Part shown: one piece after another, positions 1 through 64,000 of the stretch | How the letters are laid out: each line of letters begins with the position of its first letter | How positions within the stretch are numbered: the first letter of the stretch is position 1 | Source of the DNA: Deltaproteobacteria bacterium | GTDB taxonomy: Bacteria > Myxococcota_A > Polyangia > Fen-1088 | Assembly (NCBI GenBank): GCA_033763315.1 | Contig: JANRKS010000007.1 | Coordinates: 122,073 to 186,072 of the forward strand | Reading direction: 5' to 3' | DNA: 64,000 nt | Translations under genes and position numbers: made by a program | The notes under the pieces: model-generated | What the model saw: the letters and a program-made list of their open reading frames with translations, nothing else | The model's database searches: none | Told to the model about the DNA's origin: nothing

Positions 1-891
1 GCTCAGGAAGTGGCTCGGCTGGTGAATGTGATCGCGGCGGCGGGACGTGTGGCCGACCTGTGGATGATGGACGACATGAAAGAGGCTCTGACGCCCGCGT
101 GTCAGTTCACCAAAGAGCTGCTGGGAATGGAAGCGCCGGAGTTTGAAACGCTGCTGAACAACATGAAGAAGCACGCACCCGAAGTGGGAGGCTTTTTCGA
201 CATCTCCTTCGGCTCCGCTGAAGAAATCGACGCGCTGGTGGAAGAAGCGCGCGACACGCTGGTCATGTTGACCGCCGCGGCCGAGATGCAAATGCAAGAG
301 GCGATCGGCTCGGCACAAGCCCGTGCCGCAGCGGCAGAGACGCAAGCGCAGCGTGACGCCATGACGGGTCTCGCCAACCGCGCCACGTTCGATGCTTTCA
401 TAAAGGATCAGCTGACGGCCGCGCGCGTGTCAAAGCGTGCATGCAGCGTGATCATGGTGGACGTTGATCACTTCAAGTCCGTCAACGACACCTATGGCCA
501 CTTGGCGGGCGACGAGGTGCTCAAAATGGTGGCAGAGTTGCTGAAGGCGGGCGTGCGGCCACGCGACTTGGCGGCTCGGTACGGCGGTGAAGAGTTTGTG
601 TTGGTGTTGCCAGAAACGCCCGCCGATGGTTGCAAAGTGGTGGCTGAACGCACGCGCGCCAAAATCGCGGCGGCGGACATTCAAACGCCCTCGGGCGAGG
701 TGCTTCGCGTGACGGTGTCATTGGGCTGCGCCACGTTCAACCCTGAATTGCATCCAACGCCCGCCCTGCTGATTCAATCGGCCGACGAGGCGCTTTATGA
801 GGCCAAGCACGGCGGCCGCAACCAAGTGCGCATGGCGGGCGATCTGCACACCGCGCGTTTGGAACCTTTGCTGGCCCAAGCCGGCAAGTAA
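1..891 (+). CDS. GGDEF-domain diguanylate cyclase (5' end probably cut by window edge)
   Basis: ORF 10..891 stays open in frame back to nt 1; active-site motif RYGGEEFVLVLPE; Ala/Gln-rich coiled-coil linker precedes the catalytic domain. Confidence 0.8.
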   Translation, partial: AQEVARLVNVIAAAGRVADLWMMDDMKEALTPACQFTKELLGMEAPEFETLLNNMKKHAPEVGGFFDISFGSAEEIDALVEEARDTLVMLTAAAEMQMQEAIGSAQARAAAAETQAQRDAMTGLANRATFDAFIKDQLTAARVSKRACSVIMVDVDHFKSVNDTYGHLAGDEVLKMVAELLKAGVRPRDLAARYGGEEFVLVLPETPADGCKVVAERTRAKIAAADIQTPSGEVLRVTVSLGCATFNPELHPTPALLIQSADEALYEAKHGGRNQVRMAGDLHTARLEPLLAQAGK

Positions 892-913
892 GGCTCGTCG
901 GGCCCCGCTTGAA

Positions 914-929
914 CTGAACTTATGTTCAG
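914..929. promoter_or_regulatory. putative LexA/SOS operator: perfect palindrome CTGAAC-TTAT-GTTCAG, 21 bp upstream of dnaE2 ATG
   Basis: read directly at 914-929; matches 15/17 positions of the CTRHAMRYBYGTTCAGS LexA box described for Myxococcus; position in front of an error-prone polymerase gene. Confidence 0.5.
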
Positions 930-950
930 CTACACTGGGAGATCTCCGCC

Positions 951-3900
951 ATGGGATCTACCTACGTAGAGCTGCGCTGCCGATCGGCGTTTAGCTTCCT
1001 TGACGGGGCCTCTGCGCCCGAAGATCTGATTGAGCGGGCGGCGGCGGTGGGCCTCAGCGCGCTGGCGTTGGGCGACACGGGAGGCGTTTATGGAGCGCCT
1101 CGGTTTTTCCGTGCGGGCAAACAAGCGGGGGTGCGACCGCTTGTGGCGGCCGAAGTGAATGTGCAGGGGGCGCCACCGGTGTTGTTGCTGGCACAGAGCC
1201 GGCAAGGCTACCGCCACTTGTGCCGCTTGATCACGCACATGAAGCAAGGGCACGCGAAGAACGATCTCAGCGCGGCGGTTTCATATGAAACCTTGGAGGC
1301 TCACCAAGCGGGCTTGATCGCCTTGGCGGGAGCCGTGCCACGTGATGATCTGGATCGCCTCAAAGGCATCTTCGGTCCCCAGGGCGTTTATGTGGAAATG
1401 CAGCGCCACTGCGACGACGAAGCGGCGCTTGCCAACAAGCGCGCGGTAGATCGCGCGATCGGTGCCAAGGTGCCTTTGCTTGTGACGAACGACGTTCGTT
1501 ACACCGATCCTGGCCGGCGCAAGGTGCAAGACATTTTCACGTGCGCCAAAGAACGCACATCTGTGGATTTGATTGGGCGCAAATTGCTGCGCAACACAGA
1601 ACGATACTTAAAGTCACCGAAAGAAATGCAGGCGTTGTTTCGCGATCAGAAACAAGCGTTGCACAACACGCTGGCGGTGGCCGAACGCTGTGAGTTTACG
1701 CTTTCGGATCTGGGGTATGCGTTCCCAACCTTCGATGTGCCAGAGGGTGAAAGCGAGCAGAGTTATCTTGAGAAACTAACATGGCAAGGCGCAGCCGATC
1801 GCTATCCGCGGCTCAACGATAAAACGCGGCGGCAGATCGAGCATGAACTGCGCATTGTGGGGAAGCTGGGGCTGGCTGGTTATTTCCTGGTGGTGTGGGA
1901 CATCGTTCGGTTTGCGCGCGAGCGCGGCATCATGGCGCAGGGGCGTGGATCGGCGGCGAATTCGGCGATTTGTTATGCGCTGAAAATCACGGCGGTGGAT
2001 CCGATCGCCATGGAATTGTTGTTTGAACGCTTCTTGTCTGAAGAGCGCGTGGCCAGCGCACCCAGCGCTTCAGATCGCATCCCTGACATCGATTTGGATC
2101 TGCCCTCAGGGGAGCGGCGTGAAGCGGTGATTCAGTACGTCTATCAAAAGTATGGTGGGCGCGCGGCGGCGGGTGCAGCGATGACGGCAAACGTGATCAC
2201 GTTTCGGCCGCGCATGGCGGTGCGCACGGTGGGCCGGGCTTTGGGGTTTTCCGAAGATCAACTCACCCGCATCTCGAAGCTTCTGCCGCACTGGATCGTG
2301 GGGGACGACAAGCCGCTGGCGGCGATCATCGCAGAGGCAGGCTTTCCCCCCACCGAAGAGCGCACGCGCTTGCTGGCCGAGGTGGCGCGCGCGGTGCTGA
2401 ATTTGCCGCGCCATTTGGGGCAACATTCGGGTGGCATGGTGTTGGCGGCCGGGCGATTGGATGAAGTGGTGCCGCTTGAACCGGCGAGCATGCCGGGACG
2501 CACCGTCGTGCAATGGGACAAAGACGATTGCGCGGACTTGGGCATCGTCAAAGTTGATCTGCTGGGGTTGGGAATGCTGGCGGTGCTGGAAGAGGCCGCG
2601 CCATTGATTGCGCAACACGAAGGCATCAACATCGATTACGCGCATCTGCCGCCCGACGATCGCAAGGTGTACAGCATGCTGTGCAAGGCAGACACAGTGG
2701 GCGTGTTTCAGGTGGAATCGCGCGCGCAAATGGCCACGCTGCCGCGCATGCAGCCTAGCCGCTTTTATGATCTGGTGGTGGAAGTGGCGATCATTCGCCC
2801 GGGGCCGATTGTAGGTAAAATGGTGAACCCTTATCTGGCGCGGCGGCTTGGACGTGAAGAGATTACGTACCCGCACCCTTGCCTTGAACCCATTTTAAAA
2901 CGCACATTGGGGGTACCGTTGTTTCAAGAACAACTCATCCGCATGGCGATGGAAGCCGCGGGCTTTACGGGAGGGCAAGCGGAAGAGTTGCGTCGCGCGA
3001 TGGGCTTTAAGCGATCTGTCGAACGCATGAAACAAATTGAAGATGAATTGCGGCAGGGCCTTGTTGATCGAGGCATCGAAGGTGTGTCGCAAGACGAAAT
3101 CGTCACGGGCATAAAATCATTCGCGCTTTATGGGTTTCCCGAGTCGCACGCAGCCTCATTTGCGTTGATTGCTTACGCTTCGGCTTACTTAAAAGCGCAC
3201 CACGGCGCGGCGTTTTTGTGTGCCTTGTTGAACAATTGGCCGATGGGCTTTTACCACCCCGCCACGTTGATCACGGATGGCCTGCGCCACGATGTGCCCA
3301 CCTTGCCCGTGGACGTCACGCTTTCCGATTGGTTGTGCACTTTGGAACGCACGCCGCAAGGCTCGTTGGCGGTGCGCTTGGGGCTTAAGTATGTGGCGGG
3401 GCTGCGCAAAGAGGTCGGGCTGCGCATCGTGGCCGAACGCACGAAGAAGCCGTTTTGCTTAATGGGTGATTTTCATGTGCGCGTGGCGCCTCGACAGGAC
3501 GAGATGACAGCGTTGGCGACAGTGGGCGCGTTCGCAGGGCTAGGTGGACGGCGGCGCGCGGCGTTGTGGCAAGCGGAAGCTTTGGACAAATCAGGCGCGT
3601 TGTTCGAAGCCAACACAGCGCAAACAGAATCACCATTGCCCGAGATGACGGCCGACGAAGAAGCGTTGGCCGAACTGCGCGGCACGGGCGTCACATTGGG
3701 CCCCCACCCCATCAGCTTTGCGCGCGCGTGGCTGCAAAGTGAGGGCGTGGTGCCGGCCAATCAGTTGCCGAGCCTGCGCAACGGCCAGCGCGTGCGCACG
3801 GCGGGCATGGTGATCGTGAGGCAGCGCCCCATGACCGCCAAAGGGCTTGTGTTCATCACACTGGAAGATGAAACGGGGTTCTCGAATTCGGTGGTGATGC

Positions 3901-4064
3901 CCGACGTCTTTGCCGAATGGCGCACCACCATCGTGACCAGCGCGGCGTTGATCATCGAAGGGCACGTACAGTGCCGCGATGGCGTTGTGACGATCAAAGC
4001 GGAAGCTTTCGCACCCGTGAAGCAAACGGGGACCGAGGTGTCTCGATCCCACGATTTTCACTAA
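951..4064 (+). CDS. dnaE2: error-prone DNA polymerase DnaE2/ImuC (Pol III alpha-like)
   Basis: 1037 aa (DnaE2 size, shorter than DnaE1); N-terminal PHP motif YVELRCRSAFSFLDGASAPEDL; polymerase core motifs; C-terminal OB-like region; LexA-box-like palindrome upstream. Confidence 0.85.
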   Translation: MGSTYVELRCRSAFSFLDGASAPEDLIERAAAVGLSALALGDTGGVYGAPRFFRAGKQAGVRPLVAAEVNVQGAPPVLLLAQSRQGYRHLCRLITHMKQGHAKNDLSAAVSYETLEAHQAGLIALAGAVPRDDLDRLKGIFGPQGVYVEMQRHCDDEAALANKRAVDRAIGAKVPLLVTNDVRYTDPGRRKVQDIFTCAKERTSVDLIGRKLLRNTERYLKSPKEMQALFRDQKQALHNTLAVAERCEFTLSDLGYAFPTFDVPEGESEQSYLEKLTWQGAADRYPRLNDKTRRQIEHELRIVGKLGLAGYFLVVWDIVRFARERGIMAQGRGSAANSAICYALKITAVDPIAMELLFERFLSEERVASAPSASDRIPDIDLDLPSGERREAVIQYVYQKYGGRAAAGAAMTANVITFRPRMAVRTVGRALGFSEDQLTRISKLLPHWIVGDDKPLAAIIAEAGFPPTEERTRLLAEVARAVLNLPRHLGQHSGGMVLAAGRLDEVVPLEPASMPGRTVVQWDKDDCADLGIVKVDLLGLGMLAVLEEAAPLIAQHEGINIDYAHLPPDDRKVYSMLCKADTVGVFQVESRAQMATLPRMQPSRFYDLVVEVAIIRPGPIVGKMVNPYLARRLGREEITYPHPCLEPILKRTLGVPLFQEQLIRMAMEAAGFTGGQAEELRRAMGFKRSVERMKQIEDELRQGLVDRGIEGVSQDEIVTGIKSFALYGFPESHAASFALIAYASAYLKAHHGAAFLCALLNNWPMGFYHPATLITDGLRHDVPTLPVDVTLSDWLCTLERTPQGSLAVRLGLKYVAGLRKEVGLRIVAERTKKPFCLMGDFHVRVAPRQDEMTALATVGAFAGLGGRRRAALWQAEALDKSGALFEANTAQTESPLPEMTADEEALAELRGTGVTLGPHPISFARAWLQSEGVVPANQLPSLRNGQRVRTAGMVIVRQRPMTAKGLVFITLEDETGFSNSVVMPDVFAEWRTTIVTSAALIIEGHVQCRDGVVTIKAEAFAPVKQTGTEVSRSHDFH

Positions 4065-4068
4065 CAGC

Positions 4069-5220
4069 CTATGACCGCTTCTTGGTCGCGTTGAACAAGC
4101 GCGGCAGGATGTCAACCAAGTAGCTGCGCCACACGGGCCAGGCATGCGCGCCTTCGGTTTCTTTGTACTCAAACGCGATGCCTTTGCCTTTGAGCTCATC
4201 GATGAATTTGTGGTTTGCCTCAAGCAGGAAGTCATCCTTGCCAATCGCGATCCACAACAGTCGCAGCTTCTTATTTAACTCGGCGGGCTTGGCCAACGCC
4301 GCCGCAAACGCTTCCGTGTTGCGCGTGGCCGAGCTCATCCCGCCCACCCAGGCGAACACCTCGGGGTGGCTCATGCCCAACGTCAACGATTGCTCGCCAC
4401 CCATTGATAAACCCACGATGGCCCGGTCGCTGGCTTTCGCCTTCGTGCGGTAATGGGCATCCACAAAAGGCACCACGGAGCCAAGCATATCGTCCTGGAA
4501 CTTCTGCAGGTTCTCTTGCCATCGCTCGCGGTTCATGGGCACCGCGTGGCCGTCGGTCATCACGATGATCGCTGGCACCGCTTGCTTGGATCCGATCAAG
4601 TTATCCGCAATCACGTTGGCGCGGCCAAACTCTGTCCACGAGGCTTCATTGTCCGAAAACCCATGCAACAGATAAAGCACTGGGTATCGTGTGGCGTTTT
4701 TCTCGTAGCCCGGTGGCGTGTAGACGCGCAAACGACGCTGCTCACCGACGGCCTTTGACATATACGTGTGCAGATGAACCGTGCCTTCGGCAGCGCCTTG
4801 GTACTCATAAGGCGCAGCGGGCACTGAGGGAACCAACACCACGCTGGTGGTGAAGTTGCGCGATGGCTTATTCCACGCGTTGGCAGGATCGATCTGCGTT
4901 TGCCCGTCGATCTTAAAGCTATAGCCCCACAGGCCCGGCTTAATGACGACCATCGCAGACCAGATGCCCTCGGCGTCTTTCTTTAGCGGCGTGGCCGCGC
5001 CGCCAAAGTCGCCGGCCACCGAAACTTCCTTGGCCGCAGGTGCGAACACGCGGAATGTGACGCCGTCGGCGCTCACTTGTGGTGAGGTGACGATCGGGTC
5101 AGGTTTCTTCTTTGGCTTTTCCACCTTGGGTGGATCAGCGGCAAACACGAGGGCCGGCTGCAGAGCTGCGGACCCAACCAAAAACAAACCGATGCGCATA
5201 AAGCGTTGCATGCCAAACAC
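4069..5220 (-). CDS. secreted esterase (PF00756-type alpha/beta hydrolase) with N-terminal Ig-like/CBM48-type module
   Basis: signal peptide MRIGLFLVGSAALQPALVFAA; VTFRVFAPAAKEVSVAGDF E-set-like region; LYLLHGFSDNEASW and GLSMGG nucleophile elbow. Confidence 0.7.
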   Translation of the reverse strand: MFGMQRFMRIGLFLVGSAALQPALVFAADPPKVEKPKKKPDPIVTSPQVSADGVTFRVFAPAAKEVSVAGDFGGAATPLKKDAEGIWSAMVVIKPGLWGYSFKIDGQTQIDPANAWNKPSRNFTTSVVLVPSVPAAPYEYQGAAEGTVHLHTYMSKAVGEQRRLRVYTPPGYEKNATRYPVLYLLHGFSDNEASWTEFGRANVIADNLIGSKQAVPAIIVMTDGHAVPMNRERWQENLQKFQDDMLGSVVPFVDAHYRTKAKASDRAIVGLSMGGEQSLTLGMSHPEVFAWVGGMSSATRNTEAFAAALAKPAELNKKLRLLWIAIGKDDFLLEANHKFIDELKGKGIAFEYKETEGAHAWPVWRSYLVDILPRLFNATKKRS

Positions 5221-5255
5221 ATATCACGTTTAAATGATCACAAAGCTTCCGCCTG

Positions 5256-7790
5256 TTACGGCGTGACTGTGGGCGCCCCGTCGCGTGCGGCTGTGACGAG
5301 GGTTTGCAGCAAGGTTTCTTTGCCCATCGCGTTTTGTGACGACACGAAGTGCCCGTCGTACGCCGCAGGCGTGAATTGTTTTTGGGCAGCGGTGAAGCCA
5401 TTGAGGTTGGCCTTGGTGGCTACAGCGGCTTTCGGTACGCCCGGATAGTCGGTGAGCACCGGGCCCACCAGTGTGATGCCTGCAGCCAAGCCTAACTCTT
5501 GCTGGGTGGGCTCGGGTGAATACGTGTCCTTTTGACCATAGATGTGCAGCAAGTGTTTTGCAGGCACCATTGGAATAGGCGCGGCCACAATGCGACCCAC
5601 AAGGTTCACGGGGTCGCTGCGATCAAAATACATTTGCAGCACTGAAATCAGCGGATGGTTTTCGGGGCGCTTGAACGGATCCGCGCTGGCGTATTCCATT
5701 TGATCGCCCAAGATGGCGGGCAACGCGGCCTTGATGTTCACCGGTTTTTCTTTCGTCGTGAAGCTAAACGTCAGATATCCGCCAGACCCCGACAGCACAA
5801 CGGTTTTATAGCGAGGATCAAAACCAGCGGCCGAAGCCGCGGCATTGGCGCCTTGTGAGTGGCCATAAAGATACAGCTTCGTTTTATCGAAAGTGACGTT
5901 GCCTTGGCTGTAGGCCTCGGCCACCTTGGCCATGGCGAACAGATCAGCCGCGCCCTGCAACGCCGTATCGCGCGCCGAGACGGGGTTAAGGAAATTGAAT
6001 ACGAGATCGTCCACCTTCTTCGTGGAAACGCCCTTGCGCGTGCCATGCAAGGCACCATCGTACGAGAGCATGGCCATGGGCACGGCGGCGCCACCTGCGG
6101 CCACACCCGTGGCGAAATCTTGCGCCCATGTGTTGCGGCCCGTGAGGTAACTGCCGCCGGTGCCGTGCGCGTAAACAACCACGGGCCAGCCCGCCGCGGG
6201 TTTCTCTCCCTTAGGAACCGTTAAAGAGAAACATACGTCTTCCGTCGTTTGAACCTTTGCCAGGCCCGAAACGGCGTCGTACTCGATGGCGCCACCTTGT
6301 TCAGGTGTTTCATACGGCCGCACGCCTGCTTGGAACACGGGCAACGTTACCAAGCCCTGGTATTCGTCGAACGCTGCGTTCGCTGGGGCCGCAAGGCAAC
6401 CACGTTGTTTGTCGGCACCAACCACGCCGTCATCGCACGGAGAGATCGCTTCGCCGCATTTGACGATCGACTTGACGGCCAGGTTGGGCACGGGCGCCGC
6501 TTCCACAGCTTTTTGCAACGCCACCATCGCGGCTTCTGATTTTTGTACGGTGAAAACCGTGCCACCCACAAGCGGCGTGCCCGCCAAACCGCTTTTGGGG
6601 TCGGCGATAAAATCGCGCAACGGCTTGTAGCGGGTGTAGGCCTGCGCAAGCTCAGGATCCGCCGGCGGCGTGGCCGCCAACAGCGCCGCGAAATCAGCGT
6701 CTGGTGCAAAAGGCTGGTTGTCTTTGTCGGCCAACGGGCCCTTGATGATCACCGCGTAGGTTGCGCCGGCTTCCAAACGCCCGCTGATCCGCAGCGCCAT
6801 GTAGCGCGGGCAAATGTAACGGCTGCCGGTGTTGGTGCCCGCTCCCCCCGTGGTGGCATTCCAACCAAAGCCAAGCGGCGTGCCGAAGGCGGGTGATCCG
6901 GGTGTCACGTTGAACACCCCCATGACGCCGGACGCACCCAACTGTGTGGTGTTTGGCCAACGGGAGAAGCGAAAGAACACGGTGCCATTGGGCGAGGCAC
7001 CATCAATGTCGGCTTCGATGGCTTTGATGTATCGATCCACCGGATCGATAGGAATGAGCCCCACGCCAGGACGCGGGAAATTCTTCATGCTGAGCTTGCC
7101 GTCTTTGAAGCGCGCGTCGTTCGGAAACGGCAAGGCGAAGAAATCATCGCTGGCTGGATCCGCCGCGCGCGGCAGCTTGAACTTGATGCGTGCCGTGGCC
7201 TCTTCCGCCACGTCACACTTGGCACCCGTCCATGGCTTGAGCGCCAGCGGGGTGCTGCACACATTGGCGATGCAGAAAAGACCTGAAAAACAGCCACCCG
7301 GGCCCGTGCATGCGGCACCAATGTCGCCCGCGCCCGCCATGCGGCAGGAACCTTGGAGCCCATCGAGCACGCAGGCAAAGCCTGTGGCGCAATCGCCTTC
7401 GTTTGCACACGTGGCACCGTCACCGCCCCTGTTCATCGCGCGCGGCGTGCATGCCGTTTGTGGCAAGCCTTGCGCCGACGCCCCAAGCGCGCAGAAGTAA
7501 TCAGGCAGACACTCGGCGGAAACGGTGCAGATGGCGCCAGGGCCCGAGGTGCCTTTGGGTTGGCACGTGGCCGTGGTGGGGGCGCACGTGAGGCCAAAGC
7601 GGCACTGGGTCTCCGCGGTGCAAGCGGCGCCCACGCCAAATCCGGCAGGAACGCCGTTGTTGCCGGTACCCGCTGAGCCGCCCGTGCCCATGCCCGAGCG
7701 ATCGGCGTCCTCACTTTTGATGAAAAAACACGCTGGGCTCACGAGAACCGCAGCCAACACTGCAACCACACCTAGGCGCTTATCCGACAT
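5256..7790 (-). CDS. secreted lipase-like alpha/beta hydrolase (GHSQG motif) with N-terminal Cys-rich repeats
   Basis: signal peptide; four C-x4-5-C-x5-7-C repeats; VVVYAHGTGGS and YGHSQGANAA motifs. Confidence 0.65.
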   Translation of the reverse strand: MSDKRLGVVAVLAAVLVSPACFFIKSEDADRSGMGTGGSAGTGNNGVPAGFGVGAACTAETQCRFGLTCAPTTATCQPKGTSGPGAICTVSAECLPDYFCALGASAQGLPQTACTPRAMNRGGDGATCANEGDCATGFACVLDGLQGSCRMAGAGDIGAACTGPGGCFSGLFCIANVCSTPLALKPWTGAKCDVAEEATARIKFKLPRAADPASDDFFALPFPNDARFKDGKLSMKNFPRPGVGLIPIDPVDRYIKAIEADIDGASPNGTVFFRFSRWPNTTQLGASGVMGVFNVTPGSPAFGTPLGFGWNATTGGAGTNTGSRYICPRYMALRISGRLEAGATYAVIIKGPLADKDNQPFAPDADFAALLAATPPADPELAQAYTRYKPLRDFIADPKSGLAGTPLVGGTVFTVQKSEAAMVALQKAVEAAPVPNLAVKSIVKCGEAISPCDDGVVGADKQRGCLAAPANAAFDEYQGLVTLPVFQAGVRPYETPEQGGAIEYDAVSGLAKVQTTEDVCFSLTVPKGEKPAAGWPVVVYAHGTGGSYLTGRNTWAQDFATGVAAGGAAVPMAMLSYDGALHGTRKGVSTKKVDDLVFNFLNPVSARDTALQGAADLFAMAKVAEAYSQGNVTFDKTKLYLYGHSQGANAAASAAGFDPRYKTVVLSGSGGYLTFSFTTKEKPVNIKAALPAILGDQMEYASADPFKRPENHPLISVLQMYFDRSDPVNLVGRIVAAPIPMVPAKHLLHIYGQKDTYSPEPTQQELGLAAGITLVGPVLTDYPGVPKAAVATKANLNGFTAAQKQFTPAAYDGHFVSSQNAMGKETLLQTLVTAARDGAPTVTP

Positions 7791-7920
7791 TTTTACCCTC
7801 GTTCCTTCGCACGGTCAGGGTACACCAACTGGGGCAAAGCCGTAACGAAGACATCCGCCCCGCAACATCAGAACAACGGCACTGGTGCCTGCATGTGTTC
7901 TGGGTGGATAATCGGAAAGT

Positions 7921-9282
7921 ATGCCGAAAACGTCTGAAAACAACGTCCTTGATGAATTGCGCCAGGATCCCACCAACAAGGTGAAGGTGGCGATCACGGA
8001 CATCGACGGCGTCTTGCGCGGCAAGTATCTGCACAAGGACAAATTCTTCGGTGCCACTGAAGGCGGCTTCGGCTTTTGCAACGTCATCTTCGGGTGGGAC
8101 GCCAACGACGTTTGCTACGACAACGTGAGCTTTACCGGCTGGCATACCGGTTACCCTGACGCTTTGGCCCGCCCTGATCTCAGCACCTTCCGCCGCGTGC
8201 CGTGGGACAACCACGTTCCGTTTTTTTTGGCCGACTTTGAAGACGCGCAAGGCGCGCCGTTGGCGATTTGCCCGCGCAAGCTGCTGCGGCAAGTGATCGA
8301 GCGGACGAAGGCGGCTGGATTCGAAGCCAAAACCGGCATGGAGTTTGAGTGGTTTAACTTCATTGAGACGCCGCAAAGCTGGAAAGACAAACACTTCACG
8401 AACCCGCAACCGATCACACCCGGAATGTTCGGCTATTCGCTGCTGCGCACCAGCCGCAACCTGCCGTTCTTCAACGCCCTGATGGACGAGATGCAAGCCT
8501 TTCGCATTCCCATCGAAGGGCTTCACACCGAAACAGGCCCCGGCGTGTTGGAAGCCGCGATCCTTTACTCGGATGCGCTTGAATCTGCGGATCGCGCGGC
8601 GTTGTTTAAAACGGGCGCCAAAGAGATTGCCGCGCGGTTTGGGATCATGCCCACGTTCATGGCCAAATGGAACACCAAGCTGCCGGGCTCAAGTGGGCAC
8701 CTGCACCAAAGCTTGTGGTCAGCTGGCAAGAACGCCTTTTACGACGCGCAAGCGCCGCATACCATGAGCGCCACGTACCAAAGCTATCTGGCCGGCATCC
8801 TAAAGTGCTTGCCCGAGATCTTGCCGATGTTCGCGCCCACAGTGAACAGCTACAAACGTTTGGTGGATGGATACTGGGCACCCACGCGGGTGTCTTGGGG
8901 GGTCGACAACCGCACGGTTGCGTGTCGGGTGATCCCGGGCAGCGAAAAATCCACGCGACTTGAACTGCGTGTGCCTGGCGCCGACGTCAATCCTTACCTC
9001 TCTATCGCTGCGGCCTTGGCGGCAGGCCTATACGGCATCCAAAATCAGCTGCCGTTGACGCTGCCGCCCCTGACGGGCAGCGCGTATATGGCCGAACACG
9101 CTGAACGGTTGCCGCGAACCTTGCAGGAGGCCACGGCGCGCATGCGCGATTCTAAGATTGCACGCGAGCTGTTCGGGGCTGCTTTCGTTGATCACTTCGT
9201 GGCCACGCGAGACTGGGAGTGGCGACAAGCTCAAGAGGCTGTGACATCGTGGGAATTGGAGCGGTATTTCGAAATCGTCTGA
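7921..9282 (+). CDS. glutamine synthetase family protein, gamma-glutamyl-amine synthetase type (PuuA/GlnA4/IpuC-like)
   Basis: 453 aa; GS catalytic-domain motif KLPGSSGHLHQS; same-strand neighbours are a GATase1 hydrolase and an aldehyde dehydrogenase. Confidence 0.8.
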   Translation: MPKTSENNVLDELRQDPTNKVKVAITDIDGVLRGKYLHKDKFFGATEGGFGFCNVIFGWDANDVCYDNVSFTGWHTGYPDALARPDLSTFRRVPWDNHVPFFLADFEDAQGAPLAICPRKLLRQVIERTKAAGFEAKTGMEFEWFNFIETPQSWKDKHFTNPQPITPGMFGYSLLRTSRNLPFFNALMDEMQAFRIPIEGLHTETGPGVLEAAILYSDALESADRAALFKTGAKEIAARFGIMPTFMAKWNTKLPGSSGHLHQSLWSAGKNAFYDAQAPHTMSATYQSYLAGILKCLPEILPMFAPTVNSYKRLVDGYWAPTRVSWGVDNRTVACRVIPGSEKSTRLELRVPGADVNPYLSIAAALAAGLYGIQNQLPLTLPPLTGSAYMAEHAERLPRTLQEATARMRDSKIARELFGAAFVDHFVATRDWEWRQAQEAVTSWELERYFEIV

Positions 9283-9309
9283 CGACGGCCGTGCGTAAAG
9301 GATCCACAC

Positions 9310-10446
9310 ATGAACAGGTTTTCTTTTCCCACTGACATTCAATTCGGCAACGGCGTGCGTGCGCGCGTCGGCGCACGCCTGCAGGCAGAGTCTGTGCGGC
9401 GGCCGCTCGTTGTCACCGACAAGGGCTTGGCCACCTTGCCGGCCGTGTTGGACCTGCAAAACGCACTGCGGAACGAAGGGCTGGCCACGGAGGTGTTCGC
9501 GGGCGTGTGGGGCAACCCGGTTAAGTCGCAGGTCTTGGCGGGCGTGGCGGCGTTTCGCGCCCACGCGGCTGACGGCATCGTGGGTATTGGCGGGGGCGCG
9601 GCGCTTGATGTGGCAAAAGCCATCGCGCTGATGGTGAATCACCCTGGTGATCTCTTCGACTACGAAGACGATTTGCCCGGTGCGCGGCCATTCGATCAAC
9701 CCATTCCGTTCTGGGTGGCCGTGCCCACCACGGCCGGCACCGGCAGCGAAGTGGGCCGCAGCGCCGTGATCTCGGATGATGAAACGCACGTCAAGAAGAT
9801 CATTTTCTCGCCGCGTTTGCTCGCCAAAGCCGTGTTTGCGGATCCTGAGCTAACGGTGGGCCTGCCCGCGCACATCACGGCCGCCACAGGTCTCGACGCG
9901 TTAACTCACAACATCGAAGCGTTCTTGGCTAAGGCGTTTCACCCGATCTGCGATGGCATCGCGCTTGAGGGCCTGCGCCTGGGCGCGATGCACTTGAAGC
10001 AAGCGGTGAAGGTGCCCACGGATCTCGAGGCACGCGCGGGCATGATGATGTCTTCGATGATGGGTGCGATCGCGTTTCAGAAGGGATTGGGCCTTGTGCA
10101 CTCCTGCGCACACGCTTTGGGAACTGTGTGCAACATGCACCACGGCTTGGCCAATGGCGTGATGATCGATCACGCGCTTGTGCACAACGTGGGCGTGGCC
10201 ACCGATAAGTTCGTGCGGATGGCGCAAACCGTGGGCATCAAGAATCCGGGACCAGAGGCGTTCATCGGTTGGCTGGAGACTTTGAAAGCCGACGTGGGCA
10301 TACCAGCCACGCTGACGGCCGCGGGTGTGGCGCCTGCCGCGCTGCAAACTTTGGTGGATGTGGCTGTGGCAGACGCCTGCCATCCCAACAACCCACGCCC
10401 CTGCACGCGGGAAGATTTCCAACACATACTGGAGGCGGCATTCTGA
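9310..10446 (+). CDS. iron-containing (group III) alcohol dehydrogenase
   Basis: GIGGGAALDVAKAIAL and VAVPTTAGTGSEV Fe-ADH motifs. Confidence 0.85.
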   Translation: MNRFSFPTDIQFGNGVRARVGARLQAESVRRPLVVTDKGLATLPAVLDLQNALRNEGLATEVFAGVWGNPVKSQVLAGVAAFRAHAADGIVGIGGGAALDVAKAIALMVNHPGDLFDYEDDLPGARPFDQPIPFWVAVPTTAGTGSEVGRSAVISDDETHVKKIIFSPRLLAKAVFADPELTVGLPAHITAATGLDALTHNIEAFLAKAFHPICDGIALEGLRLGAMHLKQAVKVPTDLEARAGMMMSSMMGAIAFQKGLGLVHSCAHALGTVCNMHHGLANGVMIDHALVHNVGVATDKFVRMAQTVGIKNPGPEAFIGWLETLKADVGIPATLTAAGVAPAALQTLVDVAVADACHPNNPRPCTREDFQHILEAAF

Positions 10447-11237
10447 TGGCTCCGCTACGAATCGGACTTTCGGCAAATCTCATCCACGCCGATCCCCAGC
10501 GCCCTTTGTTCAAAGGCAAGACGCTGAAGTTCGTGGAACAGCAACTGTCGCATTGGATCATGACCGAGGGAGCGCTCGCGTACATGGTCCCGTTGCCTCC
10601 CAGCGACGGCCAACTGGCGCTTGAAGCTTACGTGCAGGACCTGGACGCGCTTGTGCTTCAAGGTGGCGCCGACGTCTCTCCGGCAAGTTACGGTGAATTG
10701 CCGATGCGCCCTGAGTGGTCAGGCGATCAAGTGCGCGATGAGTATGAGATGGCTTTGATTCGGATGTTTCTGCAAGTCGGCAAACCCGTGCTGGGTGTGT
10801 GCCGCGGTTTGCAAATCCTAAACGTGGCCATGGGCGGCTCGCTTTATCAGGACATCAACACGCAGCTTGAGGGTTCGCGGGTGCATCGCGACTGGGAGAT
10901 CTACGATCAGAACTTCCACAACATCCGCATCGTTCGCCCATCCCATCTGGCCAAGCTTTATCCAACGACGGCGATTGGCCGCGTATGTTCCGTACACCAC
11001 CAAGCCATCAAAGCTTTGGGCAAGGGGTTGGTGGTGGAAGCCAGCTCTGTGGAAGACAACGTTGTGGAAGCGGTGCGCCTGACAGGACCCACGTGGGTTT
11101 ACGGCGTGCAATGGCATCCCGAGTGGCACGACGTGAACGACACATCTTTGATGGACAGCCGACCGCTGCTGCGTGACTTCCTCGCGGCTGCGGCGCAACG
11201 AAAAGCCGCAAGAGCGGGGACGAAGGCTCACACATGA
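10446..11237 (+). CDS. gamma-glutamyl-amide hydrolase, class I glutamine amidotransferase-like (PuuD/peptidase C26 family)
   Basis: ATG 10446 overlaps ADH stop (ATGA); GVCRGLQILNVAMGG nucleophile Cys; VHHQ His motif; ORF-track 5' extension from 10269 not used. Confidence 0.75.
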   Translation: MAPLRIGLSANLIHADPQRPLFKGKTLKFVEQQLSHWIMTEGALAYMVPLPPSDGQLALEAYVQDLDALVLQGGADVSPASYGELPMRPEWSGDQVRDEYEMALIRMFLQVGKPVLGVCRGLQILNVAMGGSLYQDINTQLEGSRVHRDWEIYDQNFHNIRIVRPSHLAKLYPTTAIGRVCSVHHQAIKALGKGLVVEASSVEDNVVEAVRLTGPTWVYGVQWHPEWHDVNDTSLMDSRPLLRDFLAAAAQRKAARAGTKAHT

Positions 11238-12610
11238 CAACAGCCGCGCTGCAAGTGTGGAACCCATCCACGGGACAAGTTGTGCAGACGCTTGAGGCGG
11301 ACACGCCGGAATCCGTGCAGCACAAAGTGGCCGCCGTCAAAGCGGGCAGCGCTGCGTGGGCCTCCACGCCTGTGTTCGAGCGATGCGAAACCCTCGCGCG
11401 GTTTCGACACTTGGTGGTCCAAAACGCCGACGAGTTGGCACACACCACCACGCTTGAAACGGGCAAGCCCATCTCGCAGGCGCGCAACGAAGTGAAAGCG
11501 TTCGATGCGCGCTTGGCGTTCTTTCTGGAGCACGCGGCCGCGGAACTGCAAGCGCGCGAGGTTCATCAAGAAGCGGGGCTGCACGAACGAATCACGTGGG
11601 AGCCATTGGGGGTGGTGGCGAACATCTCGGCCTGGAATTACCCCTATTTTGTGGGTGGCAACGTTTTTGTCCCCGCCCTGCTTACAGGCAACGCCGTGGT
11701 GTACAAACCCTCGGAGTTTGCGGCCAACACCGGCCGAAAGCTTGTGGACCTTTTGTGGCAAGCCGGTGTGCCCAAGGACGCGTTGGCACTGGTTATCGGC
11801 GGTGGCGCCGCGGGATCGGCTCTGTTGGAGTCCCCGATCAATGCCGTGTTTTTTACGGGCTCCTACGCCACAGGCGTGCGGGTGGCGGCGCAGGCGGCGA
11901 CTCACCTTTTGAAGGTGCAATTGGAGCTGGGTGGCAAAGATCCGATCTATGTCATGGAGGACGCCAACGTGGCGAGCGCCGCCGAAGCCACGGCCGACGG
12001 CGCCTTTTACAACGCAGGCCAAAGCTGCTGCGCGGTTGAGCGCTTATATGTGCACGAACGCATCTATGACGCCTTTGTTGAGCACTTCGTGAAAACCGTG
12101 GATGGCTTCGTGGTGGGCGATCCCATGGATCCCAAGACGTACATCGGGCCGCTGACGCGTGCCGCGCAGCTTGACGTTCTCGAAGCGCAGGTGGCGGATG
12201 CGCTGGCGCATGGTGCACGCGTGCTGCGCGGGGGGCAGCGGCTGCAACGGCCGGGGTTCTATTTTGCGCCCACAGTGGTGGCGGACGCCAACCACCAGAT
12301 GCAGCTGATGCGCGAAGAGAGCTTCGGCCCTGTCATAGGCATTCAGAAAGTGAGCTCCGACGACGAAGCGGCCGCACTTATGAAAGACACGCCGTATGGC
12401 TTGACCGCCGGCGTTTACGGCCAAGACCAAGGTCGCGCGATGAAGCTGCTCGGGCAGATGAACACCGGCTCGGTTTACTTTAACTGCTGCGACCGCGTGA
12501 GCCCCCGGCTGCCTTGGTCAGGGCGGGGGCACTCAGGCCTTGGCACAACGTTATCCACGCTCGGCATCGCCGCATTCTTGCAGCCGAAAGCGTGGCACCT
12601 TCGCGGCTAG
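11234..12610 (+). CDS. NAD(P)-dependent aldehyde dehydrogenase
   Basis: ELGGKDP and FYNAGQSCCAVERLYV catalytic Glu/Cys motifs; start overlaps upstream stop (ATGA). Confidence 0.85.
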   Translation: MTTAALQVWNPSTGQVVQTLEADTPESVQHKVAAVKAGSAAWASTPVFERCETLARFRHLVVQNADELAHTTTLETGKPISQARNEVKAFDARLAFFLEHAAAELQAREVHQEAGLHERITWEPLGVVANISAWNYPYFVGGNVFVPALLTGNAVVYKPSEFAANTGRKLVDLLWQAGVPKDALALVIGGGAAGSALLESPINAVFFTGSYATGVRVAAQAATHLLKVQLELGGKDPIYVMEDANVASAAEATADGAFYNAGQSCCAVERLYVHERIYDAFVEHFVKTVDGFVVGDPMDPKTYIGPLTRAAQLDVLEAQVADALAHGARVLRGGQRLQRPGFYFAPTVVADANHQMQLMREESFGPVIGIQKVSSDDEAAALMKDTPYGLTAGVYGQDQGRAMKLLGQMNTGSVYFNCCDRVSPRLPWSGRGHSGLGTTLSTLGIAAFLQPKAWHLRG

Positions 12611-12867
12611 CTGCCTATCAACAAAAGCTTGGGCTCATTGCGAACGGCGCGGCGAACTTCGATCAACGTCTCGTCGATGGGTGCTGGGTCGGTGGTGGAG
12701 ATCATGGAACTCATAGCGTCCGGTAACTTATCGCGTCGCTCTAGGCGACTTCACGGTGACAGGAATTGAGCGTGCCAGTTGATGTGGACCGGGCCTTGAA
12801 GAATTCAGCGGTTCGAAGGAAACCATCCGTTGGATCGCGAAGGTTGCGAGTGATTTGTGAACGCACC

Positions 12868-13689
12868 TTAAAACAGCCCAAGCTGCTTCTCGAAGGGGAT
12901 GGGCAGGACGCCGATGATGACCCATGGGTTTACTGCCACTTGGTGCCACTGCTGGGTGGTTCCGAGAAAGAGATGCAAATCCTTCTTTAGGAACTCGTCC
13001 ATGTACTTCTGCCGGACCTTTGCTATCGCCTTCGACTCATCGCCATTTGCCAATTGCAGGCAGTTCCGGTAGAGCGCACCGATCTCCCAGTCGAGGATCT
13101 GCTGCTCGCTCTTCTTGCCGGCGGCGTCTTCAAACCTGTACGAAAATTTGTATGGCAGCTTCGGGATCACCCTAAAAGTTTCTCGCCAGGCGTTGTCCTC
13201 GAATAGCTCATGCTGTCGTGAGGCCTCGCGCATCTCCTTGACCTTGTTGATATCCCACTCTCGTTCGTCCTCTTCGACCACGAACTCCAAGATGCGGGAG
13301 GGCTTAAATACGGCGAGCGAGATTTGGTTCGCCTTCGCACCCGCGATCAGCTCCTCGAGGTTATCGTAGACGCGCGCCTTCTTCAGAAGGATCTCGCGAC
13401 GCTCGCGCCAATTGTCGCCCGTGCTCATCTTGCCGACGGGCACCAGCTCGCGCTGATCCATGGGGCGAAAAGTCTCCGGGCGGATGTCCACCGTGTTGCG
13501 TTGGAGCCGGCACTCGACCCAGTCGTACTTACTGTACTGCTGCGTCTCATCGAGCCGTCGGAACGGGACCGGATAGATGCGCACCCAGCTCCCGTCCTCG
13601 CGGACACCGGCGGTACACACCGTCTCGCCATACTTCCGAGACAGCGTGGGGTACGTCTTGACGGTGATGAGAACTCGCTGCCTCTCCAT
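12868..13689 (-). CDS. hypothetical protein (274 aa) encoded directly downstream of the Panacea-like/DUF488 gene; no recognised domain
   Basis: ORF 12868..13782; ATG at 13689 (MERQRVLITVK...) chosen, 20 nt after upstream stop and 4 nt after a G9 tract; lower GC than flanking operons. Confidence 0.5.
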   Translation of the reverse strand: MERQRVLITVKTYPTLSRKYGETVCTAGVREDGSWVRIYPVPFRRLDETQQYSKYDWVECRLQRNTVDIRPETFRPMDQRELVPVGKMSTGDNWRERREILLKKARVYDNLEELIAGAKANQISLAVFKPSRILEFVVEEDEREWDINKVKEMREASRQHELFEDNAWRETFRVIPKLPYKFSYRFEDAAGKKSEQQILDWEIGALYRNCLQLANGDESKAIAKVRQKYMDEFLKKDLHLFLGTTQQWHQVAVNPWVIIGVLPIPFEKQLGLF

Positions 13690-13709
13690 CGTGCCCCCCC
13701 CCAACATTC

Positions 13710-14642
13710 TCAAAAGTGCTTGGCAGTGAGGTCCTCGCTGGCCTTGCCCGCGAGAGCTTCGGCGACACAATGGCGATGGCACTGGTTCGGCTGGTGCTCG
13801 TAGCAGGTCAGAGTTACGCGCTCGCCTGCATCAATCCAGTCCTCGATCTTCTTCAGCGCAGCCGCCTGCTTCGGAAGCCAGGTGCTCTCGTAGTGGGCAA
13901 AGAGCGCGTCGTAGTCGGCCTGCGTGTCGAGTGATTGCCGCTGCTCAGACGCGATACCGAGCTCGGGCAGGTGCTCATAGCGAATGCCGACGCCCTCGCA
14001 CCCGCGCGCGAGCGTGTTCTTCGAGAAGCCGTACTTCCGGCTTATGGGGTTTCGGCGTACGTCGCAGAGGAGCGTGACGCCGTGCTTGAGTAAGATGTTT
14101 AGGTAGCTTTCAAGCGTGTGGCCCTCGTAGCCGATGGTGCTCAGCGCAGGGCCAGTCGCTTTGGCGCGGACCGCGTTAATGCGGGCAAGCGTGGCGGCGT
14201 CACCTTTGAGGACACGCTCGGCGATCTCGCTGCGTGTCGCGAAAAACGGGAAGCGCCGATACGTATCGGCGACCAGTGCATCCCCGTGCAGACCGCGATG
14301 CCGCTTCGCAAATGCCGCGAGCTGCATGTCCGTCGTGCGGGCGATGATTTTCCGCCCCTCGGCAGTGATCTGCCAGCCGTCCAAATCCTCCAGCAGCCCG
14401 CGCTCGATTAGCTTGCGACGATCTGCGTAGGACGTGAACGAGAACGCGCCGAACTTATACGGGACGAAATCGTAGGGCGCCTCTGCCGTAGGCGCCTCCT
14501 GACAGTAGAGGAATAGCAGCTTTTGGAAGTCGAGCATGCCTGACGTGCCGCCCAGCGCATCCAGAAGCTGCAATAGCTGGCGCTGCCGCGAGAACAGCAT
14601 CGGCGACGTCGAACGGGTGGATGTGTGGGAGGTGCAATTCAT
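13710..14642 (-). CDS. fusion protein: N-terminal Panacea/SocA-like (DUF4065-like) domain + C-terminal DUF488 (YeaO-like) domain
   Basis: N-terminal FQKLLFLYCQ...YDFVPYKFGAFSF resembles the DUF4065 core (LQKLLYF...Y.YGP); C-terminal TIGYEGHTLESYLNILLKHGVTLLCDVRRNPISRKYGFSKNTLARGCEGVGIRYEHLPELG matches the DUF488 signature; alternative start near 14600. Confidence 0.55.
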   Translation of the reverse strand: MNCTSHTSTRSTSPMLFSRQRQLLQLLDALGGTSGMLDFQKLLFLYCQEAPTAEAPYDFVPYKFGAFSFTSYADRRKLIERGLLEDLDGWQITAEGRKIIARTTDMQLAAFAKRHRGLHGDALVADTYRRFPFFATRSEIAERVLKGDAATLARINAVRAKATGPALSTIGYEGHTLESYLNILLKHGVTLLCDVRRNPISRKYGFSKNTLARGCEGVGIRYEHLPELGIASEQRQSLDTQADYDALFAHYESTWLPKQAAALKKIEDWIDAGERVTLTCYEHQPNQCHRHCVAEALAGKASEDLTAKHF

Positions 14643-15236
14643 CCGGTTTGCTCTGGGCTTTGTCGCGGCACAGCCACGATTGGCTGCGGGAAAACTAATA
14701 AGGTTTGGTTAGTTAGACAAGTTTTCTCTGCCGGTGGCTTGCAATCTGCATTGTTTCGTAAGGGGACGCGAGGACAGCGGGTTCCGAGCGTGCCGCCGCC
14801 AAGACGTGCGGCCCTGACAGTAAGCCCGAGTGCGGGCGGCCTCACGGTCATTCAGTAGGTGACCATCATCGTTGACGACGAGACCTTGGGCGAAGACGCC
14901 CCGTTGCTCGCGCAGCCGCTTGCTGCCGCCACCGCTGGCCTGACCCAAGCCGGGCCTGCACAACGGCGCGCGCCCCTGCCCTTGGCCTTATCTGCCAACG
15001 ACTTGCCCAAAGCGATGGGTCACCTGTGCGCCAAGCATTTGAGCTTTAACCGCACGCAGCCACCCGTATGGCGGCTCGATTGGTGTAACTAACTTCCCCC
15101 GAAACGGTTCCCCCGATGGCCCTTGTCCGCCCCACGAAAATCACCCTCAGCTCCCTCTTTGACCGACCAATCCGCCCAGCTTCTCACGCGCCTTGCCGCC
15201 TCTCCCTTTGCTCCGCCCCGCCAAAACACCTTTGAT

Positions 15237-17159
15237 TTACCTATCGGCGTGCACCGGCAACTTCACCGACGGCGGAATCTGTAGAGTCTTGACGCCGCGG
15301 CCCCAGCAAATTGTCTCGCCCGAAGGCCGTTTTCCACACTCACTATCGGCGCCCATCCAAAAGGCTGTAAAGAGCCCTTTTTCCGGGTACGGCTGAGTTC
15401 CGTCATACTCGAAAAGATACGAGCGCGTGACGGCCCAGCCTCTTTCGTCCGCCTTTGTGAGAGCCCCACCGAAGTAGCGCCCATCGCTAGCGAAGTTGAC
15501 CAGCTCTTGGCCTGGCTCGCTTTCCTCCTTATCTCCCTTTCGGTTCATACAAATCATTCGCTTGTTGGCCGTCAAGCCGCACACGAAGTCAGCGCCACAA
15601 AGAATGTCGACGAAAGTGCCGGGAGGAACCTTGGGGGTGTCGCCCCAACAAACGATGTGACCGTCTTCCGCCAAAGCGCAGGCATGGACGTGTCGTTGGC
15701 TGTTGGCCAGCAATTCGTCTGTTTGTGAAATCCAACGACCGCCACCGCAAAGCTTCGTGTATCTTGCCGCAGGCACCTGTTCTTTGGCCCAATCGTGGCC
15801 TCGAACTTCAATGTGGCCATCAGGCATCAGCGACAGCGTCGCCAAGGGAGCTGGGTAGGCGGCCTTGGCGCCGGCCACAACAGACGCTTGCGTCCAACCA
15901 TCAACGGTAAAGCATTCAGGTTTTCCATCAACGGTGTCTCCGCACACGCCTTGTTCATGCACGTAGAGGTTGGAGAATCGCAAATCAGGAACGCGAAAAG
16001 GTGGAAAGGGTCTTTCTTGTCCACCACGCATGCAAGTGGCTCGGCCGTCCTTGAGCACCACGCACAGATTCGTCGCACTGCCCGCCATAGTCGCTACGTC
16101 GGGGTAGAATCCCGGCCCATCGCCCTGTACCGTGTGCACCCAGCACACAAGTGGGAAAGGTGCCTTTGAGGCGCTCGCTTCAACACCACAGCGAAGCGAG
16201 CTTTCGGCATGGCGATTTTCCGTGGGCGGGGTAGCTTGACCACGATCGTTGTAGCCCCAGCAGGCAACACGATCATCAGCTGCGATCGCACAAGTGTGTA
16301 AGGCTCCTGCCTGCACGTTCTTCCACTTGCCAGGAACCGCGACCGATTGGCCACACTCCCACTCAAGCTCTTTGCAAGGCGCCGTCGTTTTGCCGGCGCC
16401 CCAGCACGTCAGTTCGCCATCCATCGTGACGCCACAGGAATGATACCGGCCCGCTGTCACTTGTTTGAATTTGCCACGTGGCGGTTTACTTTGACCATGG
16501 CTGTTGGATCCGCCGCAGTGAACGGTTGAAGAAGCATCGAGAGCGCAAACGTGGTGACCGCCAACCGCTACCTGTGTGAACTTGCCTTCGAGTGCCTGGA
16601 CCCGCTCACAATACATCGTGCCGTCGGAGCGGATTGCACACGCGCCGAACTCGCCGCCTGCGATTGATATGAAGGGGCCTTTGATGGACTCGTCCTCTCC
16701 GACTGAACTGCTGATGTTTCCGTCGTCCTCAAGTATCCAGTCGTTCCTATTGTGATTTCCAGCAGGGACCTCTACCCAGTCCTTTACGGCGCGTGTTTTG
16801 ATACGACCGAAGACTATGGAACCTGCGTGATCTGGTTCCGAGAGAAAGGAACTGCGTTGCTCGGTTATCAGCACCGGGCCTTCGTCGATGCATGACAATT
16901 TTTTTAGCATGATGACTGGTGCCTCGACGAAATCAGGCATACCCCAAACCACCGCGCTTCCGTCCTTGCGCAAGCCGCAGCTGACGTGTTGGCCAGCCGA
17001 CAGCTGAGTCAATTGAATGCCAAAAGTCACACCAGTCACTCCGGTGCCCGCAGGCACTGACGTGGAGGCTTGCCCTGTTCCTTGACGAAGGTTGGGTTGC
17101 AGCGGCTTATTTCTGCAACCCGTGACAAGGCAGATTACAACCAGCAAAAAAACTCTCAA
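15237..17159 (-). CDS. lipoprotein with RCC1-like beta-propeller repeats
   Basis: lipobox LVTGC; repeated H.CA...DG...CWG.N..GQ units (e.g. YHSCGVTMDGELTCWGAGKT, HTCAIAADDRVACWGYNDRGQA). Confidence 0.7.
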   Translation of the reverse strand: MRVFLLVVICLVTGCRNKPLQPNLRQGTGQASTSVPAGTGVTGVTFGIQLTQLSAGQHVSCGLRKDGSAVVWGMPDFVEAPVIMLKKLSCIDEGPVLITEQRSSFLSEPDHAGSIVFGRIKTRAVKDWVEVPAGNHNRNDWILEDDGNISSSVGEDESIKGPFISIAGGEFGACAIRSDGTMYCERVQALEGKFTQVAVGGHHVCALDASSTVHCGGSNSHGQSKPPRGKFKQVTAGRYHSCGVTMDGELTCWGAGKTTAPCKELEWECGQSVAVPGKWKNVQAGALHTCAIAADDRVACWGYNDRGQATPPTENRHAESSLRCGVEASASKAPFPLVCWVHTVQGDGPGFYPDVATMAGSATNLCVVLKDGRATCMRGGQERPFPPFRVPDLRFSNLYVHEQGVCGDTVDGKPECFTVDGWTQASVVAGAKAAYPAPLATLSLMPDGHIEVRGHDWAKEQVPAARYTKLCGGGRWISQTDELLANSQRHVHACALAEDGHIVCWGDTPKVPPGTFVDILCGADFVCGLTANKRMICMNRKGDKEESEPGQELVNFASDGRYFGGALTKADERGWAVTRSYLFEYDGTQPYPEKGLFTAFWMGADSECGKRPSGETICWGRGVKTLQIPPSVKLPVHADR

Positions 17160-17178
17160 TGGATTTTAAACCTCATGC

Positions 17179-19698
17179 TCAAACGCTCAGGAATTTTTCG
17201 TTGAATGATCGTTTCACGATTACTTTTCCATCACCGTAGACGTCCAAGTTGAGAGTTGAACTGATCGTGGCCCACGACCCGGCAGGGGCGCGGTGGGGCC
17301 CCTCTAACTTCACGTATTCACCCTTCGCAAGGCGAACGGACCCATCCGGAGGAAGCTTGAGCCAGCTGGCACCCGTGCTACTGGATATCGAGAAACTCCC
17401 CGTCCACATCATTGCGGTTGGAGGCATACGAGCGCCTTTGTACTCGATGCCGACGTAAACGTCTTTTTCGCTTCCGTCCCCCGCGAAGGCCACCTTGGCC
17501 ACGAACGTACCAAACAAAATCTCATGCAATGCTTGCTCCTGCGCAGAAGCATCTGCCCTCAGCAACATTAACGGTTTACCGCCGGACCAATCGGGCACTT
17601 CGTCATCGTTGCCATCGCCCCATGGGGTGTGCCTGAGGAATACCTTTACATCATCGTAGTGGGCCGCGACCCGAGTCCCGACCTCCTTAACGGCCAAGCT
17701 TGCCAACACGAAGAGGATGCCGACGCCAGTGCCGCTTAAGACGGCACCCCCTGCAATGCCGAGCATCGCTCCTGCAGCACCAACTGCAGACGCGGCGACA
17801 GCGCCGTTGTTGCGTTTCGCAAAGCCGTCCTTGATGTTGAGCACGCAATCGACACTATCGAGCAACAACGCCACGGGAGTGAGCTTCGCTCCCTTAAAGA
17901 TCCCCCGGCTCCAAGTGATTTCCGGAAGACGGTACTTCCCGACCATGGAGGACAGACTTCCGTAGAAGCCAACGGCTCCGTAGAGGGCCGTCCACGCTTC
18001 GCGACCTTCCCGTTTTTCCCAAAATGTGTCGACGTTTACGATCAGGTTCGCGAGCTGGCCCGCAAGGCTCAACGTATCGAGGTTCGCGTCACGCAGTTTT
18101 GCCAGCGGTGACTTGGGATCGGAACTTGCAGTCGTGATTCTGCTTTTGAACGCCGTCCAGCGACGTTGGTCTTTCGCCCGGACCACTGGAAGTGCAATCT
18201 GCATCCAGGCCCCCCACACCTTCTTCGCCTTACCGGCCGGCGTGGTTATCGCATCGAGGCGGGCCTTTAGTAAGTCGGCGAGTCCTTCGTCCTTGTGTGG
18301 CGTCAAGCGCGGCAACAGGCGCAGCAGATAATCGTCAGTACCCCCTATCCCCCGAGTGTCTAAAAGGCAAGCCATGGCCACGGCCTCAAGGTGATCTATG
18401 CGTTCTTCATCACCAAGATGGTCGTCGAAAAGTCCCGCGAAAGCGTTGCCGAACCCTCCCATGGGCGGCCCGGGGGGCAAAGAGATTTTTGACGCGGGCG
18501 AAGACGCGAGCTCCTTCATGGTGCAGTCAGATACGATATACGTGTCAGCTTGCGGCCAGGCTGCTTCCACAAAAAGGTTGTTGCCAAGCGACGGCAACGA
18601 GAACGGCAACTTGCACTGCCGTTGTGGCACGCCGATCCAACGAACAACGGCCGTACCCGCGAACTCTAAAGCCGCGCGCAGTCTTCGCGACTTGGCCTCC
18701 TTGGACAGAAAATAATATGAGAGCCCGTTGCCATCAATCGGGCGCGCGTCGGTCGAGGTGCGGGCGATCTGGCCGAGCGAAACAAGTTCCTCGAGGTCTT
18801 GATCGCCTTGCACCAGAGCGCGCACATGGCAGGCCACTCGATATTGGGCGTCGGTCGCCAGGCGACTTGTCTCGGCAAGCCAATCTTGATTAAGGCGCTG
18901 AAAAATCTGCGCGCGCAGTATCGCTTCGTCCAGCGGATCAAATAGATGCACTCTGAAAATCTGCGAAATTCCCGCAGGTGAATTTATATCCAGCGGCACG
19001 AAACGTTTTTCAGACTTCGGGGAGGCTGTGTCGGTTGTGAAGGGGTCCCACAGGGGCACGAGCCGATTTGTGACAGCCGCGATTGCCTTCTTGGCGTCAC
19101 TGCCGAATCCTTCCCTGAGATCTTGCCGCACTTTCTGGGGCAGCGGAAACGGCGCCAACATGAAGAAGTAGCAGTCGTGCATTGCACATTGATTTTGTGT
19201 GCACGACAATGCGCTCAAAGCCAACCTCGTCTCTTTGGGCCCCGTTGGCACTCCCTGGGCATCGCAGTGCTGAAATGACCCGTTCTCGAAATGCAGTTCA
19301 TGCTCCAGCACCAAACCTTCGCGCAGGTTGTTCTTGGCCTTGAACACGTAAACGCGCTTGTTGTTGATCGGTTGGCTCGCCTCACGATCAAACGTGCGCA
19401 TGAAAACGCGAACTTGATTTTCGGCATGCCACTCGCATTCCATTCCGCGGTAAACCCCACCCATCAAACGCATGTTTGGCGAGAGCCGCTGGCCATGGTC
19501 GTCGGTGCCCTCTTGTACTCCAAAGAAACGATAGATGGTGGCAACTCGTGGACCGTCGTCGCCCCTGACCAGGTATTGCCGGCTCCACGGGTTCCATTGC
19601 AGATCATACAAACGATCTATCTGCCGAAATGTGACCACCACGTTCACGATCGCTGACTGAATGCCTCGCTTATCCGCGGGTTGTTGAGCGTCAGTCAT
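17179..19698 (-). CDS. large hypothetical protein (~840 aa) with glycine-zipper transmembrane segment near the C-terminal third
   Basis: ORF 17179..19725; ATG at 19698 overlaps upstream stop (ATGA); AVAASAVGAAGAMLGIAGGAVLSGTGVGILFVLASLAV GxxxG-rich hydrophobic stretch; no catalytic motif recognised. Confidence 0.5.
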   Translation of the reverse strand: MTDAQQPADKRGIQSAIVNVVVTFRQIDRLYDLQWNPWSRQYLVRGDDGPRVATIYRFFGVQEGTDDHGQRLSPNMRLMGGVYRGMECEWHAENQVRVFMRTFDREASQPINNKRVYVFKAKNNLREGLVLEHELHFENGSFQHCDAQGVPTGPKETRLALSALSCTQNQCAMHDCYFFMLAPFPLPQKVRQDLREGFGSDAKKAIAAVTNRLVPLWDPFTTDTASPKSEKRFVPLDINSPAGISQIFRVHLFDPLDEAILRAQIFQRLNQDWLAETSRLATDAQYRVACHVRALVQGDQDLEELVSLGQIARTSTDARPIDGNGLSYYFLSKEAKSRRLRAALEFAGTAVVRWIGVPQRQCKLPFSLPSLGNNLFVEAAWPQADTYIVSDCTMKELASSPASKISLPPGPPMGGFGNAFAGLFDDHLGDEERIDHLEAVAMACLLDTRGIGGTDDYLLRLLPRLTPHKDEGLADLLKARLDAITTPAGKAKKVWGAWMQIALPVVRAKDQRRWTAFKSRITTASSDPKSPLAKLRDANLDTLSLAGQLANLIVNVDTFWEKREGREAWTALYGAVGFYGSLSSMVGKYRLPEITWSRGIFKGAKLTPVALLLDSVDCVLNIKDGFAKRNNGAVAASAVGAAGAMLGIAGGAVLSGTGVGILFVLASLAVKEVGTRVAAHYDDVKVFLRHTPWGDGNDDEVPDWSGGKPLMLLRADASAQEQALHEILFGTFVAKVAFAGDGSEKDVYVGIEYKGARMPPTAMMWTGSFSISSSTGASWLKLPPDGSVRLAKGEYVKLEGPHRAPAGSWATISSTLNLDVYGDGKVIVKRSFNEKFLSV

Positions 19699-21143
19699 AG
19701 CACCGGACCCGTCGTGTCGATCCAACCCACAGCATCATCTATCGCAGCAAGGCCCTGTTCCCCCTCAGCGACGTGGTGCCGATCGAACTCTTCTGTACGC
19801 GGTTGATCGACAATCTCAATAAACGTGCGTCCAAGGAAGACCTGGCTTTGGCGACCGCAGCCGTCGATCCTCTCTAAATCGTAAACTGCGTCTAAGAGAA
19901 GCTCGTCAAACTCAAGTTGCAAGAGATCGTCGCCCGGCACCAAGTCATCCTTTGGCGTGCGCTTCTTTTGATAACGTCCATCGGTGCTGCGCAACACGTA
20001 TTGCGGATGTTCCATGTCATCCAGCGGCTCGTGAGTCGCGAACGCGATCGTCATCACGGGTGGATAGACGCAGTAAAGGTTTTGCTGGTTCACCAAGCCG
20101 GTTACGGGGGGGCCGCCCGCCACCACAATGAGCCGATCGTGCCCGTCTTTTCGGTCCGATGGTTCGCCCTTCCCTTGGGTTCCGGGCCCCTGTTTGCCTT
20201 TGCGATCAGGTAGCTGCGGAAATTCAATCATTACAGGTCCCTGTTTGGATACCGGTTCCATTCGGAGAAAGCCCGCCGAATCCAATGTGCCACTAAGCGC
20301 GGCGCCATCGCTGTCCTTGCCGCTCACGGAACAGTCCGAAATCGGGCGGCCATGCGGATCGCAGACTTTGATTTCCACCCAACCTTTTTCAAGTTGCTTA
20401 CGTTCGTCAACCCATTTTTTGAGTTGAGCCGGCGTCATGGCCTGTTCGGCGGATGCGCCTTCGACCGATGGCGCACGAACTTTCTGCAGAAGGAACAGCG
20501 CATTGCCGGTTGGATGCTGCGATGGATGCGAGATGGCGCTTTCAAGGCGGGTCCACGTTGTTTTATCCAGGGCAGCATTCTTAGATCGCGCCAAGGCGCC
20601 AAGGATTTCGTGCGCTTGTTGTGGCCGCATGGCTTCAAAGTCGCCACTTCGAATGGCCTCGGCGTATATCTCACTCATCACAAGTCTGTAAGTTCTGCCA
20701 GAAAACAAGAAGGGGTTGCCAAACGCACTCCAAAACCGTCGGGCCGCCGAATACAGCACGTCGCTGCCAGACCCTTGCTCGCCACCAGTTAGCAGCTGAC
20801 TTGGTAGAACCAGCATTCGGCGGTCAAGGATGCCTTCCATTACCCAGTCTATGGCCGCGTCGAAGTTTCCCACCTCTATGCCCGGTCCCAGATGAGCCTC
20901 AGCGAATTCGGAGACCTTCCACGGATCGAGCCGATACTCGTCATACTGTTCGCGCACGATCTGGGCTGCCAACACCGGCTCCCAGGCGTGACGTTGCACT
21001 CCATCGGGCACTTGATACCAACAGGCGACGGCGAGCCGTCTGTCGAACGCATCAAAAAATAGGTACTTGGCGGACGGCATGACTCGGGCAGTCTGATCCA
21101 CGAAGGGCGCTGCGGCAATCGATATGGACTCGCATCTAGACAT
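19695..21143 (-). CDS. hypothetical protein (482 aa), first gene of a three-gene minus-strand operon
   Basis: ORF 19695..21545 trimmed to ATG 21143, because the longer form would overlap the divergent gene starting at 21204; no recognised domain. Confidence 0.45.
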   Translation of the reverse strand: MSRCESISIAAAPFVDQTARVMPSAKYLFFDAFDRRLAVACWYQVPDGVQRHAWEPVLAAQIVREQYDEYRLDPWKVSEFAEAHLGPGIEVGNFDAAIDWVMEGILDRRMLVLPSQLLTGGEQGSGSDVLYSAARRFWSAFGNPFLFSGRTYRLVMSEIYAEAIRSGDFEAMRPQQAHEILGALARSKNAALDKTTWTRLESAISHPSQHPTGNALFLLQKVRAPSVEGASAEQAMTPAQLKKWVDERKQLEKGWVEIKVCDPHGRPISDCSVSGKDSDGAALSGTLDSAGFLRMEPVSKQGPVMIEFPQLPDRKGKQGPGTQGKGEPSDRKDGHDRLIVVAGGPPVTGLVNQQNLYCVYPPVMTIAFATHEPLDDMEHPQYVLRSTDGRYQKKRTPKDDLVPGDDLLQLEFDELLLDAVYDLERIDGCGRQSQVFLGRTFIEIVDQPRTEEFDRHHVAEGEQGLAAIDDAVGWIDTTGPVL

Positions 21144-21203
21144 GTTGTGGCGACGTTGGTAGCCTCGGCGCAGCTTGTTCGAATGTTTGCGAGGAAATTG
21201 AGA

Positions 21204-23276
21204 ATGCTGAAGCCTAGCCTTTTGTTCGGTGCGTTGTTCGCGATAGCCGTGCTCACATTTGGGGCCTGTTCCAAAGAGTCGGAGACACGCCCTTGCAATC
21301 CCGGCACTGTGTTTCTGCAATTCGTGTGTTCTAAGGCGTTGGGCGAGGTCAACGCCACCGCGGAACTTGAAGGCTTGGCGGGTCAAAGGTCGTCGAAGTC
21401 CTTCAACTTCAACTGCCCGGGTACCTATAGCCTGGAGGTTAAAGTCACAGGCTACGAAACCGGCGGCAAGATCAATGCCTTGGTCAACGCGACCGCTGGC
21501 GACGGGATTTTGCTCAAGGACAAATCGGTCGAGATACCGTTGCAAGATGGGTGCACTAGATTTGATCTGGAACTGGATGCCTCCGACGCACTAGACGCGG
21601 CGGTGGTGATGAACAGTGAAGATGGCGGCACTTTGACGGGCAACGATGGGGCCGCGACAACTGATGCCGATTCCACCTCAATGGGAGTCGCCCGGGGCGG
21701 ATCCTGTGCGCGCGACGAACAATGCATTGATGGTCATTGCGTCGACGGCGTCTGCTGCGACACAGCTTGCGATGGCGTGTGCATGGCCTGCACCAACGAA
21801 AAGACCGGCAGCCAAACGGGCCAATGTTCGGCGACAAAATCAGGCGTGAAGCACAGCAAGTGCGTTGCCACTGAGCCAACGTCGTGCGGCACCGACGGCG
21901 CGTGTAACGGCGCCGGGAAGTGCAGTTTCTGGGACAGCACGAATGAATGCTCAGCGGCCACATGCAGCAGTGGCGACTACGTGCCAGCCCGAAAGTGCAA
22001 CGGCGCGGGTGCCTGCCAGGCAGCGGCACCCAGCAAGTGTGGTGAATACGCTTGCACAGGCGAGGGATGCAAAACCAATTGCAGCGTTGCAGGCGATTGC
22101 TCTGCGGGTGTGCAATGTATCGGCGGGAAATGCGGAGGCAAGCGCGCCTTAGGCGACGCTTGTTCCACCAACAGCGAGTGCACAAGCCCGGGATATTGCG
22201 TGGACGGAGTTTGTTGCGGCGCAAAGTGTGACGGCAAATGCGAAGCCTGCAGTGCGACGCTGACGGGCGGTAACAATGGAGAGTGTCTGCCGGTGCCTGC
22301 AGCCAAAGGCAATCAAGCCGATTGCTCGGTTCAATCGGCCGCAAGCTGTGGGATGACTGGGCGTTGCGATGGTGCCCGGAAGTGCGAGCTGCACGCCGCT
22401 GGGACGGAATGCGTAGGGCAAACGTGCTCGGGCGCAGGATACGCTCCCGCTCGTAAGTGTGACGGGGCCGGGAGTTGTCTCCCCGTTAGCGTGATGAGTT
22501 GTGGAACCCACATCTGCGCCGCAGGAAACTGCAAGAATCCTTGCGCGTCTGACAATGACTGCATCTCTGGTAACTTCTGCAGCAACGGGACCTGTACGGC
22601 CAAGCGTGACAATGGGGCTTCCTGCAACGGAGGCGGTAACCAATGTGCGAGCGGCATTTGCTCGAGTTCAGTGTGTTGCAACTCAGCATGCAGCGGAAGC
22701 TGTAACAGTTGCAAGTCAGGAACCTGTTCGAATGTCTGTCAGAATGTGACAGTCGGCCTGAACAACAACATCAGCGGGCACCTGCATACTGCTTACGGCG
22801 CAGTCTCGAAGCGCGAAATTTTCCAAGTGGGCGACACCGAACTGCAAATTGATGGCTACAGCATCGCTTACTTTAGCTTCGATGTGTCCTCCATCCCATT
22901 CGGGTACACAGCGACGGCGGCAACACTCTCGTTCATAGTCTCTGACTGTAATATGAACGCCTTCGCGCTCGGGAATATGACGGTTGAACCTCTGGATTAC
23001 GGAACGACTTTTGAGCCGGCAGATGCGTTGATCGCAGCAACGGCGACTGGAAAAGTGGTGGCGAGGTCAGAAAGCGACGTCGGCACTATCTCAATCGATG
23101 TTCTCGATTGGGTGAACAAAGACTTAACGGCCCGCCACTCGAACCTCAGTCAGTACAGAATTCGATTTGCGACGACGCAGAATAACGACGGTCGCAATAC
23201 TTCTTGCGCGATACCGAATTCCACGTTCATTGCCCCAGTGGTTCCTTCTCTTTCCATGTCTGTAAGACAGCCGTAA
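21204..23276 (+). CDS. lipoprotein with Myxococcus-type cysteine-rich repeats and a C-terminal non-repeat domain
   Basis: ATG 21204 with GAGGAAA RBS and lipobox LTFGAC; more than ten C..DG.C..G.CC...C.G.C..C repeats. Confidence 0.7.
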   Translation: MLKPSLLFGALFAIAVLTFGACSKESETRPCNPGTVFLQFVCSKALGEVNATAELEGLAGQRSSKSFNFNCPGTYSLEVKVTGYETGGKINALVNATAGDGILLKDKSVEIPLQDGCTRFDLELDASDALDAAVVMNSEDGGTLTGNDGAATTDADSTSMGVARGGSCARDEQCIDGHCVDGVCCDTACDGVCMACTNEKTGSQTGQCSATKSGVKHSKCVATEPTSCGTDGACNGAGKCSFWDSTNECSAATCSSGDYVPARKCNGAGACQAAAPSKCGEYACTGEGCKTNCSVAGDCSAGVQCIGGKCGGKRALGDACSTNSECTSPGYCVDGVCCGAKCDGKCEACSATLTGGNNGECLPVPAAKGNQADCSVQSAASCGMTGRCDGARKCELHAAGTECVGQTCSGAGYAPARKCDGAGSCLPVSVMSCGTHICAAGNCKNPCASDNDCISGNFCSNGTCTAKRDNGASCNGGGNQCASGICSSSVCCNSACSGSCNSCKSGTCSNVCQNVTVGLNNNISGHLHTAYGAVSKREIFQVGDTELQIDGYSIAYFSFDVSSIPFGYTATAATLSFIVSDCNMNAFALGNMTVEPLDYGTTFEPADALIAATATGKVVARSESDVGTISIDVLDWVNKDLTARHSNLSQYRIRFATTQNNDGRNTSCAIPNSTFIAPVVPSLSMSVRQP

Positions 23277-23309
23277 GGCGCGCTTTAGGACAAGGTACTA
23301 TCGCGCCTA
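23277..23309. terminator. possible stem-loop between convergent genes (AGGCGCG-N19-CGCGCCT)
   Basis: 7-bp GC-rich inverted repeat immediately after the TAA at 23274-23276; loop is long and no T-run follows, so weak. Confidence 0.25.
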
Positions 23310-23530
23310 GGGGGTTCCGCGGGTTACAACGCTGCAGCGGCACAGCCACGAGCTTGGCCTCCCCAGTTGCTGGACACGCAGGGCGCGGCTGGAGCAGATG
23401 GCAGGGCGCCCAATCGAACCTAACTTACGGCGCGTTACCTCGAACGTGACACAAAATTCGGCGCAACGGACTGACCCGAGAGGCCTCGGCGCGCGCGATC
23501 GACAACATGGACACGGTGCATCCTCGGAAC

Positions 23531-24745
23531 CTAGCTACCGCAAGTGATCGGGCGGAAGACCCAGCGCAGCTGGTCGCCGATCCACAATGCCCACGTTTGG
23601 TCGCTGTGGCCGAAGGAAGTAATTAGAAGTTGATGATCAATGCTCTTGGTAGTCATCGCGTTATGTACTTCCTTATTGACGTCGAGCCACGTGGCGGCAC
23701 ACTGAGACTTGTCGATATCGCCGCCCGGCTCGGTTCCAGAGCAGCCGGCCGCTATGCGGTCGGGGATTGATCCATAGATATCGCACTTGCCAACCGACAT
23801 GGAGAACCGCACGCCCTTGGCGGCCGAACCCTTGATCATGGTGGCGTAGCCATCGTTCGAATTGCCGGCCTTCGGCATAAAGCACACGTAGCTGCCACTG
23901 CCCGTGATGGCGTTGGCCACAACGGTGGGGTTATCCCAAACCACGTCGAACACCACGGCACCCGAGGTGCTCTGCCCGGCGATCACATGCCATTTCGCAT
24001 CCATCGACACCTTGGGGTACTTGGCTTTCACGGCCGACAAGGCTGATGAAAAAGTGTTTTTCGCCGTGGCACCAGCCCCCGGGTCATTAATGTTCGTTCC
24101 CGAGAACACCAGAATCAGCGGCGGGATCTCCTTGGTGTTGATCAGGTTATCCAGCAACGTCTGCCATTTGTAGTCGCCGCTTGTGGGGTTCGCGAAGTTG
24201 CCGAACACCACGCCGAAGGCCACTTTGCCGTCAGCCGCAGCCGCGTATTGGCTGGGCACGTAGTAGGGAGAGCCGATGTCGTTTTTGATCTCGCCCTTCG
24301 GAGCAGTGCTGGGCGACTTGGCGGGATCGTTTTTCTGCTCCGCCATCTTGAGGCTTTCGGAGTCGTACTGCCCGCTCCACGTCATGGGTCGCAACGTCTT
24401 GGACGTGCACCATTTCGGCGCGTCGCCCGAGACAACCACCATGCCGCCGGTGCCTGGCGCACCACCGCCCATGCCGCCCGTGCCACCGCCGCCCGCGCCG
24501 GCTTGCGATCCACCGCTGGCGCTGCCACCGCTGCCGTTGCCACCCATGGCCGAGGACGAGCCACCTTTGCCGCCCATGGTGCTGCTGCCGCCGCCGTCGC
24601 CGCCTGATTCCTCGCCACCAGCGCCGCCGCCGGCTTCGCCGCCGCCGCCATCGCCGTTGCTGCCACCACCACCACAGGCCCACGCAACGATGGCGAGCCC
24701 CGCTACAAACGATGTTTTGCTCAAGATAAGGCGACGGAACTTCAT
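23531..24745 (-). CDS. lipoprotein with Gly/Ser-rich linker and esterase/PHB-depolymerase-like alpha/beta hydrolase domain
   Basis: ATG 24745 (MKFRRLIL...VAWACGGGG) with AGGAGA RBS; ~90-aa GGx low-complexity run; PLILVFSGT esterase-type strand. Confidence 0.55.
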   Translation of the reverse strand: MKFRRLILSKTSFVAGLAIVAWACGGGGSNGDGGGGEAGGGAGGEESGGDGGGSSTMGGKGGSSSAMGGNGSGGSASGGSQAGAGGGGTGGMGGGAPGTGGMVVVSGDAPKWCTSKTLRPMTWSGQYDSESLKMAEQKNDPAKSPSTAPKGEIKNDIGSPYYVPSQYAAAADGKVAFGVVFGNFANPTSGDYKWQTLLDNLINTKEIPPLILVFSGTNINDPGAGATAKNTFSSALSAVKAKYPKVSMDAKWHVIAGQSTSGAVVFDVVWDNPTVVANAITGSGSYVCFMPKAGNSNDGYATMIKGSAAKGVRFSMSVGKCDIYGSIPDRIAAGCSGTEPGGDIDKSQCAATWLDVNKEVHNAMTTKSIDHQLLITSFGHSDQTWALWIGDQLRWVFRPITCGS

Positions 24746-24919
24746 ATCGGTTCTCCTAAGTCGAGGCGCATCAAGAGACGCGGCAAAGTCCAAAAAACGG
24801 TTCCCAACTATACCTAAGACTTCGCTTGGGGTTGTAAAGCTTGTGCGCAAAATGCGGCAATCACGCCAAAAACACGCACTTAGATGCGCCCGGCGTGATC
24901 CGCAAGACATAACCAATCG

Positions 24920-26980
24920 TCAGATGTCGGCGTGCGCCATCACGAACTTGTTGTTCTGGTCATGGATAACCTTGAAGGTGCCCCGCGCCTCCGTTGGCAG
25001 CAGGCTCACCAAACGGCTTTGCCGCGCGCGTTCGAAGATAAAGAACACGCGACGGCCCCGGTGGCGATCGAGCCACGTTTGTAGATCTTGATCGGCGTTT
25101 CCGGTGTCGAACACGGCGCGATCTTCTTTGGGCCCTTCGTAGATTTCGTTCTTCGTATAAAACGTTTCGCCACGCCAATACATCATGTAGGCCACCAAGC
25201 GCTCTTCGGGCGAACGGCGCGTGGCGTAGTAAGCGCCGATCGGATCTTTTTGCGTCCAATAGGGCGTGACGCCTTTCATATAGACGTCGAGCAGAAAGTA
25301 CGTGAACAACACCGAGGACAGACACAGCAATGCCAAGCCCGCTGTCTGCACACGCCGCCAACACAACAGCAGGGCCGCCACGGCGAACGTCGCGCAAAAC
25401 ACGGCAATAGGCGTCGTGAAGTTCAACTGCGAGGGCCACGGACGGCCCACGGGGCTGTGGACGTAATCGTAATTAAACAGCCACAAAAACAGCTCGGCGT
25501 TGTGAGGCGCTTTCGTCAGATCATACGTCACCAGCGCCAACAGCGGTAAGCCCACAAGCACCGTCAAGCGCATGGTACGCACGTCCTTGCGCCGAAGCAC
25601 ATCGTCCAGGAAGCAGCCAACCACGATGGCAAGTCCGGGCAGCGCGGGCAGCACATAGTGGTGGAACTTCGTCATCGATAAGGAAACAACGCCATAAGCC
25701 GCCACGAACCAGATCGCGCCCAACAGATAAACGCCTTGGCGGCGTTGAGCAACAGGTGTTGTCTCGGGAGAGCGGCGCCCCACGAGCGCAGCCAACGCCG
25801 CCGGTGCAAGCACCAACCACGGCAATAGCGCGTATCCCAGTTGCAGCAAGAAATACTCGAACGTGCCGCGATCGCCGTGGCGTCCCAGCACCATGCGACG
25901 CCAGTGGTTGTCGCCGAACAATTCGTTCCAAAACTCCCAGCCGTGCCGAATGATCATGGCGTGGTGCCAAGGCGCCGCCACCAACACCACGGCCAAGATG
26001 GAAACCAGGATTGCGGGCAGCAGTTGTGCACGGCGCAAGCGTTTCCAATTCCACGTGAAGGCCAGATACGCCACGAACACGATGATGGGCAAACCAAGGC
26101 CGGCCAGCCCTTTCGCCAAGACCGCCAAGCCACACAACATCGCGGCCAGATAAAAATAAAGTGGCGCCTTGTAACGCGCGCGTGCGGCCAGGAACAAGAA
26201 CATCAATGAACCCACGTAGTAGGGGATCATCGCGACGGCGCCGTAGACCATCAAGCGCTTGCCACCCCACAACGCCAAACGGAACTTGAGCTGCACCGAA
26301 TCAACCCACAGTTGAGGCAGGACAAGCAGCAAGAACACACCAACCGTGATGTAAAACAGGCGGTGCGCTGGATACGTGAGCATGCCCTGGCCACGCCGCG
26401 GCAGCATTTCGTCTTGGTCATCGAACAATGCCAACGCAGCCAGGCTCAACGCGAGCACCATCGGGCCAACGAATGGCATATCCGTCATCGCTTGCCGCGC
26501 GATCAATGAGAACATCGGCGAGGTGGCGAGCACCAAAGTGGAAAGCACAGCGGCACGACGGTTCACGAACCGCGAGACCACGAGATAAACGCCCACCAGC
26601 GCCATCGCGGCTGCGAACGCCATCGGTACGCGCATCGCCCATTCGGCGCGCGTGCCAAGCGCCATCTCTGACGGGGCACCGCCTCGCAAACCTATACCGG
26701 CCACGTGCATCGCCAAGCTCAAGATCCAGAACGTCAGCACCGGCTTTGACCAGAACACGTCGGGATCGCGCGGGGAGCCTGGCCACCACAGCGAGATGAA
26801 GTCGCTTCGGTAAGTCATCTGGCGCGCCACCTCGCCGTAGTGGGTTTCCCACGGATCCCAAAGGCCGTAGCTGCCTGCGAACGGCACGTAGAGCAGCAGG
26901 GCAAAGGCAATGACCGCCATCACCATTTGGCGATCGGAGAAGCGATCGAGCCACCCTTGTTTCGCGAGATCGGTGGTCAT
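24920..26980 (-). CDS. polytopic membrane glycosyltransferase, ArnT/PMT-like (GT83/GT39-type)
   Basis: more than 10 hydrophobic helices; first periplasmic loop WDPWETHYGEVARQM resembles the DE-x-RYAE-IAREM motif of ArnT/PMT enzymes; start 26980 preferred over ORF-track 27106. Confidence 0.6.
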   Translation of the reverse strand: MTTDLAKQGWLDRFSDRQMVMAVIAFALLLYVPFAGSYGLWDPWETHYGEVARQMTYRSDFISLWWPGSPRDPDVFWSKPVLTFWILSLAMHVAGIGLRGGAPSEMALGTRAEWAMRVPMAFAAAMALVGVYLVVSRFVNRRAAVLSTLVLATSPMFSLIARQAMTDMPFVGPMVLALSLAALALFDDQDEMLPRRGQGMLTYPAHRLFYITVGVFLLLVLPQLWVDSVQLKFRLALWGGKRLMVYGAVAMIPYYVGSLMFLFLAARARYKAPLYFYLAAMLCGLAVLAKGLAGLGLPIIVFVAYLAFTWNWKRLRRAQLLPAILVSILAVVLVAAPWHHAMIIRHGWEFWNELFGDNHWRRMVLGRHGDRGTFEYFLLQLGYALLPWLVLAPAALAALVGRRSPETTPVAQRRQGVYLLGAIWFVAAYGVVSLSMTKFHHYVLPALPGLAIVVGCFLDDVLRRKDVRTMRLTVLVGLPLLALVTYDLTKAPHNAELFLWLFNYDYVHSPVGRPWPSQLNFTTPIAVFCATFAVAALLLCWRRVQTAGLALLCLSSVLFTYFLLDVYMKGVTPYWTQKDPIGAYYATRRSPEERLVAYMMYWRGETFYTKNEIYEGPKEDRAVFDTGNADQDLQTWLDRHRGRRVFFIFERARQSRLVSLLPTEARGTFKVIHDQNNKFVMAHADI

Positions 26981-27505
26981 GGGCGGGTTGGCTTGGGCGA
27001 GGTGTAACTCACGGGGAGCAACGTTTACCACCACCGCGGCTTCGCTTAAAGCCCCAACGCAGCGCGCTTTTGACGCCCGCTTCGAAAAGAACGACGCCCG
27101 GAGCACCGGCGTTCGCCGACGATCCGTTCACCGCTTTGCGCGTGCCCGCAGACACGGCGCCTTGAGACGGAAGCTCACCCACCGGCGACACCGCAAACCA
27201 ACACTTCGCCCTTGCACCTTGGGTGCCGCCGGCCACACTCCTGCCCGCCCCCCACAACCATCCCTGTGTGACGGCAGCTCAAACCACCACCCCAGCACCA
27301 CCAACTTCATGTGGGCCGCCCCCCGCATCACCGACCCGCCGGCGCCCTTCCCCTGCACCCCTGCACCAGGCCCGCGCCCCCCGCCCGACCGACACCACCC
27401 GATACACCTAACCCCTGCACCGGCTGCCGTGCGCCCCGCCCGCCTCGGGCGAAGACATTCGTCAGGCGACGTAACGTTCTTTAGACATTTTTCACAATTT
27501 TCGTC

Positions 27506-28735
27506 ATGGCTTCGTTTCCCACGGCTCCCGTTCTGACACTGCGCAAGGCTTTGGGCCGCGCGTTGGCCCAAGGTCACCCGTGGGTCTACCGGCAAGCCTT
27601 GGCCAGCCCCCCCCGTTTGCCGTCAGGATCCTTGGTGATGCTCACCGAAGCGCAGAACGCGGCGCCTTTGGCCTGGGGCTTTTGGGACGCCGAATCCACC
27701 ATCGCCGTGCGTGTGCTTGGTATGGGGCCGGTGATGGCCGCCCCCCAGCTGGGCCCCGAGATCAAAGCGCGTCTTGAGCATGCGCTGGCGCGACGGTTGG
27801 ATCGGTTGGCGCCCGAACGAACGAATGCGTTTCGTTGGGTGCATGGTGAGGCCGATGCGCTGCCGGGCATCCACGTCGACGTGTATGGCCACCACGCCAC
27901 CATTCGGTACGACGGCGCGGGTGCGCACGCGTTTTATGGCGAACAGTTGGCGTTGCCCGAGCTGCTCGTCACGGCCGGGCAAGCCGTGCCGATCTCCGCC
28001 GTGGTGGCGCGCCGAAGGCGTGGGCAGCCTGAACTCACCGGCGCCACGGCCGAGCCTTTCGTGGTTCGCGAAAATGGTTTGCAATTCATGGTGGATCTTG
28101 TGCACGGGCAAAAAGGCGGCCTGTTTTTAGATCAGCGCGAAAACCGCGCGCGTTTGGCCGATCTGTGTGCAGGCAAGCGCGTCTTAAACTTGTTCGGATA
28201 CACAGGTGCGTTCTCCGTTTACGCCGCCGCGGCGGGCGCGGCGTGGACCGACACGGTGGATGTCGCCGCACCTGCGATGGCGGCGGCACGCAAGAACTTT
28301 GAGCTCAACGGGCTGGCCTTAGATTGTGCAGGCTTTCACGCTGAAGACGCGTTCGCCTTCTTGGAACGAGCGATCAATGCCAAGGAAACGTGGGACGTGG
28401 TGATCACCGATCCGCCGAGTTTTGCCCCCAACGAAAAGTCACTGGACACGGCGCTCGCGGCTTACCGACGGCTTCACGCGCTGGCATGCAAAGTGGTGGC
28501 GCCCGGTGGCTTGTTGGCCGCAGCGTCGTGTTCAAGCCACGTAAATCGCAAGCTGTTCTTAGACACCGTCACGAACGGCGCCGGGGCCGCCGCCAAGCGC
28601 TTCGAGCTCGAGTTCTTTGCAGGCGCAGGCTTCGACCATCCGGTGATCGCCGGTTTCCCTGAAGGCGACTATCTCAAATTTGCGTTAGGCCGCGTGGTTG
28701 ACGCGAGCCGCTCCACACAGATGCCAAGGCTCTAA
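27506..28735 (+). CDS. class I SAM-dependent rRNA methyltransferase, RlmI/RlmK-like
   Basis: VLNLFGYTGAFSVYAA SAM-binding motif; VVITDPPSF motif IV; PUA-like N-terminus. Confidence 0.8.
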   Translation: MASFPTAPVLTLRKALGRALAQGHPWVYRQALASPPRLPSGSLVMLTEAQNAAPLAWGFWDAESTIAVRVLGMGPVMAAPQLGPEIKARLEHALARRLDRLAPERTNAFRWVHGEADALPGIHVDVYGHHATIRYDGAGAHAFYGEQLALPELLVTAGQAVPISAVVARRRRGQPELTGATAEPFVVRENGLQFMVDLVHGQKGGLFLDQRENRARLADLCAGKRVLNLFGYTGAFSVYAAAAGAAWTDTVDVAAPAMAAARKNFELNGLALDCAGFHAEDAFAFLERAINAKETWDVVITDPPSFAPNEKSLDTALAAYRRLHALACKVVAPGGLLAAASCSSHVNRKLFLDTVTNGAGAAAKRFELEFFAGAGFDHPVIAGFPEGDYLKFALGRVVDASRSTQMPRL

Positions 28736-28739
28736 AACA

Positions 28740-29729
28740 ATGGCCACCCCACAGAAAATAAACACCATCCCCGCTGTGGCGGGCGAAACGTTGGCGGCTG
28801 CCTTGCGTGCGGTGTTGACCGATCACAGCTGGTCGCAAGTCAAGCAGATGTGCACCAGCGGCAAAGTGAAAGTGGATGACGGCCTCTGCTTGGATCCTGC
28901 CTACCGCTTGCAAGGCACTGAGGCGATCTCGCTGCAAATGAACGCGCCTCGGCGCGATCGCAACAAGCCCGCTGCCGAAATCCTGTTCGAAGATCAACAC
29001 TTGGTGGTGATCAATAAGCCTGAAGACGTTTCGACGGTGCCTTGGGATAAAAAGGAAAGCGGCACGGCGCTCGATCTCATTCGCGAAGCGTGGCGGTTGC
29101 AAAAGCGCGCTGCCACGCAAACGCCGCTGCTGGTCGTTCATCGGTTGGACAAAGACACATCCGGTGTTTTGGTGTTTGCCAAATCGAAGTTGAGTGAGCG
29201 CGGGTTGCACCAGGTGTTCAAAAGCCACGAGGCGGAACGCGAATATGTGGCGGTGGCCCACGGCACAGTCAGGCGACGCACGTTTTCATCGTCGTTGGTG
29301 GAGGATCGCGGCGATGGGCTGCGTGGCAGCACGCGCTTCGAGGACCAAGGGCGGCACGCCATCACGCACGTATTGGCAAGCCACGTCAATGCCTTGCGAC
29401 CGGGGCTCACCACAGGACGCGCCGATGGCGGCACCATCAGCCGTTGCCGCGTGAAGCTTGAAACGGGGCGCACCCACCAAATTCGCATCCACTTCGCTGA
29501 AGCCGGTCACCCGTTGGTGGGTGAAACCGTTTACGTGCGCGACTTTCGTCGCGATGGCTACGAGATCTTGCCCGCCGATCGGCTGCTGTTGCACGCCGAA
29601 ACGTTGGCGTTCGCGCACCCGATCACGAACCGCCCCTTGGCCTTTTCCGCGCGGCCACCTGCGTCTTACGAAGCCTTGTGGCGGAACTTGACGGGCAAAG
29701 ATTTCGCGCCCGATTCACCGTCGCTTTAA
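28740..29729 (+). CDS. RluA-family pseudouridine synthase with N-terminal S4-like domain
   Basis: VVHRLDKDTSGVLVFAK catalytic Asp motif; ATG 28740 just after upstream stop. Confidence 0.8.
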   Translation: MATPQKINTIPAVAGETLAAALRAVLTDHSWSQVKQMCTSGKVKVDDGLCLDPAYRLQGTEAISLQMNAPRRDRNKPAAEILFEDQHLVVINKPEDVSTVPWDKKESGTALDLIREAWRLQKRAATQTPLLVVHRLDKDTSGVLVFAKSKLSERGLHQVFKSHEAEREYVAVAHGTVRRRTFSSSLVEDRGDGLRGSTRFEDQGRHAITHVLASHVNALRPGLTTGRADGGTISRCRVKLETGRTHQIRIHFAEAGHPLVGETVYVRDFRRDGYEILPADRLLLHAETLAFAHPITNRPLAFSARPPASYEALWRNLTGKDFAPDSPSL

Positions 29730-29752
29730 CGCTTGTGATAGCTTGCGGGCCC

Positions 29753-31102
29753 ATGCCCGGCACATCTGTTCTTGATCGAGCACGTCTGAAAGCCTACAAG
29801 CGGTTGGTTCCGCTGGTGTTTATCTCGTACGTCGTTGCGTATGTTGATCGCTCCAACGTGTCCATCGCCAAGTTGACGATGGAGCAGGATCTCCCGGGCT
29901 TTGACAACCACGTGTTTGGGTTCGGAGCGGGGGTGTTCTTCCTGGGCTACTTCTTGCTGGAAATTCCGGGCAGCTTACTCGTCGAGAAGTGGAGCGCGCG
30001 CAAGTGGATCAGCCGCATTATGGTGACGTGGGGCTTGTTGGCGGCGTGCACGGCGCTGGTCAAAACGCCAAACCAGTTTTACATCGTGCGGTTCTTATTG
30101 GGCTTGGCGGAAGCGGGGTTCTTTCCGGGCGTGATCGTGTATCTGACCCACTGGTTCACAAGCCGCGATCGTGCGCGCGCGCTGGCTTATTTCTTTGCGG
30201 CGGCTTCGATCGCCCAGATCACAAGCCCTAAGCTCTCCAACCTGCTGATGAAGATCGGCACGTCCGAAACCATCAACGGTGTTTTGGTGACGCACCCCAT
30301 GATCTGGGGCCTCAAAGGCTGGCAGTGGGTCTACATCGCTTGGGGCATTCCCTCGGTGGTGTTGGGTGTGGTCTTGCTGTTCATGTTGACCGATCGGCCG
30401 CGGGAGGCGAAGTGGCTGACAAAGGAAGAGCAAGAAGCCTTAGAGCTTGCGCTTGAGGAAGAGCGCGCCGCGCGCCCCGCGCACATGCACCACATGAGCG
30501 TGTGGAAGGCGCTCACCAACCCGCGGGTGCTGATGTTGGCCGCCGTTTACTTTTGTTCAACCACAGCAAACTATGGTGTTGAATTTTTCATGCCCACGAT
30601 CTTGCAAGCGTGGTACGGCATGAACCGCGGCACCGTCACGTCGTTGATCATCATTCCGCAAACGGTGTTGCTGTTCGTGCAACTGTTTGTGGGCTGGAAC
30701 TCTGACCGCACGCGCGAGCGATGGTGGCACACGGCAACACCGATTCTCGTGGGTGGCGCCGCCATGGCGTTGGCGCCGTGGTCCGGAGGCCAACTGTGGT
30801 TTACGATGCTGTTGCTCACGCTTGGCATGTCGGGCTTTCGTGGCCACATGCCGGCGTTCTGGTCGCTGCCTTCGCTGTTTTTGACGGAAGCCGCCGCCGC
30901 CGGCAGCATTGGTCTCATTAACTCGGTGGGCAACCTGGGTGGCTTCTTAGGGCCGTACGTGATGGGAACCGTGCAAACGAAAACCGGCTCGTTCGCTGGC
31001 GGTATTTACTTTCTTTGCTTCTGCGCGGGCACGGCGGGCGTGATCATGTTGATCATGCGACACCTGCACCGGCGCGATCTGGCACGCGCCCGTGCAAGTT
31101 GA
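29753..31102 (+). CDS. MFS transporter
   Basis: 12-helix hydrophobic pattern; ATG 29753 (MPGTSVLDRARLKAYKRLVPLVFISY...). Confidence 0.75.
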   Translation: MPGTSVLDRARLKAYKRLVPLVFISYVVAYVDRSNVSIAKLTMEQDLPGFDNHVFGFGAGVFFLGYFLLEIPGSLLVEKWSARKWISRIMVTWGLLAACTALVKTPNQFYIVRFLLGLAEAGFFPGVIVYLTHWFTSRDRARALAYFFAAASIAQITSPKLSNLLMKIGTSETINGVLVTHPMIWGLKGWQWVYIAWGIPSVVLGVVLLFMLTDRPREAKWLTKEEQEALELALEEERAARPAHMHHMSVWKALTNPRVLMLAAVYFCSTTANYGVEFFMPTILQAWYGMNRGTVTSLIIIPQTVLLFVQLFVGWNSDRTRERWWHTATPILVGGAAMALAPWSGGQLWFTMLLLTLGMSGFRGHMPAFWSLPSLFLTEAAAAGSIGLINSVGNLGGFLGPYVMGTVQTKTGSFAGGIYFLCFCAGTAGVIMLIMRHLHRRDLARARAS

Positions 31103-31115
31103 TTGCGAGGGCTCG

Positions 31116-33587
31116 CTAGATCATCGGTGGATCCATCTCGCGCTCATGATGGCGATGTCTTGCAATCGCCTCCACGAACGTTGGCAAGGCCTTGTCTGCG
31201 GCCACGTCTCGCCCCAGCAGCAGGCCTGGGTCAGGGTTGCCGGAAGGCAAAGTGGCGGGAACACCCGCGGCTTGCACCAAATCACAACCAGCACCCAACG
31301 CCAGGATGGGTTTGGCGTGGCGGTACTGGTCCTTGATGAATTCAAGCGCGTGCCCTACGCGGCCCAGCAACGTGCTGGCCGCTTTGCCATCGGGCACCAC
31401 AAGCGCGTCGAACAACACGCTGGGCATGGTTTCGAATGTCACCTCCACCTGCAGCGAACCGCCTTCTTCCGTTGTGACCGAGCCAAGGCGCGGCCCCACG
31501 TAACGCGGCACTGCGCCTTGTTCAGTCAGCGCGGCGTGGATGGATGTCACGGTGTCACCGCGGATGCCATCGGCGACCATGATGGCCACCCGTCTCGTCG
31601 CGATGCCGGTCTGGCCAGGCGAGGTGTAAAGCGACAAGGCAGGTGAAGCTTGCACTTCAGACTTCACCGGGCGCTTTAACACCTTCGGCATGGGGGCAGG
31701 CAACGCCATACCGAGGCCGGCGGCCACACTCTTGCCAAGGTTTGCATCTACGTTGAGCAGCATCGACACAACGCGCTCGCGCACGGCAGGCGTTTGCACC
31801 TTGGTGAGCTCGAAGCGGAACGCACGAATGATGTGAGCTTTCTCGACGGCAGATTGGCTGTTGTAGAACAACGTGGCTTGGCTGTAGTGGTCAGCGAAGC
31901 GCTCTGGTTTGCCGCGCACCTTATCGTCATCAATGGGCTCGCGGAACGAGGTGAAGCCCATCTTGCCTGCTTGGAAAGGGCAACCACCGCCGAGCGAGTT
32001 TGGCTCGTACGCCACGCGCCCGCGGTTGATCGCCTGCCGGTGCATGCCATCGCGGTTGTTGTTGTGCACCTGCCGCACGGACGCGTTGATGGGGATCTCA
32101 TGAAAGTTGGGCCCGCCCAAACGCGAGATCTGCGTGTCTTGGTACGAATGAATGCGGCCGGCAAGCAAAGGATCGTTCGAGAAATCGATGCCGGGCACCA
32201 CGTGGGCGGCACAGAACGCCACTTGTTCGGTTTCGGCGAAAAAATTGTCGGGGTTGCGGTTGAGCACCATCTTGCCCACCGGCGTAAGCGGCACAAGTTC
32301 CTCCGGCACCAGCTTGGTGGCGTCGAGCACGTCGAAACTGAACGACTCCGCTTGCGCCTCTGAGAACATCTGAAAGCTCAGCTCGAACTCCGGGTAGGCG
32401 CCGGCTTCGATGGCTTCCCACAAGTCACGGCGGTGAAAGTCGGGATCGGCGCCGCAGATCTTCACGGCTTCATCCCAATCGAGCGAATGGGTGCCCGCCA
32501 GAGGCCGCCAGTGAAATTTCACGAAGGTGGCTTTGCCGTTGGCGTCGATGAGACGGAAGGTATGAACGCCGAACCCATCCATCATGCGATAGCTGCGGGG
32601 TATCGCGCGGTCCGACATGGCCCACAACAACATGTGCGTGGACTCCGGCATCAACGAGACAAAATCCCAGAACGTATCGTGCGCTGTGGCGGCCTGGGGC
32701 ATGGCGAAGTGCGGCTCTGGCTTCGCGGCGTGGACCAAGTCCGGGAACTTCATGGCGTCTTGAATGAAGAACACGGGAATGTTGTTGCCCACCAAATCCC
32801 AGTTGCCCTCGTCCGTATAGAATTTCACGGCAAAACCACGCACGTCACGGACGGTGTCAGCCGAACCACGTTCGCCAACGACGGTGGAAAATCGCGCGAA
32901 CACCGGCGTTCGCTTGCCGGCTTCCGCAAAGATGGAAGCGCGAGTAACCGAGGCCATCGACTTGTAACATTCGAAATAACCATGGGCCGCTGAGCCCCGC
33001 GCGTGCACAACACGTTCAGGAATGCGCTCGTGATCAAACTGCGTGATCTTCTCGCGCAAGATAAAATCTTCAAGTAAGGCAGGACCGCGCAAGCCCGCCT
33101 TGAGAGAGTTTTGGTTGTCAGCGACGGGAACGCCTTGATTGGTCGTTAATATTTGATCGGTGGAATCCGTGCGCACACGATCAAGCGGCAGATTGCCGGG
33201 ATTGAAACTGAGGGTCACGTCGCCCGAACCCACCTTGGTAGAGGACGTCTCTTCGGTGAGCGTGCTGCCCAACACGCGTGGGTGAGGCGCCTTGGCTGTG
33301 GCACCCGTTTGGGGATCGTTCGAGGCTTTGCCGTGCTCGCCCGCCTTGTTTGGATTGAACGGCATGGCAGCGGCGAGTTCATTCACGCCTTGCATTTTCT
33401 CCAGGTACGCATCGCCCGCGGCTTGGCCAGCATCGCTGCGTGCGGGTCCACTAACCGTTGCCCGCGCGCTGGTCGCTGCCGCCGCCGCTTTGCCACTCGT
33501 GTTTTGCGGTGGCCGCTTGGTTGACGTCTTCGTCGCTGCCGCTGCCTTTGTTGCCACCTTCTTGCTCGCCATTTTCTTCGTCGCCAT
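31116..33587 (-). CDS. katE: large-subunit catalase HPII
   Basis: [23 protein letters not shown] catalase active-site motif; 823 aa with C-terminal extra domain typical of large catalases; Lys/Ala-rich N-terminal tail. Confidence 0.85.
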
Positions 33588-33766
33588 CTTTGCTCCCGTG
33601 AACCGTCACCAACTGCCAACAGACGTTGGCGTGCGGTACCACAGCAAACGACGGGCCAGCGAAAGGCTAACTCTGAATTGTGCGCATGGCGGGCACGCGT
33701 TACGCGGATTGCCGCGACACCGATGTCACGTTACGCGTGGGCCCCAGGGCTCCCCGCTAAGAACGA

Positions 33767-35605
33767 TCAAAGTCTCAGCGGCGCGAGCGGTCCGTCGCTT
33801 GCGCATAAGGCGTCCACACGCGCCAAGACGCGCGGATCTTCAATGAGTGGCGGCGCGTGGTGTGGTTTGACACGTGCATCGATGACGACGCTGCCTGTGC
33901 AGCCCCAGTGTTTATCGGCAACGAACGCCCCAATGCCGCTGACGTCCACGGCGGGGTTTGAGCGCGTGAAGGTGGCCCATAGGAAGTTGTGCATCGTCTT
34001 GCTGACAAACGCGCTGTCATCCACCAGCAACACGAGTGCAAAGCGGTTGATCGGCGCCTGATCGGTGAAGGCGTTGCAAAACAGCTCGCGGACGCGGGCC
34101 GCGTCTTCAGGGAACGTGCATGCAGGAGCCGAGATGGCCAGCACACCCGGCATGCATACGCGCGGATCGTGAAAGCCTGCGGGCAACGCAAGATCCGCGG
34201 GCACTTCGGTTGCCAGACCGCGGATGGGCGACCCGGCGGCGGCGATGATCAGCTTCGAGCCTTGGTTGAGGCCCGTGCCCGAATAATCGAGCGTGTCGAT
34301 CGTGGTGCGCGTTTGAAAGTGCAGATCGCGCCGCGGATCGAAGCGGCACAAAACATGCGAAAAGAACGCGGCCAATTCATGCAAAGCCGGCGGCTTGTCG
34401 TTGTCGTCCACGATTAAGAGATATTTGGCCAGCGACAATTGTCCCTGGCCCAAGATCGCGTTGGCCTGCGTGAGCAGCTCCTGCGGCTCGGTCCGTTTGG
34501 CGTAAGGCGCGTAGCGTTCGCTGCCCACGGCCAACAGCAACGGATGCACACCCGCGGCGTCAACCGCATGCACGCCTTTGACCCCTGGCAACACCGTGGG
34601 GATAAGTGGACCCGTGAGCTCATGAATGAGTTCACCAAACACGGTGTCTTCCTGCGGTGGCCGGCCCACCACAGTGAACGGCCAGATCGCGTTGGTGCGG
34701 TGGTAGACTCGATGCACGCGCAGCACGGGAAAATCGTGGGTCATGCTGTAGTAACCCAAGTGATCGCCGAACGGCCCCTCGGGCTTGCGAACATTTGGCT
34801 CGATCTCGCCCACGATGCAGAAATCAGCCTCGGCGTGCGCGAAGATCGAGCCTTTCTGCGGCGCCATCCTCACGCGACGGCGGTTCAAAGCGCCTGCGAA
34901 TGAAAGTTCCGACATGCCCTCAGGCAGCGGCATCACCGCGGCCACCGTCATGGCTGGTGGGCCCCCGACAAAAATGCACGCCTTGAGGTTCTGCCCCGCC
35001 GCCATCGCTGCGCTGTGATGCACACCGATGCCGCGATGGATCTGGTAGTGCAGGCCCACCTCTTTGTTGCTCTCGTAGTTATTGCCACCAAGCTGCACCC
35101 GGTACATACCCAGGTTGCTGTGAGCGAGGCCCGGACGCGTTGGATCTTCGGTGAACACTTGTGGCAGCGTGATGAAAGGTCCGCCGTCTTGTGGCCAGCT
35201 CACCAATTGCGGCAGCTCGGTCACGCTCACCTGGTTGGCAAACACGGGGCCGCCATCCACCTTCTTGGGCAACAGCGACAGCGCCGAGAAGGGCACGCCC
35301 GCATAGCGGAAAGGCCGGCGCCAAAACGCGCCTGGATCCACTTTAAGTTCAACCAAGCGCCGCACGGGTGGAAGTGCGTCGCGAAAAATGTAGCGCGCGC
35401 GTTCGATTGTGCCGAACAGGTTGCTCACCATGGGAAAGCGGCAGCCTTTGACACGCGGGAAGTAAAGCGCCGGACCGCTGGCCCGATAGACGCGGCGCTG
35501 GATCTCCGCCATCTCCAAATGAGGATCAATCTCGTGCTCCACGCGGAACAGCTGCCCCGTGCGGGACAGATCTTCTACGCAGGCCGAAAGTGAAGCGTAA
35601 CCCAT
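33767..35605 (-). CDS. UbiD-family (prFMN-dependent) decarboxylase
   Basis: N-terminal LFRVEHEIDPHLEMAEIQRRV..GPALYF UbiD signature; 612 aa. Confidence 0.75.
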   Translation of the reverse strand: MGYASLSACVEDLSRTGQLFRVEHEIDPHLEMAEIQRRVYRASGPALYFPRVKGCRFPMVSNLFGTIERARYIFRDALPPVRRLVELKVDPGAFWRRPFRYAGVPFSALSLLPKKVDGGPVFANQVSVTELPQLVSWPQDGGPFITLPQVFTEDPTRPGLAHSNLGMYRVQLGGNNYESNKEVGLHYQIHRGIGVHHSAAMAAGQNLKACIFVGGPPAMTVAAVMPLPEGMSELSFAGALNRRRVRMAPQKGSIFAHAEADFCIVGEIEPNVRKPEGPFGDHLGYYSMTHDFPVLRVHRVYHRTNAIWPFTVVGRPPQEDTVFGELIHELTGPLIPTVLPGVKGVHAVDAAGVHPLLLAVGSERYAPYAKRTEPQELLTQANAILGQGQLSLAKYLLIVDDNDKPPALHELAAFFSHVLCRFDPRRDLHFQTRTTIDTLDYSGTGLNQGSKLIIAAAGSPIRGLATEVPADLALPAGFHDPRVCMPGVLAISAPACTFPEDAARVRELFCNAFTDQAPINRFALVLLVDDSAFVSKTMHNFLWATFTRSNPAVDVSGIGAFVADKHWGCTGSVVIDARVKPHHAPPLIEDPRVLARVDALCASDGPLAPLRL

Positions 35606-35638
35606 AGCTGTGAGCGCGAAGTTTGATGCGCGTGCGGC

Positions 35639-37900
35639 TTACGTCGCTTCAAACCACAGCACGCCCAACGGCGGCAACGTGATCTCCGCCGAACAAGGGA
35701 AGCCATGGTGAGGCACGTTTTGCGCCACCACACCCCCGGCGTTACCCACGTTGCTGCCGCCCCATACGGCCGCGTCGGTGTTCATGACTTCACGGTAGTT
35801 GCCGCCGCGAGGCAAGCCCAAGCGGTATCCGAAGCGAGGCACGGGAGCGAAGTTGCCCACGCACACCAGCAGCCGATCGGTTGTGGTGGATTTGCGCACG
35901 AACGCGATCACGTTGTCATCGGCCGAATGCGAATCGATCCATTGAAATCCTTCGGGACCAAAATCACTGTCCCACAACGCGGGTTCAGCGCGATAGGCAC
36001 GGTTCAGATCAGCCACCAGCCATTGCAGGCCTTTGTGATCGTCGCCGTACAACACGTGCCAGTCCAAACTTTGGTTGTGCTTCCACTCTTGCCATTGGCC
36101 AATCTCTTGGCCCATGAACAGCAGCTTCTTGCCTGGGTGGGCCCACATATAGCCGTAAAGCGCGCGAAGGTTGGCGAACTTTTGCCACCGGTCGCCCGGC
36201 ATTTTGTCGAGCATCGAGCCTTTGCCATGCACAACTTCGTCGTGCGAAAACGGCAGCACAAAGTTTTCGCTCCAGGCGTAGACCAAACCAAACGTGAGAT
36301 CGTTGTGATGGTAACGACGGTAGACCGAATCTTTCGAGAAATACGAAAGCGTGTCGTGCATCCAGCCCATGTTCCACTTGAAACCGAAACCCAAGCCGCC
36401 GAGGTAACTTGGGCGGCTGACGCCCGGCCACGCCGTTGATTCTTCGGCCACCATCAACACGCCCGGATGATCACGGTGGATCACTTCGTTGAGTTCGCGC
36501 AGGAAACCCACGGCTTCCAAGTTCTCGCGACCGCCGTATTGGTTCGGCACCCACTCGCCTTCTTTGCGGCTGTAGTCGAGGTAAAGCATCGACGCCACCG
36601 CGTCCACGCGCAAGCCATCGATGTGGAACCGATCAAAGAAGGAAATGGCGCTTGCGATCAAAAAGTTGCGCACTTCGCGGCGGCCGAAATTGAATACGAA
36701 CGTGCCCCAGTCAGGGTGCTCGCCTTGGCGTGCATCTAAGTGTTCGAACAAAGCCGTTCCATCGAAGCGGCCCAAGGCAAATTCGTCTTTGGGAAAATGA
36801 GCGGGCACCCAATCCACCAGCACGCCGAAGCCGCGTTGGTGCAAGTAATCCACGAAAAACTTGAAATCATCGGGCGTGCCGAAGCGGCACGTGGGCGCAA
36901 AATACCCCGTGACTTGATACCCCCACGAACCGTCGAAGGGGTGCTCGAACACAGGCAAAAGTTCAACGTGGGTAAAGCCCATCTGGCCAAGGTAATCGGC
37001 CACCTGCGGGGCCAAGTCGCGGTAGTTCAACACACGATTGTCATCGCCGCGGCGCCACGAGCCCAGGTGCATTTCGTAAATTGAAAGCGGCGCCTTCCAC
37101 GGATTGGCCGCGGAGCGTTTGGCCATCCAGGCATCGTCACCGAACGCATACGACGACTTCCATACCACCGAAGCGTTGTGAGGTGGGTGATCGGCGTATT
37201 GAGCATAGGGATCGGCCTTGAGCACGATGCCGCCGCCCGCTTTGCGAATCTCGAATTTATAGTGCGTCCCCACGCCCACGTCGGGAACGAACAATTCCCA
37301 AATGCCTGAGCCGCCCAAGAGGCGCATCGGGTGAATGCGCCCATCCCAACCGTTGAAGTCGGCCACCACACTTACGCCGCGCGCGTTTGGCGCCCACACA
37401 GTGAAGGCCACGCCCCATTGTTCACCCAAACGCACAACATGCGCGCCCATCTTGTCGTAGATGCGCTCATGGCGGCCTTCGCCGATGAGGTGCAGATCCA
37501 ATTCGCCGAGCGTGGGCAAAAAGCAGTAGGGATCGGTTTGTTCGTGGCTTGAGCCGTCGCGGTAGCGCAGACGTAAGCGGTAACCAAACACCTCGGTGCG
37601 GCCTGGCACCTCAGCTGCAAACAAGCCCGCGTCGTGCACTTTCCGCAATGGAACCACGCCCAGGCCATCGGCAACCACGCTCACTTCCAGCGCGTGCGGT
37701 TGAAACACCCGGACCACGACGCCCGTTGGCGTCACATGCGCCCCCAACAAACTGTGCGGGTCGTGATGCTCGAGCGACAAAAAGCGATCAAGTTCAGCGG
37801 CTGAAATACCAGCAATCAACTTATCAGCAGAGGCGAGCGCGGTGGTCATGATCGAAGTCCTGAAAGAGGGAGCCACAGGAAGAGTATCAGGCAGAGGCAA
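35639..37900 (-). CDS. glgB: 1,4-alpha-glucan branching enzyme (GH13 with CBM48)
   Basis: GFRVDAVASM, EESTAWP and FSHDEVVHGK GH13 regions; 753 aa; start may instead be ATG 37849. Confidence 0.85.
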   Translation of the reverse strand: MPLPDTLPVAPSFRTSIMTTALASADKLIAGISAAELDRFLSLEHHDPHSLLGAHVTPTGVVVRVFQPHALEVSVVADGLGVVPLRKVHDAGLFAAEVPGRTEVFGYRLRLRYRDGSSHEQTDPYCFLPTLGELDLHLIGEGRHERIYDKMGAHVVRLGEQWGVAFTVWAPNARGVSVVADFNGWDGRIHPMRLLGGSGIWELFVPDVGVGTHYKFEIRKAGGGIVLKADPYAQYADHPPHNASVVWKSSYAFGDDAWMAKRSAANPWKAPLSIYEMHLGSWRRGDDNRVLNYRDLAPQVADYLGQMGFTHVELLPVFEHPFDGSWGYQVTGYFAPTCRFGTPDDFKFFVDYLHQRGFGVLVDWVPAHFPKDEFALGRFDGTALFEHLDARQGEHPDWGTFVFNFGRREVRNFLIASAISFFDRFHIDGLRVDAVASMLYLDYSRKEGEWVPNQYGGRENLEAVGFLRELNEVIHRDHPGVLMVAEESTAWPGVSRPSYLGGLGFGFKWNMGWMHDTLSYFSKDSVYRRYHHNDLTFGLVYAWSENFVLPFSHDEVVHGKGSMLDKMPGDRWQKFANLRALYGYMWAHPGKKLLFMGQEIGQWQEWKHNQSLDWHVLYGDDHKGLQWLVADLNRAYRAEPALWDSDFGPEGFQWIDSHSADDNVIAFVRKSTTTDRLLVCVGNFAPVPRFGYRLGLPRGGNYREVMNTDAAVWGGSNVGNAGGVVAQNVPHHGFPCSAEITLPPLGVLWFEAT

Positions 37901-37911
37901 CCCGCGGCCGT

Positions 37912-40332
37912 TTAACTGGGCTGTTTCACGCCCACGGCCCTGGCCAACGTCGATAAAGCTGGCATCCAGTCAGGGTGGGAGCGGAAACCAAGGTAAACCA
38001 ACTCTTGTGCACGCCCCAGATTGGGCTTGAGACCCAAGGCGTCGCTCAACTGCGCCAGTGACGTGGCGGCAGCGAAGCGCTCTTGTGACGGATCGGCCAG
38101 CGCGCCCGAAACCACGTCGGCCAGCGTGCGGCCAAACAAACGGCCGGCTTTGCTAGTGTCGATCTTGTAGCCGCGGCGTTTGACTTCGGCGGCGATTTGC
38201 AGCGCGCGTTCATACGCCTGCGGATCGAAGCTGCCATGCGCGCGCCGAATTTCTTCCTCGAAGCGCTTGCCCAGCGTGAACTCCGCGGCGCGCACCAACT
38301 CCTCGGGCAATTCTAAGCCTGCCTCTTGCAACATATCCAAGATGCGTTGATTGCTCTCAAACATCGCCACATACTGCTGCGAAAACCGCGTGACGATGTT
38401 GCCATACACAAGTTCTGAGATGCGATGTTGGCCCTCTTCCAAGATCGTCTCAAGGCCGAAATCCTCGGGGCCCATGGATTCCTGAATCAAGCGCAACAAA
38501 CGCGGCAGCGTGGCGGTGCGATACGCGCTCCAGATCTTCTGGGTGTTGTTGGTGAATGCCTGACCGCCTGGGTAAGGTTGGCACACGCAGTAAAAGTCCA
38601 CGCCGCCCATGTGCACGGCCGCGAAGCCCCAATCTGTGAGCCGCCCTGAGGGAATGTCTTCAAGCTCCAAACGCCCCGTGGCCAGCGTGAGACGGCCGTG
38701 GCGGTTCTTCTGAAACGAAGTGCGGCAATAGCGATAACCCGCCACACTGCCTTCGCCGGGTTCGTCCTCCACCAAGCTCATGATGCCCAAGTGTGCAGCC
38801 ACTCGATGCATCGACACACGCAGCGGCTCCACCCACTTGCGGTAAATCTCGGCGCCGTTGCCGTGCTCAGGCACGTTGCTCTTGGCCTCGGCCAACTTCT
38901 TCATGAAAGCCTCACGGGGGCTTTCGATGCCCAACGCATCCATGTGATCGAACACCCGCTCGGCGTACTTCATGATCTGCACGGTCTCGATGCCCGATAG
39001 ATCTGCGAAGAACCAGCCACAGCTTGTGTACATCAACATGGCGTTGCGCTGCATCTCCAGCAGCGACAACGCGCGTTCACGTTCGCGTGTCGTAAGCACA
39101 CGCGCCTGATGCTGTTGCAGCCACGCTTCACGCGAGCGGCTGCGATCGAGAACCAACTCGATATAATCGTTGCGCGCTTGCCATGGATCCGTAAACAGCT
39201 CGCGGCCTTCGGTGTCGAAGCGTTCGGCAGCGGCGTCGCGCAAAATGTCCAACGCCTGCCGCAACGGTTGGCGCCACGCCTGGTTCCAGCCCTGTTGTGC
39301 GCCTGTATTGCAGCCACAATCGCGATACCAGCGGCCCACGCCGTGCGCGCAACTCCACGCCGTGCCCTCACCGTTCGGCCCCGGCTTGATCATCGCCTCC
39401 ATCGTCGGCGGGTTCTTCTCGATAAACGCACCATAGTTGGTGACCTCGAAGCCCTGGGCTTGCGCTTGGTGCACAAGCGCGTGCGCCAAGGCAAGTTCCG
39501 CAAACTTGGTGTGGTGGCCATAACTTTCGCCATCCGTGGCGATGTGAACCAACTTGGTCTCTGCGTTTGCGCCCATCGACAAGCGCGTGATCAGCGCTTG
39601 GCTTGAAGCCAGCGCACCCTCGAACGCAATCGATCGCGACTTGGGCCCGTCATAGAAAAACAACGCAATCGATCGTCCAGATCCGTCTTTGTGAAAGTAG
39701 CGGTAGGGCATGGAAGGATCCACGCTGCCGTCGCCCACGTAGCGCCACGAATGCTGAGAAGATTTGCCGTCGTCGGCCAAGGGACGCACCTGCTCGGCTT
39801 GGTGCGGAGACAAAATCACGTAGACCATGCCCTCGTCAATCAATGTGCCCAGCGTCTCATCGTTGCAGGCCGTTTCAGGCAACCACAACGATTCAGGCTT
39901 GCGGCCAAAGCGGTGCACGAAATCAGCGATGCCCCAGCGCACCTGGGTGATCCTGTCTCGCTCGTTGCACAAAGGCAGAATCGTGTGGTTGTAACCTTGC
40001 GCGATGGCGCTCCCGTGGCCCCACCGCTGGGCGCTTTGGCGGTCGGCTTCAAGCACCCGCAAATACGTGGCCGGGTGCCGCGTCTGCAACCACGACAGCA
40101 GCGTCGGCCCGAAGTTGAAGCTCAAAAATGAGTAGTTGTTGACGATCTTTTCGATGTACCCAAAATCGCCCACCACCCGGGCGAAGGCGTTCGGCCGATA
40201 ACATTCGTGGTAAATGCGCTCGTTCCAGTCATGTTCTGGATAGGCGCTGGGCTCTCTGTCAACGTTGCCCGTCCACGGGTTTTCCCGAGGCGGTTGGTAA
40301 AAATGGCCGTGAATCACAAGCGCAGTCGACAT
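37912..40332 (-). CDS. glycoside hydrolase family 57 protein (alpha-glucan active)
   Basis: N-terminal LVIHGHFYQPPRE GH57 region; 806 aa; 11-nt gap to glgB. Confidence 0.75.
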   Translation of the reverse strand: MSTALVIHGHFYQPPRENPWTGNVDREPSAYPEHDWNERIYHECYRPNAFARVVGDFGYIEKIVNNYSFLSFNFGPTLLSWLQTRHPATYLRVLEADRQSAQRWGHGSAIAQGYNHTILPLCNERDRITQVRWGIADFVHRFGRKPESLWLPETACNDETLGTLIDEGMVYVILSPHQAEQVRPLADDGKSSQHSWRYVGDGSVDPSMPYRYFHKDGSGRSIALFFYDGPKSRSIAFEGALASSQALITRLSMGANAETKLVHIATDGESYGHHTKFAELALAHALVHQAQAQGFEVTNYGAFIEKNPPTMEAMIKPGPNGEGTAWSCAHGVGRWYRDCGCNTGAQQGWNQAWRQPLRQALDILRDAAAERFDTEGRELFTDPWQARNDYIELVLDRSRSREAWLQQHQARVLTTRERERALSLLEMQRNAMLMYTSCGWFFADLSGIETVQIMKYAERVFDHMDALGIESPREAFMKKLAEAKSNVPEHGNGAEIYRKWVEPLRVSMHRVAAHLGIMSLVEDEPGEGSVAGYRYCRTSFQKNRHGRLTLATGRLELEDIPSGRLTDWGFAAVHMGGVDFYCVCQPYPGGQAFTNNTQKIWSAYRTATLPRLLRLIQESMGPEDFGLETILEEGQHRISELVYGNIVTRFSQQYVAMFESNQRILDMLQEAGLELPEELVRAAEFTLGKRFEEEIRRAHGSFDPQAYERALQIAAEVKRRGYKIDTSKAGRLFGRTLADVVSGALADPSQERFAAATSLAQLSDALGLKPNLGRAQELVYLGFRSHPDWMPALSTLARAVGVKQPS

Positions 40333-40428
40333 TGGGGCGAGATTACCCCACGCGTGAACACTCGCCTACCCACGCGCCGCGAAAACACGCGAATTCACGC
40401 GCAATGTTTCGCCTTCACGGCAGTCAAA

Positions 40429-40466
40429 CCTTGACAGACACAGACCCAGGGTAAAAGGATGTCAAG
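40429..40466. promoter_or_regulatory. candidate promoter/operator in front of the tetR-family gene: TTGACA box and inverted repeat CTTGACA-N24-TGTCAAG
   Basis: TTGACA at 40431-40436, TAAAAG 15 nt downstream; 7-bp inverted arms at 40429-40435 and 40460-40466. Confidence 0.3.
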
Positions 40467-40471
40467 TTACA

Positions 40472-41152
40472 GTGTCAGGAGCCCACGAATTGTCAGCCGA
40501 CGATAAAACCGAGAATTTGGGGCGACGCGAACGGCGCAAGCAACAAACACGGCGTGCGCTGCTTGACGCGGCCATGGAATTGTTCGCCGATCGGGGCCTT
40601 TACGCAACCCGCCTTGAGGACATCACCGAGCGGGCCGACCTGGGCAAAGGCGCCTTCTACAACTACTTCGAGTCGAAGGACGCGCTGATTGCGGAGCTCA
40701 TTTCCGAGGGCGTCCAGCGCGTTTCCGACAACCTCGAAAACATTGACCGCAGCGGCACTTTCAAAGAGCGCGTGGCCTTCGTGGCACAAGAACACGAACG
40801 CTTCTTTGACGAGCACCCCGAACAAATCGTTTTGTTCCACCAGGCGCGCGGCCTTCTGAAGGTGAAGTCGCAAGGGACAAGCCGCTTGCGCAACGCCTTC
40901 GCGAGCTATTTACTGATGATTGGCGCGGCTTTGTGGGGTCCCGAGTGCGTGGAGTTGGCCGGCGAGGTGGAAGAGCGCCGGCTGGACACCGCCACCGCAC
41001 TGGTGGGTGCCATCGCCGGTTATCGTTCGTTCCGCATGGCTGTGGGGGCCCCGGTTAAAGCCGAGACCATCGTGGGCATGTTGACGTCCGGCTTGCCCGA
41101 CGACGCGTCTGTGGGCTCTATCGTGTCGGTGAACGCGAAAAGGCCCGCCTAG
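40472..41152 (+). CDS. TetR-family transcriptional regulator
   Basis: N-terminal HTH RRALLDAAMELFADRGLYATRLEDITERADLGKGAFYNYF. Confidence 0.8.
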   Translation: MSGAHELSADDKTENLGRRERRKQQTRRALLDAAMELFADRGLYATRLEDITERADLGKGAFYNYFESKDALIAELISEGVQRVSDNLENIDRSGTFKERVAFVAQEHERFFDEHPEQIVLFHQARGLLKVKSQGTSRLRNAFASYLLMIGAALWGPECVELAGEVEERRLDTATALVGAIAGYRSFRMAVGAPVKAETIVGMLTSGLPDDASVGSIVSVNAKRPA

Positions 41153-41203
41153 GCAGACCCGACTAGAGACACAGCGCGGGCCCTGGCGTTAGGCTGCAGG
41201 CCC

Positions 41204-42031
41204 ATGAACGACGTTTCGTCTGTGTTTCCATTCGCGGGGGCCCTTGCCGCCAAAGTTGGGTTGGTCACCGGCGCATCGGGCGGCATCGGCCGCGCCTTGG
41301 CGCTGGGCTTGGCCCGTGCCGGTGCCGACGTGGGCGTTCACACGTTCGATGACGTACCGGGCGGCGAGGAAACGGTGGCGCAAATCCAGGCGCTGGGCCG
41401 CAAGGCGTGGCTTGTCAAGGCCGACATCCGCAACGTGACCGAGATCAACGCCATGATTGAAGCCGTGCATTCACACGGCGGGCGATTGGACGTGCTGGTG
41501 AACAACGCCGGCATCACGGGTTGGAACGCCGCTTTGGATGTGACGGAAGCTTTGTGGGATCAAGTGATCGACACGAACTTGAAAGGCACGTTTTTTTGCA
41601 CCACGGCGGCCGCTCGCAAAATGCGGCAAACAGGCGGCGGTTCCATCATCAACGTTTCTACGGTTGTGGCGCTCACGGTTATGCAAAACCTCACCGTGTA
41701 TGCGGCAAGCAAAGCCGGCATTCAGTCGCTCACGCGGCAACTGGCGGTGGAGTTGGCGCCCTTTGGTGTGCGGGTAAACGCCATTGCGCCGGGGCCCACC
41801 CTGGTGCCACGGACGTTGGCCGACGATCCTGATTACGCCGCCAACTGGAGCCAAGTGATGCCGCTTGGGCGCGTGGCTGTTCCCGAAGATATGGTGGGCG
41901 CCGTGTTGTTCTTCGCCACGCAAGCCAGTGGCCTTGTGACGGGGCAATTGATCGCGATCGACGGTGGCATGACACTGCCCGGCCGCGTGCCGCAAGAAAG
42001 TTTGGATCGCGGTTTGGCCCGCAACAGTTGA
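41204..42031 (+). CDS. SDR-family oxidoreductase
   Basis: TGASGGIGRALALGLA Rossmann motif; YAASK catalytic motif. Confidence 0.85.
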   Translation: MNDVSSVFPFAGALAAKVGLVTGASGGIGRALALGLARAGADVGVHTFDDVPGGEETVAQIQALGRKAWLVKADIRNVTEINAMIEAVHSHGGRLDVLVNNAGITGWNAALDVTEALWDQVIDTNLKGTFFCTTAAARKMRQTGGGSIINVSTVVALTVMQNLTVYAASKAGIQSLTRQLAVELAPFGVRVNAIAPGPTLVPRTLADDPDYAANWSQVMPLGRVAVPEDMVGAVLFFATQASGLVTGQLIAIDGGMTLPGRVPQESLDRGLARNS

Positions 42032-42038
42032 TCCGCCG

Positions 42039-42545
42039 TTAGTGCCCGCGTGCGAACAGCGCCGGTTCAGCCACGGGCTCAAGCGTGAGGCCCAAGCGCT
42101 GCGCCAACGCCTTCGCGTCGAACGCCTCGTTGTCCCGCTCTTCATCGCTGGCGCCGTGACGGCGCAGGAATTCAACCACAGTGCTGCTGGGCAGTGACAC
42201 GATGACCGCTTGCCATAACACGGAGCTGCCTGCGAAATCGCGTGCGTTCACATCGGCGCCATAGGTGACCAGAAGGTACGCGAGCGACAAGTGCCGCTGA
42301 CGGGCGGCGTGGTGCAAGGGCGTGCAGCCCGATTGGTCGCGCGCGTTCACGTCGGCCCCAGCATCGAGCAACAGCCGCACGGCATCGCAATCGGCGCCAT
42401 CGACGGCCAAGTGAAGCGGGGTGCGGTGATCTTCGTCGCGGGCTTCGGTGCTGGTGCCCCGGGATAGCAGCTTTGTCATCCAAGCCAGATCGCTAAAGGC
42501 GGTGGCGTCGAGCAGTTGTTGTTCCGGCGGGTACGGATGATCCAT
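42039..42545 (-). CDS. ankyrin-repeat protein
   Basis: three to four GADVNARDQSGCTPLHHAA-type repeats; start trimmed from ORF-track 42641 to avoid overlap with upstream gene. Confidence 0.65.
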   Translation of the reverse strand: MDHPYPPEQQLLDATAFSDLAWMTKLLSRGTSTEARDEDHRTPLHLAVDGADCDAVRLLLDAGADVNARDQSGCTPLHHAARQRHLSLAYLLVTYGADVNARDFAGSSVLWQAVIVSLPSSTVVEFLRRHGASDEERDNEAFDAKALAQRLGLTLEPVAEPALFARGH

Positions 42546-42603
42546 TCGTCTTCGTTTGTGCCCTCGGGTGCCGATCGGGTCAAGAAAGTGATCAACGTCG
42601 TTA

Positions 42604-43806
42604 TCAAGCACGACGACTGGCTTTGGCGGCACGGTATGCACGCAGCGGCATCAGCGACGCCCCCACCGCCGTAAGCGTGCCCATCACCATCATCGCCGCC
42701 GTGGGCGACATGGTTTGCGGGTTTGCGAAACTTATGAGCCCAAGCACGGGTCCGACGACGTAACCCACGCCCACCAGCGCCTCGAACTTGCCACCCGCGT
42801 CCACTTGGGCTTGGCCCACGGACATGCTGTAGTAAAGGGAGGTGTAGTAAAGCACGCCCATGCCGCAACCGAACGCGGCCAGACCACAGACACACAGCCA
42901 GGCCCACGAAGCCACCAAAGCAACAGCGCTGCCCGCGAACAAGGCGACGGCACCAAACAGCAACGGCGGCCAGCGGCCGTGCCAAAATGAACTGCGCCAC
43001 AAAACAATCAATGTCATAAACCGCGCCACCATCCACGTCGCAGCCCATACGGGCGCCATCGTGGTGCTCATGCCGAGATCGCGCAACGCCGAAGGCAAAA
43101 CGGGCGATAGGGCAGAGCAGATGATGTATGAACACGGCAGCAGCCATGTGGTGGCACGCGCCAAATGAGGATACTCACGACCAACCGCCTCTTGCGACGA
43201 AGCTTCGTCGTGATGCGCGGGTTGTGGTGCAAAGCCGGCGACGATCAAACCAGACACAAGGTTGAACACAGCGCATAGGCCCAGCGTCGCAAGCACGTTC
43301 CACCGCGCCACCAAAGGCATCAGCAGCAGCGGCACGGCCACACTCGATGTCCACGTCAAGTTGTAGCGCCCCATGGCCTGTCGCATGGCGGCCCCGTGGC
43401 GGCCCGCGGTGAGATAGCTTTCCATCATCGGCCACACCAACGCCGAGGTGACGCTGCCACCCAAGGCAGCGATCCAAAGCGCCGGCTCCCACATGGCAGC
43501 GAACAACAAGGGTACGCAGGCAAACGCGCCCCACGTCCACAAGGCACCGATCATCACCGCGCGCACCGAAGCCCAACGCGAGAGCTTTCGCGTCACAGGC
43601 CCCGACGCCAAAGCGCCGCCGATGTAGGCTACGCCCATCACGGAAGCCAACGCCAAGTTGCGCGCTGAAGAGAACGCAAAGGCACGTGCCGTGACGAAAA
43701 AGATAGCGCTCCAAAACGCACCGCCGCTGACCGAAGCCAAGAATGTGGCCGGCAGAAGTTTAGAAAGGGACGTCGGCCTCGAATTGGGCGGCGGCAAAGT
43801 GCTCAC
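42604..43806 (-). CDS. MFS transporter
   Basis: 400 aa, about 12 hydrophobic helices. Confidence 0.7.
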   Translation of the reverse strand: MSTLPPPNSRPTSLSKLLPATFLASVSGGAFWSAIFFVTARAFAFSSARNLALASVMGVAYIGGALASGPVTRKLSRWASVRAVMIGALWTWGAFACVPLLFAAMWEPALWIAALGGSVTSALVWPMMESYLTAGRHGAAMRQAMGRYNLTWTSSVAVPLLLMPLVARWNVLATLGLCAVFNLVSGLIVAGFAPQPAHHDEASSQEAVGREYPHLARATTWLLPCSYIICSALSPVLPSALRDLGMSTTMAPVWAATWMVARFMTLIVLWRSSFWHGRWPPLLFGAVALFAGSAVALVASWAWLCVCGLAAFGCGMGVLYYTSLYYSMSVGQAQVDAGGKFEALVGVGYVVGPVLGLISFANPQTMSPTAAMMVMGTLTAVGASLMPLRAYRAAKASRRA

Positions 43807-43949
43807 AAATTCCTTTTACTGTAAAACGAATCCGCCACGTCGGCGTTCGCGTCAACATATTGCACGCGTGCCTCGTTGCCCTGGCCCGCAGCAGGAACTG
43901 CCATCGCACGGGATGAGCGAACGATCGTTCGCTTTATGGCAAGCGTCCG

Positions 43950-44198
43950 GTGAATGTGTTAGCTGTGAGCTTGATGCGTAGCCTGACACATGGGTTGGTG
44001 CTGGGTTTGCTGACCCTTGCAGGTGGCAGTGCCTGCGCCTTGAGGCAGCCTCCCCCGGTTTCGCCGGCCCGGCATCTGTGCCTCACCGACTGCGCGCGCG
44101 GCAAGGATCGGTGCTTGGTAGAGGCCCCCACGGCCTCGGCTATTTTCGCCTGCGACGAACGCGCCAGCGCCTGCGTCGCAAGCTGCCCTCACCCGTGA
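43950..44198 (+). CDS. small secreted Cys-rich protein (hypothetical)
   Basis: 82-aa ORF with signal-like LVLGLLTLAGGSACA and six Cys; 8 nt upstream of next gene on same strand. Confidence 0.35.
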   Translation: MNVLAVSLMRSLTHGLVLGLLTLAGGSACALRQPPPVSPARHLCLTDCARGKDRCLVEAPTASAIFACDERASACVASCPHP

Positions 44199-44206
44199 GT
44201 GTGAAC

Positions 44207-44905
44207 ATGTCGCATCCTGACTCCCTGCCAGCGGCAGCCATCGCGGCGTCTTTGCTTTTGATTGCCAGCTGCGTTCCAGCCGCCTACACCATTCCGAGAC
44301 CCGACCAGCCTCACGCCATCGTGAAGATGAGGCGGGTTTATCATGGTGCATCTGGCGAAACCCTCAGCGAGACAGCAGGGATCGATGGCCATCCGTTGTT
44401 TGCGCAGGCGAGGCCGAGCTCGCAGGCTGCGCCTGATACGGCGGTGATGCGTGTTCACCCTGTGGCGGCCGACTGGCAGTGGTCGTCGGTGTTCTGGCAT
44501 GTGGAAATGCGCTGGGTCCAGGAGGCCTACACCGTCTATACCTCGAGGCTTGTCTCCGAAACCAACTATCGCTCTGAATCCTATAGTTGCGGTAGTTACT
44601 CAAGTCGGGGCTACGCTTCGAGCACATGCTACCGATCTGTGCCGTACACAACGATGGTCACGAAGCAAGTGCCTGAAACCCACTATCGCACCGTCCAGCG
44701 CCCCGTCTCTGTGACGGATGCAGACTGCCCTAGAGCGTTTTCATTTCACCCCACCGTGAATGCGGTCTATCTGCTCGAATACAGCTACATGGGGCCAGGC
44801 GTGTGCTCAATCGCGTGCCTTATCCAGAGCTCAGACAGCGTGGGGGAAGCTCAAAACCACCCATGCTCTCCCGCCGAGTTCGGACCGCCTCGACGCCGCC
44901 ATTAG
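44207..44905 (+). CDS. hypothetical lipoprotein
   Basis: ATG 44207 (MSHPDSLPAAAIAASLLLIASC...) with lipobox LIASC; Tyr/Ser-rich middle region; no recognised domain. Confidence 0.45.
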   Translation: MSHPDSLPAAAIAASLLLIASCVPAAYTIPRPDQPHAIVKMRRVYHGASGETLSETAGIDGHPLFAQARPSSQAAPDTAVMRVHPVAADWQWSSVFWHVEMRWVQEAYTVYTSRLVSETNYRSESYSCGSYSSRGYASSTCYRSVPYTTMVTKQVPETHYRTVQRPVSVTDADCPRAFSFHPTVNAVYLLEYSYMGPGVCSIACLIQSSDSVGEAQNHPCSPAEFGPPRRRH

Positions 44906-45005
44906 CCGATTGTATTTTGCAAACTCCACTCGCTACGAATGCCGCAAGCGGCTTGAGCACCGGCGTTAGGGGAATCCCCAGTAAACTCACGAGCCGCCGC
45001 TGAGT

Positions 45006-46382
45006 TCACAGGTCCTTTCGCACGGTAAACGAATCCGCCACCGCAGCGTTGCCGTCAACATACTGAACACGCACTTCGTTGTCATCGAACGTCAGCACAA
45101 GCGAGCCCAAGGTGGCAAACGAGACGGCCATCGCGGGATGGTTGAGCCCCATGAAGCGGCGACCAAGTTCTCCCGACGCGCCCGCCACCACATACACGGT
45201 GCCGCCGCGGGGGCGCGCCGCTTTGTAAAAAACAACGTTGTTGCCGCCGGTTGCCAATTGGTAGGCGTCTGAATAGGTGCCCGAAGCGCCGTAAAATCCT
45301 GCCAACAGATTCGACCGCTCATAATTGTGGCTGTGTCCCGATAACACCAAATCCACGCCGCCCGCTTCAAGCAACGGCACGATGTTGGTGCGCATTTCGA
45401 TCATGGTGCGTTCGTGATCTGAATCATGCGTGCCGCGCGTGTAAGGCGGGTGGTGAAAGAACGCCACCTTCCATGTTGCGTGCGACGCTTGCAGATCTTG
45501 CACAAGCCAGCGCGCCATCGCGCCGTTGGCGCTTCGATCCGTCGCGTATGAATCCAAACACACAAAATGCACAGGTCCATGGTCAAACGCATAAAATGCT
45601 TCAGTGCCTGAAGGCACGCCCCCCGCCTCGCCATCGGTGGGCAACGTGAACACGTCGAAATACGCCGCGTGCCCCGGCGATTGAGATTGATCGTGATTTC
45701 CACGCGTGGGCCACAGCGACAAGCGCGCGATCAGATCCGCATACGTCTCGAACACGGCGGCCTGAAACTCAAGATCAGTGCCGGTGTTGTAGGCGTTGTC
45801 GCCCAACATCAGCCACACGTCCGGAAGCTGGTTGGCTACAAACCGCAGATAGGCGTCGCGCACGCTTCGGGCGCCAGGAGACGCGGTGCCGGCGTCGCCC
45901 AAAGCCCACACGCGGACCACAGAGCTTGCATTCGGCTCGGGCGCTGTATGAAACACCCATGGATTGGGCGCCCCGCTCACTTGCCCCGTTTGGGCGCCCA
46001 AACTGTATTCATAGGCTGTGCCTGGGTGAAGATGTCGCAACGTCACTTCATGTTCGGTGGTGGCCTGGGCAACAACTTCACTGTGCGTCGCCGTGGCGCC
46101 GGCGTCGGCATCCCCCACGCCAACCGCCGTAAAGTGAACGCCACTCTCGGTGGGCACGTCGGTGCGCCAACGCACGACAGCGCTGTGGCTGGTCACGCTT
46201 TGCAGGTATGGCCCACGCACCACCCGCGGCCCCGTATCGTTTTGCGCCCGCGAAGGCGGCTCGGTGACCTGCCAGCGCGCTGAACGCAGGTCGTTCACCA
46301 GCCAAAGCGTGGCGACCGCTGCCACAGCGGCCACCGCGACCAGCGCCAGAACCCTGCGCGCCCCCCGCGACAGACGAATCAC
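45006..46382 (-). CDS. secreted calcineurin-like metallophosphoesterase (purple acid phosphatase-like)
   Basis: signal peptide; GDNAYNTG, GNHD and GHSHNYER metal-ligand motifs; N-terminal beta-sandwich region. Confidence 0.75.
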   Translation of the reverse strand: MIRLSRGARRVLALVAVAAVAAVATLWLVNDLRSARWQVTEPPSRAQNDTGPRVVRGPYLQSVTSHSAVVRWRTDVPTESGVHFTAVGVGDADAGATATHSEVVAQATTEHEVTLRHLHPGTAYEYSLGAQTGQVSGAPNPWVFHTAPEPNASSVVRVWALGDAGTASPGARSVRDAYLRFVANQLPDVWLMLGDNAYNTGTDLEFQAAVFETYADLIARLSLWPTRGNHDQSQSPGHAAYFDVFTLPTDGEAGGVPSGTEAFYAFDHGPVHFVCLDSYATDRSANGAMARWLVQDLQASHATWKVAFFHHPPYTRGTHDSDHERTMIEMRTNIVPLLEAGGVDLVLSGHSHNYERSNLLAGFYGASGTYSDAYQLATGGNNVVFYKAARPRGGTVYVVAGASGELGRRFMGLNHPAMAVSFATLGSLVLTFDDNEVRVQYVDGNAAVADSFTVRKDL

Positions 46383-46641
46383 GCAATCACGTTCTCGCGC
46401 TCACTTGTGGCGACCCTTTGCATTCGGACATGGTACATGGGCACAGCACCAGGTCGCCAGCCCTGCATCATGGCGGCGAACGGGATTCGCTGATAGGAGG
46501 ATAAGAAGCGTTGCCAGGGGAGGCTTCGAGCTGGCTTGGCAAGGTCGAGCCACTTTCGAGTCAGGTGTGACCGATTCAGACGCGGGCGACGAACCCTGGC
46601 TGCCCTCGCAGTCATCCAAGGATTTGTCATAAAAGCACCGC

Positions 46642-47208
46642 ATGTCGCAGCCCAACGAGACCCGTAACCCTTGGACCACGAGATCGATCGAAACACGTTA
46701 CGAAAACCCGTGGATTCGAGTCGACCACCACGACGTCCTCACGCCTGCTGGCACCGTGGGCATGTATGGCGTGGTCAATTTCAAGAACGTGGCGGTCGGC
46801 GTGGTGCCGATGGATGCAAACGGCAACACGTGGCTCGTGGGACAGTACCGATACCCCCTGGGCCGCTATAGCTGGGAGATCTGTGAAGGCGGGGGGCCCA
46901 TAGGCGCAGACGTTTTGGAATCCGCCAAACGCGAGCTGCACGAAGAGCTGGGCATGCAAGCCGCCCGCTGGGACAAGCTATTTGAGATGGATCTCTCTAA
47001 TTCGGTCACCAACGAACGCGCCGTGGTGTTTGTGGCGCGCGAGCTGACGATGGGCACGGCGCATCCGGAAGAAACCGAAGAGTTGGCGGTGCGCAAAATT
47101 CACCTCGCTCAACTTTACGAAGAGGTGTGTGCGGGCAAACACCGCGACAGCATGACTGTGGCGGCGGTGCTGCGTTTGCGGCTGATGCACCTGGAAGGAA
47201 CCCTTTAA
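46642..47208 (+). CDS. NUDIX hydrolase (ADP-ribose pyrophosphatase-like)
   Basis: Nudix box ESAKRELHEELG; 188 aa; 6 nt upstream of the UvrA-like gene. Confidence 0.8.
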   Translation: MSQPNETRNPWTTRSIETRYENPWIRVDHHDVLTPAGTVGMYGVVNFKNVAVGVVPMDANGNTWLVGQYRYPLGRYSWEICEGGGPIGADVLESAKRELHEELGMQAARWDKLFEMDLSNSVTNERAVVFVARELTMGTAHPEETEELAVRKIHLAQLYEEVCAGKHRDSMTVAAVLRLRLMHLEGTL

Positions 47209-47214
47209 CGCCTT

Positions 47215-50200
47215 ATGAAAAGCCCTGTAGATCGCGCGATTTTGGTGCAAGGCGCCCGCCAGAACAACCTCAAGAACATTTCTGTTCGCATTCCGATCGG
47301 GGCCGTCACCGCCGTGACAGGCGTGGCCGGCGCCGGCAAATCGTCGCTCGCGTTCGACATTCTTTATGCCGAGGGCCACCGGCGCTATGTAGAAACGTTC
47401 AGCGCGTACGCACGGCAGTTCCTGGAGCGATTGGATCGCCCCAAAGCCGAACGCGTGGTGGGCGTATTGCCTGCTGTGGCGATTGACCGCACGGCGCCTG
47501 TGCGCACGTCACGCTCCACGGTGGGCACAATGACGTCGATCGCGGACTACCTGCGGGCGCTCTACGCGCGCGCCGCCGTTTTGCGCTGTGATGTATGTGG
47601 CAAGCCTGTGCAGCGGGCAAGTGCGGATGGCATTGCCACGCACTTGTTGTCGACCGCCGCCGGTCGCACGGCCTTGCTGACGTTCGTTGTCCCAAGTGGC
47701 AAGCTCAAGCCCAAGCTGATTCGTGAAGCGTTCGCGCGCAATGGCTTTTCCCGCGTGTGGGAAGACAACAACGTCGTCAAACTCGATGACGCCAAGCTCG
47801 CGCCTGCGGATGGGCAGCTTGTGGTGGTGCTTGATCGCGTGCGGCTGCCCTCCCCCGCCCAGCAAACGGATGACGATCGCAAGCGCTTGGGCGATTCCAT
47901 CGAAGCGTCTTTGCGCTGGGGCCGCGGCGACATGGCCGTGCGCTTTGAAGGCGACAACAACGTGCAATCGTTTAGCGAAAGCTTGCGTTGTTGCGGCGTC
48001 ACGTATGCCGATCCAACGCCCGCCACCTTCTCGTTCAACAACCCCGTGGGCGCTTGCATCACGTGCAAAGGCTTTGGGCGGACGATGGCAATCGATCCCA
48101 ACCTTGTGGTGCCCGATCCGCGCCTTTCGATCAAAGAGGGCTGCATCAAACCGATGCAGTCGCCTTCCTATAAGGAATGCCAAGACGATCTTGAACGCTT
48201 CTGCAAACGCGCCGGCATCGATATGACGGTGCCCTGGGCCAAGCTGCCGGCGGCCTCGCAGAAGCGCGTGTGGCAGGGCGAGCCAGGGGCGCTCACCAAT
48301 TGGAAGAAGCATTGGTATGGCGTCGATGGCTTCTTCGCGTGGCTTGAAGGGCGCAGCTACAAGATGCACGTGCGGGTGCTGCTCTCGCGCTACAGGCACT
48401 ATCTGCCGTGCACGGCCTGCGGCGGCGCACGCTTGCAGCCAGAGGCGTTGCGCTTTTCCATCGAAGGGCAAACGCTGCCGCAACTCGAGGCCGCCACAAT
48501 CGCGAATGTGGATGCGTTTTTTGCCAGCTGGAAGAATCGCCCGCAGGACGCCGCCACAGCCTTGGTGCTGCAAGAGCTGACCTGCCGCTTGCGCTTCCTT
48601 GTGGACGTGGGGTTGGGATACCTCACACTTGGCCGCCAATCGCGCACGCTCTCGGGCGGTGAAGCACAACGCGTGGGTTTGGCCACCGCGCTCGGCAGCG
48701 CTTTGACCAGCACACTTTATGTTTTGGACGAACCATCGGTGGGTTTGCACGCGCGCGATGCAGACCGCTTGGTTGGCGTACTTGCGCGGCTGGCGGAAAA
48801 AGACAACGCCGTGGTGGTGGTGGAACACGATCCGGTGCTGATTCGATCGGCCGACCACGTGATCGATTTGGGCCCCGGCCCTGGCCCCGAAGGCGGCGAA
48901 GTGATCTATGAAGGGCCCGTGCAAGGCTTGTTGGGCCACCCGCGCTCGCAAACAGCGCCCTACTTGCAGGGCCACGCGATGCGGCCGCAGCGTCAGCCGC
49001 GCACGCTCGACTTTAAACACGCCATCGCGATTGAGGGCGCCACCGAAAACAACTTGCAGAACGTGTCTGTGAAGGTGCCGCTTGGCGGCCTTGTGTGCGT
49101 CACGGGCGTCAGCGGCTCAGGCAAATCGACCTTGGTGGATCAAGTGCTTTACCGCAACTTGCGACGACATCTCGGGCAACCCGAATCGGAATTGGGCGCC
49201 TGTGCTGGGTTGCAAGTGTTCTTGCCGCCAGGCAAGGCATTGCAAGACGTAGTGTTCGTGGATCAAACGCCGCTTGGCAGCAGTGGGCGCGTCAACGCCG
49301 CAACATACCTGGGTGTGTTGGATCCAATCCGCAAGGTGTTCGCGAGTACCCAGGCGGCGAAGGACGCAGACGTAAGTGCGTCGGCCTTCTCGTTTAATTC
49401 GGCCGTGGGCGCGTGCCCTTTGTGTGGCGGCGCCGGCTTTGAAAAGATCGAATTGCAATTCCTGCCCGACGCGCACGTGCGCTGCCCTGCGTGTGATGGC
49501 AAACGGTTTCGTCCAGAAACGTTGGCGATTAAATACGAAGGTTACGACATTGCTGAAGTGTTAAACCTTTCGGCATTGGAAGTCAGCGCGCTGTTCAAAC
49601 ATAACAAGCCGCTGGTGCGTGGCTTGGCACCGCTCATCGATTTGGGCCTTGGCTACTTGCCGTTGTCGCAAGCGGCGCCGTCGCTTTCAGGCGGCGAATC
49701 GCAGCGGTTGAAGCTGGCCGCCTATCTGGCGGGTGCCACCACGGCCAAGCCGACGCTTTACATTCTTGATGAGCCGACCACAGGCCTTCACCCCGCCGAC
49801 GTGGCGAAGCTGCTGCAAACGTTGGACCGTTTGGTGGCGGCGGGGCACAGCGTGGTGGTGGTTGAACACAATCTTCAAGTGGCTTGGGCGGCGGATTGGT
49901 TGATCGATCTTGGCCCTGAAGGAGGGGATCAGGGTGGGCGCATCATTGCGCAAGGCACGCCGGAGGCTTTGAGCCAAACCAGCAGCGCCACAGGCGTGGC
50001 CCTGGCGCAGGCTGTACGCAAACAATCCAACACTGTGGCGCGCGCAAGCGAGGCGGCCGCAAAGTATGTGGTGTTCGAGCGGCCGATCGAAATCGAGGGC
50101 GCACGCGAGCACAATCTGAAGAACGTGGCGGCGACGTTTCCGCGCAACAGATTCATCGCCGTCACGGGCGCCTCCGGTTCGGGCAAATCCACGTTGGCGT

Positions 50201-52653
50201 TCGATGTACTTTACGCCGAGGGCCAACGGCGGTTCTTGGACTGTCTTTCCACATATGTGCGCCAGTTTGTGCGGCCTTTGGCACGGCCCGATGTGGATCG
50301 CGTCGAAGGTGTGCCACCCACCGTGGCGCTTGAACAAAAGCTGACACAAGGCTCGTCACTCTCCACCGTGGGCACAGCGTCCGAGGTATACCACTACCTG
50401 CGTTTGGTCTACGCGTGGTTGGGCACGCCCCATTGCCCCAAGTGTGGTCTGGCCGGCGAAGGCGTGGATGCCAAGGCCCTGGTGGGTCGCATCACGTCGC
50501 AGCACGAGGGCCGCGCCATCACGTTGCTGGCGCCGCTTATCCGCAAACGTAAAGGCGCGCACACCGAAGCGATGGCGGCCACCGTGAACCTGGGCGTCGC
50601 ACAACTGCGCGTGGACGGCACCGTCCATATGGCCAAAGCGTTGCCCAAGCTCGATCGCTACCAAGTGCATGATGTGGAGGCGGTGGCTGCATCCATGACA
50701 GCCAAAGACTGGAAAGGCGACGGCGAGGCCACGCTCAAAGCGGCCGTGACGCGCGCCCTCGAACTGGGCGGCGGCCACATCATCGTGGCCAGCGGCGGTC
50801 TGGATCACCACTATTCAACGTTGCGCTCATGCCCGAACTGCGGCTCGGGCCTGCCTGTTCCCGATCCGCGTTTGTTCACGTGGAGCCAGAAGTTCGGCGC
50901 GTGCCCCACGTGTGAAGGCAGGGGCACAACGGAGCCGCATGACGAAGACGTTGATGAAAACAGCGAAACCTTCGTCGGCCGCGCCGAAACAGAGCCGTGC
51001 GTCGCGTGTGACGGCAGCCGCTTGGGTCCGGCCGCGCGATCCGTGCGGATCGCCAACGAACATATTGGCCAGGTGGCGGCGCGTTCGGTGCGTGCGTTGC
51101 AAACGTGGGTGAAGGACACTTTACGCGCCAACCTGCGTATTCCCGTCGAATTGCAAGAGGCTGTGTTGCCCGAGATCGAACGCCGTCTGCAAGTGCTGGA
51201 TCAACTGGGCCTCGGGTACCTAACACTGTCGCGCGGGGCTCACACGCTTTCAACAGGCGAAGCGCAGCGCGTACGGATCGTGGCGCAACTGGCTTCGAAC
51301 CTGCGCGGCGTGTGTTACGTCTTAGATGAACCAACGGTGGGTTTGCACCCGCGCGACGCCGCAGCGCTAACTGACGCTCTTTTGGAGCTACGCGATCGGG
51401 GCAACACTGTTGTTGTGGTGGAACACGATGAAGCCGTGATTCGCCGTGCGGATCACATCATTGATTTAGGGCCGGGCGCTGGCCGGCATGGCGGGCACAT
51501 TGTTGTGGCGGGCAGCCCGGCCACCGTGGCGGCAAACACGCGGTCCATCACGGGCGCGTGGCTACGCGGCCATGGCAACGTGCCACCACCTCCGCGCCGG
51601 TCACTGACCGATGGGCCGCGCCTCGCCTTGCGCGGAGCGAACTTGCACAACCTTTCCAATGTGAACGTCGATGTGCCGGTGGGCCGTTTGGTGTGCGTCA
51701 CGGGCGTCAGCGGCTCGGGTAAATCAACGCTCGTGCGGCGGGTGTTGTTCTCGGCCGTCAAAGCCAAGCTGCAACGCAAGAAATTGCCTGCGTGCGCATC
51801 GGGCCTCACAGGCACAGAGCACGTGGATCGCGCACTTGTTGTGGATGAAGCGCCCATTGGCCGCACTCCACGGTCAGTGCCGGCCACCTACGTGGACATC
51901 CTGACACCGATTCGTTCGCTGTTTGCCGAAACACCCGACGCACGCGCCCGCGGTTTCAAAGCCAACCGCTTTTCGTTCAACGTCAAAGGCGGACGCTGCG
52001 AAAAGTGCGAAGGCCAAGGCCGTTTGAAAGTGAGCATGGCGCTGTTGCCCGACGTCTACATTCCGTGCGCCACGTGCAATGGCGCGCGTTTTAATCCCGA
52101 TACGTTAGCGGTGCGCTACAAAGGCAAAACGATCGCCGACGTGTTGGCGATGTCGGTGGAAGACGCGGTGGTGTTCTTCGAGAGCGCGCGTGCCATCGCG
52201 AATCCCTTGGCGTTCCTCAACGACATTGGCCTCGGCTACCTGCAGCTGGGTCAGCCCAGCCCCACGCTTTCGGGCGGAGAAGCGCAACGAATCAAGCTGG
52301 CGGCGGAACTTTCATTCTCCGGCCAAGGTCGGTCGTTGTTCGTGTTGGATGAACCCACCACAGGACTTCACATGGCCGATGTGGCAAAGCTCATCGCGGC
52401 TTTGCAAAAGCTTGTGGATCGCGGCGACACCGTGGTTGTGATTGAACACAACGTGGATGTGATCCGTGCCGCGGATTGCCTTATCGACATGGGCCCCGAA
52501 GGCGGCGTCGAGGGCGGCCAGGTTGTGGCGTGGGGAACCCCCGAAGAGGTGGCGGCGTGTCCGGCTTCACGAACCGCAGCTTTCCTTGGCCTTCACCCGC
52601 GGGTGGCACCAAAGAAGACAGCACGAACAATGAAGCCACGCACCCTGCAGTGA
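47215..52653 (+). CDS. tandem-duplicated UvrA-like ABC ATPase (two complete UvrA units in one 1812-aa polypeptide)
   Basis: four Walker A sites (GVAGAGKSSLAFD ~aa35, GVSGSGKSTLV ~640, GASGSGKSTLAFD ~970, GVSGSGKSTLV ~1500); four LSGGE signature motifs; CxxC zinc-finger pairs in each half; UvrA-typical ILYAEGQRRYVE..SAYARQF segment present twice. Confidence 0.85.
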   Translation: MKSPVDRAILVQGARQNNLKNISVRIPIGAVTAVTGVAGAGKSSLAFDILYAEGHRRYVETFSAYARQFLERLDRPKAERVVGVLPAVAIDRTAPVRTSRSTVGTMTSIADYLRALYARAAVLRCDVCGKPVQRASADGIATHLLSTAAGRTALLTFVVPSGKLKPKLIREAFARNGFSRVWEDNNVVKLDDAKLAPADGQLVVVLDRVRLPSPAQQTDDDRKRLGDSIEASLRWGRGDMAVRFEGDNNVQSFSESLRCCGVTYADPTPATFSFNNPVGACITCKGFGRTMAIDPNLVVPDPRLSIKEGCIKPMQSPSYKECQDDLERFCKRAGIDMTVPWAKLPAASQKRVWQGEPGALTNWKKHWYGVDGFFAWLEGRSYKMHVRVLLSRYRHYLPCTACGGARLQPEALRFSIEGQTLPQLEAATIANVDAFFASWKNRPQDAATALVLQELTCRLRFLVDVGLGYLTLGRQSRTLSGGEAQRVGLATALGSALTSTLYVLDEPSVGLHARDADRLVGVLARLAEKDNAVVVVEHDPVLIRSADHVIDLGPGPGPEGGEVIYEGPVQGLLGHPRSQTAPYLQGHAMRPQRQPRTLDFKHAIAIEGATENNLQNVSVKVPLGGLVCVTGVSGSGKSTLVDQVLYRNLRRHLGQPESELGACAGLQVFLPPGKALQDVVFVDQTPLGSSGRVNAATYLGVLDPIRKVFASTQAAKDADVSASAFSFNSAVGACPLCGGAGFEKIELQFLPDAHVRCPACDGKRFRPETLAIKYEGYDIAEVLNLSALEVSALFKHNKPLVRGLAPLIDLGLGYLPLSQAAPSLSGGESQRLKLAAYLAGATTAKPTLYILDEPTTGLHPADVAKLLQTLDRLVAAGHSVVVVEHNLQVAWAADWLIDLGPEGGDQGGRIIAQGTPEALSQTSSATGVALAQAVRKQSNTVARASEAAAKYVVFERPIEIEGAREHNLKNVAATFPRNRFIAVTGASGSGKSTLAFDVLYAEGQRRFLDCLSTYVRQFVRPLARPDVDRVEGVPPTVALEQKLTQGSSLSTVGTASEVYHYLRLVYAWLGTPHCPKCGLAGEGVDAKALVGRITSQHEGRAITLLAPLIRKRKGAHTEAMAATVNLGVAQLRVDGTVHMAKALPKLDRYQVHDVEAVAASMTAKDWKGDGEATLKAAVTRALELGGGHIIVASGGLDHHYSTLRSCPNCGSGLPVPDPRLFTWSQKFGACPTCEGRGTTEPHDEDVDENSETFVGRAETEPCVACDGSRLGPAARSVRIANEHIGQVAARSVRALQTWVKDTLRANLRIPVELQEAVLPEIERRLQVLDQLGLGYLTLSRGAHTLSTGEAQRVRIVAQLASNLRGVCYVLDEPTVGLHPRDAAALTDALLELRDRGNTVVVVEHDEAVIRRADHIIDLGPGAGRHGGHIVVAGSPATVAANTRSITGAWLRGHGNVPPPPRRSLTDGPRLALRGANLHNLSNVNVDVPVGRLVCVTGVSGSGKSTLVRRVLFSAVKAKLQRKKLPACASGLTGTEHVDRALVVDEAPIGRTPRSVPATYVDILTPIRSLFAETPDARARGFKANRFSFNVKGGRCEKCEGQGRLKVSMALLPDVYIPCATCNGARFNPDTLAVRYKGKTIADVLAMSVEDAVVFFESARAIANPLAFLNDIGLGYLQLGQPSPTLSGGEAQRIKLAAELSFSGQGRSLFVLDEPTTGLHMADVAKLIAALQKLVDRGDTVVVIEHNVDVIRAADCLIDMGPEGGVEGGQVVAWGTPEEVAACPASRTAAFLGLHPRVAPKKTARTMKPRTLQ

Positions 52654-52691
52654 TCTATCCCCTCGAAGGCGCGTTTGATCACGTGTTCGAC

Positions 52692-52800
52692 TCGGCAGGG
52701 TGAAATGAAATTCCCCCCCAAGACCGACGGCACCAACTAAAAACGTGTGCATCGCGCGCCCAGATCGCTGAGGTTCAAAACCTGCGCCGTTCACTCGTTC
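52692..52800. repeat. copy 1 of a ~105-bp repeated element (CGGCAGGGTGAAATGAAAT...GTGCATCGCGCGCCCAG...GCGCCGTTC)
   Basis: aligns with 60873-60976 at roughly 80% identity in the same orientation; similarity ends abruptly at both borders. Confidence 0.6.
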
Positions 52801-53303
52801 CGATTTACGAGCGACGCGCGCCAGAATCAACGCTGCTGGAAGGGGATACTGGAGCTCCTTGGAGAAAACGTCTTCGCGCCTACATTGGCGACAGCGCGGG
52901 CGCCGCCAAGCGACGAAGCCGACTGGTAGCAGGGTGTGTTGGCGGAGAGTCAATGGTGGCGAAGCAGGGCCGGCGATGGCCAAGGGATACGTCTGTCCCG
53001 TGGACTAAAATAGGCGCAGAATCCTTGTTTTCTCTGGGTGGAACGAAGTTTACGGAAGGGACGTTATCGGTCCCTTGAAGCGCTTTGCCTCAATGGTTGC
53101 CCTCATGACGCAGGCGCAAATGCAGCTTTGAAACGCCTATGCTCTTCATCGTCCTTTTCGCGTGGGTCAGATGCAGCTTGAGTCCCCGAGCTCTCATCTT
53201 CGTTCTTTTTCTTTCGCGACACATGCCAGGTTCGCGCGTCAAGTTGGCAACGGTTCAGGAATGAAAGGGCAAGGGAGCCCTCCGTAGACACAAGGAAAAG
53301 AAC

Positions 53304-54428
53304 ATGCACAGTAGATCAATTGCCAGATTCTTATGCGGAGCGGCTTCGATTTCGATGCTCGGAAGTTTCTCCTTTCAAGCACAAGCTCGAACAGTGCAAG
53401 GCGTTGATCGCGACGGTGATGGACGAGCAGACGTGGCCGTTTACCGTCCATTAAACGCTCGATGGTTTGTCACGATATCAAACGGCGGTGAGAGCAACGA
53501 AGTATTTGGAAACAAAGGAGATATCGCTGTGCCAGGTGACTATGACGGTGACGGCAGAACAGACCTCGCGGTCTTCCATCCTTCGAATGGCTTCTGGTTC
53601 ATCAATCACTCGTCGGGCATTGCACCGAAAGCCAAACAATGGGGGCTATCCGGGGATGTGCCAGTGCCAGCGGACTACGACGGCGATGGCAAGACGGATC
53701 TTGCGGTCTATCGTCCGTCTTCCGGCTACTGGTACCTGATCAATTCAAGGAGTGGTCTAAGCGAATCACGTGGTTGGGGGCTTTCAGACGACGTACCACT
53801 TCCTGGCGACTACAATGGAGACGGACGTTTTGACTTTGCTGTGTACAGACCATCACTGGCTCAATGGCACATCCTGCTCAATGGAAGCGCACAGACGATC
53901 TTTTCAATATGGGGAGATGCTGGCGATGTTCCGGTGGTCGCAGATTTCGACGGCGATTGGGTAACTGATACGGCCATCTATCGCCCAAGGGATGGGTACT
54001 TCCATATCAAGCTTGCAAGCGGACTGCGCCAATACCGATTCGTTGGAGCAAACCAAATACCCATCGTCGGCGACTATGATGGCGACGGCAAGGCTGACCC
54101 CGCTGTTTGGAACACGCAAACCAGCCTCTTCACGATCAGCCTGATGGCAACGAACGTGATGAAGACGGAAGTCCTAGGGTTTAATGACTTCACGGAGTAC
54201 GGCCGAGATGTCCCGCTTGTTTCCACTCTCTATGCTCAGCAAAGCGTTCCGAGGATCGCTTTAGCGCAAGGGACTTGGTGTTGTGCGTCCTGTAGCCCGG
54301 ATGGCAAGACTTGCGGACTATGCCAGGTAAAGCCTGGTACAGGATTGTGTCCAACTGGGACCAAAACAAAAACCGGAGACTGCGAGTCGACGGATGATGG
54401 AGACTTTTTAGACCTGACTTGTAGATGA
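53304..54428 (+). CDS. secreted FG-GAP/VCBS-repeat propeller protein with Cys-rich C-terminal tail
   Basis: signal peptide; six to seven D(Y/F)DGDG(K/R)(T/A)D.AV(Y/F)RP...W repeats; low GC (~52%). Confidence 0.65.
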   Translation: MHSRSIARFLCGAASISMLGSFSFQAQARTVQGVDRDGDGRADVAVYRPLNARWFVTISNGGESNEVFGNKGDIAVPGDYDGDGRTDLAVFHPSNGFWFINHSSGIAPKAKQWGLSGDVPVPADYDGDGKTDLAVYRPSSGYWYLINSRSGLSESRGWGLSDDVPLPGDYNGDGRFDFAVYRPSLAQWHILLNGSAQTIFSIWGDAGDVPVVADFDGDWVTDTAIYRPRDGYFHIKLASGLRQYRFVGANQIPIVGDYDGDGKADPAVWNTQTSLFTISLMATNVMKTEVLGFNDFTEYGRDVPLVSTLYAQQSVPRIALAQGTWCCASCSPDGKTCGLCQVKPGTGLCPTGTKTKTGDCESTDDGDFLDLTCR

Positions 54429-54643
54429 TCAACAATTCTCATCTGCCACAGAAATGTGGCTCAAGGTCGCTGCGACGATCTCTGCATGGGTCGCGCATCC
54501 CCCCTCAGAAACTGCAGTCGAGGTGTGGCCATTGACGGCCTGTCTCTCCTGACAAAAACAAGTGCGGCGGCAGTTTGTGCTGCGCATGGTTCTTAGCTCG
54601 TTTCTCACCACATTCAGAAGTTCTCAGATCAAAGGTATCTCAT

Positions 54644-56611
54644 ATGAAGAAGACTCAATGGATTTTCACTATCCTTCTGATGGGGATTCCCTTCACTTTT
54701 ACCTCGCTGGGAATCGACAAACCTACGGTAGCAGCAGAGCCGGCTGCTGCAGAACCTGCAGGTCCCTTTGAAAAAGCCTGGGCTGTCCTCACGAAACTCA
54801 AATCAGACCTCGATCCATGGATCGATGCGGCCAGCTATGCCAAAAAGTTGATTGAAAAGTTTTACGGGGTACCAACAGAAATCGAGCTAGCTCGAGATGA
54901 AATCATTGCCGAGATAAAGAACACCCAGATTACACGGCTGGAAGGAACGATAATCGGAATGCTCAATAACTTCGCCGATGTTGTCCGTGATCCCAATAAC
55001 ATGCACAACAGCTTTCAGCTTAATCTCATCAAATCTCAAGCAGATCTGGTGCTCGGCGAAATGCAATCGTTGATAGAAAGACGTGATTCGGTTTCTGTGA
55101 AAGAGCTTGCCGTCGCGAGCAATCTCGCCACAGCCGTTGGCGCTGCGGCCCGAAAGCTTCTTGGTATGGAGTCCGCGATTTCTCCCCTTCTCCAGCGACA
55201 GATGGATATGAACTATTCGGTTGTAGGTGTTGATTCTTACTATGTGAATAGGTCCGCAGTGCGAGACTCTGCGGGCTCCAGCTTGCTGTGGTCCGTGATC
55301 GATACGCCAGCGTTTTACTGTGATAGCACGGAGGCACGGGCTGAACTTGCTAACAAGCGCATTATAACCCTACACTCCCCGCCAGGCGGAACGATCGCGA
55401 ATGCCGTTTATTGCAAGCACAAGGATGGAAAGTGCTTCGCGTATTACAAGGACCCAAGTCCGATCGCAAATGGCCTTGCGGAGGGAGTGGGAAGTCCCAA
55501 AACAACATTTCCAATATGCTGGAAAGAAACGCACTCGCGAGCATTGAGAGCCTTCGATGATAATCCGACGGTCAAGGCCATCAAAAAGGCGATGCAGCAA
55601 TCATATTTTTCAGGATACAGGCCATCGGCGATATCAGGACCCTTCATCATTAGCGGATGTCTGTCAAAGGCGGCAAATTCAATTCTGGACTTCGACGGTG
55701 ATTGCACGAGCGATCTCGCTGTTTACCGCCCAGGGTACACTAGTTCCTTCGAAGTTCTTCTGAGTCGGACAGCGAGCTTCAATTCCACCTCAATGCCTCT
55801 CGGTGGCTACAACGACCTTCCTGTCCCAGGGGACTACGATGGTGATGGAAAATCAGACGCCGCCGCTTATAGGATCGCAGACGGTCTGTGGTCGATAGCC
55901 CCTAGCTCCGGCGCTGCGCCGTACTCGCGGGCATGGGGGCTAGAAGGAGACACACCCGTTCCTGCTGACTACGATGGTGACGGAATGACCGACATCGCGG
56001 TCTACCGGCCTAGCAATGGCCATTGGTATGTTTGGCCGAGTGGTGGTGGCGATAGATATGCGGTGCCATGGGGGCTGAGCACGGACATTCCAGTCCCCGG
56101 CGACTACGATGGCGACGCGAAAGCAGATTTCACGATTTGGCGCCCAGGGGATGGCAATTGGCACGTGCGTCCTACATCAGGAGCGGCGCCATACGCAGTT
56201 CAGTGGGGGCTCCAAGGTGATCATCCAATCCCACGAGATTTTGATGGCGACGGACGACTTGACTTTGCTGTTCGCAGGGACGGTCAATATGGCGTTTACG
56301 TAATGCCAAGTAACGGAGGAAGCAGATACTTCGTGGCGTTTGGGAACCCAGACGACATTGCCGTTCCGGCTGACTTTGATGGCGATGGGAAGGCGGACCA
56401 GGCCGTTTGGCAAAGAGCCAAAGCATTTTGGTGGTACAAAAGGAGCACGGGAGGGGATCGAGTCCCCTACGACTCTAATTGGGGGCGCTCACCGCCTCCA
56501 AATTGGGAGCCCGTGAATCCGACTATCGGTCGACAATGGGGAACGAACCGAGATTTCCCCCTTGGTTCGCAGCTTCACGGAAACTTCTCCTGGGCCGGCG
56601 TATTTAGGTAG
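54644..56611 (+). CDS. secreted protein: unknown ~350-aa N-terminal domain + FG-GAP/VCBS-repeat propeller
   Basis: ATG 54644 (MKKTQWIFTILLMGIPFTFTSLG); six DYDGDG.TD.AVYRP...W repeats paralogous to upstream gene; low GC. Confidence 0.65.
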   Translation: MKKTQWIFTILLMGIPFTFTSLGIDKPTVAAEPAAAEPAGPFEKAWAVLTKLKSDLDPWIDAASYAKKLIEKFYGVPTEIELARDEIIAEIKNTQITRLEGTIIGMLNNFADVVRDPNNMHNSFQLNLIKSQADLVLGEMQSLIERRDSVSVKELAVASNLATAVGAAARKLLGMESAISPLLQRQMDMNYSVVGVDSYYVNRSAVRDSAGSSLLWSVIDTPAFYCDSTEARAELANKRIITLHSPPGGTIANAVYCKHKDGKCFAYYKDPSPIANGLAEGVGSPKTTFPICWKETHSRALRAFDDNPTVKAIKKAMQQSYFSGYRPSAISGPFIISGCLSKAANSILDFDGDCTSDLAVYRPGYTSSFEVLLSRTASFNSTSMPLGGYNDLPVPGDYDGDGKSDAAAYRIADGLWSIAPSSGAAPYSRAWGLEGDTPVPADYDGDGMTDIAVYRPSNGHWYVWPSGGGDRYAVPWGLSTDIPVPGDYDGDAKADFTIWRPGDGNWHVRPTSGAAPYAVQWGLQGDHPIPRDFDGDGRLDFAVRRDGQYGVYVMPSNGGSRYFVAFGNPDDIAVPADFDGDGKADQAVWQRAKAFWWYKRSTGGDRVPYDSNWGRSPPPNWEPVNPTIGRQWGTNRDFPLGSQLHGNFSWAGVFR

Positions 56612-56692
56612 AACGTCGCCGACACCGTTGTGATTTGCTGTTGGTCGCCATTTGAAACCTACTCGGGGCCTCCATGTCAGGGGCCGATCTTT

Positions 56693-57480
56693 CGTAAGCG
56701 TTCAGGCCCCCGAAAAAGTTGTCAAAATCGAATGCCTGACGATTTGCTAAGAAAGGGGATCGACAGCAGATCGCAAACGTGATCTACCTTGGTCGTTGGA
56801 CGACAAGGCAAAGATCGCAGAGCTCACGGCGCAGCTGCTGGCCAAAGACGTAGTGATCGAGGAGCTGCGGCAGGAGATCGTTGAGCTCAAGGGTGTGGTG
56901 GCTGAGTTGAGGGCGCTGGTGGCCGATTTGACCGAGAGGCTTGGCCAGAACTCTCGCAATTCACACAAGCCGTCGTCAAGCGATGGCCCCGGCGCCACCA
57001 GGAATTCGGGCAAGCCTAAACACGGCTCCGATCGGAAGCGCGGTGGCCAAAAGGGCCACCGCGGCCGCCATCGTGAGCTGCTGCCCGCAGATCAGGTCGA
57101 CGCTGTAGTGGATGTGTTCCCATCGCATTGCGAGGGGTGCGCGGTGCGCGGAGCCGCTGCCACCGATTCCTGACATGCAAGCCGCACGCAGGTGACCGAG
57201 GTGCCACCAATAAAGCCTCACACGACTGAATATCGCCAGCATGCGGTGACATGCCCATGTTGCGCGCACTCCACGCGCGCCACGGGCGCCGGCATCATTC
57301 CAAGATCCCCGTTTGGCCCGCGTTTAATGGCCCTGGTGGCCTTGCTTAGCGGCGTGTACCATCTGAGCCGCCGTCGCACAGTGCAGGCGCTGCACGACAT
57401 CCTAGGCGTGCGCATTTCGTTGGGCGCCGTCAGCGCTGTTGAAGCACGTGTTAGTGATGCGGTTAAGCATAGAGCGTGTC
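56693..57480 (+). mobile_element. truncated IS66-family insertion sequence remnant (left end only)
   Basis: IS66-type terminal repeat start GTAAGCG at 56693; TnpC-like leucine-zipper and zf-IS66 regions; no DDE domain and no right-end CGCTTAC found. Confidence 0.7.
56796..57480 (+). pseudogene. IS66 transposase (TnpC) fragment, frameshifted and 3'-truncated
   Basis: 56796..57173 encodes the leucine-zipper N-terminus (RKRGGQKGHRGRHRELLP); 57192.. continues in another frame with zf-IS66 (TEYRQHAVTCPCCAH) and the start of the DDE region (GPRLMALVALLSGVYHLSRRRTVQALHDILGV), then similarity is lost near 57480. Confidence 0.65.
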
Positions 57481-57614
57481 CCAATGCGACGTTAGGAACG
57501 CATCGACAGCAACGGCATCCTGCGCTTCGACATGATCAACGGCTTGGGCGAAACCGTGTACAGCTTGCAACTGGCTCCGCCATAATTTCGGTGGGTAGAG
57601 CTGCGGACAGGGGT

Positions 57615-57956
57615 TCATGCCGTGACGAACTCCCACGCGTGGAACAGCTTGGCTTCCTCCTTCGGCGAGAACGCCAAGAGCGGCGAGGCTTCGTGGTACG
57701 CGCTAAATCGAGCCGCGGCGCTGTTCGGATCGAGCTGCCAATCCGCGCGATACTCTTTGCTGCCGCGGAGTAAACGCTCGAAGCGCAGTCGCGCCACAAG
57801 TAGTGCACTCATGCGCAACCCATCTGTGTTTATGGCGGCCAAAGCCGCGCGTAGCGGATGCTGGTCGTCCAACGCCTTGATCGCCGATGCAAGCGCGCCC
57901 TGCGGATCGCGCGCTCTCAGCACATGTACAAGGATGTTTTCGTAGTCATCCATCAT
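57615..57956 (-). CDS. small hypothetical protein (113 aa) directly downstream of the DUF692 gene; candidate partner subunit
   Basis: 12-nt gap to DUF692 stop; does not show the DUF2063 LAVYRNNV motif; lies ~135 bp from the IS66 truncation point. Confidence 0.4.
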   Translation of the reverse strand: MMDDYENILVHVLRARDPQGALASAIKALDDQHPLRAALAAINTDGLRMSALLVARLRFERLLRGSKEYRADWQLDPNSAAARFSAYHEASPLLAFSPKEEAKLFHAWEFVTA

Positions 57957-57968
57957 AGATGGCTTCCT

Positions 57969-58856
57969 TCATGCCGCTTGCTTCACCACACACGATCGCA
58001 GGCGCCGCATTTCTTCTCGAAGCAGGCCCACGTCAGAGTCCGCGATGGTGCCCTCCATGCGTTCCAAAACGATCGCGCGCAAATGCGAGCATCGAGGCAA
58101 TGCGACGTCGAGCAAACGCCACACCTCAGGCGGAATAGGGCCATCGTGGCCATCCAAACGCAGGCTGCGGCCGCCAGGCAGCCAACGTGGATCAGAATCA
58201 GTGCCGCCGGCCATATGGATTTCGATCACTTGGTCAAGCGGCAGTGCTGCAAGGTACTCCTCTGCATCAAACCCAAGATTGCTGGCCATCGCGAACACAT
58301 TCGCCAAATCCAACAACAGCCGCCGACTTGGGTTCTGCAGAACGCTGCGAATGAATGCCGGCTCATCCAACGGGTTGCCGCACACAAAATGCGATGCTGG
58401 GTTTTCGATGCCCACCACGGGCACAACTGTACTCATCTCATCAAGGCGCAAGCGAACGCATTCCGCTGCTTCCGCCGTCATAGGCAACGGCAACGGAAGC
58501 GCCGTATTCTGGCCTGCAGGCGCCGTAATGCCCAGATGATCTGTGTACCAAAGAAACTGGAACAGGGCCTGATCACGGGCCATTGCAGCTCTCCACTGTG
58601 CGCGGCGATACACCTCCGCAGCGCTGCCACCTCCGCCAACCGAATAGCCAACACCGTGGGCAAGAAACCTCTGCCCACTGCGCCTTCCCATGCTTAAGAA
58701 CAAGGCATGATAGTCGTTCGTATGCAGTCGCCCTTCTACTTGCTGCCACAACGTTTCGGGTGCCACTTCAAAGATATCGGGCTCTTCTTCGAGGAAGGCC
58801 CCCAAGATGTCTAGCGTCGCTTCATCGGGTGGCAACACGAAGCCTACCGGGATCAT
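57969..58856 (-). CDS. DUF692-family protein (MbnB/TglH-like multinuclear non-heme iron oxidative enzyme, MNIO)
   Basis: 295 aa; N-terminal VGFVL...DIFEVAPETLW; C-terminal LLLDLANVFAMASNLGFDAEEYLAALPLDQVIEIHMAGG matches the DUF692 core (LLLDvNNvyV...NhgfDp..yl..lp...V.eiHLAGg). Confidence 0.75.
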   Translation of the reverse strand: MIPVGFVLPPDEATLDILGAFLEEEPDIFEVAPETLWQQVEGRLHTNDYHALFLSMGRRSGQRFLAHGVGYSVGGGGSAAEVYRRAQWRAAMARDQALFQFLWYTDHLGITAPAGQNTALPLPLPMTAEAAECVRLRLDEMSTVVPVVGIENPASHFVCGNPLDEPAFIRSVLQNPSRRLLLDLANVFAMASNLGFDAEEYLAALPLDQVIEIHMAGGTDSDPRWLPGGRSLRLDGHDGPIPPEVWRLLDVALPRCSHLRAIVLERMEGTIADSDVGLLREEMRRLRSCVVKQAA

Positions 58857-59692
58857 TGGTGTCCCTCCGGCTCGAGTCTTACGTTGAACGGAGCCAGCGG
58901 CCGGCCTGCGAAGAGCACGTTGTTATCTGCTGTGAAAACCAAACTTTCGGCTGAGCCCGTTTGCACAACACAACCGGCTTGATCAATAACCTCCACATTT
59001 CCGCTGGCATCAAGGCGGACGATGTTATTGCCTTGCATGTGCAGGCCTACCCAAGCCGTAAGCTGTCGCGCCCGCTCGGAGGATGGTTCCTGCACCGGCT
59101 GAACCTCGCTGCTCACCGGCAAAGCAGGTTCTGCTTTCGAAAGCTCGACGAGAGCGAACGCAACATCCGCATTCTCAGGCAGCGCTGCCCATGCGCTCCG
59201 CATTAGCATCTGGGGCCCCTCAAGCTGAACCGCATTGCCGAACCCCAGCGGCATCACGTGGCTGGCTGATAGTGCTTTCGCGAGTTCGGTCAACACCGCC
59301 GGCTGCGCGTCAACGAGGATGGCGTCGCTGCGAACGTCTTGGTCAATGACGAACCGCTGCAATGACAAAGCGGCCTCCTCTGCAGACGACGACGGTGCGT
59401 GCCAGGATGCTTTCCACACAACGCCACCTTGACCCCACAGGCGCTCGCGTTTTCCGTTAATCCTTGTTTCCACGGTGTCTTCGATCGGATCAAATTCCAC
59501 CAGTAACCCCGACGTCACGGGCATCTGGTTTACCCATAAGGCTTCAGCTTTCCGCGTGGCCTCGTCCACGAGCACGTAGCTCGAGCCATGCATGGCAGCG
59601 TCGCCGCACCCAACGTGCAAAAGCAGCGCTGCGATCACCGGCAGGCAAACAATGTTCCTATTCATTCGTTCCCCTTTCGTCCTGGGAGTCAA
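58853..59692 (-). CDS. hypothetical lipoprotein (279 aa) translationally coupled to the DUF692 gene
   Basis: lipobox LLLHVGC; 4-nt overlap with DUF692 start; few Cys; no recognised domain. Confidence 0.5.
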   Translation of the reverse strand: MTPRTKGERMNRNIVCLPVIAALLLHVGCGDAAMHGSSYVLVDEATRKAEALWVNQMPVTSGLLVEFDPIEDTVETRINGKRERLWGQGGVVWKASWHAPSSSAEEAALSLQRFVIDQDVRSDAILVDAQPAVLTELAKALSASHVMPLGFGNAVQLEGPQMLMRSAWAALPENADVAFALVELSKAEPALPVSSEVQPVQEPSSERARQLTAWVGLHMQGNNIVRLDASGNVEVIDQAGCVVQTGSAESLVFTADNNVLFAGRPLAPFNVRLEPEGHQ

Positions 59693-60695
59693 ATGTTAAG
59701 AAATCGAGGATGCGCCGGCTGCGGGCTGGCACGTGGCCCATGCCGCAGGCGAACCCAAACATCGAATCATCCTTTTCACCAGGCAGCCATTCGATGTCCA
59801 AGCCACACCCGTTTGCTTGAGCCCAACGGCTTCCCGCAATACGGCGGTGGCAGAGCGCCATGCGCGAGGCCTCCGCCACGAGATGCGTCAGCCTGCCGCG
59901 TTCACTGCCCTGCGCGGCATAACTTTGTGCAAGCAGCGACGCGGCTGCCGCTAGAACCACATCGGCAAGCTGTGGGTTGGTTGCAACTTCGTTGGCTGTG
60001 ATCGCCTGCGCCTTGAGAAACGTGTTCGCTCCGTTGTGGGTGCCCAGCTTGTTTCTTGCCTGATCCGCGCGCACCAGAAGCGCATCTTTGGATGGAGTCA
60101 AGCCTTTGTTCAGCAACTCTGTCAGTAAGCGAATTCGCAAAGAGATGAGCTCATCTTGTTTACGCTCCCGACGTGCGAATGCCGGGGCCCAGTCCTTCTC
60201 TGAACTATCACCTTCCAGCTCCACATCGTATGGGTCTGGTAAGGTGACATCAAGGTTTGTGGTGCGGGCAGGCAAGGCTTCAGTTTCGATGAGCACCATC
60301 AACGGATCGTTCGACGATGGCGGTGTTTGTGGTGCCAATCTGTTGATCGCGAACATCGGAGCACAAACAACCTCGCACAAACCGAGCAAGGCCAACGCTT
60401 CATCCCCGCCGTGGTTCAGCAACTCGCCGAACGCGTGAGCGCGCCCCCAATCGTGTTCTTTCGCAACGAAAACCAGCAGCGGCTTTCCCACTGCGGCTGC
60501 GCGTGCAAAGGCGGCTGAAAGAAGCTGGTCCCAACGCAGTGCTTGCATAAATGCCCGCGCTGGCTTTGCCTTGCCGCCAGGGCAGGCCTCATCAGCAAAC
60601 GCTGCTCGAATCCAAATCGGAATCGCCAGCGCCGCCGCCGACTTAACAAACGCGCGGCGTGCAGCATGCCTTCCAAGTCGCTCCCTAGCCTTCAT
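59658..60695 (-). CDS. hypothetical exported protein with twin-arginine (Tat) signal
   Basis: N-terminal AARRAFVKSAAALAIPIW fits S/T-RRxFLK plus hydrophobic core; 35-nt overlap with downstream lipoprotein ORF. Confidence 0.5.
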   Translation of the reverse strand: MKARERLGRHAARRAFVKSAAALAIPIWIRAAFADEACPGGKAKPARAFMQALRWDQLLSAAFARAAAVGKPLLVFVAKEHDWGRAHAFGELLNHGGDEALALLGLCEVVCAPMFAINRLAPQTPPSSNDPLMVLIETEALPARTTNLDVTLPDPYDVELEGDSSEKDWAPAFARRERKQDELISLRIRLLTELLNKGLTPSKDALLVRADQARNKLGTHNGANTFLKAQAITANEVATNPQLADVVLAAAASLLAQSYAAQGSERGRLTHLVAEASRMALCHRRIAGSRWAQANGCGLDIEWLPGEKDDSMFGFACGMGHVPARSRRILDFLTFDSQDERGTNE

Positions 60696-60872
60696 AGTGA
60701 CCTCCGGTGAACGGGCCTACAATAGTGAAGAGACAACCGTTCGACCCTTCGGTTTCACTAGAAGGTCAAAATATGAGGAGCTACGATGGGCCTTTAATCG
60801 CTGGTGGCGGCCTCGTCAGTGGCAGTGCTGTTCGCACGCGATGGATATGGAGGGGTGCTGGAGGCACGGCGC

Positions 60873-60976
60873 CGGCAGGGTGAAATGAAATCCGTCCCAA
60901 GACCGACGGTATCAATTGAAACGAGTGCATCGCGCGCCCAGGTCGGCGACGTTCAGAACCCGCGCCGTTCGATCGG
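60873..60976. repeat. copy 2 of the ~105-bp repeated element
   Basis: aligns with 52692-52800 in the same orientation. Confidence 0.6.
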
Positions 60977-61282
60977 CGCAACTGAAGCTCGCCAAACCTT
61001 GCCACCCGGCCTTGCTTTGGCCCGAGCCCTCTGATCGCATGACGTACACCGAACTTCTATGGACATGCTGTTTCTGGTGCCTCTCTCGACCAGGAACTCG
61101 TCTTCGCCGCAGCGCAAGCAATCCTCAAGCTCATGATGTTGCTCCAGCTGCTCCCCAAGGGCTCGCCAGGGCGCGATGCCGGCACGAAGCGATCTTTGAC
61201 GTCCCACGGGGATCGCGCCGATCCCATTTTGGGCTTGTAAGTGCGGCAATTGGGCCGTGCGCTTGTAGGCATGGCCAATGCA

Positions 61283-61957
61283 ATGAAAAGCAGCATGAAA
61301 CGCATCGAAGCTCTTTTAATCGCCCTGTTATCATTCCCCTTGGTGGCTGCGGACGGCGGAGGCGGTTGCGGCGAGCATCAACCTGGAAATGGCGACTCAA
61401 GGACGTGGACCACCGGTGTGCTTCCGCAGGCGGAAGGCACGCCGCAACCAATGTCAGCACCGTGGCTCAGTGGACCCAATTGCTGGAAGGATTTAGTGGC
61501 TGCGGCTCAAGCTTGTCTGCGCACCCCGCAGGCCTTCGGCGCTTTTGATGAGCGTCGCCAAACATGCAGTCTTTCTGGCGGTGGTCGACTGGAATTGGCA
61601 GGGCCGATCTCGACGCCCGCCGAGGATTCTAGAATCTATGTCGCGACCGATTGGCGCCTGTGGGGACCGCACGGGCGTGTATGTGTCACGGGAAAGCTAT
61701 TGGCGGCCAATCGTTCGGTGGTAGACGTCGAGGGAAAGTCCGCGTTGTTTGAAAGTTCCACACTGACGGCGTACGGTGTGACGTGCCCGGACGGACGTAC
61801 GTTCCGAAATGACATCGACGGAGTGGATCCCACTTTCGGCGCGTTGTGGCTTGCTGGAAGGGCACCAGGGGTGGTGTTCGAGTGCAAAGGCAAGACCTGT
61901 ACGATGAGTCTAAAGGGCGGCGCGGCAGGGGATACGCCCATCGCCTCGTGCCAATGA
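61283..61957 (+). CDS. secreted hypothetical protein with several Cys
   Basis: signal peptide MKSSMKRIEALLIALLSFPLVAADG; no recognised domain. Confidence 0.45.
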   Translation: MKSSMKRIEALLIALLSFPLVAADGGGGCGEHQPGNGDSRTWTTGVLPQAEGTPQPMSAPWLSGPNCWKDLVAAAQACLRTPQAFGAFDERRQTCSLSGGGRLELAGPISTPAEDSRIYVATDWRLWGPHGRVCVTGKLLAANRSVVDVEGKSALFESSTLTAYGVTCPDGRTFRNDIDGVDPTFGALWLAGRAPGVVFECKGKTCTMSLKGGAAGDTPIASCQ

Positions 61958-62208
61958 GGGGCGGCCCCGGCCGCTTGTTGCGGGTCTTGCATCATTTGAT
62001 TGTTGCGGTGGTTGCAGGCGCGACGGAGATGGACTGCGCATCACAACTGCCAAATGGGCCACGAGCGTCGCATTTGCCAATCTGCCAAGCATGATTCGCC
62101 ATTGATGATAGCAGCGCGACGCAGGCGTATTTTTTGTGCTCACTATCTGGTCAGAACTGACTAGGCAAACGCACGGGCTTAGCAACGGCCCCTGCTAACA
62201 TTATTTGG

Positions 62209-63276
62209 GTGCCACACGCAGTTCCCCGCGCACTTGTTCACTTCCACATATACCTTGCGTTCTTGGTTGCTTGCTCGTCAGGACCCAACGAACAAAGCGA
62301 GGATCATCCAATAGACGACGCGTCCGACGACAACGGCGGGTCGATGGCTTCAGCCGGGGGCGCGGCCGGCCCACGGAACAGCGCTGGGGTTTCGGGGCAA
62401 GAGGGTGGAGACGGTGGGCACGCTGCAAGTGGTGGCGCTGCTGGTGCCAGTGGGATCATCGGAACGGGCGGCAACCCAGGCTCAGGGGGAGCAACCGCCA
62501 ACACGGGCGGCCTGGCCGGGGGCTCAACACAAGCCCCCTGGCTAACGTTGCCGGCGCGAAGCGTGGGTTGTGGAAAGGCTGCCAAGGGCACCGGATCCTA
62601 TGTGCGCCAAGATATGCAAGTCGCGGCTAAGGCCCGGGCAAACTTTCTTTGGCTTCCCTTAAATTACGACCCCACCAAAGCGCATGAGCTTCTAATTTCA
62701 CTACATGGGACGGGCGGCGTGGCGCCGGGCGATGGCAAAGGGATCGAAACTGCGGCGGGCAACGAAGCCATCATCATGACACCGCAAGGTATTGATGGGA
62801 TGTGGCAGCTGGGCGCTGACGGAGAAGACGTTGCGTTCTTTGATGCAATGTATGCTTTTGCAACCGAGAACTTCTGCGTGAATCAGCAGCGTGTGTTTGT
62901 TACAGGCTTTAGCCTGGGTGCAGCGATGTCGAATTTGTTGGGCTGTGTTCGCGGCGACAAAATTCGCGGCATTGGTCCCCTTGCGGGATGGCAACCTGCA
63001 CGACAAACGGATTGCCGTGGGCGGCCCGCCGCATGGTTTGCGCATGGAACGTCGGATGGCGCCGTTCCCATCGTTCAAGGAACGCGTTCCCTCGGTTTGC
63101 AGATGGTCCGCAACGGATGTGAAGCGGCCACCGCGCCAACGCCGCCGTCGCCTTGTGTTGCTCAACAGGGCTGCGATACGGGATCACCTGTTGTGTGGTG
63201 TGAAATTCCCGGAGATCACGGCACCCCTATTGAATGGTCGGTGCCCGCGCTGTGGAAATTTTTCGCCGCCCTATAG
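62209..63276 (+). CDS. lipoprotein with Gly-rich linker and PHB-depolymerase/esterase-family alpha/beta hydrolase domain
   Basis: GTG 62209; lipobox LVACSSG; Gly/Ala/Ser-rich linker; ISLHGTGG and TGFSLGAAMS nucleophile elbow. Confidence 0.65.
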   Translation: MPHAVPRALVHFHIYLAFLVACSSGPNEQSEDHPIDDASDDNGGSMASAGGAAGPRNSAGVSGQEGGDGGHAASGGAAGASGIIGTGGNPGSGGATANTGGLAGGSTQAPWLTLPARSVGCGKAAKGTGSYVRQDMQVAAKARANFLWLPLNYDPTKAHELLISLHGTGGVAPGDGKGIETAAGNEAIIMTPQGIDGMWQLGADGEDVAFFDAMYAFATENFCVNQQRVFVTGFSLGAAMSNLLGCVRGDKIRGIGPLAGWQPARQTDCRGRPAAWFAHGTSDGAVPIVQGTRSLGLQMVRNGCEAATAPTPPSPCVAQQGCDTGSPVVWCEIPGDHGTPIEWSVPALWKFFAAL

Positions 63277-63860
63277 CGATCCATGCGGAAGCGACGCTAT
63301 GTTGAAGGTTTTCGTTTCAGAGCAAACCACCTGCCCGTCCTTATGGAGCTTCACCGTGGTGCCATCGTGGCGATCAAGGCGAGCAACCAAAGTGCAAAGG
63401 TGTTGCGCTGCATGAGGAAACCGCAGTGTTGGGCGTAGGTCGCTTCGCCATAGTGAAGTGGCCGCCGATCATGGGCTGCGTCCACCGCAGCCTCGTACTC
63501 ATCCACGATTTGTGCGGTTCGCGCGAGGGTGCATGTGATCAGCAACGCACGCCCGCCTTAGGCGGTGACCACCACAGTGAAGCCCTTTCGGCAGCGGGGC
63601 CAGGCACTTATTTCGTTGGCTCCCCCGACTTTCGTGCCGAGTTGCGCCGCAGGTTCGCCGGGATCCGCAACCTTCCTATGTCGTGACAGGCAACGCTGCC
63701 GTGCCTGGCACCAGGTTGTTTCAACTTGGCAAGCCTTGGGAACATCAGGGGAAGATCCAAAAACGTCTCCGTTCTTGTCGCTGTGGTCAAAAGCGCCGAA
63801 TCGCGCCGCATGTGATTAGGCAGCGTGGTTGCGGCACCGGTCGGAACGGAAGGAGACAAC

Positions 63861-64000
63861 ATGGTACTTGCGAGGTTGAAGGCTTTAGCGAAGGTTGTTT
63901 CGCTGGCGGCGTTGCTATCCCCCATAGGTTGCGGGGACCAGCCGAGGCAAACGCCCGGCCAACCCGGCGAAACAGCTGCGTTGGCGTTGGCTCTGACGTT
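63861..64000 (+). CDS. 5' fragment of a lipoprotein gene running off the window
   Basis: GGAGACAAC-ATG; MVLARLKALAKVVSLAALLSPIGCGDQP lipobox; only 46 codons visible. Confidence 0.3.
   Translation, partial: MVLARLKALAKVVSLAALLSPIGCGDQPRQTPGQPGETAALALALT

Follow-up and report, generated by a model that had tools for sequence, protein, structure and literature searches.

A winged-helix-DUF488 gene and its partner form a mobile two-gene cassette of the phage-defence candidate PDC-M19

Described systems and the gene pair

PDC-M19, one of 145 catalogued defence candidates, corresponds to cassette CAS_00089, FAM_02799>>FAM_02993, with the entry 'assign as candidate', and occurs within loci of BREX, DISARM and type I R-M systems (Payne et al., bioRxiv 10.1101/2024.01.29.577857). 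It is itself a bioinformatic candidate: no experiments on PDC-M19, anti-phage activity included, were found in the searchable literature, which also returned no paper on 'PDC-M19', on 'DuOB', or on DUF488 together with 'defense system'. Two further systems invite comparison with the locus studied here. The PanAT toxin-antitoxin systems, whose antitoxin is a Panacea (DUF4065/SocA, PF13274) protein, are, like this pair, two-gene operons with an upstream DNA-binding domain and a downstream uncharacterised partner. In DarTG, the toxin DarT is a DNA ADP-ribosyltransferase and the antitoxin DarG a glycohydrolase whose macrodomain removes the ADP-ribose of DarT.

The window, i.e. the whole 64,000-nt stretch analysed, carries gene A (13710..14642, minus strand, 310 aa) and gene B (12868..13689, minus strand, 273 aa plus stop), separated by a 20-nt spacer (13690..13709, minus strand) that runs from the TGA of A to the ATG of B. 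These boundaries were given correctly in an earlier note on this DNA. PADLOC model PDC-M19A (PDLC04505) matches residues 17-309 of the 310 of A (E 1.1e-100) and PDC-M19B (PDLC04508) residues 1-273 of the 273 of B (E 3.1e-113). Both HMMs are thus matched at full length, and the order (A then B, adjacent, same strand) is that of PDC-M19; by these profile matches, A and B are a member of this PADLOC phage-defence candidate, whereas the earlier note had been unable to match the arrangement to a named system. The pair is also matched by phrog_14939 (A, E 1e-48) and phrog_25907 (B, E 6e-63), and NCBIfam holds no family for either protein. The embedding in type I R-M, BREX and DISARM loci that defined the candidate is found among the relatives of the pair; in contrast, the copy in the window lies outside any defence system.

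Both ORFs are genuine genes, because they have thousands of homologues and dN/dS values of 0.07-0.13 against the closest relatives. The spacer contains a run of nine G (13694-13702, minus strand) that resembles a Shine-Dalgarno element, and the closest relatives have G5 at this position. In the relatives, the median distance from the last aligned codon of A to the first aligned codon of B is 15 nt, a value that counts the 3-nt stop codon of A and reflects short spacing in most relatives, not all. The first ~13 residues of A are not conserved, so its true start could be Met15 at 14600.

The non-coding region upstream of A (594 bp, 14643..15236), noted earlier as ~600 bp, lies outside the conserved cassette. 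It has no Rfam match, no sigma-70-like site or promoter was found in it, and it has no blastn DNA match (E<=1e-5) among 80 related loci. Downstream of B, 257 bp of non-coding DNA (12611..12867, 55% GC) end at a convergent aldehyde dehydrogenase gene. One terminator-like hairpin lies at 12835-12849 (plus strand), and the hairpin count is not above the shuffled expectation. Scanning 12.4-15.4 kb for Rfam families, promoters and terminators yielded nothing informative.

The placing of the pair on a low-GC islet between flanks of ~66% was rejected, as gene-wise GC, GC3 and the distribution of 1-kb windows show no anomaly. The GC content is 62.0% for A, 57.9% for B and 57-62% for the flanking genes, and the window mean is 59.6% (sd 2.6%, 1-kb windows). 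The GC3 of A and B (78-79%) is above that of the flanking genes, and a dip to 53-55% GC, within normal variation, is confined to the 3' half of B together with the spacer that follows it.

Domain architecture of the two proteins

Gene A combines a winged-helix/helical N-terminal region (14163..14594, minus strand; about residues 17-160) with a C-terminal DUF488 domain (13743..14150, minus strand; about residues 165-300). The DUF488 assignment, already proposed from the sequence, is firm: PF04343 matches residues 177-297 with 99 bits, where the gathering cut-off is 22.2 (E 3.7e-28), and also matches 47 of 47 A homologues. However, the N-terminal region is a generic winged helix and not the Panacea/DUF4065 domain proposed in the earlier note; permissive Pfam scans gave no PF13274 in A (E<=1) or in the 47 homologues (E<=10), and the Panacea identity was therefore rejected. 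With it falls the main argument for an antitoxin gating a toxin, while the broader proposal of a linked module and candidate defence pair holds through the adjacency of the genes, the PDC-M19 matches and the R-M, BREX and DISARM loci of the relatives.

The AlphaFold model of A (mean pLDDT 85.4) shows the DUF488 domain as an alpha/beta fold of the rhodanese-phosphatase type that carries a conserved Cys loop, and the structural neighbours of A are Cys-dependent phosphatases and diphthine-synthase-like methylases; no significant sequence relative of A was found in the PDB. In the loop CDVRRNPISRK (14034..14066, minus strand), residues D194, R196, N198, S201, R202 and K203 are invariant in the 47 homologues and C193 is nearly so (>=90%). 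A second, putatively catalytic loop, CYEHQPNQCHR (13773..13805, minus strand), with C280, E282 and C288-H289-R290 invariant in the same homologues, lies in the model between the last DUF488 strand (276-280) and the last helix (290-300). Its motif is kept in short DUF488 proteins that accompany B homologues in Actinobacteria and phages.

DUF488-N3a (PF22751) reaches 25.5 bits on A against a cut-off of 27, over residues 237-298 only, and 34.1 bits against the same cut-off on the short DUF488 protein of the Rhizobium plasmid pRL8. On the short actinobacterial partners, the precomputed match to this family is unmarked in Nocardia and 'weak' in Mycolicibacterium. One A homologue, P0197, is fused to ParB_N. 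A resembles the DUF488 family in its strong Pfam match, its conserved Cys/His/Arg motifs and a predicted role in nucleic-acid or ADP-ribose-linked conflict systems, but the N-terminal winged-helix fusion and the obligate B-family partner are specific to the PDC-M19 cassette. To our knowledge, DUF488 is a large family without a demonstrated biochemical function.

In agreement with the earlier note, which recognised no domain in B, a Pfam scan of B returned no family. The B family comprises 2534 clusters at 50% identity, and the identity of B is 64-94% over more than 12 phyla. Among 93 diverse members, six residues (R37, D68, R70, E72, D200, W201) never vary, and C25 and E202 are nearly invariant. 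A distant relationship of B to the dual-OB domain DuOB (PF22557) is probable, as suggested by matches in distant B homologues that are sub-threshold, all of them below the curated cut-off. B itself differs from DuOB in having no PF22557 match and no internal repeat in an hhalign comparison of its N-terminal with its C-terminal half, and its AlphaFold model, built on a shallow alignment of 70-93% identical sequences, is of low confidence (pLDDT 60). A homologue search with the phage protein gp43 gave no match carrying a precomputed DuOB annotation. Foldseek of the B model against the PDB returned no match, and neither a narrow nor a broad profile found a PDB sequence relative of B.

In a DarTG-like toxin/antidote or abortive-infection arrangement, B would modify nucleic acid, e.g. 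ssDNA, and the DUF488 domain of A would remove the modification, as DarG does for DarT. In contrast to DarTG, the pair gives no macro or DarT sequence signal, B has no ART-like match, and the fold match is barely better than that to phosphatases. We regard this arrangement as unlikely.

Linkage, spread and genomic context

The earlier note proposed to look in the neighbourhoods of homologues for co-occurrence of the two genes. In 79 of 80 genome loci, which span more than 12 phyla, B is directly preceded on its own strand by an A homologue, as it also is in 10 of 10 viral contigs, and the identities of A and B are correlated (Spearman 0.68). Purifying selection on this obligate gene pair is strong, and the cassette moves as exactly two genes. 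The DNA similarity to the nearest relatives (L001-L004, 88-89%) spans exactly 12867-14633, that is, the two ORFs only, and this limit supports horizontal acquisition of A-B, which the earlier note had also proposed, but on the basis of the upstream non-coding DNA and of a low GC content that the pair does not have.

Even in very distant lineages the B family stays linked to DUF488, in differing gene orientations. In Actinobacteria and in temperate Gordonia phages, the B homologue is accompanied by a convergent short DUF488 protein without the winged helix, and the Rhizobium plasmid pRL8 likewise has a short, convergent DUF488 partner. In phage Nymphadora this partner is gp42, on the other side of the B homologue from gp44; the latter, an 'immunity repressor' upstream of the B homologue, was considered as A and proved not to be an A homologue. 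B homologues also occur on Sulfolobus conjugative plasmids; on pSOG2, no DUF488 is detectable in the 168-aa gene that follows the B homologue.

The convergent layout argues against a classical type II toxin-antitoxin operon, in which B would be a new toxin, bound and neutralised by A as an antitoxin of the Panacea type. Such an operon would explain the bicistronic layout, with A upstream of B and a 20-nt spacer, as well as the presence of A-B on plasmids, ICEs and prophages, and the winged helix of A could bind DNA and autoregulate. However, A and its 47 homologues lack the PF13274 domain of PanAT, the DUF488 domain is enzyme-like, and the partners in Actinobacteria, Rhizobium plasmids and Gordonia phages have no N-terminal region and are not upstream. 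In addition, three loci (L020, L029, L040) have an A variant only 35% identical while B is still ~70% identical, a swap unexpected for a tight neutralising interface, and both proteins are large, with enzyme-like invariant residues. A classical toxin-antitoxin operon is, in our estimate, very improbable.

Insertions of the cassette recur inside or beside type I R-M, BREX and DISARM-like operons, as well as on ICEs, plasmids and prophages. R-M, BREX or DISARM genes lie within five genes in at least 19 of 77 loci, a seed-based count that leaves about three quarters of the loci without such a gene. The order HsdM-HsdS-[A-B]-HsdR was found in three loci (L039, L062, L072) and Xis-[A-B]-BrxA..BrxC-PglX in two (L002, L003), and DISARM-like SNF2 helicases flank A-B in two others (L008, L010). 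Further contexts are an ICE with T4SS, a transposon-rich region with HEPN_AbiU2, conjugative plasmids and, for a B homologue, a Gordonia prophage immunity region. In the closest relatives, excisionase and serine recombinase genes lie beside A-B; a tblastn search of the window with these two proteins gave no match.

Such surroundings might be seen as the mark of a mobile-element function, i.e. protection or processing of incoming DNA (anti-restriction, establishment) or regulation of the host R-M or BREX operon. The pRL8 copy adjoins primase- and helicase-type transfer genes, the Sulfolobus copies are on conjugative plasmids, and the T4SS, the excisionase and serine recombinase genes and the ParB_N fusion of P0197 point the same way. 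Meanwhile, an OB-like ssDNA binder would fit conjugative ssDNA, and the placing of a winged-helix protein immediately before BrxA is reminiscent of BREX regulators. Against this, the co-directional order HsdS-[A-B]-HsdR on chromosomes of several phyla is typical of accessory defence and not of anti-defence, many chromosomal copies, including that of the window, have no mobility genes nearby, and the A-B pattern occurs in only 10 of 2.9 million viral contigs. We consider a function for the mobile element itself improbable.

In the window, the cassette is a stand-alone copy amid housekeeping genes, with Gln-synt_C, Fe-ADH, Peptidase_C26 and Aldedh genes on one side and an RCC1-repeat protein gene on the other, as the earlier note had it (an amine-catabolic operon and an RCC1 gene). 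The only PADLOC match among 10 flanking ORFs is a partial, mad2-like one 14 kb away. The copy in Stigmatella also has housekeeping neighbours. These neighbours, the very high cross-phylum conservation and the low dN/dS would all suit a housekeeping module for nucleic-acid repair or nucleotide metabolism with no role in conflict, and the standalone DUF488 protein YeaO is encoded by a chromosomal gene of E. coli. However, the main-clade motif is patchy in distribution (568 of 185,579 species genomes), the ends of the cassette are exact and its flanks unrelated, and it is enriched beside R-M, BREX, DISARM and mobility genes, all of which count against such a module; we hold it to be quite improbable.

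A candidate nucleic-acid-directed conflict module

The reading that we prefer, and to which we give about an even chance of being correct, is that A-B is a nucleic-acid-directed conflict module, acting against phages or other mobile genetic elements and spread as a widespread, horizontally mobile cassette. A statement on DUF4326 (PMC9503650) is related to this reading. The mechanism outlined here is inferred. B, with one or more OB-like folds and a polar pocket formed by R37, D68, R70, E72, D200, W201, E202 and C25, would use that pocket to bind nucleic acid, either in single-stranded form or by an end. With its motifs C193-DVR and C280-x7-CHR, the DUF488 domain of A is predicted to be a cysteine-containing protein of the rhodanese-phosphatase fold; it may then carry out phosphotransfer or dephosphorylation, either at the terminus of a nucleic acid or on a moiety derived from a nucleotide, and this step would block replication of the invading DNA or signal the presence of the invader. 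The winged helix may tether the enzyme to DNA, autoregulate the operon, or both; the short form of Actinobacteria and phages would do without it.

Several observations speak against a conflict role. The embedding in defence loci is an association only, the neighbours in the window and in Stigmatella are housekeeping genes, some three quarters of the loci had no R-M, BREX or DISARM gene in the seed-based count, and an identity of 64-94% between phyla is higher than is usual for immune genes.

A more specific proposal, which we put forward tentatively and consider rather less than probable, is that DUF488 together with a DuOB-like B constitutes an immune or accessory module of a new class, in which a Cys-dependent enzyme acts on a substrate presented by its OB-like partner. 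The enzyme might modify or trim phosphorylated ends of invading nucleic acid, or act on a nucleotide- or ADP-ribose-derived signal. We know of no characterised defence system that uses Cys-dependent chemistry of the rhodanese-phosphatase fold on nucleic-acid ends or signals. If true, this proposal would explain both the repeated insertion into R-M, BREX and DISARM loci and the 64-94% identity across more than 12 phyla.

For annotation, the locus should be labelled 'PDC-M19 candidate (wHTH-DUF488 + partner)' and not 'Panacea toxin-antitoxin'. For this catalogued candidate, the present analysis binds the B family to DUF488 across Bacteria and actinophages in two gene layouts, and describes an unusually conserved cassette that is a minimal two-gene mobile unit and is found inside methylation-based immune operons. 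At 1.8 kb, the cassette is a compact target that could give a first function to DUF488 and the B family.

The A-B cassette and its composition

Gene A (13710-14642, minus strand, 310 aa), which joins a winged-helix N-terminal region to a C-terminal DUF488 domain, and its downstream partner gene B (12868-13689, minus strand, 273 aa) lie exactly where the earlier note placed them, and the spacer from the TGA of A to the ATG of B is 20 nt, as claimed. The flanks are also as described, with genes for amine catabolism of the gamma-glutamyl type (Gln-synt_C, Fe-ADH, Peptidase_C26 and Aldedh) to one side and an RCC1-repeat protein to the other. Both A and B are genuine genes. Comparison with the nearest relatives gives a dN/dS of 0.07-0.13, database homologues number more than 4,300 for A and more than 7,000 for B, and the B family falls into 2,534 clusters at 50% identity.

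The spacer holds a run of nine G (13694-13702, minus strand), which is five G long in the closest relatives (L001-L004). Expansion of this homopolymer brings an upstream ATG (13707) into frame with B, and this is why B is called as a 279-aa gene in a Logan contig from the same organism. Upstream of A, 29 nt from its ATG, is a perfect inverted repeat (14671-14686, CAGCCA-ATCG-TGGCTG), which may serve the winged-helix region of A as an operator or may have arisen by chance; relatives, in which the DNA upstream of A is of unrelated sequence, do not keep it.

The cassette had been regarded as a low-GC islet within flanks of about 66% GC, which is incorrect. The window mean is 59.6%, with A at 62.0%, B at 57.9% and the neighbours at 57-62%, and the GC3 of A and B is the highest in the region. 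However, the 88-89% DNA similarity to the nearest relatives is limited to 12867-14633, the ends of the two ORFs. Horizontal acquisition is thus supported by these exact boundaries rather than by GC content. No integrase or excisionase was found in the window.

Domains of the two proteins

The C-terminal half of A is, as proposed, a textbook DUF488 domain (PF04343, 99 bits), and the AlphaFold model of A is good (pLDDT 85). Burroughs and Aravind reportedly assigned DUF488 to the rhodanese-phosphatase superfamily in 2023, and the fold seen for A agrees with this placement. A related statement on the sister domain DUF4326 is found in PMC9503650. The motif CDVRRNPISRK is invariant in 47 homologues except for the nearly invariant C193, and in CYEHQPNQCHR, which the model places between the last strand and the last helix of the DUF488 domain, the core C280/E282/C288-H289-R290 is invariant in 47 homologues. 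The N-terminal region had been read as a Panacea domain; however, PF13274 matches neither A (E<=1) nor any of the 47 homologues (E<=10). Generic winged-helix models match the homologues instead (HemN_C in 22 and CggR_N in 10 of the 47). One A homologue of 426 aa, P0197, is extended at its N-terminus by a ParB_N domain (PF02195, E 2e-12); a PNAS 2025 survey describes an archaeal, CTP-binding ParB-CTPase fused to DUF488-HTH (PMC12704722).

Gene B, in which the earlier note recognised no domain, has no match in Pfam, NCBIfam or PDB sequences. The sole Pfam family matched repeatedly by its distant homologues is DuOB ('Dual OB-containing domain'), with 4 matches in a broad set of 93 and 30 in the 77 of the actinobacterial branch, all under the curated cut-off (best E 4e-5). 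Profile comparison leaves no doubt that this branch and B are homologous (hhalign probability 100%, E 9e-59). B is probably OB-like and a remote DuOB relative. Six residues (R37, D68, R70, E72, D200, W201) are invariant in 93 diverse family members and two more (C25, E202) nearly so, a pattern that points to an active site or a specific ligand pocket and not to a passive binder. In the alignment of the actinobacterial/phage branch (A5), the motif YRC....C.GH.QKVLDWE includes an invariant C195 and nearly invariant C200 and H203 (numbering of the Gordonia phage homologue gp43), which the clade of the window lacks and which may form a small metal-binding insert.

Pairing of B with DUF488

The pair was thought to match no named system. 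Over their full length, however, A and B match the two proteins of a PADLOC phage-defence candidate, PDC-M19A (for A, E 1e-100) and PDC-M19B (for B, E 3e-113), so the arrangement belongs to a catalogued candidate family. The PDC systems are 145 candidates that Payne et al. drew from genes lying inside BREX, DISARM and type I R-M loci, and the supplementary table of that study lists CAS_00089 (FAM_02799>>FAM_02993) with the entry 'assign as candidate PDC-M19'. PDC-M19 is absent from a study that tested eight PADLOC candidates, and our literature search found no paper putting it to experimental test.

At 79 of 80 reference-genome loci (B at 64-94% identity, more than 12 phyla), B is immediately preceded on the same strand by a full-length A homologue, the single exception being cut by a contig end, and the same order is found in 10 of 10 IMG/VR contigs. 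The more similar A is at a locus, the more similar B tends to be (Spearman 0.68 between their identities). At three loci (L020, L029 and L040) a B about 70% identical to that of the window adjoins an A only 35-36% identical, which suggests that A variants have been swapped between cassettes.

A second layout occurs in Nocardia and Mycolicibacterium, where the homologue of B and a stand-alone DUF488 protein of 157-163 aa, from the N3a 'active' subclade, overlap tail-to-tail; Rhizobium pRL8 carries the same convergent pair. Temperate phages of Gordonia (Nymphadora and relatives) carry a B homologue, gp43, flanked by the immunity repressor gp44, which was ruled out as an A homologue, and by gp42, which is annotated 'HipA toxin, toxin-antitoxin system?' but shares 62% identity with DUF488-N3a of Nocardia. 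Nymphadora gp42 (L083:5822-6274, NC_031061.1) is a DUF488 protein convergent with gp43, between the immunity repressor and the integrase. From these convergent, short-DUF488 layouts, the functional partnership is that of B with the DUF488 catalytic domain, the winged-helix region being a main-clade accessory; co-transcription with the DUF488 gene first is not required. A classical toxin-antitoxin pair, as originally proposed, has lost its main support with the absence of Panacea, sits awkwardly with the convergent variants lacking the winged helix and with the partner swaps, and is very improbable.

Genomic context and possible function

No third gene is conserved around the cassette in the loci compared. 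R-M, BREX or DISARM-like genes lie within five genes at no fewer than 19 of 77 loci by a seed-based count, and the cassette is clearly embedded in HsdM-HsdS-[A-B]-HsdR (L039, L062, L072), HsdR-HsdS-[A-B]-HsdM (L050) and Xis-[A-B]-BrxA...BrxC-PglX (L002, L003), and between DISARM-like SNF2 helicases on both sides (L008, L010). Other copies lie on conjugative plasmids, next to a T4SS on an ICE, and in a transposon-rich region that also has HEPN_AbiU2; some, including those of the window and of Stigmatella, lie among housekeeping genes. A function that serves mobile elements, or regulates a host operon, is unlikely.

Elsewhere in the window, 951-4064 (plus strand) encodes a 1037-aa DNA polymerase III alpha-type protein (PHP, pol3 alpha, finger, HHH and OB domains), whose length suggests a DnaE2-like error-prone polymerase. 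Three minus-strand ORFs (5256-7790, 17179-19725 and 19695-21545; 844, 848 and 616 aa) match nothing in Pfam or PADLOC; two of them lie directly downstream of the RCC1-repeat gene, an arrangement also present in the Logan contig. Residues 201-347 of a 409-aa ORF (27506-28735, plus strand) partly match PADLOC 'mad2' of the MADS system (E 1e-18), probably through a shared domain and not as a defence gene.

We favour, with about an even chance of being right, a nucleic-acid-directed conflict module, in which the OB-like B protein would recognise single-stranded nucleic acid or an end, and the DUF488 domain would carry out a cysteine-dependent reaction of phosphoryl-transfer type on a terminus or a nucleotide-derived group. 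A DarTG-like modify/demodify pair, to which only a DarG structural match points, is a doubtful alternative, and a housekeeping role in repair, which the extraordinary conservation would suggest, is less probable still. The cassette is a real, well-defined two-gene unit in a catalogued candidate defence family; compact and very widespread, it is of moderate interest.

What the first reader, a model, noticed from the sequence alone, without database searches (positions are those of the whole stretch)
15237..21143. Translationally coupled three-gene operon of unknowns: 482-aa protein, ~840-aa protein with glycine-zipper membrane segment, RCC1-repeat lipoprotein
The three minus-strand genes are tightly packed: an ATGA overlap at 19695-19698 and a 19-nt gap at 17160-17178. 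Their GC (~50-55%) is lower than the genome background. The middle protein has a long Gly/Ala-rich hydrophobic stretch (AVGAAGAMLGIAGGAVLSGTGVGILFVLASL) of the glycine-zipper type seen in pore-forming effectors and abortive-infection proteins. I found no P-loop, nuclease or protease motif in any of the three. The last gene is a beta-propeller lipoprotein. This could be a polymorphic toxin or effector with accessory proteins, or a membrane-acting defence module.
Basis: partly seen in the sequence, partly recalled or inferred. Interest (0 to 1): 0.6.

Follow-up and report, generated by a model that had tools for sequence, protein, structure and literature searches.

The report
Orphan injected pore-toxin module with helper genes
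These three tightly packed genes most likely encode a membrane-puncturing toxin that one bacterium injects into another, a helper that loads it onto the injection spike, and a lipoprotein that may protect the producer; the toxin is a previously undescribed, mostly myxobacterial cousin of known type VI secretion toxins.

Summary
The three-gene, minus-strand operon is real. The ATGA overlap and the 19-nt gap are confirmed. The same triad recurs in four other unrelated contigs at 32-46% protein identity. Two corrections: GC is 56.8% (window 59.6%), not 50-55%, and gene 1 probably starts at 21080 (461 aa).

Gene 2 (839 aa) founds a rare family of 66 clusters among 1.84 billion representatives. Its glycine-zipper region is collinear with, and distantly homologous to, the pore-forming transmembrane region of BTH_I2691/VasX/Tke5 type VI effectors. 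It falls far below that family's cut-off and lacks the MIX motif.

Gene 1 carries two unnamed domains:
- A C-terminal ~100-aa domain sits immediately upstream (-4 to +5 nt) of a gene-2 homologue in all 14 independent loci where the upstream gene is readable.
- A beta-sandwich domain also occurs at the C-terminus of a VgrG-like spike fragment and in a PAAR protein next to homologues.

Gene 3 is a clade-specific RCC1 lipoprotein in the position where other clades carry small membrane proteins, so it is a putative but unusual immunity protein.

Best reading: an orphan adaptor-toxin-immunity module for a contractile injection system. Delivery, toxicity and immunity are inferred, not shown.

The parts
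19695..21080 (-). Gene 1 (g1), 461 aa from ATG 21080 (482 aa if ATG 21143). No signal peptide. Proposed adaptor/carrier for the toxin.
   Evidence: ORF. The start at 21080 matches P0004 and the N-termini of homologues. No family hit above threshold. Orthologues lie upstream of g2 in L002, L003 and L008.
20202..20387 (-). g1 middle beta-sandwich domain (residues ~232-293), transthyretin/CarboxypepD_reg-like.
   Evidence: An HMM of this segment hits the C-terminus of the VgrG-like fragment L019:1-813 (domain E 1.3e-27; seed member). Non-seed hits: the L010 PAAR protein (9.6e-11), the proteins upstream of g1C in L006/L012 (about 1e-11) and the L013 g1-like protein. The L011 97-aa protein is also a seed member (independent BLAST pairs). 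There is a weak Pfam CarboxypepD_reg hit in the L008 orthologue (E 7e-5, below cut-off).
19779..20081 (-). g1 C-terminal domain 'g1C' (residues ~334-434). Signature: M[ST].xF...D.[EDH][HY]PxYxLxSxDGxY(7)[DN]DLxPxD...LxF...Y.L.R...F...DQxR.
   Evidence: Found in the protein encoded immediately upstream (-4 to +5 nt) of a g2-family gene in all 14 independent loci where the upstream gene is readable. It occurs as a 150-220 aa stand-alone protein or fused to OmpA/PG_binding_1 domains. No Pfam family matches.
17179..19698 (-). Gene 2 (g2), 839 aa. No signal peptide. Proposed pore-forming (membrane-depolarising) effector.
   Evidence: ORF and ATGA overlap. Full-length homologues P0002, P0003 and P0006. 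A profile search finds 66 clusters at E<=1e-3. 13 of 40 family members hit NF041559, the BTH_I2691 T6SS effector family.
19009..19698 (-). g2 N-terminal alpha/beta domain (residues ~1-230), conserved across the family (VTFRQIDRLYDL, GVYRG, RTFxRxxSxPIxxKRVYVF, LWDPFxTD). Proposed adaptor-binding/loading domain.
   Evidence: Alignments A1 and A5. Many family hits match positions 10-360. No Pfam VasX_N/MIX hit in 40 members. The central MIX motif hRxGhhYhh is not present by inspection.
17584..18081 (-). g2 residues 540-705: the region similar to the C-terminal transmembrane (pore-forming) part of the BTH_I2691 family model.
   Evidence: Direct hit E 0.038 to model positions 735-844 of 858. Relatives hit the same collinear region with E 9e-11 (P0015), 1e-9 (P0014, P0011), 2.6e-14 (P0060) and 8.6e-5 (L019).
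17662..17808 (-). g2 glycine-zipper hydrophobic hairpin (residues 631-679, GAVAASAVGAAGAMLGIAGGAVLSGTGVGILFVLASLAV...).
   Evidence: Kyte-Doolittle maximum 2.17 over 19 residues. It is the only such segment in the protein and sits at the same position in family members.
17182..17511 (-). [quoted passage not shown]
   Evidence: All-strand prediction, and the only part of the AF2 model with pLDDT 65-76. Conserved in A5. Its position parallels the Ig-like beta-rich region of Tke5/Ptx2 (PMC12909789).
15237..17159 (-). Gene 3 (g3), 640-aa RCC1-repeat lipoprotein (TTG start; lipobox VTGC, Cys15). Putative immunity protein; an alternative role is a surface/targeting factor.
   Evidence: Pfam RCC1_2 E 1.9e-33 and WD40_RLD. 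Orthologues sit directly after g2 in L001, L002 and L008/9 at 41-46% identity, all with a lipobox. No small membrane-protein ORF follows g3.

Best explanation
The locus is an orphan effector module of a contractile injection system, most likely a type VI secretion system. The module has three proposed parts:
- **g2, the toxin.** It is made in the cytoplasm without a signal peptide and is carried out on the spike. In the target cell's periplasm it inserts its glycine-zipper helical hairpin (residues 631-679) into the inner membrane. There it forms ion-conducting pores that collapse the membrane potential, as shown for Tke5, VasX and Ptx2.
- **g1, the adaptor/carrier.** Its C-terminal domain (g1C) binds the conserved N-terminal domain of g2. 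Its beta-sandwich domain, of the same kind found at the ends of VgrG-like and PAAR proteins next to homologues, connects the complex to the spike.
- **g3, the candidate immunity protein.** This lipid-anchored periplasmic beta-propeller is co-translated with the toxin and most likely neutralises toxin delivered by sister cells.

What is shown:
- operon anatomy and conserved synteny;
- remote homology of the g2 transmembrane region to BTH_I2691-family effectors;
- strict g1C/g2 gene pairing (all 14 loci with readable upstream sequence);
- g1 domains shared with spike proteins in related loci;
- export signal on g3 only.

What is inferred: physical g1-g2 binding, spike loading, pore formation, the immunity role of g3, and the presence of a T6SS in this genome.
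For: 1. Synteny and coupling. The triad is conserved in five independent contigs at 32-46% identity, with the 4-nt g1/g2 overlap kept.
2. Homology of g2. The A1 profile finds about 850-950-aa relatives matching both the N- and C-terminal halves. 13 of 40 hit NCBIfam NF041559 'T6SS effector BTH_I2691 family', always g2-family residues ~450-700 against model ~590-858, with E down to 2.6e-14. The direct g2 hit is E 0.038.
3. [quoted passage not shown] This parallels Tke5/Ptx2 (PMC12909789).
4. The g1C pairing. g1C is encoded directly upstream of a g2-family gene in all 14 loci with readable upstream sequence, across Myxococcota, a Rubrivivax MAG, Bryobacteraceae and Krumholzibacteriota.
5. Spike linkage in relatives.
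   - L019 reads VgrG-like fragment (Gp5_trimer_C E 9.6e-11) with a g1-type beta-sandwich, then g1C protein, g2 homologue and a polytopic membrane protein.
   - L010 reads PAAR protein (PAAR_motif 34 bits, above cut-off) with the same beta-sandwich, then a PG-binding protein, a 1207-aa PG-binding protein ending in g1C, and a g2 homologue.
6. Action outside the producer cytoplasm. g1C partners lack signal peptides yet carry OmpA or PG_binding_1 domains.
7. Acquired module. GC3 is lower than in neighbouring genes.
Against: - No VgrG, PAAR, Hcp or other injection-system gene lies in the 64-kb window. The rest of the genome could not be examined.
- g2 itself scores only 12.5 bits against NF041559 (cut-off 150). 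No family member passes the cut-off. Profiles of the family do not hit the solved Tke5 structure sequence in the PDB.
- The N-terminal domain has no detectable MIX/VasX_N signature.
- g1 is not a DUF4123 adaptor.
- Known immunity proteins of this toxin class are membrane proteins. Beta-propellers were explicitly noted as absent among immunity proteins in the 2012 survey (PMC3482391).
- Several related loci (L006, L012, L014/L020, L011) show no co-directional downstream gene at all.
- Both AF2 models are unreliable (pLDDT 38-40), so no fold-level support exists.
Confidence: 0.6

Rival explanations
1. A membrane-acting anti-phage (abortive-infection) module. On infection, g2 inserts into the producer's own inner membrane and kills or arrests the cell, with g1 and g3 acting as sensor or regulator.
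For: The module sits in variable, defence-rich neighbourhoods:
- PADLOC candidate system PDC-M19A/B (DUF488 pair) lies immediately downstream in the window.
- BREX genes lie upstream in L011.
- HipA/HipB lie next to L001.
- A transposase plus AAA_11/UvrD helicases lie next to L008.

g2 has no signal peptide, and glycine-zipper effectors are used by several abortive-infection systems (established knowledge, not tested here).
Against: - No PADLOC model hits g1, g2 or g3.
- Related loci link the pair to a VgrG-like spike and to a PAAR protein.
- Partner proteins carry peptidoglycan-binding domains without export signals.
- The homologous region belongs to secreted T6SS toxins.
- Injection-system cargo islands and defence islands commonly share hotspots, so context alone does not discriminate.
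Confidence: 0.12
2. A toxin delivered by a route other than a contractile injection system, for example myxobacterial contact-dependent killing or release by lysis. Here g1 would be a co-delivered peptidoglycan- or envelope-targeting carrier rather than a spike adaptor.
For: - No spike or sheath genes lie in the window or in most related loci.
- g1C partners are fused to OmpA/PG_binding_1 domains, and one locus has a Peptidase_M14 gene upstream.
- There is no MIX motif and no DUF4123.
- The family is centred on predatory Myxococcota.
Against: The only secretion-related genes ever found beside family members are a VgrG-like fragment and a PAAR protein, and both share a domain with g1. Orphan T6SS effector modules far from the core cluster are common (established knowledge; see the table of orphan effectors quoted in PMC13133200).
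Confidence: 0.15
3. The toxin/adaptor reading holds, but g3 is not the immunity protein. It is instead a surface lipoprotein that mediates target-cell contact or specificity, or another accessory factor. Immunity would then be encoded elsewhere or not needed.
For: - Immunity proteins of Tke5, VasX, Ptx2 and Bte2 are membrane proteins (PMC13133200).
- L019 and L016 have small membrane proteins downstream of the g2 homologue, not RCC1 proteins.
- Beta-propellers were not known among immunity proteins (PMC3482391).
- A large putative lipoprotein (TasL) that mediates cell contact for T6SS killing is described in Vibrio (PMC9040878, abstract).
Against: - g3 occupies exactly the immunity position and is translationally coupled: a 19-nt gap in the window and overlaps in L002 and L008.
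- It is retained in every locus of the clade where downstream sequence exists.
- It diverges at the same rate as g2 (41-46% against 40-46%).
- No alternative immunity candidate lies in or after the operon.
Confidence: 0.3

Closest known systems
Tke5-Tap3-Tki5 of Pseudomonas putida K3-T6SS (BTH_I2691 family, NF041559; PDB 9R8G)
   Same: The gene order is adaptor, effector, protective protein. [quoted passage not shown]
   Different: - g2 scores 12.5 bits against a 150-bit cut-off.
- There is no MIX motif or VasX_N hit.
- The upstream partner is not DUF4123 but a protein with two unnamed domains.
- The downstream protein is a 640-aa RCC1 lipoprotein rather than a membrane protein.
- There is no vgrG or PAAR in the neighbourhood.
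- The taxa are mainly Myxococcota, whereas the reference proteins are Beta-/Gammaproteobacteria.
VasX-VasW-TsiV2 of Vibrio cholerae and Ptx2-Tap6-Pti2 of Pseudomonas aeruginosa
   Same: These are pore-forming, membrane-depolarising T6SS effectors encoded after an adaptor gene and before an immunity gene. Some are orphan modules linked to a particular VgrG (as summarised in PMC13133200 and PMC12909789).
   Different: The differences are the same as for Tke5. In addition, in those systems the adaptor binds a VgrG C-terminal helix-turn-helix or a MIX domain. Here the candidate connector is a beta-sandwich domain shared with VgrG-like and PAAR proteins.
VgrG and PAAR proteins with C-terminal transthyretin-like extension domains used for cargo recruitment
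   Same: The g1 middle domain is a ~60-residue beta-sandwich. It is homologous to the C-terminal extension of a VgrG-like fragment (L019) and to a domain in a PAAR protein (L010), with weak CarboxypepD_reg similarity.
   Different: In the window the domain is on a free-standing protein fused to the toxin-binding domain, not on the spike. That the domain is truly transthyretin-like, and that it mediates recruitment, rests on my recollection of the literature and on weak hits, not on a structure.
TasL, putative lipoprotein for cell-cell contact in Vibrio T6SS killing (PMC9040878)
   Same: It is a large lipoprotein encoded with T6SS cargo genes that is not a classical immunity protein.
   Different: No sequence relation was tested. 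g3 is an RCC1 propeller placed in the immunity position of the operon.

Membership tests
BTH_I2691 T6SS effector family (NCBIfam NF041559; VasX/Tke5/Ptx2) | Whole-protein score above the curated cut-off of the family model (150 bits) | tested here: not met
   g2 scores 12.5 bits, E 0.038. The best relative scores 52.8 bits. None of 40 family members passes.
BTH_I2691 T6SS effector family (NCBIfam NF041559; VasX/Tke5/Ptx2) | Homologous helical transmembrane (pore-forming) region with Gly-rich helices | tested here: met
   The support is transitive. g2 residues 510-830 match P0015 at E 6e-40. P0015 residues 492-697 match model positions 614-837 at E 9e-11. 13 of 40 members hit the same collinear region, best 2.6e-14. 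The hydrophobic hairpin is conserved in position.
BTH_I2691 T6SS effector family (NCBIfam NF041559; VasX/Tke5/Ptx2) | N-terminal MIX domain (shhPhR, hRxGhhYhh, hh[FY]SxxxW[ST]; Pfam VasX_N) | tested here: not met
   No Pfam hit in g2 or in 40 relatives. By inspection only fragments resemble the motif (VVTFR at 21-25, VYVF at 116-119, PLWD at 215-218). The R-x-G of the central motif is absent (alignments; motif definition from PMC12909789).
BTH_I2691 T6SS effector family (NCBIfam NF041559; VasX/Tke5/Ptx2) | Three-part fold: MIX alpha/beta domain, helical region enclosing the transmembrane domain, C-terminal Ig-like beta sandwich | tested here: inconclusive
   The order of secondary-structure elements agrees, but the AF2 model has mean pLDDT 40. 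Foldseek against the PDB gave nothing significant. PDB sequence-profile searches miss Tke5.
BTH_I2691 T6SS effector family (NCBIfam NF041559; VasX/Tke5/Ptx2) | DUF4123 (Tap) adaptor gene upstream | tested here: not met
   g1 and its homologues have no DUF4123 hit. A different conserved domain, g1C, takes that position.
BTH_I2691 T6SS effector family (NCBIfam NF041559; VasX/Tke5/Ptx2) | Genetic linkage to vgrG/PAAR or a T6SS cluster | tested here: not met
   None lies in the 64-kb window. Linkage is met only in distant relatives: a VgrG-like fragment in L019 and a PAAR protein in L010.
BTH_I2691 T6SS effector family (NCBIfam NF041559; VasX/Tke5/Ptx2) | Cognate transmembrane immunity protein encoded downstream | tested here: not met
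   The downstream gene is an RCC1 lipoprotein, and no membrane-protein ORF follows it. Small membrane proteins do follow the homologues in L019 and L016.
BTH_I2691 T6SS effector family (NCBIfam NF041559; VasX/Tke5/Ptx2) | Ion-conducting pore formation, membrane depolarisation and T6SS-dependent secretion | not testable with these tools
   This requires toxicity, electrophysiology and secretion assays.
Known or candidate anti-phage defence systems (PADLOC-DB v2) | Match of any component to a defence-system model | tested here: not met
   g1, g2 and g3 have no hit at E<=0.1. Only the two neighbouring genes match PDC-M19A/B.
Polymorphic toxin systems (sensu Zhang et al. 2012) | Conserved N-terminal trafficking region joined to variable C-terminal toxin cassettes | tested here: not met
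   Family members align collinearly over their full length, including the C-terminal half. No cassette swapping was seen.
RCC1-repeat beta-propeller lipoproteins (g3) | RCC1 repeats plus an N-terminal signal peptide with a lipobox cysteine | tested here: met
   RCC1_2 has six stretches at E 1.9e-33, and WD40_RLD E 1.4e-19. A lipobox is conserved in all four orthologues. Lipidation itself was not tested.

The most novel reading that the evidence does not exclude
A second, previously unrecognised loading system for contractile-injection pore toxins. A new N-terminal effector domain would be paired obligatorily with a new ~100-aa adaptor domain (g1C) and a spike-type beta-sandwich. Together they would replace the MIX/DUF4123 pair across Myxococcota, Acidobacteriota, Krumholzibacteriota and some Betaproteobacteria. 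In the window's clade, a periplasmic RCC1 beta-propeller lipoprotein would serve as a new kind of immunity protein against a membrane-inserting toxin.
Probability: 0.35. Interest if true: 0.65.

Novelty: new variant of a known kind. Interest (0 to 1): 0.55.

Why it matters
- **Taxonomic reach.** Pore-forming T6SS effectors of the VasX/Tke5 class have reference proteins in Beta- and Gammaproteobacteria, with a divergent Bacteroides member. They were structurally and biophysically characterised only in 2025-2026. This locus points to a sister family centred on predatory and social Myxococcota, where very few injected toxins are known.
- **A possible new effector marker.** The family comes with its own, unnamed adaptor domain whose pairing with the toxin is strict (all 14 loci with readable upstream sequence). 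If confirmed, g1C and the g2 N-terminal domain would be a new marker pair for finding injection-system cargo in phyla where MIX, DUF4123, DUF1795 and DUF2169 searches find little.
- **An unusual protective protein.** An RCC1 propeller lipoprotein acting as immunity would widen the known ways of neutralising membrane-inserting toxins.
- **Annotation fixes.** Public gene models cut 117 residues from g2 and remove the lipoprotein signal from g3.

Tried and rejected
1. **Structure route.** AF2 on g2 (3-sequence alignment) and on g1 (2 sequences) gave pLDDT 40 and 38. Foldseek of the g2 model against the PDB gave only insignificant Ig-like/Kir hits. I did not use these.
2. **PDB sequence searches.** Profiles A1 and A4 and the single sequence P0015 gave no hit to Tke5 or Ptx2.
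3. **Third homologue search.** Using the 40-sequence alignment as query returned only the same three proteins, so it was wasted.
4. **The search for related loci.** I replaced this with a hand-built degenerate DNA pattern for g1C. It found 7 genome loci and 3 metagenome loci, each one next to a g2 homologue.
5. **tblastn of P0015 against plasmids.** No match, so no bona fide BTH_I2691 sequences were available for a profile-profile comparison.
6. **Promoter/terminator scan and repeat/tRNA search around the operon.** Nothing above chance and no island boundaries.
7. **MIX domain reading of the g2 N-terminus.** Considered and rejected at motif and Pfam level.
8. **DUF4123 reading of g1.** Rejected.
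9. **Hidden small membrane immunity ORF after g3.** None found.
10. **Literature search.** It found no description of this family or of RCC1 immunity proteins.

Full report

Yes, in its essentials.
- Three co-oriented minus-strand ORFs fill 15237-21143.
- The g1 stop and g2 start overlap as ATGA at 19695-19698.
- The g2 stop (17179-17181) and the g3 TTG start (17159) are separated by 19 nt, with a GAGG 12-15 nt upstream of the TTG.
- g2 contains a single 49-residue Gly/Ala-rich hydrophobic stretch (residues 631-679) with six overlapping small-xxx-small-xxx-small motifs.
- g3 is an RCC1-repeat protein (RCC1_2, E 1.9e-33). Its N-terminus, MRVFLLVVICLVTGC, is a lipoprotein signal.

Three details need correcting.
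- The region is 56.8% GC against 59.6% for the window, not 50-55%. The compositional difference is real but shows mainly at third codon positions: 0.59-0.65 against about 0.72-0.79 in neighbouring genes.
- g1 most likely starts at ATG 21080 (461 aa). That is where homologues begin and where gene callers placed it. It also leaves room for the divergent lipoprotein gene that begins near 21183-21204.
- The public annotation of g2 (722 aa, SF187_07240, 'MAG: Deltaproteobacteria bacterium') lacks 117 N-terminal residues that are conserved, some invariantly, in homologues. One gene caller also cut the lipoprotein signal off g3, although the signal is conserved in all orthologues.

**2. Is it more than chance?**

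The same gene order recurs on unrelated metagenomic and MAG contigs.
- g1-g2-g3 occurs in L002 and in L008/L009 (a Myxococcales MAG).
- g2-g3 occurs in L001, where the contig ends inside g1.
- g1-g2 occurs in L003/L004, where the contig ends inside g2.
- The 4-nt g1/g2 overlap is kept in each.
- Identities are 32-39% for g1, 40-46% for g2 and 41-46% for g3. The three genes have therefore diverged together over a long time.
- The flanks differ in every locus: HipA/HipB, a transposase plus helicases, or the DUF488 pair. The triad is the unit that moves.

**3. What is g2?**

Word-based searches found only three relatives. An exhaustive profile search found 66 clusters at E<=1e-3 among 1.84 billion representatives. 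Most are 830-950 aa and match both the N-terminal (about 10-360) and C-terminal (about 510-830) parts. Where named, they are 'hypothetical protein' from Myxococcales MAGs. None matches any Pfam family.

Thirteen of 40 match the NCBIfam model NF041559, 'T6SS effector BTH_I2691 family'.
- The match is always the same collinear stretch: g2-family residues about 450-700 against model positions about 590-858.
- E-values are 2.6e-14 (P0060), 1.2e-11 (P0048), 9e-11 (P0015) and about 1e-9 (P0011, P0014).
- g2's own hit is marginal (E 0.038). The chain g2 to P0015 (E 6e-40) to NF041559 is sound.
- All scores are far below the 150-bit family cut-off. This is a sister family related through the transmembrane region, not a member.

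According to the 2026 papers on Tke5 (PMC12909789, PMC13133200), BTH_I2691 proteins (Tke5, VasX, Ptx2, Bte2) have three parts: an N-terminal MIX alpha/beta domain, a large helical region enclosing Gly-rich transmembrane helices that alone suffices for killing, and a C-terminal Ig-like beta-rich region. They depolarise the inner membrane from the periplasmic side.

g2 shows the same order of parts, but only at low resolution.
- Strands and helices occupy residues 1-156.
- Helices occupy 174-729, with the hydrophobic hairpin at 631-679.
- An all-beta region runs from 731 to the end.
- The AF2 model is poor (pLDDT 40). Fold and PDB sequence searches gave nothing.

The N-terminal domain is conserved across the family (VTFRQIDRLYDL, GVYRG, RTFxRxxSxPIxxKRVYVF, LWDPFxTD). 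It does not carry the MIX signature. Only fragments resemble it and the central R-x-G is missing.

**4. What is g1?**

g1 has no family hit, but comparison across loci resolves two domains.

*The g1C domain (residues about 334-434).* It is found in the protein encoded immediately upstream of a g2-family gene, at a distance of -4 to +5 nt, in all 14 independent loci where the upstream gene could be read. In the fifteenth, L001, the contig ends 30 residues into the upstream ORF, which also overlaps g2 by 4 nt. This includes seven genome loci and three metagenome loci that I retrieved with a degenerate DNA pattern for g1C alone. Every one of them turned out to have a g2 homologue next to it. The taxa are Myxococcales, Nannocystaceae and Archangium MAGs, a Rubrivivax MAG, Bryobacteraceae and Candidatus Krumholzibacteriota.

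The domain occurs in several forms:
- alone in 150-220-aa proteins;
- in about 460-480-aa proteins, as here;
- after OmpA and PG_binding_1 domains (L017);
- at the end of a 1207-aa PG_binding_1 protein (L010).

None of these partners has a signal peptide. This suggests they work outside the producer's cytoplasm only after non-Sec export.

*The beta-sandwich domain (residues about 232-293).* It gives weak CarboxypepD_reg hits. It recurs in these places:
- at the C-terminus of a partial protein with Gp5_trimer_C and Gp5_C repeats, that is, a VgrG-type spike (L019);
- in a bona fide PAAR protein (L010, PAAR_motif 34.1 bits, above cut-off);
- in the small proteins encoded just before g1C in L006 and L012, where g1 appears split in two;
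- in a 97-aa protein beside L011.

L019 therefore reads: VgrG-like protein with this beta-sandwich, g1C protein, g2 homologue, polytopic membrane protein. That is the canonical vgrG-adaptor-effector-immunity layout. L010 reads: PAAR with the beta-sandwich, PG-binding protein, PG-binding protein ending in g1C, g2 homologue. These two loci are the only direct links to a delivery machine, and both point to a contractile injection spike.

**5. What is g3?**

g3 is a 640-aa, cysteine-rich RCC1 propeller with a conserved lipobox. It is specific to the window's clade and always sits directly after g2. In other clades that position holds a small membrane protein (L019, L016), an unrelated 556-aa protein (L010), or nothing co-directional (L006, L012, L014/L020, L011). 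No small membrane ORF hides after g3.

By position, coupling and co-divergence, g3 is the best immunity candidate. It would be an unusual one.
- Immunity proteins of this toxin class are membrane proteins (PMC13133200).
- A broad survey noted that beta-propellers had not been found among immunity proteins (PMC3482391).
- A contact or specificity role, like the Vibrio lipoprotein TasL (PMC9040878), is a fair alternative.

**6. Mechanism proposed.**
- g1 and g2 are co-translated, and g1C binds the g2 N-terminal domain. This is inferred from obligate adjacency and by analogy with Tap3 binding the MIX domain of Tke5.
- The g1 beta-sandwich couples the complex to a VgrG/PAAR spike encoded elsewhere. 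This is inferred from domain sharing with spike proteins.
- After firing, g2 reaches the target periplasm and inserts its glycine-zipper hairpin into the inner membrane. It forms ion-conducting pores that dissipate the membrane potential. This is inferred from remote homology to Tke5/VasX.
- g3, anchored in the periplasm of the producer and its kin, sequesters incoming g2. This is inferred from position only.

I put about 0.6 on the overall module reading and about 0.4-0.45 on g3 as immunity.

**7. Rivals.**
- *Abortive-infection or defence module.* Neighbourhood supports it (PDC-M19 here, BREX, HipAB, helicases). There is no PADLOC hit, and it does not explain the spike links or the peptidoglycan-binding partners. 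I give it about 0.12.
- *Delivery independent of a contractile system.* It remains possible because the window and most related loci lack spike genes. I give it about 0.15.
- *A housekeeping or structural role.* Unlikely given the rarity, patchy multi-phylum distribution, lower GC3 and variable flanks.

**8. Novelty and value.**

The kind of system, a pore-forming injected toxin with adaptor and protective protein, is known. This family, its N-terminal domain, the g1C adaptor domain and the RCC1 partner are not described in Pfam, NCBIfam, PADLOC or the searched literature.

I classify it as a new variant of a known kind, with moderate interest of 0.55. The main weaknesses are:
- no usable structure;
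- no view of the rest of the genome;
- dependence on two distant loci for the spike link.

Noticed in passing
window 12868-14642 (minus strand): Two overlapping genes immediately downstream of the operon match the PADLOC candidate defence system PDC-M19. The 310-aa DUF488 protein matches PDC-M19A (E 1e-100) and the 304/279-aa protein matches PDC-M19B (E 5e-113). Their GC3 (0.78-0.79) is higher than that of the toxin module.
   Followed up: partly
window 17179-19698 and 15237-17159: Public gene models appear wrong. NCBI's g2 (SF187_07240, 722 aa) starts 117 residues too late, cutting off a domain that is conserved in all homologues. One caller's g3 (597 aa) removes the conserved lipoprotein signal that begins at the TTG at 17159.
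   Followed up: yes
window 21183-23276 (plus strand): A divergently transcribed ~690-aa cysteine-rich lipoprotein (signal ...LTFGAC) has many CxxC-type repeats and a weak C-terminal DNRLRE-domain hit (E 0.0014). Its GC3 is 0.64, like the toxin module. It is not conserved next to the triad in other loci.
   Followed up: partly
window 53304-57773: This is the lowest-GC stretch of the window (51-53%). It holds two secreted FG-GAP repeat proteins (374 and 678 aa, GC3 ~0.52). Two short ORFs follow whose sequence looks to me like IS66-type transposase remnants; I did not test that.
   Followed up: no
window 57969-60695 (minus strand): An MbnB/TglH/ChrH-type RiPP precursor-modifying enzyme (PF05114, E 2.9e-35) lies with two adjacent unannotated genes, one carrying a signal or lipoprotein-like N-terminus. 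This may be a small peptide-modification cluster.
   Followed up: no
L011 (Rubrivivax MAG contig, 1-22688): The g2 homologue P0012 lies between a BREX system (PglY, PglZ, BrxD, helicase) and three large convergent genes. Two of those carry the eCIS_core (DUF4157) domain, one of them also BMT5-like. Together they form a mixed defence and toxin island.
   Followed up: no
L010 12698-14368 (Krumholzibacteriota MAG): The 556-aa protein after the g2 homologue has no signal peptide and a weak LCAT/lipase-like hit (E 0.0011). It may be a second effector rather than an immunity protein. The 1207-aa g1C-bearing protein also has a weak reprolysin-like metallopeptidase hit.
   Followed up: no
L016 3809-5203 (Archangium MAG): A Peptidase_M14 zinc carboxypeptidase gene (E 2.5e-18) sits directly upstream of the g1C gene. 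This echoes the peptidoglycan-binding domains fused to g1C elsewhere.
   Followed up: no
L006 8999-9964 (minus strand): The convergent gene directly after the g2 homologue P0015 encodes a 321-aa lipoprotein (MKRWVASVLVAVSAMVGC...) with no family hit. It is unclear whether it relates functionally to the toxin.
   Followed up: no

Follow-up and report, generated by a model that had tools for sequence, protein, structure and literature searches.

The question raised by this locus is whether a UvrA protein of about twice the usual length is genuine, and what such a protein could do. Within the window, i.e., the entire 64,000-nt stretch of Deltaproteobacteria DNA that was analysed, we found a tandem double uvrA gene (47215..52653, forward strand; 1812 aa plus stop codon, ATG start) next to a gene for a NUDIX hydrolase apparently of the ADP-ribose pyrophosphatase/NudE-NudF type (46642..47208, forward strand; 188 aa, ATG start). 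The sequence reads from the NUDIX stop codon TAA (47206-47208) through a 6-nt spacer, CGCCTT (47209..47214, forward strand), into the uvrA ATG, with a purine-rich GGAAGGA 15 nt upstream of the latter. The 1812-aa ORF matches the NCBIfam UvrA equivalog NF001503 in three stretches with 1928.8 bits (cut-off 1147) and TIGR00630 with 1886 bits, placing it above the cut-off of both NCBIfam UvrA equivalogs; it contains four each of the Walker A, Walker B and signature motifs, the third signature being LSTGE rather than LSGGE. The ORF, the NF001503 score and the motif counts confirm the initial annotation of this sequence as two UvrA units with four ABC modules, and the gene is a true in-frame fusion of two UvrA units with all four ABC ATPase sites intact. 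NCBI lists an identical protein as 'MAG: excinuclease ABC subunit UvrA [Deltaproteobacteria bacterium]'. The units are joined by a flexible linker (aa 931-957; 50005..50085, forward strand) that is poorly conserved and variable in length (21-63 aa in 98 aligned homologues), with a mean column conservation of 0.30 versus about 0.8 in the nucleotide-binding domains (NBDs). Besides the NUDIX hydrolase, the neighbours of the gene encode an MFS transporter, a purple acid phosphatase and FG-GAP proteins; no biosynthetic cluster was found nearby, no SOS box was detected upstream of the double uvrA, and the window ORFs that were screened yielded no uvrB, uvrC or mfd.

The N-unit (half 1, aa 1-930; 47215..50004, forward strand) is a complete class-I-like UvrA unit with NBD-I, NBD-II, a UvrB-binding domain and an insertion domain. 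It aligns end-to-end with Clostridium thermocellum UvrA (9gxk) over residues 26-956 (E 1e-217) and with Escherichia coli UvrA as a single tblastn piece (residues 4-930), and its AF2 model, for which, as for the C-unit, the half was modelled on its own, has a pLDDT of 85.3 and a TM of 0.85/0.89 to 2r6f_A. For the functional meaning of the R216/E222 pair, the DNA-binding arginines and insertion-domain deletion, we rely on Manelyte et al. 2010 (PMC3025350), according to which R216/E222 of E. coli UvrA form the docking surface for UvrB and Mfd, and the insertion domain is needed for damage specificity in global nucleotide excision repair (NER). The half-1 UvrB-binding domain (aa 129-258; 47599..47988, forward strand; PF17760, 32.4 bits, cut-off 23.3) lacks the N-terminal RKGE-type motif and displays R224/E230 at the positions of R216/E222; over the 98 aligned relatives from which all residue, loop and linker counts were taken, the former is Arg in 91 and the latter Glu in 98. 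The second Cys pair of its Zn module 1 is collapsed to 'CC', a state found in only 2/98 family members, the rest having CxxC. The insertion domain (aa 285-398; 48067..48408, forward strand; PF17755, 54.4 bits over profile positions 1-69 of 110; block pLDDT 85-94) sits between the two CxxC pairs of Zn module 2 as a loop of 114 aa, which is 106-140 aa long in 98/98 relatives, and the clade of N-halves (h1) retains 8/8 positions that are at least 75% conserved in canonical insertion domains. At the DNA-binding arginine positions half 1 has R706, K716, A718 and A724 (2/4), and the R730 equivalent is Arg in none of the 98.

The C-unit (half 2, aa 958-1812; 50086..52650, forward strand) has a UvrB-binding domain but no insertion domain. 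In Geobacillus UvrA (2r6f) it matches chain positions 24-309 and 397-952; in the alignment to E. coli UvrA, a check proposed in the initial annotation, it covers residues 4-299 and 405-936, leaving 300-404 unaligned. Of the unit sizes given in that annotation (~930 and ~880 aa), the second needs correction to about 855-868 aa, the shortfall being due to the missing insertion domain and not to ragged ends. The AF2 model of half 2 (pLDDT 85.8, pTM 0.81) finds class I UvrAs as its top fold matches (TM about 0.75). In its UvrB-binding domain (aa 1078-1205; 50446..50829, forward strand; PF17760, 65.9 bits; block pLDDT 86-94) the fold is kept and the R216/E222 equivalents are T1173/T1179, a register anchored by the ALELGGG/ALELSGG motif; across the family, these positions are Arg in 49/98 and Glu in 28/98. 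Between the CxxC pairs of Zn module 2, a short acidic loop (aa 1234-1261, EGRGTTEPHDEDVDENSETFVGRAETEP; 50914..50997, forward strand) takes the place of the insertion domain; it is 28 aa long, has a pLDDT below 50 in the model and goes with the lack of any PF17755 match in half 2. All 98 relatives have a loop of 6-46 aa here, and most of the double UvrAs from GTDB have one of 14-49 aa. Half 2 has all four (4/4) DNA-binding arginines, with the R730 equivalent being Arg in 98/98, and a complete Zn module 1. The expectation that each unit might carry both accessory domains thus held for the UvrB-binding domain, which is found in both, and failed for the insertion domain, which is present in half 1 alone.

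Both halves, which share 33-45% identity, retain the ATPase core: all or nearly all of the 98 relatives conserve the Walker A Lys, the Walker B motif and the signature motif, both units have Lys at the positions of K37 and K646 in 98/98, and the Zn3 cysteines are likewise conserved in 98/98, leaving both C-terminal zinc fingers intact. Purifying selection is similar on both halves. The Pfam score of the UvrB-binding domain is lower in half 1 (32 bits) than in half 2 (66 bits), and its overall conservation is 0.67 and 0.65, respectively; as the half-2 domain is equally conserved and retains the Arg in 49/98, two-sided UvrB binding could still occur in the family. The halves are diverged paralogues with complementary losses.

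The initial annotation held the double UvrA to be a rare arrangement, which proved incorrect. The nearest 120 database relatives are all 1763-1885 aa long, and 128 of the 150 best 50%-identity cluster representatives have at least 1500 aa. The uninterrupted two-unit frame recurs in the 98 aligned homologues, which were assembled independently; 22 complete GTDB genome loci have it too, as do Ralstonia and Burkholderia replicons with finished sequences. Tandem UvrAs are a large, phylogenetically widespread and routinely annotated family, of which the 1812-aa protein is an ordinary, little-studied member. In a tree of homologues, a further check proposed at the outset, the N-halves and C-halves form separate clades (h1 and h2; bootstrap 34/40 and 38/40), each spanning Myxococcota, Acidobacteriota, Burkholderiales, Verrucomicrobiota, Spirochaetota and Binatia, and the two halves of the window protein (WIN_h1 and WIN_h2) are placed in h1 and h2, respectively. 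Such separate cross-phylum clades indicate that one ancient fusion lies behind the family. With an insertion domain in h1 and a short Zn2 loop in h2 of a single ORF, the 1812-aa protein belongs to what we term the [ID+]-[deltaID] tandem UvrA clade, a grouping defined in the present analysis. A Verrucomicrobiota genome (L043) encodes h1-like and h2-like units as separate adjacent genes, a natural split form suggesting that h1 and h2 work together, and Akkermansia (L039) has a stand-alone h2-like gene, so that the C-unit type is apparently functional without a fused partner.

Several known systems resemble parts of this protein. The class I UvrAs, which are the sensors of UvrABC (E. coli; Geobacillus 2R6F/3UWX; T. 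maritima 3PIH; M. tuberculosis 3ZQJ; C. thermocellum 9GXK), match each unit in having two ABC NBDs with intact motifs, a UvrB-binding domain, Zn module 2 and the zinc finger at the C-terminus; half 1 alone also shares their insertion domain. Unlike them, the protein is a single 1812-aa chain rather than a homodimer of ~940-aa chains, half 1 is devoid of two of the four DNA-binding arginines, and half 2 is devoid of the insertion domain and, in the 1812-aa protein, of the R216/E222 pair. The class II UvrAs (D. radiodurans UvrA2 2VF7; DrrC; Ecm16 7SH1) are UvrA-derived accessory ABC ATPases and are sequence and fold relatives. They are characterized by having neither the UvrB-binding domain nor Zn module 1 (PMC9328131, PMC3167621), and they retain an insertion domain. 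[quoted passage not shown] Because both halves have this domain, neither is class II, and the choice offered by the initial annotation between a canonical NER protein and a UvrA2-like one gives way to an asymmetric composite. The NF001885/PRK00635 double UvrA (a model of 1809 positions) also describes a two-unit protein of ~1800 aa, which the 1812-aa protein matches in three stretches with 1152.3 bits, below the cut-off of 3054 that no sampled double UvrA lineage reached. The seed sequences of this model are presumably chlamydial, and the missed cut-off implies that the chlamydial-type double UvrA is a different tandem lineage. Tandem UvrAs of Planctomycetota (L029, 2343 aa; L053, 2425 aa) likewise have two units per chain; they differ in possessing an insertion domain in both units and a long C-terminal extension, and in the tree their two halves group together as sisters (22/40 bootstraps), pointing to an independent duplication. 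The MADS anti-phage system (PADLOC) was considered and rejected, with mad3 (527 bits) and mad8 (221 bits) matching only at the level of a single NBD and the neighbours named above being unlike a mad1-8 locus with its methyltransferase and nuclease partners; a PADLOC scan of two neighbours (the NUDIX gene and the ORF at 44078-44905) gave no matches.

The closest annotated counterparts from finished replicons are double-length uvrA products of the Ralstonia solanacearum megaplasmid (QHB61293.1, 1945 aa) and a Burkholderia secondary replicon (UTP27479.1, 1964 aa), which share with the 1812-aa protein the unit order, the residue asymmetry and the deletion of the second-unit insertion domain (Zn2 loop 49 aa), at about 45% identity over 98-99% of the length. 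They differ in being about 130-150 aa longer, in having LSGGE as the third signature and in lacking a NUDIX neighbour. The tree included Burkholderiales doubles from GTDB (L006-L012, L015, L017, L022, L024, L028), which fall in the same h1/h2 clades, with QHB61293.1 and UTP27479.1 themselves left out. In Burkholderiaceae the double uvrA sits on megaplasmids or chromids, and the 'uvrA2' (Rmet_4549) that Cupriavidus metallidurans has on CHR2 beside a full NER set is, from the statement in PMC2864759, probably of the same kind. By analogy with these Burkholderiaceae genes, which secondary replicons carry while the chromosome encodes a full NER set, the double UvrA would probably be an accessory sensor and not the sole UvrA of its genome.

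We favour, with a probability of roughly 0.55, the reading of the 1812-aa protein as an asymmetric UvrA pseudo-heterodimer formed within one chain, which serves excision repair as a damage sensor and belongs to an ancient tandem family. The two units would pack together like the two protomers of the canonical UvrA dimer, so that one polypeptide would constitute an obligate asymmetric 'dimer' scanning DNA with ATP. Its single insertion domain is predicted to clamp DNA and discriminate damage, and UvrB, possibly also Mfd, would be recruited mainly via the N-unit to yield a one-sided loading complex, for which PDB 9ga3, a UvrA2-UvrB complex with a single UvrB, is a structural precedent. Weighing against this reading are the lower Pfam score of the half-1 UvrB-binding domain, its missing RKGE-type motif and its collapsed Cys pair, the equal conservation of the half-2 domain, the lack of an upstream SOS box and of uvrB, uvrC or mfd among the screened ORFs, and the stand-alone h2-like gene of Akkermansia.

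Other explanations were weighed as well. That the fusion is a sequencing or assembly artefact joining two adjacent uvrA genes has next to no probability and is refuted: the uninterrupted frame and the same unit order are shared by over 120 homologues from independent assemblies and by finished genomes, the halves fall in different, reproducible clades, both carry the signature motifs, and no point was found in its support. It is improbable, though conceivable, that the units pair between two polypeptides (h1-h1' and h2-h2', or domain-swapped) in an assembly of four units and eight ATPases, which could bridge or scan two DNA segments. Canonical UvrA units do homodimerise, as the stand-alone h2-like protein of Akkermansia presumably would, and a linker as long as 21-63 aa permits either topology; however, an h2-h2' pair would be without an insertion domain and UvrB contact residues, an h1-h1' pair would be without half of the DNA-binding arginines, the complementary losses fit one functional h1-h2 pair, and both the fusion itself and the adjacent split genes of L043 point to h1-h2 interaction. 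A greater, yet still minor, chance attaches to an accessory UvrA paralogue working outside UvrABC, which would use ATP to recognize and remove particular DNA-bound toxins, intercalators or proteins without UvrB, resembling the class II UvrAs (DrrC, Ecm16), and would have kept its UvrB-binding folds for another partner or for structure. The class II UvrAs are indeed independent of UvrB and UvrC (PMC9328131), the Burkholderiaceae copies accompany a complete chromosomal NER set, the neighbourhoods vary, with uvrB and uvrC present in none of them, and the 1812-aa protein has neither an upstream SOS box nor the UvrB contact pair in half 2. Against such a role, both units retain the UvrB-binding domain, whose loss together with Zn module 1 defines class II, the near-invariance of the half-1 R216/E222 pair (91/98 and 98/98) is hard to explain without UvrB/Mfd docking, class I structures are better fold matches than class II ones, and a biosynthetic cluster is absent nearby.

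The NUDIX gene raises the further idea of a dedicated two-gene module directed at ADP-ribosylated DNA or clearing ADP-ribose or damaged nucleotides from repair, which we regard as very unlikely. The NUDIX ORF matches PF00293 (E 3.7e-10), scores only weakly on NCBIfam NudE (57 bits, below the cut-off of 169) and has ADP-ribose pyrophosphatases as its best solved relatives (1mk1, E 2e-15; NudF; T. thermophilus ADPRase); its Nudix box retains the REx2EE core (RELHEELG), with the first Glu of the box replaced by Ala-Asp. This apparent ADP-ribose pyrophosphatase type speaks for a module, as do the 6-nt same-strand spacing, first noted in the initial annotation, and the identical adjacency to the double uvrA in a 76%-identical relative (L002). 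On the other side, the NCBIfam scores and PDB relatives rule out a MutT-type sanitising enzyme; in a 73%-identical relative the NUDIX gene lies 5 kb from the double uvrA, with five genes between, and none was found near it in 60-62%-identical relatives, in 80 GTDB loci (0/80 with a homologue) or in the two annotated regions from Ralstonia and Burkholderia that were examined. The linkage is limited to the two closest relatives (76% and 73% identity), and a NUDIX-UvrA module is largely refuted at the family level. Co-transcription in the present genome, as initially suggested, is nevertheless plausible given the spacing and the lack of a terminator-like site above chance between the two genes. 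Under the pseudo-heterodimer reading the NUDIX gene would probably be co-transcribed as a local accident of gene order and would stand outside the machine.

Thus, what the initial annotation observed is confirmed and its interpretation is partly supported: the double UvrA is an ordinary member of a little-studied family rather than a rarity, and its halves have kept different parts of the UvrA toolkit.

The double UvrA (1812 aa; window 47215..52653, + strand) and the NUDIX hydrolase that precedes it (188 aa; 46642..47208, + strand) both begin with ATG, and the sequence reads from the TAA stop of the NUDIX gene through six bases to the ATG of the double UvrA. Both ORFs of the initial annotation, and their 6-nt spacing, were thus confirmed: the NUDIX protein matches PF00293 (E 3.7e-10), and the double UvrA scores 1928.8 bits, in three stretches, against the NCBIfam UvrA equivalog NF001503 (cut-off 1147). 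It is matched by all solved UvrAs (E as low as 2e-253) and is identical to an NCBI entry named 'MAG: excinuclease ABC subunit UvrA [Deltaproteobacteria bacterium]'. The four ABC ATPase modules ascribed to it are borne out by four sets each of Walker A, Walker B and signature motifs. The nearest solved structures of the NUDIX protein are ADP-ribose pyrophosphatases (e.g., 1mk1, E 2e-15); its similarity to NudE is only weak (57 bits, cut-off 169), and it does not resemble MutT.

The two halves of the protein differ in their accessory domains. On the half-1 side, residues 1-945 align end to end with the canonical UvrA 9gxk (positions 26-956, E 1e-217) and, in a single tblastn piece, with residues 4-930 of E. 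coli UvrA at 40% identity. On the half-2 side, the alignment of residues 946-1812 breaks into two blocks with the insertion domain left out between them, comprising positions 24-309 and 397-952 of the Geobacillus chain and residues 4-299 and 405-936 of E. coli UvrA (tblastn). When the four accessory regions were scored separately with Pfam, the UvrB-binding domain (PF17760, cut-off 23.3) was recovered in half 1 (32.4 bits) and half 2 (65.9 bits), and the insertion domain (PF17755) in half 1 (54.4 bits), with no match in half 2. The alignment to E. coli UvrA suggested in the initial annotation, with the Pfam scores, upheld the UvrB-binding domain in both halves and the insertion domain in the first, and the idea that each unit may carry both domains proved wrong for the second, where Zn module 2 displays both CxxC pairs with an acidic stretch of just 28 residues between them (TTEPHDEDVDENSE...). 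The halves are 33-45% identical and score ~560 bits against each other, as compared with 728 (half 1) and 818 bits (half 2) for canonical UvrAs. AlphaFold2 models of the separate halves are of good confidence (pLDDT 85.3 and 85.8; pTM 0.77 and 0.81 for halves 1 and 2): that of half 1 superimposes on the full-length Geobacillus UvrA (2r6f_A) with TM 0.85/0.89, and that of half 2 finds its best matches among class I UvrAs (TM ~0.75), with class II structures giving poorer ones. Away from the chain termini, disorder in the half-2 model is confined to the loop that stands in for the insertion domain.

We then mapped onto the double UvrA, and onto an alignment of 98 of its 120 best database relatives, the determinants established for E. 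coli UvrA by Manelyte et al. 2010 (PMC3025350). In that protein the ATPase lysines are K37 and K646, DNA binding needs R712/R722/R724/R730, and the R216A/E222A substitution disrupts the surface for interaction with UvrB and Mfd; deletion of the UvrB-binding domain (residues 131-248) abolishes NER, and after deletion of the insertion domain (290-400) short substrates are still incised, but specificity for damage in plasmid DNA is lost and repair is biased to the Mfd-dependent pathway (PMC3025350). The two ATPase lysines and the four Zn3 cysteines of each unit are invariant in both halves (98/98 throughout). The UvrB/Mfd contact pair is near-invariant in half 1 (R224, Arg in 91/98; E230, Glu in 98/98) and is replaced in half 2 by T1173 and T1179, with Arg in 49/98 and Glu in 28/98 of the family, the half-2 register being anchored on the ALELGGG/ALELSGG motif. 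The DNA-binding arginines show the reverse distribution: half 2 retains all four, with the R730 equivalent Arg in 98/98, and half 1 has R706, K716, A718 and A724 in their place (2/4), with Arg at the R730 position in none. The double UvrAs of Ralstonia and Burkholderia display the same residue asymmetry. Pfam scores had pointed to half 2 as the bearer of the functional UvrB-binding domain, an inference that we dropped because the residues aligned with the contact pair known from experiment favoured half 1. Within the UvrB-binding domain, the second units retain the canonical N-terminal motifs (RKG-HT, RVDG, LDR--HD) and the first units the C-terminal VVDR...RLxDSxE helix, and conservation of the domain is nearly equal in the two halves (0.67 and 0.65), which argues that neither is decaying. 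Two candidate hallmarks were rejected. As their third signature motif the aligned sequences have LSTGE or LATGE, with Thr in 98/98, and relatives from Burkholderiales and Verrucomicrobiota have LSGGE, so that LSTGE is confined to a Myxococcota/Acidobacteriota subclade. In half 1, Zn module 1 has its second Cys pair collapsed to 'CC' in the double UvrA and one other sequence (2/98), and E. coli UvrA has no CxxC at its first pair.

The initial annotation regarded the tandem fusion as rare, and this did not survive database searches. All 120 best relatives (57-79% identity) are of double length (1763-1885 aa), with named hosts including Myxococcota, Polyangia, Anaeromyxobacter oryzisoli, Vicinamibacteria and other Acidobacteriota. 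Among the 98 aligned relatives the inter-unit linker is 21-63 aa long and poorly conserved (0.30, as against ~0.8 in the NBDs), and the Zn-module-2 loop measures 106-140 aa in half 1 and 6-46 aa in half 2 of all 98. GTDB species genomes yielded at least 22 complete two-unit genes, at least 5 truncated by contig ends and at least one split pair among the 597 confirmed UvrA loci listed, a frequency (~28/597) that is indicative and not a census because one search pattern was typical of first units. Their hosts span Burkholderiales (Xenophilus azovorans DSM 13620, Caenimonas sedimenti, Thauera and Bordetella), Verrucomicrobiota, Spirochaetota, Binatia, Fibrobacterota and Planctomycetota. A search of PLSDB gave 223 records in which a single region spans 80% or more of the 1812-aa query; among them are the ~2-Mb R. 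solanacearum megaplasmid (Ralstonia accounts for 134 records) and secondary replicons of Burkholderia. The doubles there (1945 aa in Ralstonia, 1964 aa in Burkholderia) are annotated simply as 'uvrA: excinuclease ABC subunit UvrA'. The recurrence of two-unit proteins in all three collections rules out an assembly artefact. The double UvrA is thus real yet ordinary as a gene, a new uncharacterised member of a known, routinely annotated kind that many soil and freshwater phyla share and that well-studied Burkholderiaceae commonly carry on their secondary replicons. In the literature searched, outside of which lie reviews that possibly cover tandem UvrAs, we found no description of the architecture, whether as tandem or as 'class III' UvrAs, or of its family-wide asymmetry. 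With half 2 as query against 50%-identity cluster representatives, a ranking that favours two-unit proteins, 128 of the 150 best matches were at least 1500 aa long (1533-2343 aa); many are two-unit UvrA-like representatives of ~1550-1690 aa whose best match starts near residue 270-300, and these could be a separate tandem class built from shorter, class-II-like units.

For phylogenetic analysis, two-unit proteins were cut at the third Walker A and joined by single UvrAs of the same GTDB sample and E. coli UvrA in a neighbour-joining tree of 834 well-occupied columns. Across phyla, the proteins with an insertion domain in the N-unit and a short Zn-module-2 loop in the C-unit place their N-units in one clade (34/40 bootstraps) and their C-units in another (38/40), which indicates that a single ancient fusion, or an ancient gene pair, lies behind them and has spread since. 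In contrast, the doubles of Planctomycetota MAGs (L029:9953-16981, 2343 aa; L053:9977-17251, 2425 aa) keep the insertion domain in both units, which are each other's sisters (22/40 bootstraps), and are therefore likely to be products of an independent duplication; both also bear a C-terminal extension of several hundred residues past the second unit. Against the NCBIfam model PRK00635 (1809 positions), which we take to be chlamydial, all of the double lineages score below the cut-off (1132-1361 bits against 3054). With two exceptions, the 'single' genes that fall in either clade are doubles cut short by a contig end (L032, L033 and L038). In a Verrucomicrobiota MAG (L043, JBBQRQ010000009.1), an N-unit-like gene (10001-13162) and a C-unit-like gene without insertion domain (14134-16962) are separate ORFs ~950 bp apart, with small unrelated ORFs between them, one of which is BON-domain-like by eye. 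In an Akkermansia muciniphila MAG (L039, CAMDGV010000064.1), a stand-alone unit of the C-unit clade (9875-12775; Zn-module-2 loop of 38 aa) has no N-unit-like gene in the 10 kb upstream, and the contig ends 240 bp downstream. The C-unit of a Binatia member of the clade (L020) has a full-length Zn-module-2 loop, and loss of the insertion domain may therefore postdate the fusion.

The phylogeny and neighbourhoods proposed for study thus yielded two reproducible clades across phyla, and the NUDIX linkage did not extend beyond the closest relatives. The double UvrA is flanked upstream by an MFS transporter gene, an unassigned ORF and a purple acid phosphatase gene, and downstream by two FG-GAP repeat proteins. 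A 76%-identical relative (L002) shares the directly adjacent NUDIX gene together with the MFS and phosphatase neighbours; in a 73%-identical relative the NUDIX gene lies 5 kb off; it is absent near tandem uvrA in 60-62%-identical relatives, from 80 GTDB loci searched by tblastn and from two annotated Ralstonia and Burkholderia regions inspected. Hence, the suggested link stands as a direct adjacency shared with a close relative, and the pairing is a feature of a narrow lineage. The promoter scan found no sigma-70-like promoter, terminator-like sites were at chance level (12 found, 10.2 expected), and the region upstream of the NUDIX gene held no site within one mismatch of any of five LexA-box types, sought as signs of SOS control. 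The 64-kb window holds no second UvrA-like sequence, and none of the window ORFs screened was identified as uvrB, uvrC or mfd. It does encode a 1037-aa DnaE-type polymerase (951-4064, +) with PHP, pol III alpha, finger, HHH_6 and OB domains, in the size and layout of error-prone DnaE2/ImuC-like polymerases; the ORF upstream (10-891) encodes a GGDEF diguanylate cyclase rather than ImuB, and no adjoining imuA-imuB cassette is visible. A large-subunit (HPII-type) catalase (31116-33587, -) combines Catalase (599 bits) and Catalase_C with a C-terminal DJ-1/PfpI-like domain. Unlike in the window, the tandem uvrA of a 62%-identical relative (L004, JGI contig Ga0496020_000035) lies within a few kb of DNA-repair and oxidative-damage genes (1678-2385 and 11663-13720), namely a UDG-family glycosylase, MsrA/MsrB and a RecQ helicase. 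On the R. solanacearum megaplasmid (CP047139.1; L086:261-5762), a 1833-aa 'WGR domain-containing protein' is encoded directly upstream of the double uvrA and is itself preceded by an M48 metalloprotease; WGR domains occur in PARP-type DNA-damage sensors too. PADLOC matched the double UvrA to mad3 (PDLC04135, 527 bits) and mad8 (PDLC04140, 221 bits). We rejected a MADS defence system, as the similarity is at the level of single NBDs and no MADS locus is present; these models are UvrA-NBD-like and score on a housekeeping-type protein, and are therefore likely to give false positives in defence-system scans.

Taken across the family, the tandem UvrA is conserved and ancient, and its two units retain the functional determinants in complementary fashion. 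We posit, at slightly better than even odds (about 0.55), that the halves pack as the two protomers of one UvrA dimer to form an obligate asymmetric sensor, in which the N-unit would supply the single insertion domain and the single canonical UvrB/Mfd docking surface, and the C-unit the principal DNA-binding patch. The split gene pair of the Verrucomicrobiota MAG supports cooperation between the two units, and M. tuberculosis UvrA2 with one UvrB (PDB 9ga3) offers a structural precedent for one-sided loading. Against this reading stand the Arg at the half-2 R216 position in half of the family, the lower Pfam score of the half-1 UvrB-binding domain and the stand-alone Akkermansia unit. The main rival, which we consider unlikely, is a UvrB-independent accessory function of the class II type. 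Burkholderiaceae carry tandem uvrA on secondary replicons, and the genome paper of C. metallidurans lists a full NER set and, on CHR2, a 'second excinuclease gene uvrA2' (PMC2864759). Class II UvrAs are defined by the absence of the UvrB-binding domain (PMC9328131, PMC3167621), which the tandem UvrA possesses, and the near-invariant R216/E222 pair of half 1 further weakens this alternative.

A more specific version of the asymmetric-sensor reading, which we advance only tentatively, is that the family was subfunctionalised after one ancient fusion into a 'hard-wired' sensor that loads exactly one UvrB. The orientation of UvrB on the DNA would then be fixed, and the C-unit, whose UvrB-binding-domain fold is conserved though rewired, would use this fold to bind another partner. 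If true, such proteins would be a ready-made experimental system for the long-standing question of why there are two UvrBs in canonical UvrA2B2, and of where asymmetry and strand choice come from. From Myxococcota to Ralstonia, the N-unit alone has kept the insertion domain and the R216/E222 pair, and the C-unit alone the full set of DNA-binding arginines; this reciprocal retention yields a testable prediction of a one-sided UvrA-UvrB loading complex, which bears on current structural work on UvrA2B1 versus UvrA2B2 assemblies. Ralstonia, Burkholderia and Anaeromyxobacter are genetically tractable hosts for testing it, and the family-wide asymmetry is a modestly interesting, testable lead for the mechanism of NER.

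What the first reader, a model, noticed from the sequence alone, without database searches (positions are those of the whole stretch)
52692..60976. Two ~105-bp direct repeats bracket an ~8-kb segment carrying low-GC FG-GAP genes, an IS66 remnant and the MNIO cluster
52692-52800 and 60873-60976 share roughly 80% identity in the same orientation, beginning CGGCAGGGTGAAATGAAAT and ending GCGCCGTTC, with a GTGCATCGCGCGCCCAG core. Similarity stops sharply at both borders. Nothing else in the window resembles them. They could be attL/attR-like remnants of an integrated element. They could also be members of a dispersed repeat or MITE family. A third possibility is a structured RNA or leader element present upstream of two different secreted-protein genes; both copies are on the plus strand, about 300-500 bp upstream of plus-strand genes.
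Basis: seen in the sequence. Interest (0 to 1): 0.6.

Follow-up and report, generated by a model that had tools for sequence, protein, structure and literature searches.

The report
Decayed direct repeats flanking inserted genes
Two roughly 105-base copies of one non-coding sequence flank an 8-kb block of accessory genes just after the uvrA repair gene; they are most likely leftover scars of an old DNA insertion, which is an ordinary feature of bacterial genomes.

Summary
Window 52693-52797 and 60873-60975 are one collinear direct repeat: 88 of 105 aligned positions identical, three single-base indels, sharp borders, and no third copy in the 64-kb window.

No evidence supports a structured RNA. 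There is no Rfam match. Single and consensus folds are no better than shuffles (z about 0). The differences are spread at random. No conserved ORF is present.

The unit was absent from every searchable collection: GTDB species representatives, JGI metagenomes, IMG/VR, plasmids, phages, the three nearest relatives and homologous MNIO cassettes.

Synteny shows a break directly after uvrA. The upstream gene order is conserved in relatives. One relative has the orthologous esterase 2.3 kb after uvrA, against 9.5 kb here. The interior is a mosaic: two low-GC3 FG-GAP genes, a truncated IS66-type element, and an MNIO cassette that sits in unrelated contexts elsewhere.

The best reading (about 0.45) is a decayed insertion or duplication scar, either att-like or a long target duplication, now too diverged to recombine.

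Evidence against this reading:
- No integrase was found among the window's larger ORFs.
- No empty site is available for comparison.
- Composition does not return to core values after copy B.

Genome-wide copy number could not be tested. Interest is low.

The parts
52693..52797 (+). Repeat copy A (105 nt, 57.5% GC over 52692-52797), starting 39 bp after the uvrA stop codon
   Evidence: alignment with copy B, 88/105 identical; nhmmer
60873..60975 (+). Repeat copy B (103 nt, 60% GC), in the divergent intergenic region between the MNIO cassette (minus strand) and the 224-aa gene (plus strand). It lies 178 bp from the start of the 345-aa gene and 265-307 bp from the 224-aa gene.
   Evidence: identical in Logan contig L023 7775-7877
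47215..52653 (+). Double-length UvrA (1812 aa), the last gene of the block that is syntenic with relatives
   Evidence: synteny
52798..53303 (.). Unique 506-bp spacer between copy A and the first FG-GAP gene (56% GC). No convincing ORF, promoter or terminator.
53304..54428 (+). FG-GAP repeat secreted protein 1 (374 aa, Cys-rich C-terminus), GC3 0.52
54575..56611 (+). FG-GAP repeat protein 2 (678 aa by longest ORF; 655 aa in the Logan gene call), GC3 0.53
   Evidence: (135-bp periodic repeats)
56696..57773 (+). IS66-family remnant. It has a left end starting GTAAGCG and the N-terminal part of the transposase split into two ORFs (56796-57173 and 57192-57773). The catalytic half and the right end are missing.
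57615..60695 (-). Four-gene MNIO cassette: 345 aa (59658-60695), 279 aa by longest ORF or 270 aa in the Logan call (58853-59692), MNIO/DUF692-type enzyme of 295 aa (57969-58856), and 113 aa (57615-57956)
   Evidence: homologous cassettes in unrelated contexts
61283..61957 (+). Near-orphan 224-aa secreted protein (NCBI SF187_07385), the first gene after copy B
62209..63276 (+). Esterase / PHB-depolymerase-like protein, 55% identical to the gene that lies 2.3 kb after uvrA in relative L027. It marks the likely resumption of ancestral gene order.

Best explanation
The two units are the decayed flanking direct repeats of an old insertion into the variable region directly downstream of uvrA.

Inferred history:
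- The ancestor had uvrA, a single copy of the ~105-bp unit, then the 224-aa gene and the esterase.
- A foreign segment entered. Its mode of entry duplicated or matched about 105 bp. The candidates are site-specific recombination whose recombinase has since been lost, single-crossover integration of a circle, or 'insertion with long target duplication'.
- The interior was later remodelled. An IS66-type element inserted and was truncated where the FG-GAP block now meets the MNIO cassette.
- The two copies then drifted to 84% identity.

Their longest identical run is now 18 nt. By general knowledge of RecA, that is too short for efficient homologous recombination, so the block is effectively fixed and the repeats have no present function.

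Shown: the repeat itself, its position at the synteny break, the mosaic and partly foreign content, and the absence of RNA-like or coding signals.
Inferred: the ancestral single copy and the mechanism of duplication.
For: - Real two-copy repeat with sharp borders and no similarity in the flanks.
- Copy A begins 39 bp after the uvrA stop.
- The upstream order GlgB-GH57-Ank-MFS-Metallophos-NUDIX-uvrA is shared with relatives whose UvrA is 76-79% identical; the 73% relative (L027) shares only NUDIX and uvrA of these. Everything after the uvrA stop differs.
- In L027 the esterase orthologue (55% identity, E 3e-102) starts 2.3 kb after uvrA, against 9.5 kb here.
- The interior holds FG-GAP genes with GC3 0.52-0.53 against 0.70-0.75 in core genes.
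- The interior holds a truncated IS66-type element with its GTAAGCG end.
- The MNIO cassette sits in four unrelated genomic contexts elsewhere.
- The differences between copies are distributed as expected by chance (P = 0.56 for the longest identical run), as for neutral decay.
- Direct repeats at island borders, and mobility-gene-free inserts flanked by direct repeats longer than 30 bp, are documented classes (PMC2704930; PMC2853133).
Against: - No integrase or recombinase was found in the Pfam/NCBIfam scans of the window's larger ORFs or in the gene table of the 2.8 kb beyond it. No tRNA or tmRNA target is present.
- No genome with an empty site was found. The nearest relatives are distant (UvrA identity at most 79%) and lack the unit altogether, so a pre-existing single copy is not demonstrated.
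- The change relative to relatives is a replacement, not a clean insertion. Their RR-GGDEF gene is missing here.
- GC3 does not return to core values after copy B: 224-aa gene 0.61, esterase 0.58. The repeats therefore do not delimit the compositional anomaly.
- The interior is at least two blocks joined at a truncated IS, so it is not one element.
- 84% identity is low for att or target-duplication repeats unless the event is old.
Confidence: 0.45

Rival explanations
1. Duplicated cis-regulatory segment. The unit would be a stretch of promoter or operator DNA copied upstream of two transcription units so that one regulator controls both. The units would be the FG-GAP genes, and the 224-aa gene and/or the divergent MNIO cassette.
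For: - Both copies are intergenic and in the same orientation, 506 and 265-307 bp upstream of plus-strand secreted-protein genes.
- Copy B is also 178 bp upstream of the MNIO cassette.
- One homologous MNIO cassette elsewhere has an FG-GAP gene next to it, which hints at a functional link between the two flanked units.
Against: - No sigma-70-like promoter was found in or near either copy.
- The distances to the genes differ.
- Only 1 of 4 homologous cassettes has an FG-GAP neighbour, and none has similar DNA upstream.
- The differences are spread at random with no protected core.
- No sub-block recurs upstream of any other gene in the window.
- The unit was not found in any other organism searched.
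Confidence: 0.2
2. Member of a genome-specific dispersed repeat family (MITE-, REP- or solo-end-like) that happens to have two copies in this window.
For: - The unit is short, non-coding and intergenic, with sharp borders.
- The rest of the 455-kb contig and the rest of the MAG could not be searched, so copy number is unknown.
- The region contains an IS remnant, so mobile DNA has been active here.
Against: - There are only two copies and no partial copies in 64 kb.
- It has no terminal inverted repeats, no flanking target-site duplication and no hairpin potential above shuffles.
- The Logan short-read contig runs through copy B unbroken, which argues against many near-identical copies.
- Pattern scans of 185,579 species representatives, JGI metagenomes and IMG/VR gave only chance hits.
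- There is no match in plasmids or phages.
Confidence: 0.15
3. Structured non-coding RNA or leader (riboswitch-like, sRNA or attenuator) present in two copies.
For: - It has a plus-strand orientation upstream of plus-strand genes.
- RNAalifold can draw a long-range consensus fold with one compensatory pair.
Against: - There is no Rfam hit at gathering threshold in the window and none at E up to 10 on either copy.
- Single-sequence fold z-scores are 0.17 and -1.48 on the plus strand, and -0.02 and 0.23 on the minus strand.
- The consensus fold energy equals that of column-shuffled alignments, z = 0.01 and -0.20.
- No terminator is shared by both copies.
- There is no conservation in any relative or collection.
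Confidence: 0.05

Closest known systems
Direct repeats (attL/attR) flanking genomic islands or islets formed by site-specific integration (Juhas et al. 2009, PMC2704930)
   Same: - Same-orientation repeats bracket a block of under 10 kb made of accessory genes.
- Part of the block is compositionally atypical and it carries an IS remnant.
- It lies at a synteny break next to a conserved gene.
   Different: - Typical repeats are 16-20 bp and perfect or nearly perfect. These are about 105 bp at 84% identity.
- No integrase and no tRNA target are present.
- The interior is a mosaic, and composition stays atypical beyond the right repeat.
Insertion with long target duplication, i.e. mobility-gene-free inserts flanked by direct repeats longer than 30 bp (Furuta et al. 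2010, PMC2853133)
   Same: - The insert is under 20 kb, the flanking direct repeat is much longer than a transposon target duplication, and no recombinase is needed.
- The left repeat sits in ordinary intergenic DNA of the host.
   Different: - The documented cases carry restriction-modification genes and have nearly identical repeats that align to a single copy in an empty-site strain.
- Here the cargo is FG-GAP genes plus an MNIO cassette, the repeats are 16% diverged, and no empty-site genome is available.
MITEs and REP/ERIC-type intergenic repeats
   Same: Short, non-coding and intergenic, with sharp borders.
   Different: No terminal inverted repeats, no target-site duplication and no palindromic fold. 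Only two copies were seen, and no family members were found in any collection.

Membership tests
attL/attR of an integrase-mediated genomic island or islet | Same-orientation repeats at both ends of the inserted block | tested here: met
   52693-52797 and 60873-60975, direct orientation, 88/105 identical
attL/attR of an integrase-mediated genomic island or islet | Integrase or recombinase gene (functional or cryptic) inside or next to the block | tested here: not met
   Pfam and NCBIfam scans of the larger ORFs of the window, plus the gene table of L023 to about 66.7 kb, show no recombinase. Only an IS66-type DDE transposase remnant is present.
attL/attR of an integrase-mediated genomic island or islet | Integration target is a tRNA/tmRNA gene or the end of a conserved gene, with part of it duplicated | tested here: not met
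   ARAGORN finds no tRNA or tmRNA in the window. Copy A starts 39 bp after the uvrA stop and contains no uvrA coding sequence.
attL/attR of an integrase-mediated genomic island or islet | A related genome shows the empty site with a single repeat copy | tested here: inconclusive
   The three nearest relatives (UvrA 73-79% identical) lack both the block and any copy of the unit. They are too distant to count as empty sites.
attL/attR of an integrase-mediated genomic island or islet | Composition of the block differs from the chromosome and returns to normal outside the repeats | tested here: inconclusive
   FG-GAP genes have GC3 0.52-0.53 against a core of 0.70-0.75. The MNIO cassette is 0.61-0.71, and the genes after copy B are also low at 0.58-0.61.
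Insertion with long target duplication (PMC2853133) | Insert under 20 kb flanked by direct repeats longer than 30 bp | tested here: met
   8,075-bp interior (52798-60872) flanked by units of 103-105 bp. The criteria are quoted from PMC2853133.
Insertion with long target duplication (PMC2853133) | Both repeats align to one copy of the target in a genome without the insert | not testable with these tools
   No close relative is in any searchable collection. The source MAG itself was not found in the genome-contig scan.
MITE / REP-like dispersed repeat | Many copies dispersed in the genome | not testable with these tools
   Only 64 kb plus 2.8 kb of the genome is readable, and it holds 2 copies and no partial copies.
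MITE / REP-like dispersed repeat | Terminal inverted repeats with a target-site duplication, or a palindromic fold | tested here: not met
   The ends (CGGCAGGGTG... and ...GCGCCGTTCRMTCG) are not inverted copies of each other, and the flanks share no duplication. Folds are no better than shuffles.
Structured cis-regulatory RNA (any Rfam family) | Match to a curated covariance model | tested here: not met
   0 gathering-threshold hits in the window. No hit overlaps either copy at E up to 10.
Structured cis-regulatory RNA (any Rfam family) | Fold stability or covariation above background | tested here: not met
   Single folds have z from 0.23 to -1.48. The alifold energy has z 0.01 and -0.20 against column shuffles. 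One compensatory pair out of 25 with only two sequences carries no statistical weight.

The most novel reading that the evidence does not exclude
The unit is a lineage-private cis-regulatory module that was duplicated so that one regulator co-controls two units. One unit is the FG-GAP proteins, whose Cys-rich C-terminal tails would be substrates. The other is the MNIO maturation cassette. On this reading the 8-kb bracket is a single functional unit for oxidative modification of large secreted proteins.
Probability: 0.07. Interest if true: 0.45.

Novelty: new member of a known kind. Interest (0 to 1): 0.15.

Why it matters
It matters little on its own. The repeat marks the spot downstream of uvrA as a hotspot for gene gain and replacement in a poorly sampled Myxococcota-like lineage. 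It also gives a rough relative age for the arrival of the FG-GAP and MNIO block: old enough for 16% drift in non-coding DNA.

For annotation, the useful point is negative. The unit should not be taken for an RNA gene or riboswitch candidate. If the insertion-scar reading is right, the repeats are now too diverged to mediate excision, so the MNIO/FG-GAP block is a fixed part of this genome.

Tried and rejected
- **Rfam.** I scanned the whole window at gathering threshold and both copies at E up to 10. Nothing fell on the unit.
- **Folding.** I ran single-sequence folds on both strands and consensus folds with a column-shuffle control. None was better than chance.
- **Coding.**
  - The single-base indels between the copies break every frame.
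  - The GTG-started frame shows mostly non-synonymous changes.
  - The ATG inside block 1 gives an 11-codon ORF in copy A and a different, out-of-frame 49-codon ORF in copy B.
  - Coding was rejected by reading the sequence.
- **Third copy at 44739-44755 (minus strand).** It shares about 15 nt only, so I treated it as chance.
- **Pattern scans.**
  - The two-block pattern GGTGAAATGAA-N28-52-CATCGCGCGC gave 21 hits in genome contigs and 28 in metagenome contigs. All were chance matches of the two blocks only.
  - Three IMG/VR scans gave chance hits or none.
A looser or different pattern could not be tried.
- **Plasmid and phage blastn.** There was no real match.
- **Remnants of relatives' genes.** I looked for pseudogene remnants of the FAD-binding, LysR, RR-GGDEF and 292-aa genes in the intergenic regions. 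None was found.
- **Known element types.**
  - Integron attC: rejected. There is no GTTRRRY core, no hairpin and no IntI.
  - Tn7-like ends: rejected. They would be inverted, not direct.
  - IS66 end: rejected. The IS66-type IRL is at 56696, more than 3 kb from either copy.
  - Sigma-54 promoter motifs: rejected by reading the sequence.
  - ECF promoter motifs: an ECF-like GAAC-N15-CGTC exists on the minus strand of copy B only. It reads CCTC in copy A.
- **Logan contig start.** The contig begins at window 53099. This is not interpretable, because that assembly is fragmented; UvrA is not on record as a complete gene there.
- **Source genome look-up.** Looking up UvrA by exact sequence failed, so I could not walk along the 455-kb NCBI contig.
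Full report
**1. The observation**

MAFFT aligns them with clear borders, and the repeat finder reports them as families D6 and D9. I compared 51.5-54.0 kb with 59.7-62.3 kb by sensitive blastn. It returned a single collinear segment, 52693-52797 against 60873-60975, with E = 1.7e-23 and nothing else above noise.

A global alignment of the two units has 88 identical of 105 two-sided columns, about 84%, with three single-base indels.

A profile of the two copies finds only those two in the window. Sub-blocks searched with 2-3 mismatches give no further copies. The one extra hit of the first block, at 44739-44755 on the minus strand, shares about 15 nt and then diverges completely.

**2. Gene context**

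| Coordinates | Strand | Feature |
|---|---|---|
| 47215-52653 | + | Double-length UvrA, 1812 aa |
| 52693-52797 | + | Copy A, starting 39 bp after the uvrA stop |
| 52798-53303 | . | 506-bp unique spacer |
| 53304-54428, 54575-56611 | + | Two FG-GAP repeat proteins |
| 56696-57773 | + | IS66-type remnant |
| 57615-60695 | - | Four-gene MNIO cassette |
| 60873-60975 | + | Copy B |
| 61283-61957 | + | 224-aa gene |
| 62209-63276 | + | Esterase-like gene |

- The IS66-type remnant has a canonical GTAAGCG left end at 56696. The N-terminal part of its transposase is split into two ORFs. It has no catalytic half and no right end.
- The MNIO cassette reads 345 aa, 279 aa, MNIO enzyme of 295 aa, 113 aa. 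The MNIO call rests on NCBIfam hits of E 1e-28, which are below the curated cut-offs, and on precomputed PF05114.
- Copy B lies 178 bp upstream of the cassette's first gene and 265-307 bp upstream of the 224-aa gene.
- The 224-aa gene is a near-orphan, with one homologue among 5.8 billion proteins.
- Pfam and NCBIfam scans of the window's larger ORFs found no integrase or recombinase, and the gene table of the 2.8 kb beyond it in the Logan contig lists none.
- There is no tRNA or tmRNA in the window.

**3. Is it an RNA or a coding element?**

- Rfam gives nothing at gathering threshold for the whole window. Nothing overlaps either copy at E up to 10.
- Single-strand folds of both copies on both strands are indistinguishable from dinucleotide shuffles, with z from 0.23 to -1.48.
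- RNAalifold draws a loose long-range fold with one compensatory pair. Its energy equals that of column-shuffled alignments, z = 0.01 on plus and -0.20 on minus.
- The 15 differing positions in a 100-column core alignment are spread as chance predicts. P = 0.56 for the longest identical run and 0.12 for the second. The 'cores' are therefore not evidence of constraint.
- The indels break every reading frame, and no short ORF is shared.
- No sigma-70-like promoter or shared terminator was predicted.

**4. Is it found anywhere else?**

- A two-block pattern taken from the unit was scanned against one genome per GTDB species and against JGI metagenomes. The 21 and 28 hits matched only the two blocks and nothing between or around them.
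- IMG/VR scans gave only chance hits or none. Plasmid and phage blastn gave no real match.
- The window's own copies were not recovered from genome contigs, so the source genome is not in that collection.
- The source is an NCBI MAG labelled Deltaproteobacteria bacterium, with locus tags SF187_07380 and SF187_07385 on a 455-kb contig. The same DNA occurs in a 13.7-kb Logan contig from SRR33270649.
- The genome-wide copy number of the unit therefore could not be measured. This is the main gap in the analysis.

**5. Comparative context**

The nearest relatives by UvrA are 79%, 76% and 73% identical. I fetched their contigs.

- The upstream order GlgB, GH57, Ank, MFS, Metallophos, NUDIX, uvrA is conserved with the 76% and 79% relatives, as far as their contigs reach. 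L027 shares only NUDIX and uvrA of these.
- Immediately after the uvrA stop, everything differs.
- Two relatives have FAD-binding (minus strand), LysR and RR-GGDEF.
- The third (L027) has RR-GGDEF, a 292-aa gene, and then an esterase 55% identical to the window's 62209-63276 (E 3e-102).
- The distance from uvrA to that esterase is 2.3 kb in L027 and 9.5 kb here.
- The RR-GGDEF gene common to all three relatives is absent from the window. No pseudogene remnants of the relatives' genes remain.
- None of the relatives contains anything like the unit.

Homologues of the MNIO cassette (at most 43% identity) occur as the same kind of four-gene cassette in four unrelated contexts. One of them has an FG-GAP neighbour. 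None has similar DNA upstream.

**6. Composition**

| Genes | GC3 |
|---|---|
| Core genes | 0.70-0.75 |
| FG-GAP genes | 0.52-0.53 |
| MNIO cassette | 0.61-0.71 |
| 224-aa gene | 0.61 |
| Esterase | 0.58 |

The FG-GAP block is clearly foreign. However, the anomaly neither starts nor ends at the repeats.

**7. Interpretation**

The most economical reading is that the site just after uvrA is a hotspot of gene replacement in this lineage. On that reading, the two units are what remains of the direct repeats made when DNA was inserted there.

Two known classes fit in outline:
- att-type repeats of islands and islets (PMC2704930);
- 'insertion with long target duplication', which needs no mobility gene and gives repeats longer than 30 bp (PMC2853133).

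I could not discriminate between them. For the first class, the integrase and tRNA features were tested and not met. For both classes, the decisive empty-site comparison is impossible with the relatives available.

The interior was later reshaped. The IS66-type element is truncated exactly where the FG-GAP block meets the 3' end of the MNIO cassette.

At 84% identity and a longest identical run of 18 nt, the copies are unlikely to support RecA-dependent deletion. This is an inference from general knowledge of minimal homology lengths. It implies that they are now inert.

I put this reading at about 0.45. The alternatives are:
- a duplicated regulatory segment, 0.2;
- a genome-specific dispersed repeat, 0.15;
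- a structured RNA, 0.05;
- something else, the remainder.

**8. Verdict**

The insertion-boundary option remains the best, the RNA option is not supported, and the dispersed-repeat option is untested. This is an ordinary kind of feature in a poorly sampled lineage. Interest is low.

Noticed in passing
window 57615-60695 (minus strand); L058 5300-8247; L059 5630-8580; L061 6171-9173: The MNIO (DUF692/MbnB-type) gene is part of a recurrent four-gene cassette: [223-301 aa][302-331 aa][MNIO ~292-302 aa][~120-140 aa]. It occurs in unrelated metagenomic contexts, including Minicystis-like Myxococcota. Three of the four proteins have no Pfam family. In the window the homologue of the 'second' gene (345 aa) comes first. 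No obvious short precursor peptide gene was seen.
   Followed up: partly
window 53304-56611; JGI 3300047160 contig: Two FG-GAP proteins with 135-bp periodic repeats and Cys-rich C-terminal tails lie convergent to the MNIO cassette. One unrelated contig has an 824-aa FG-GAP gene directly upstream of a homologous cassette. This is a possible functional link (a large-protein MNIO substrate?), but it was seen in only 1 of 4 contexts. A full-text search for MNIO together with FG-GAP found no paper.
   Followed up: partly
window 56696-57773: IS66-family remnant of the single-ORF type. The IRL starts GTAAGCGTTCAGG at 56696. The transposase N-terminus (DUF6444, weak zf-IS66) is frameshifted at about 57173 and truncated before the DDE domain. 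It abuts the 3' end of the MNIO cassette, which marks a rearrangement junction.
   Followed up: partly
window 47215-52653: UvrA is a tandem double (1812 aa, four ABC ATPase modules; internal DNA repeats D2-D4). At least the 120 best database matches have the same 1760-1890-aa architecture; those that carry a source name are from Myxococcota and Vicinamibacteria/Acidobacteria MAGs.
   Followed up: no
window 29678-31102 vs L025 18534-19889: The MFS transporter that lies about 3 kb downstream of uvrA in relative L025 is 83% identical to a gene 17 kb upstream of uvrA in the window. The uvrA neighbourhood has therefore been rearranged as well as added to.
   Followed up: no
window 15237-23276: A second group of genes has lowered GC3 (0.59-0.65): an RCC1-repeat protein and two large proteins without Pfam hits (848 aa and 709 aa). 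This is possibly another accessory block.
   Followed up: no
window 53099 (start of Logan contig SRR33270649_71005): The independent short-read contig of the same organism starts about 300 bp after copy A, near where GC content drops. It runs unbroken through copy B to about 66.7 kb. The break is probably due to coverage, because UvrA is not on record as a complete gene in that assembly. It could also mark population heterogeneity at the left junction.
   Followed up: no
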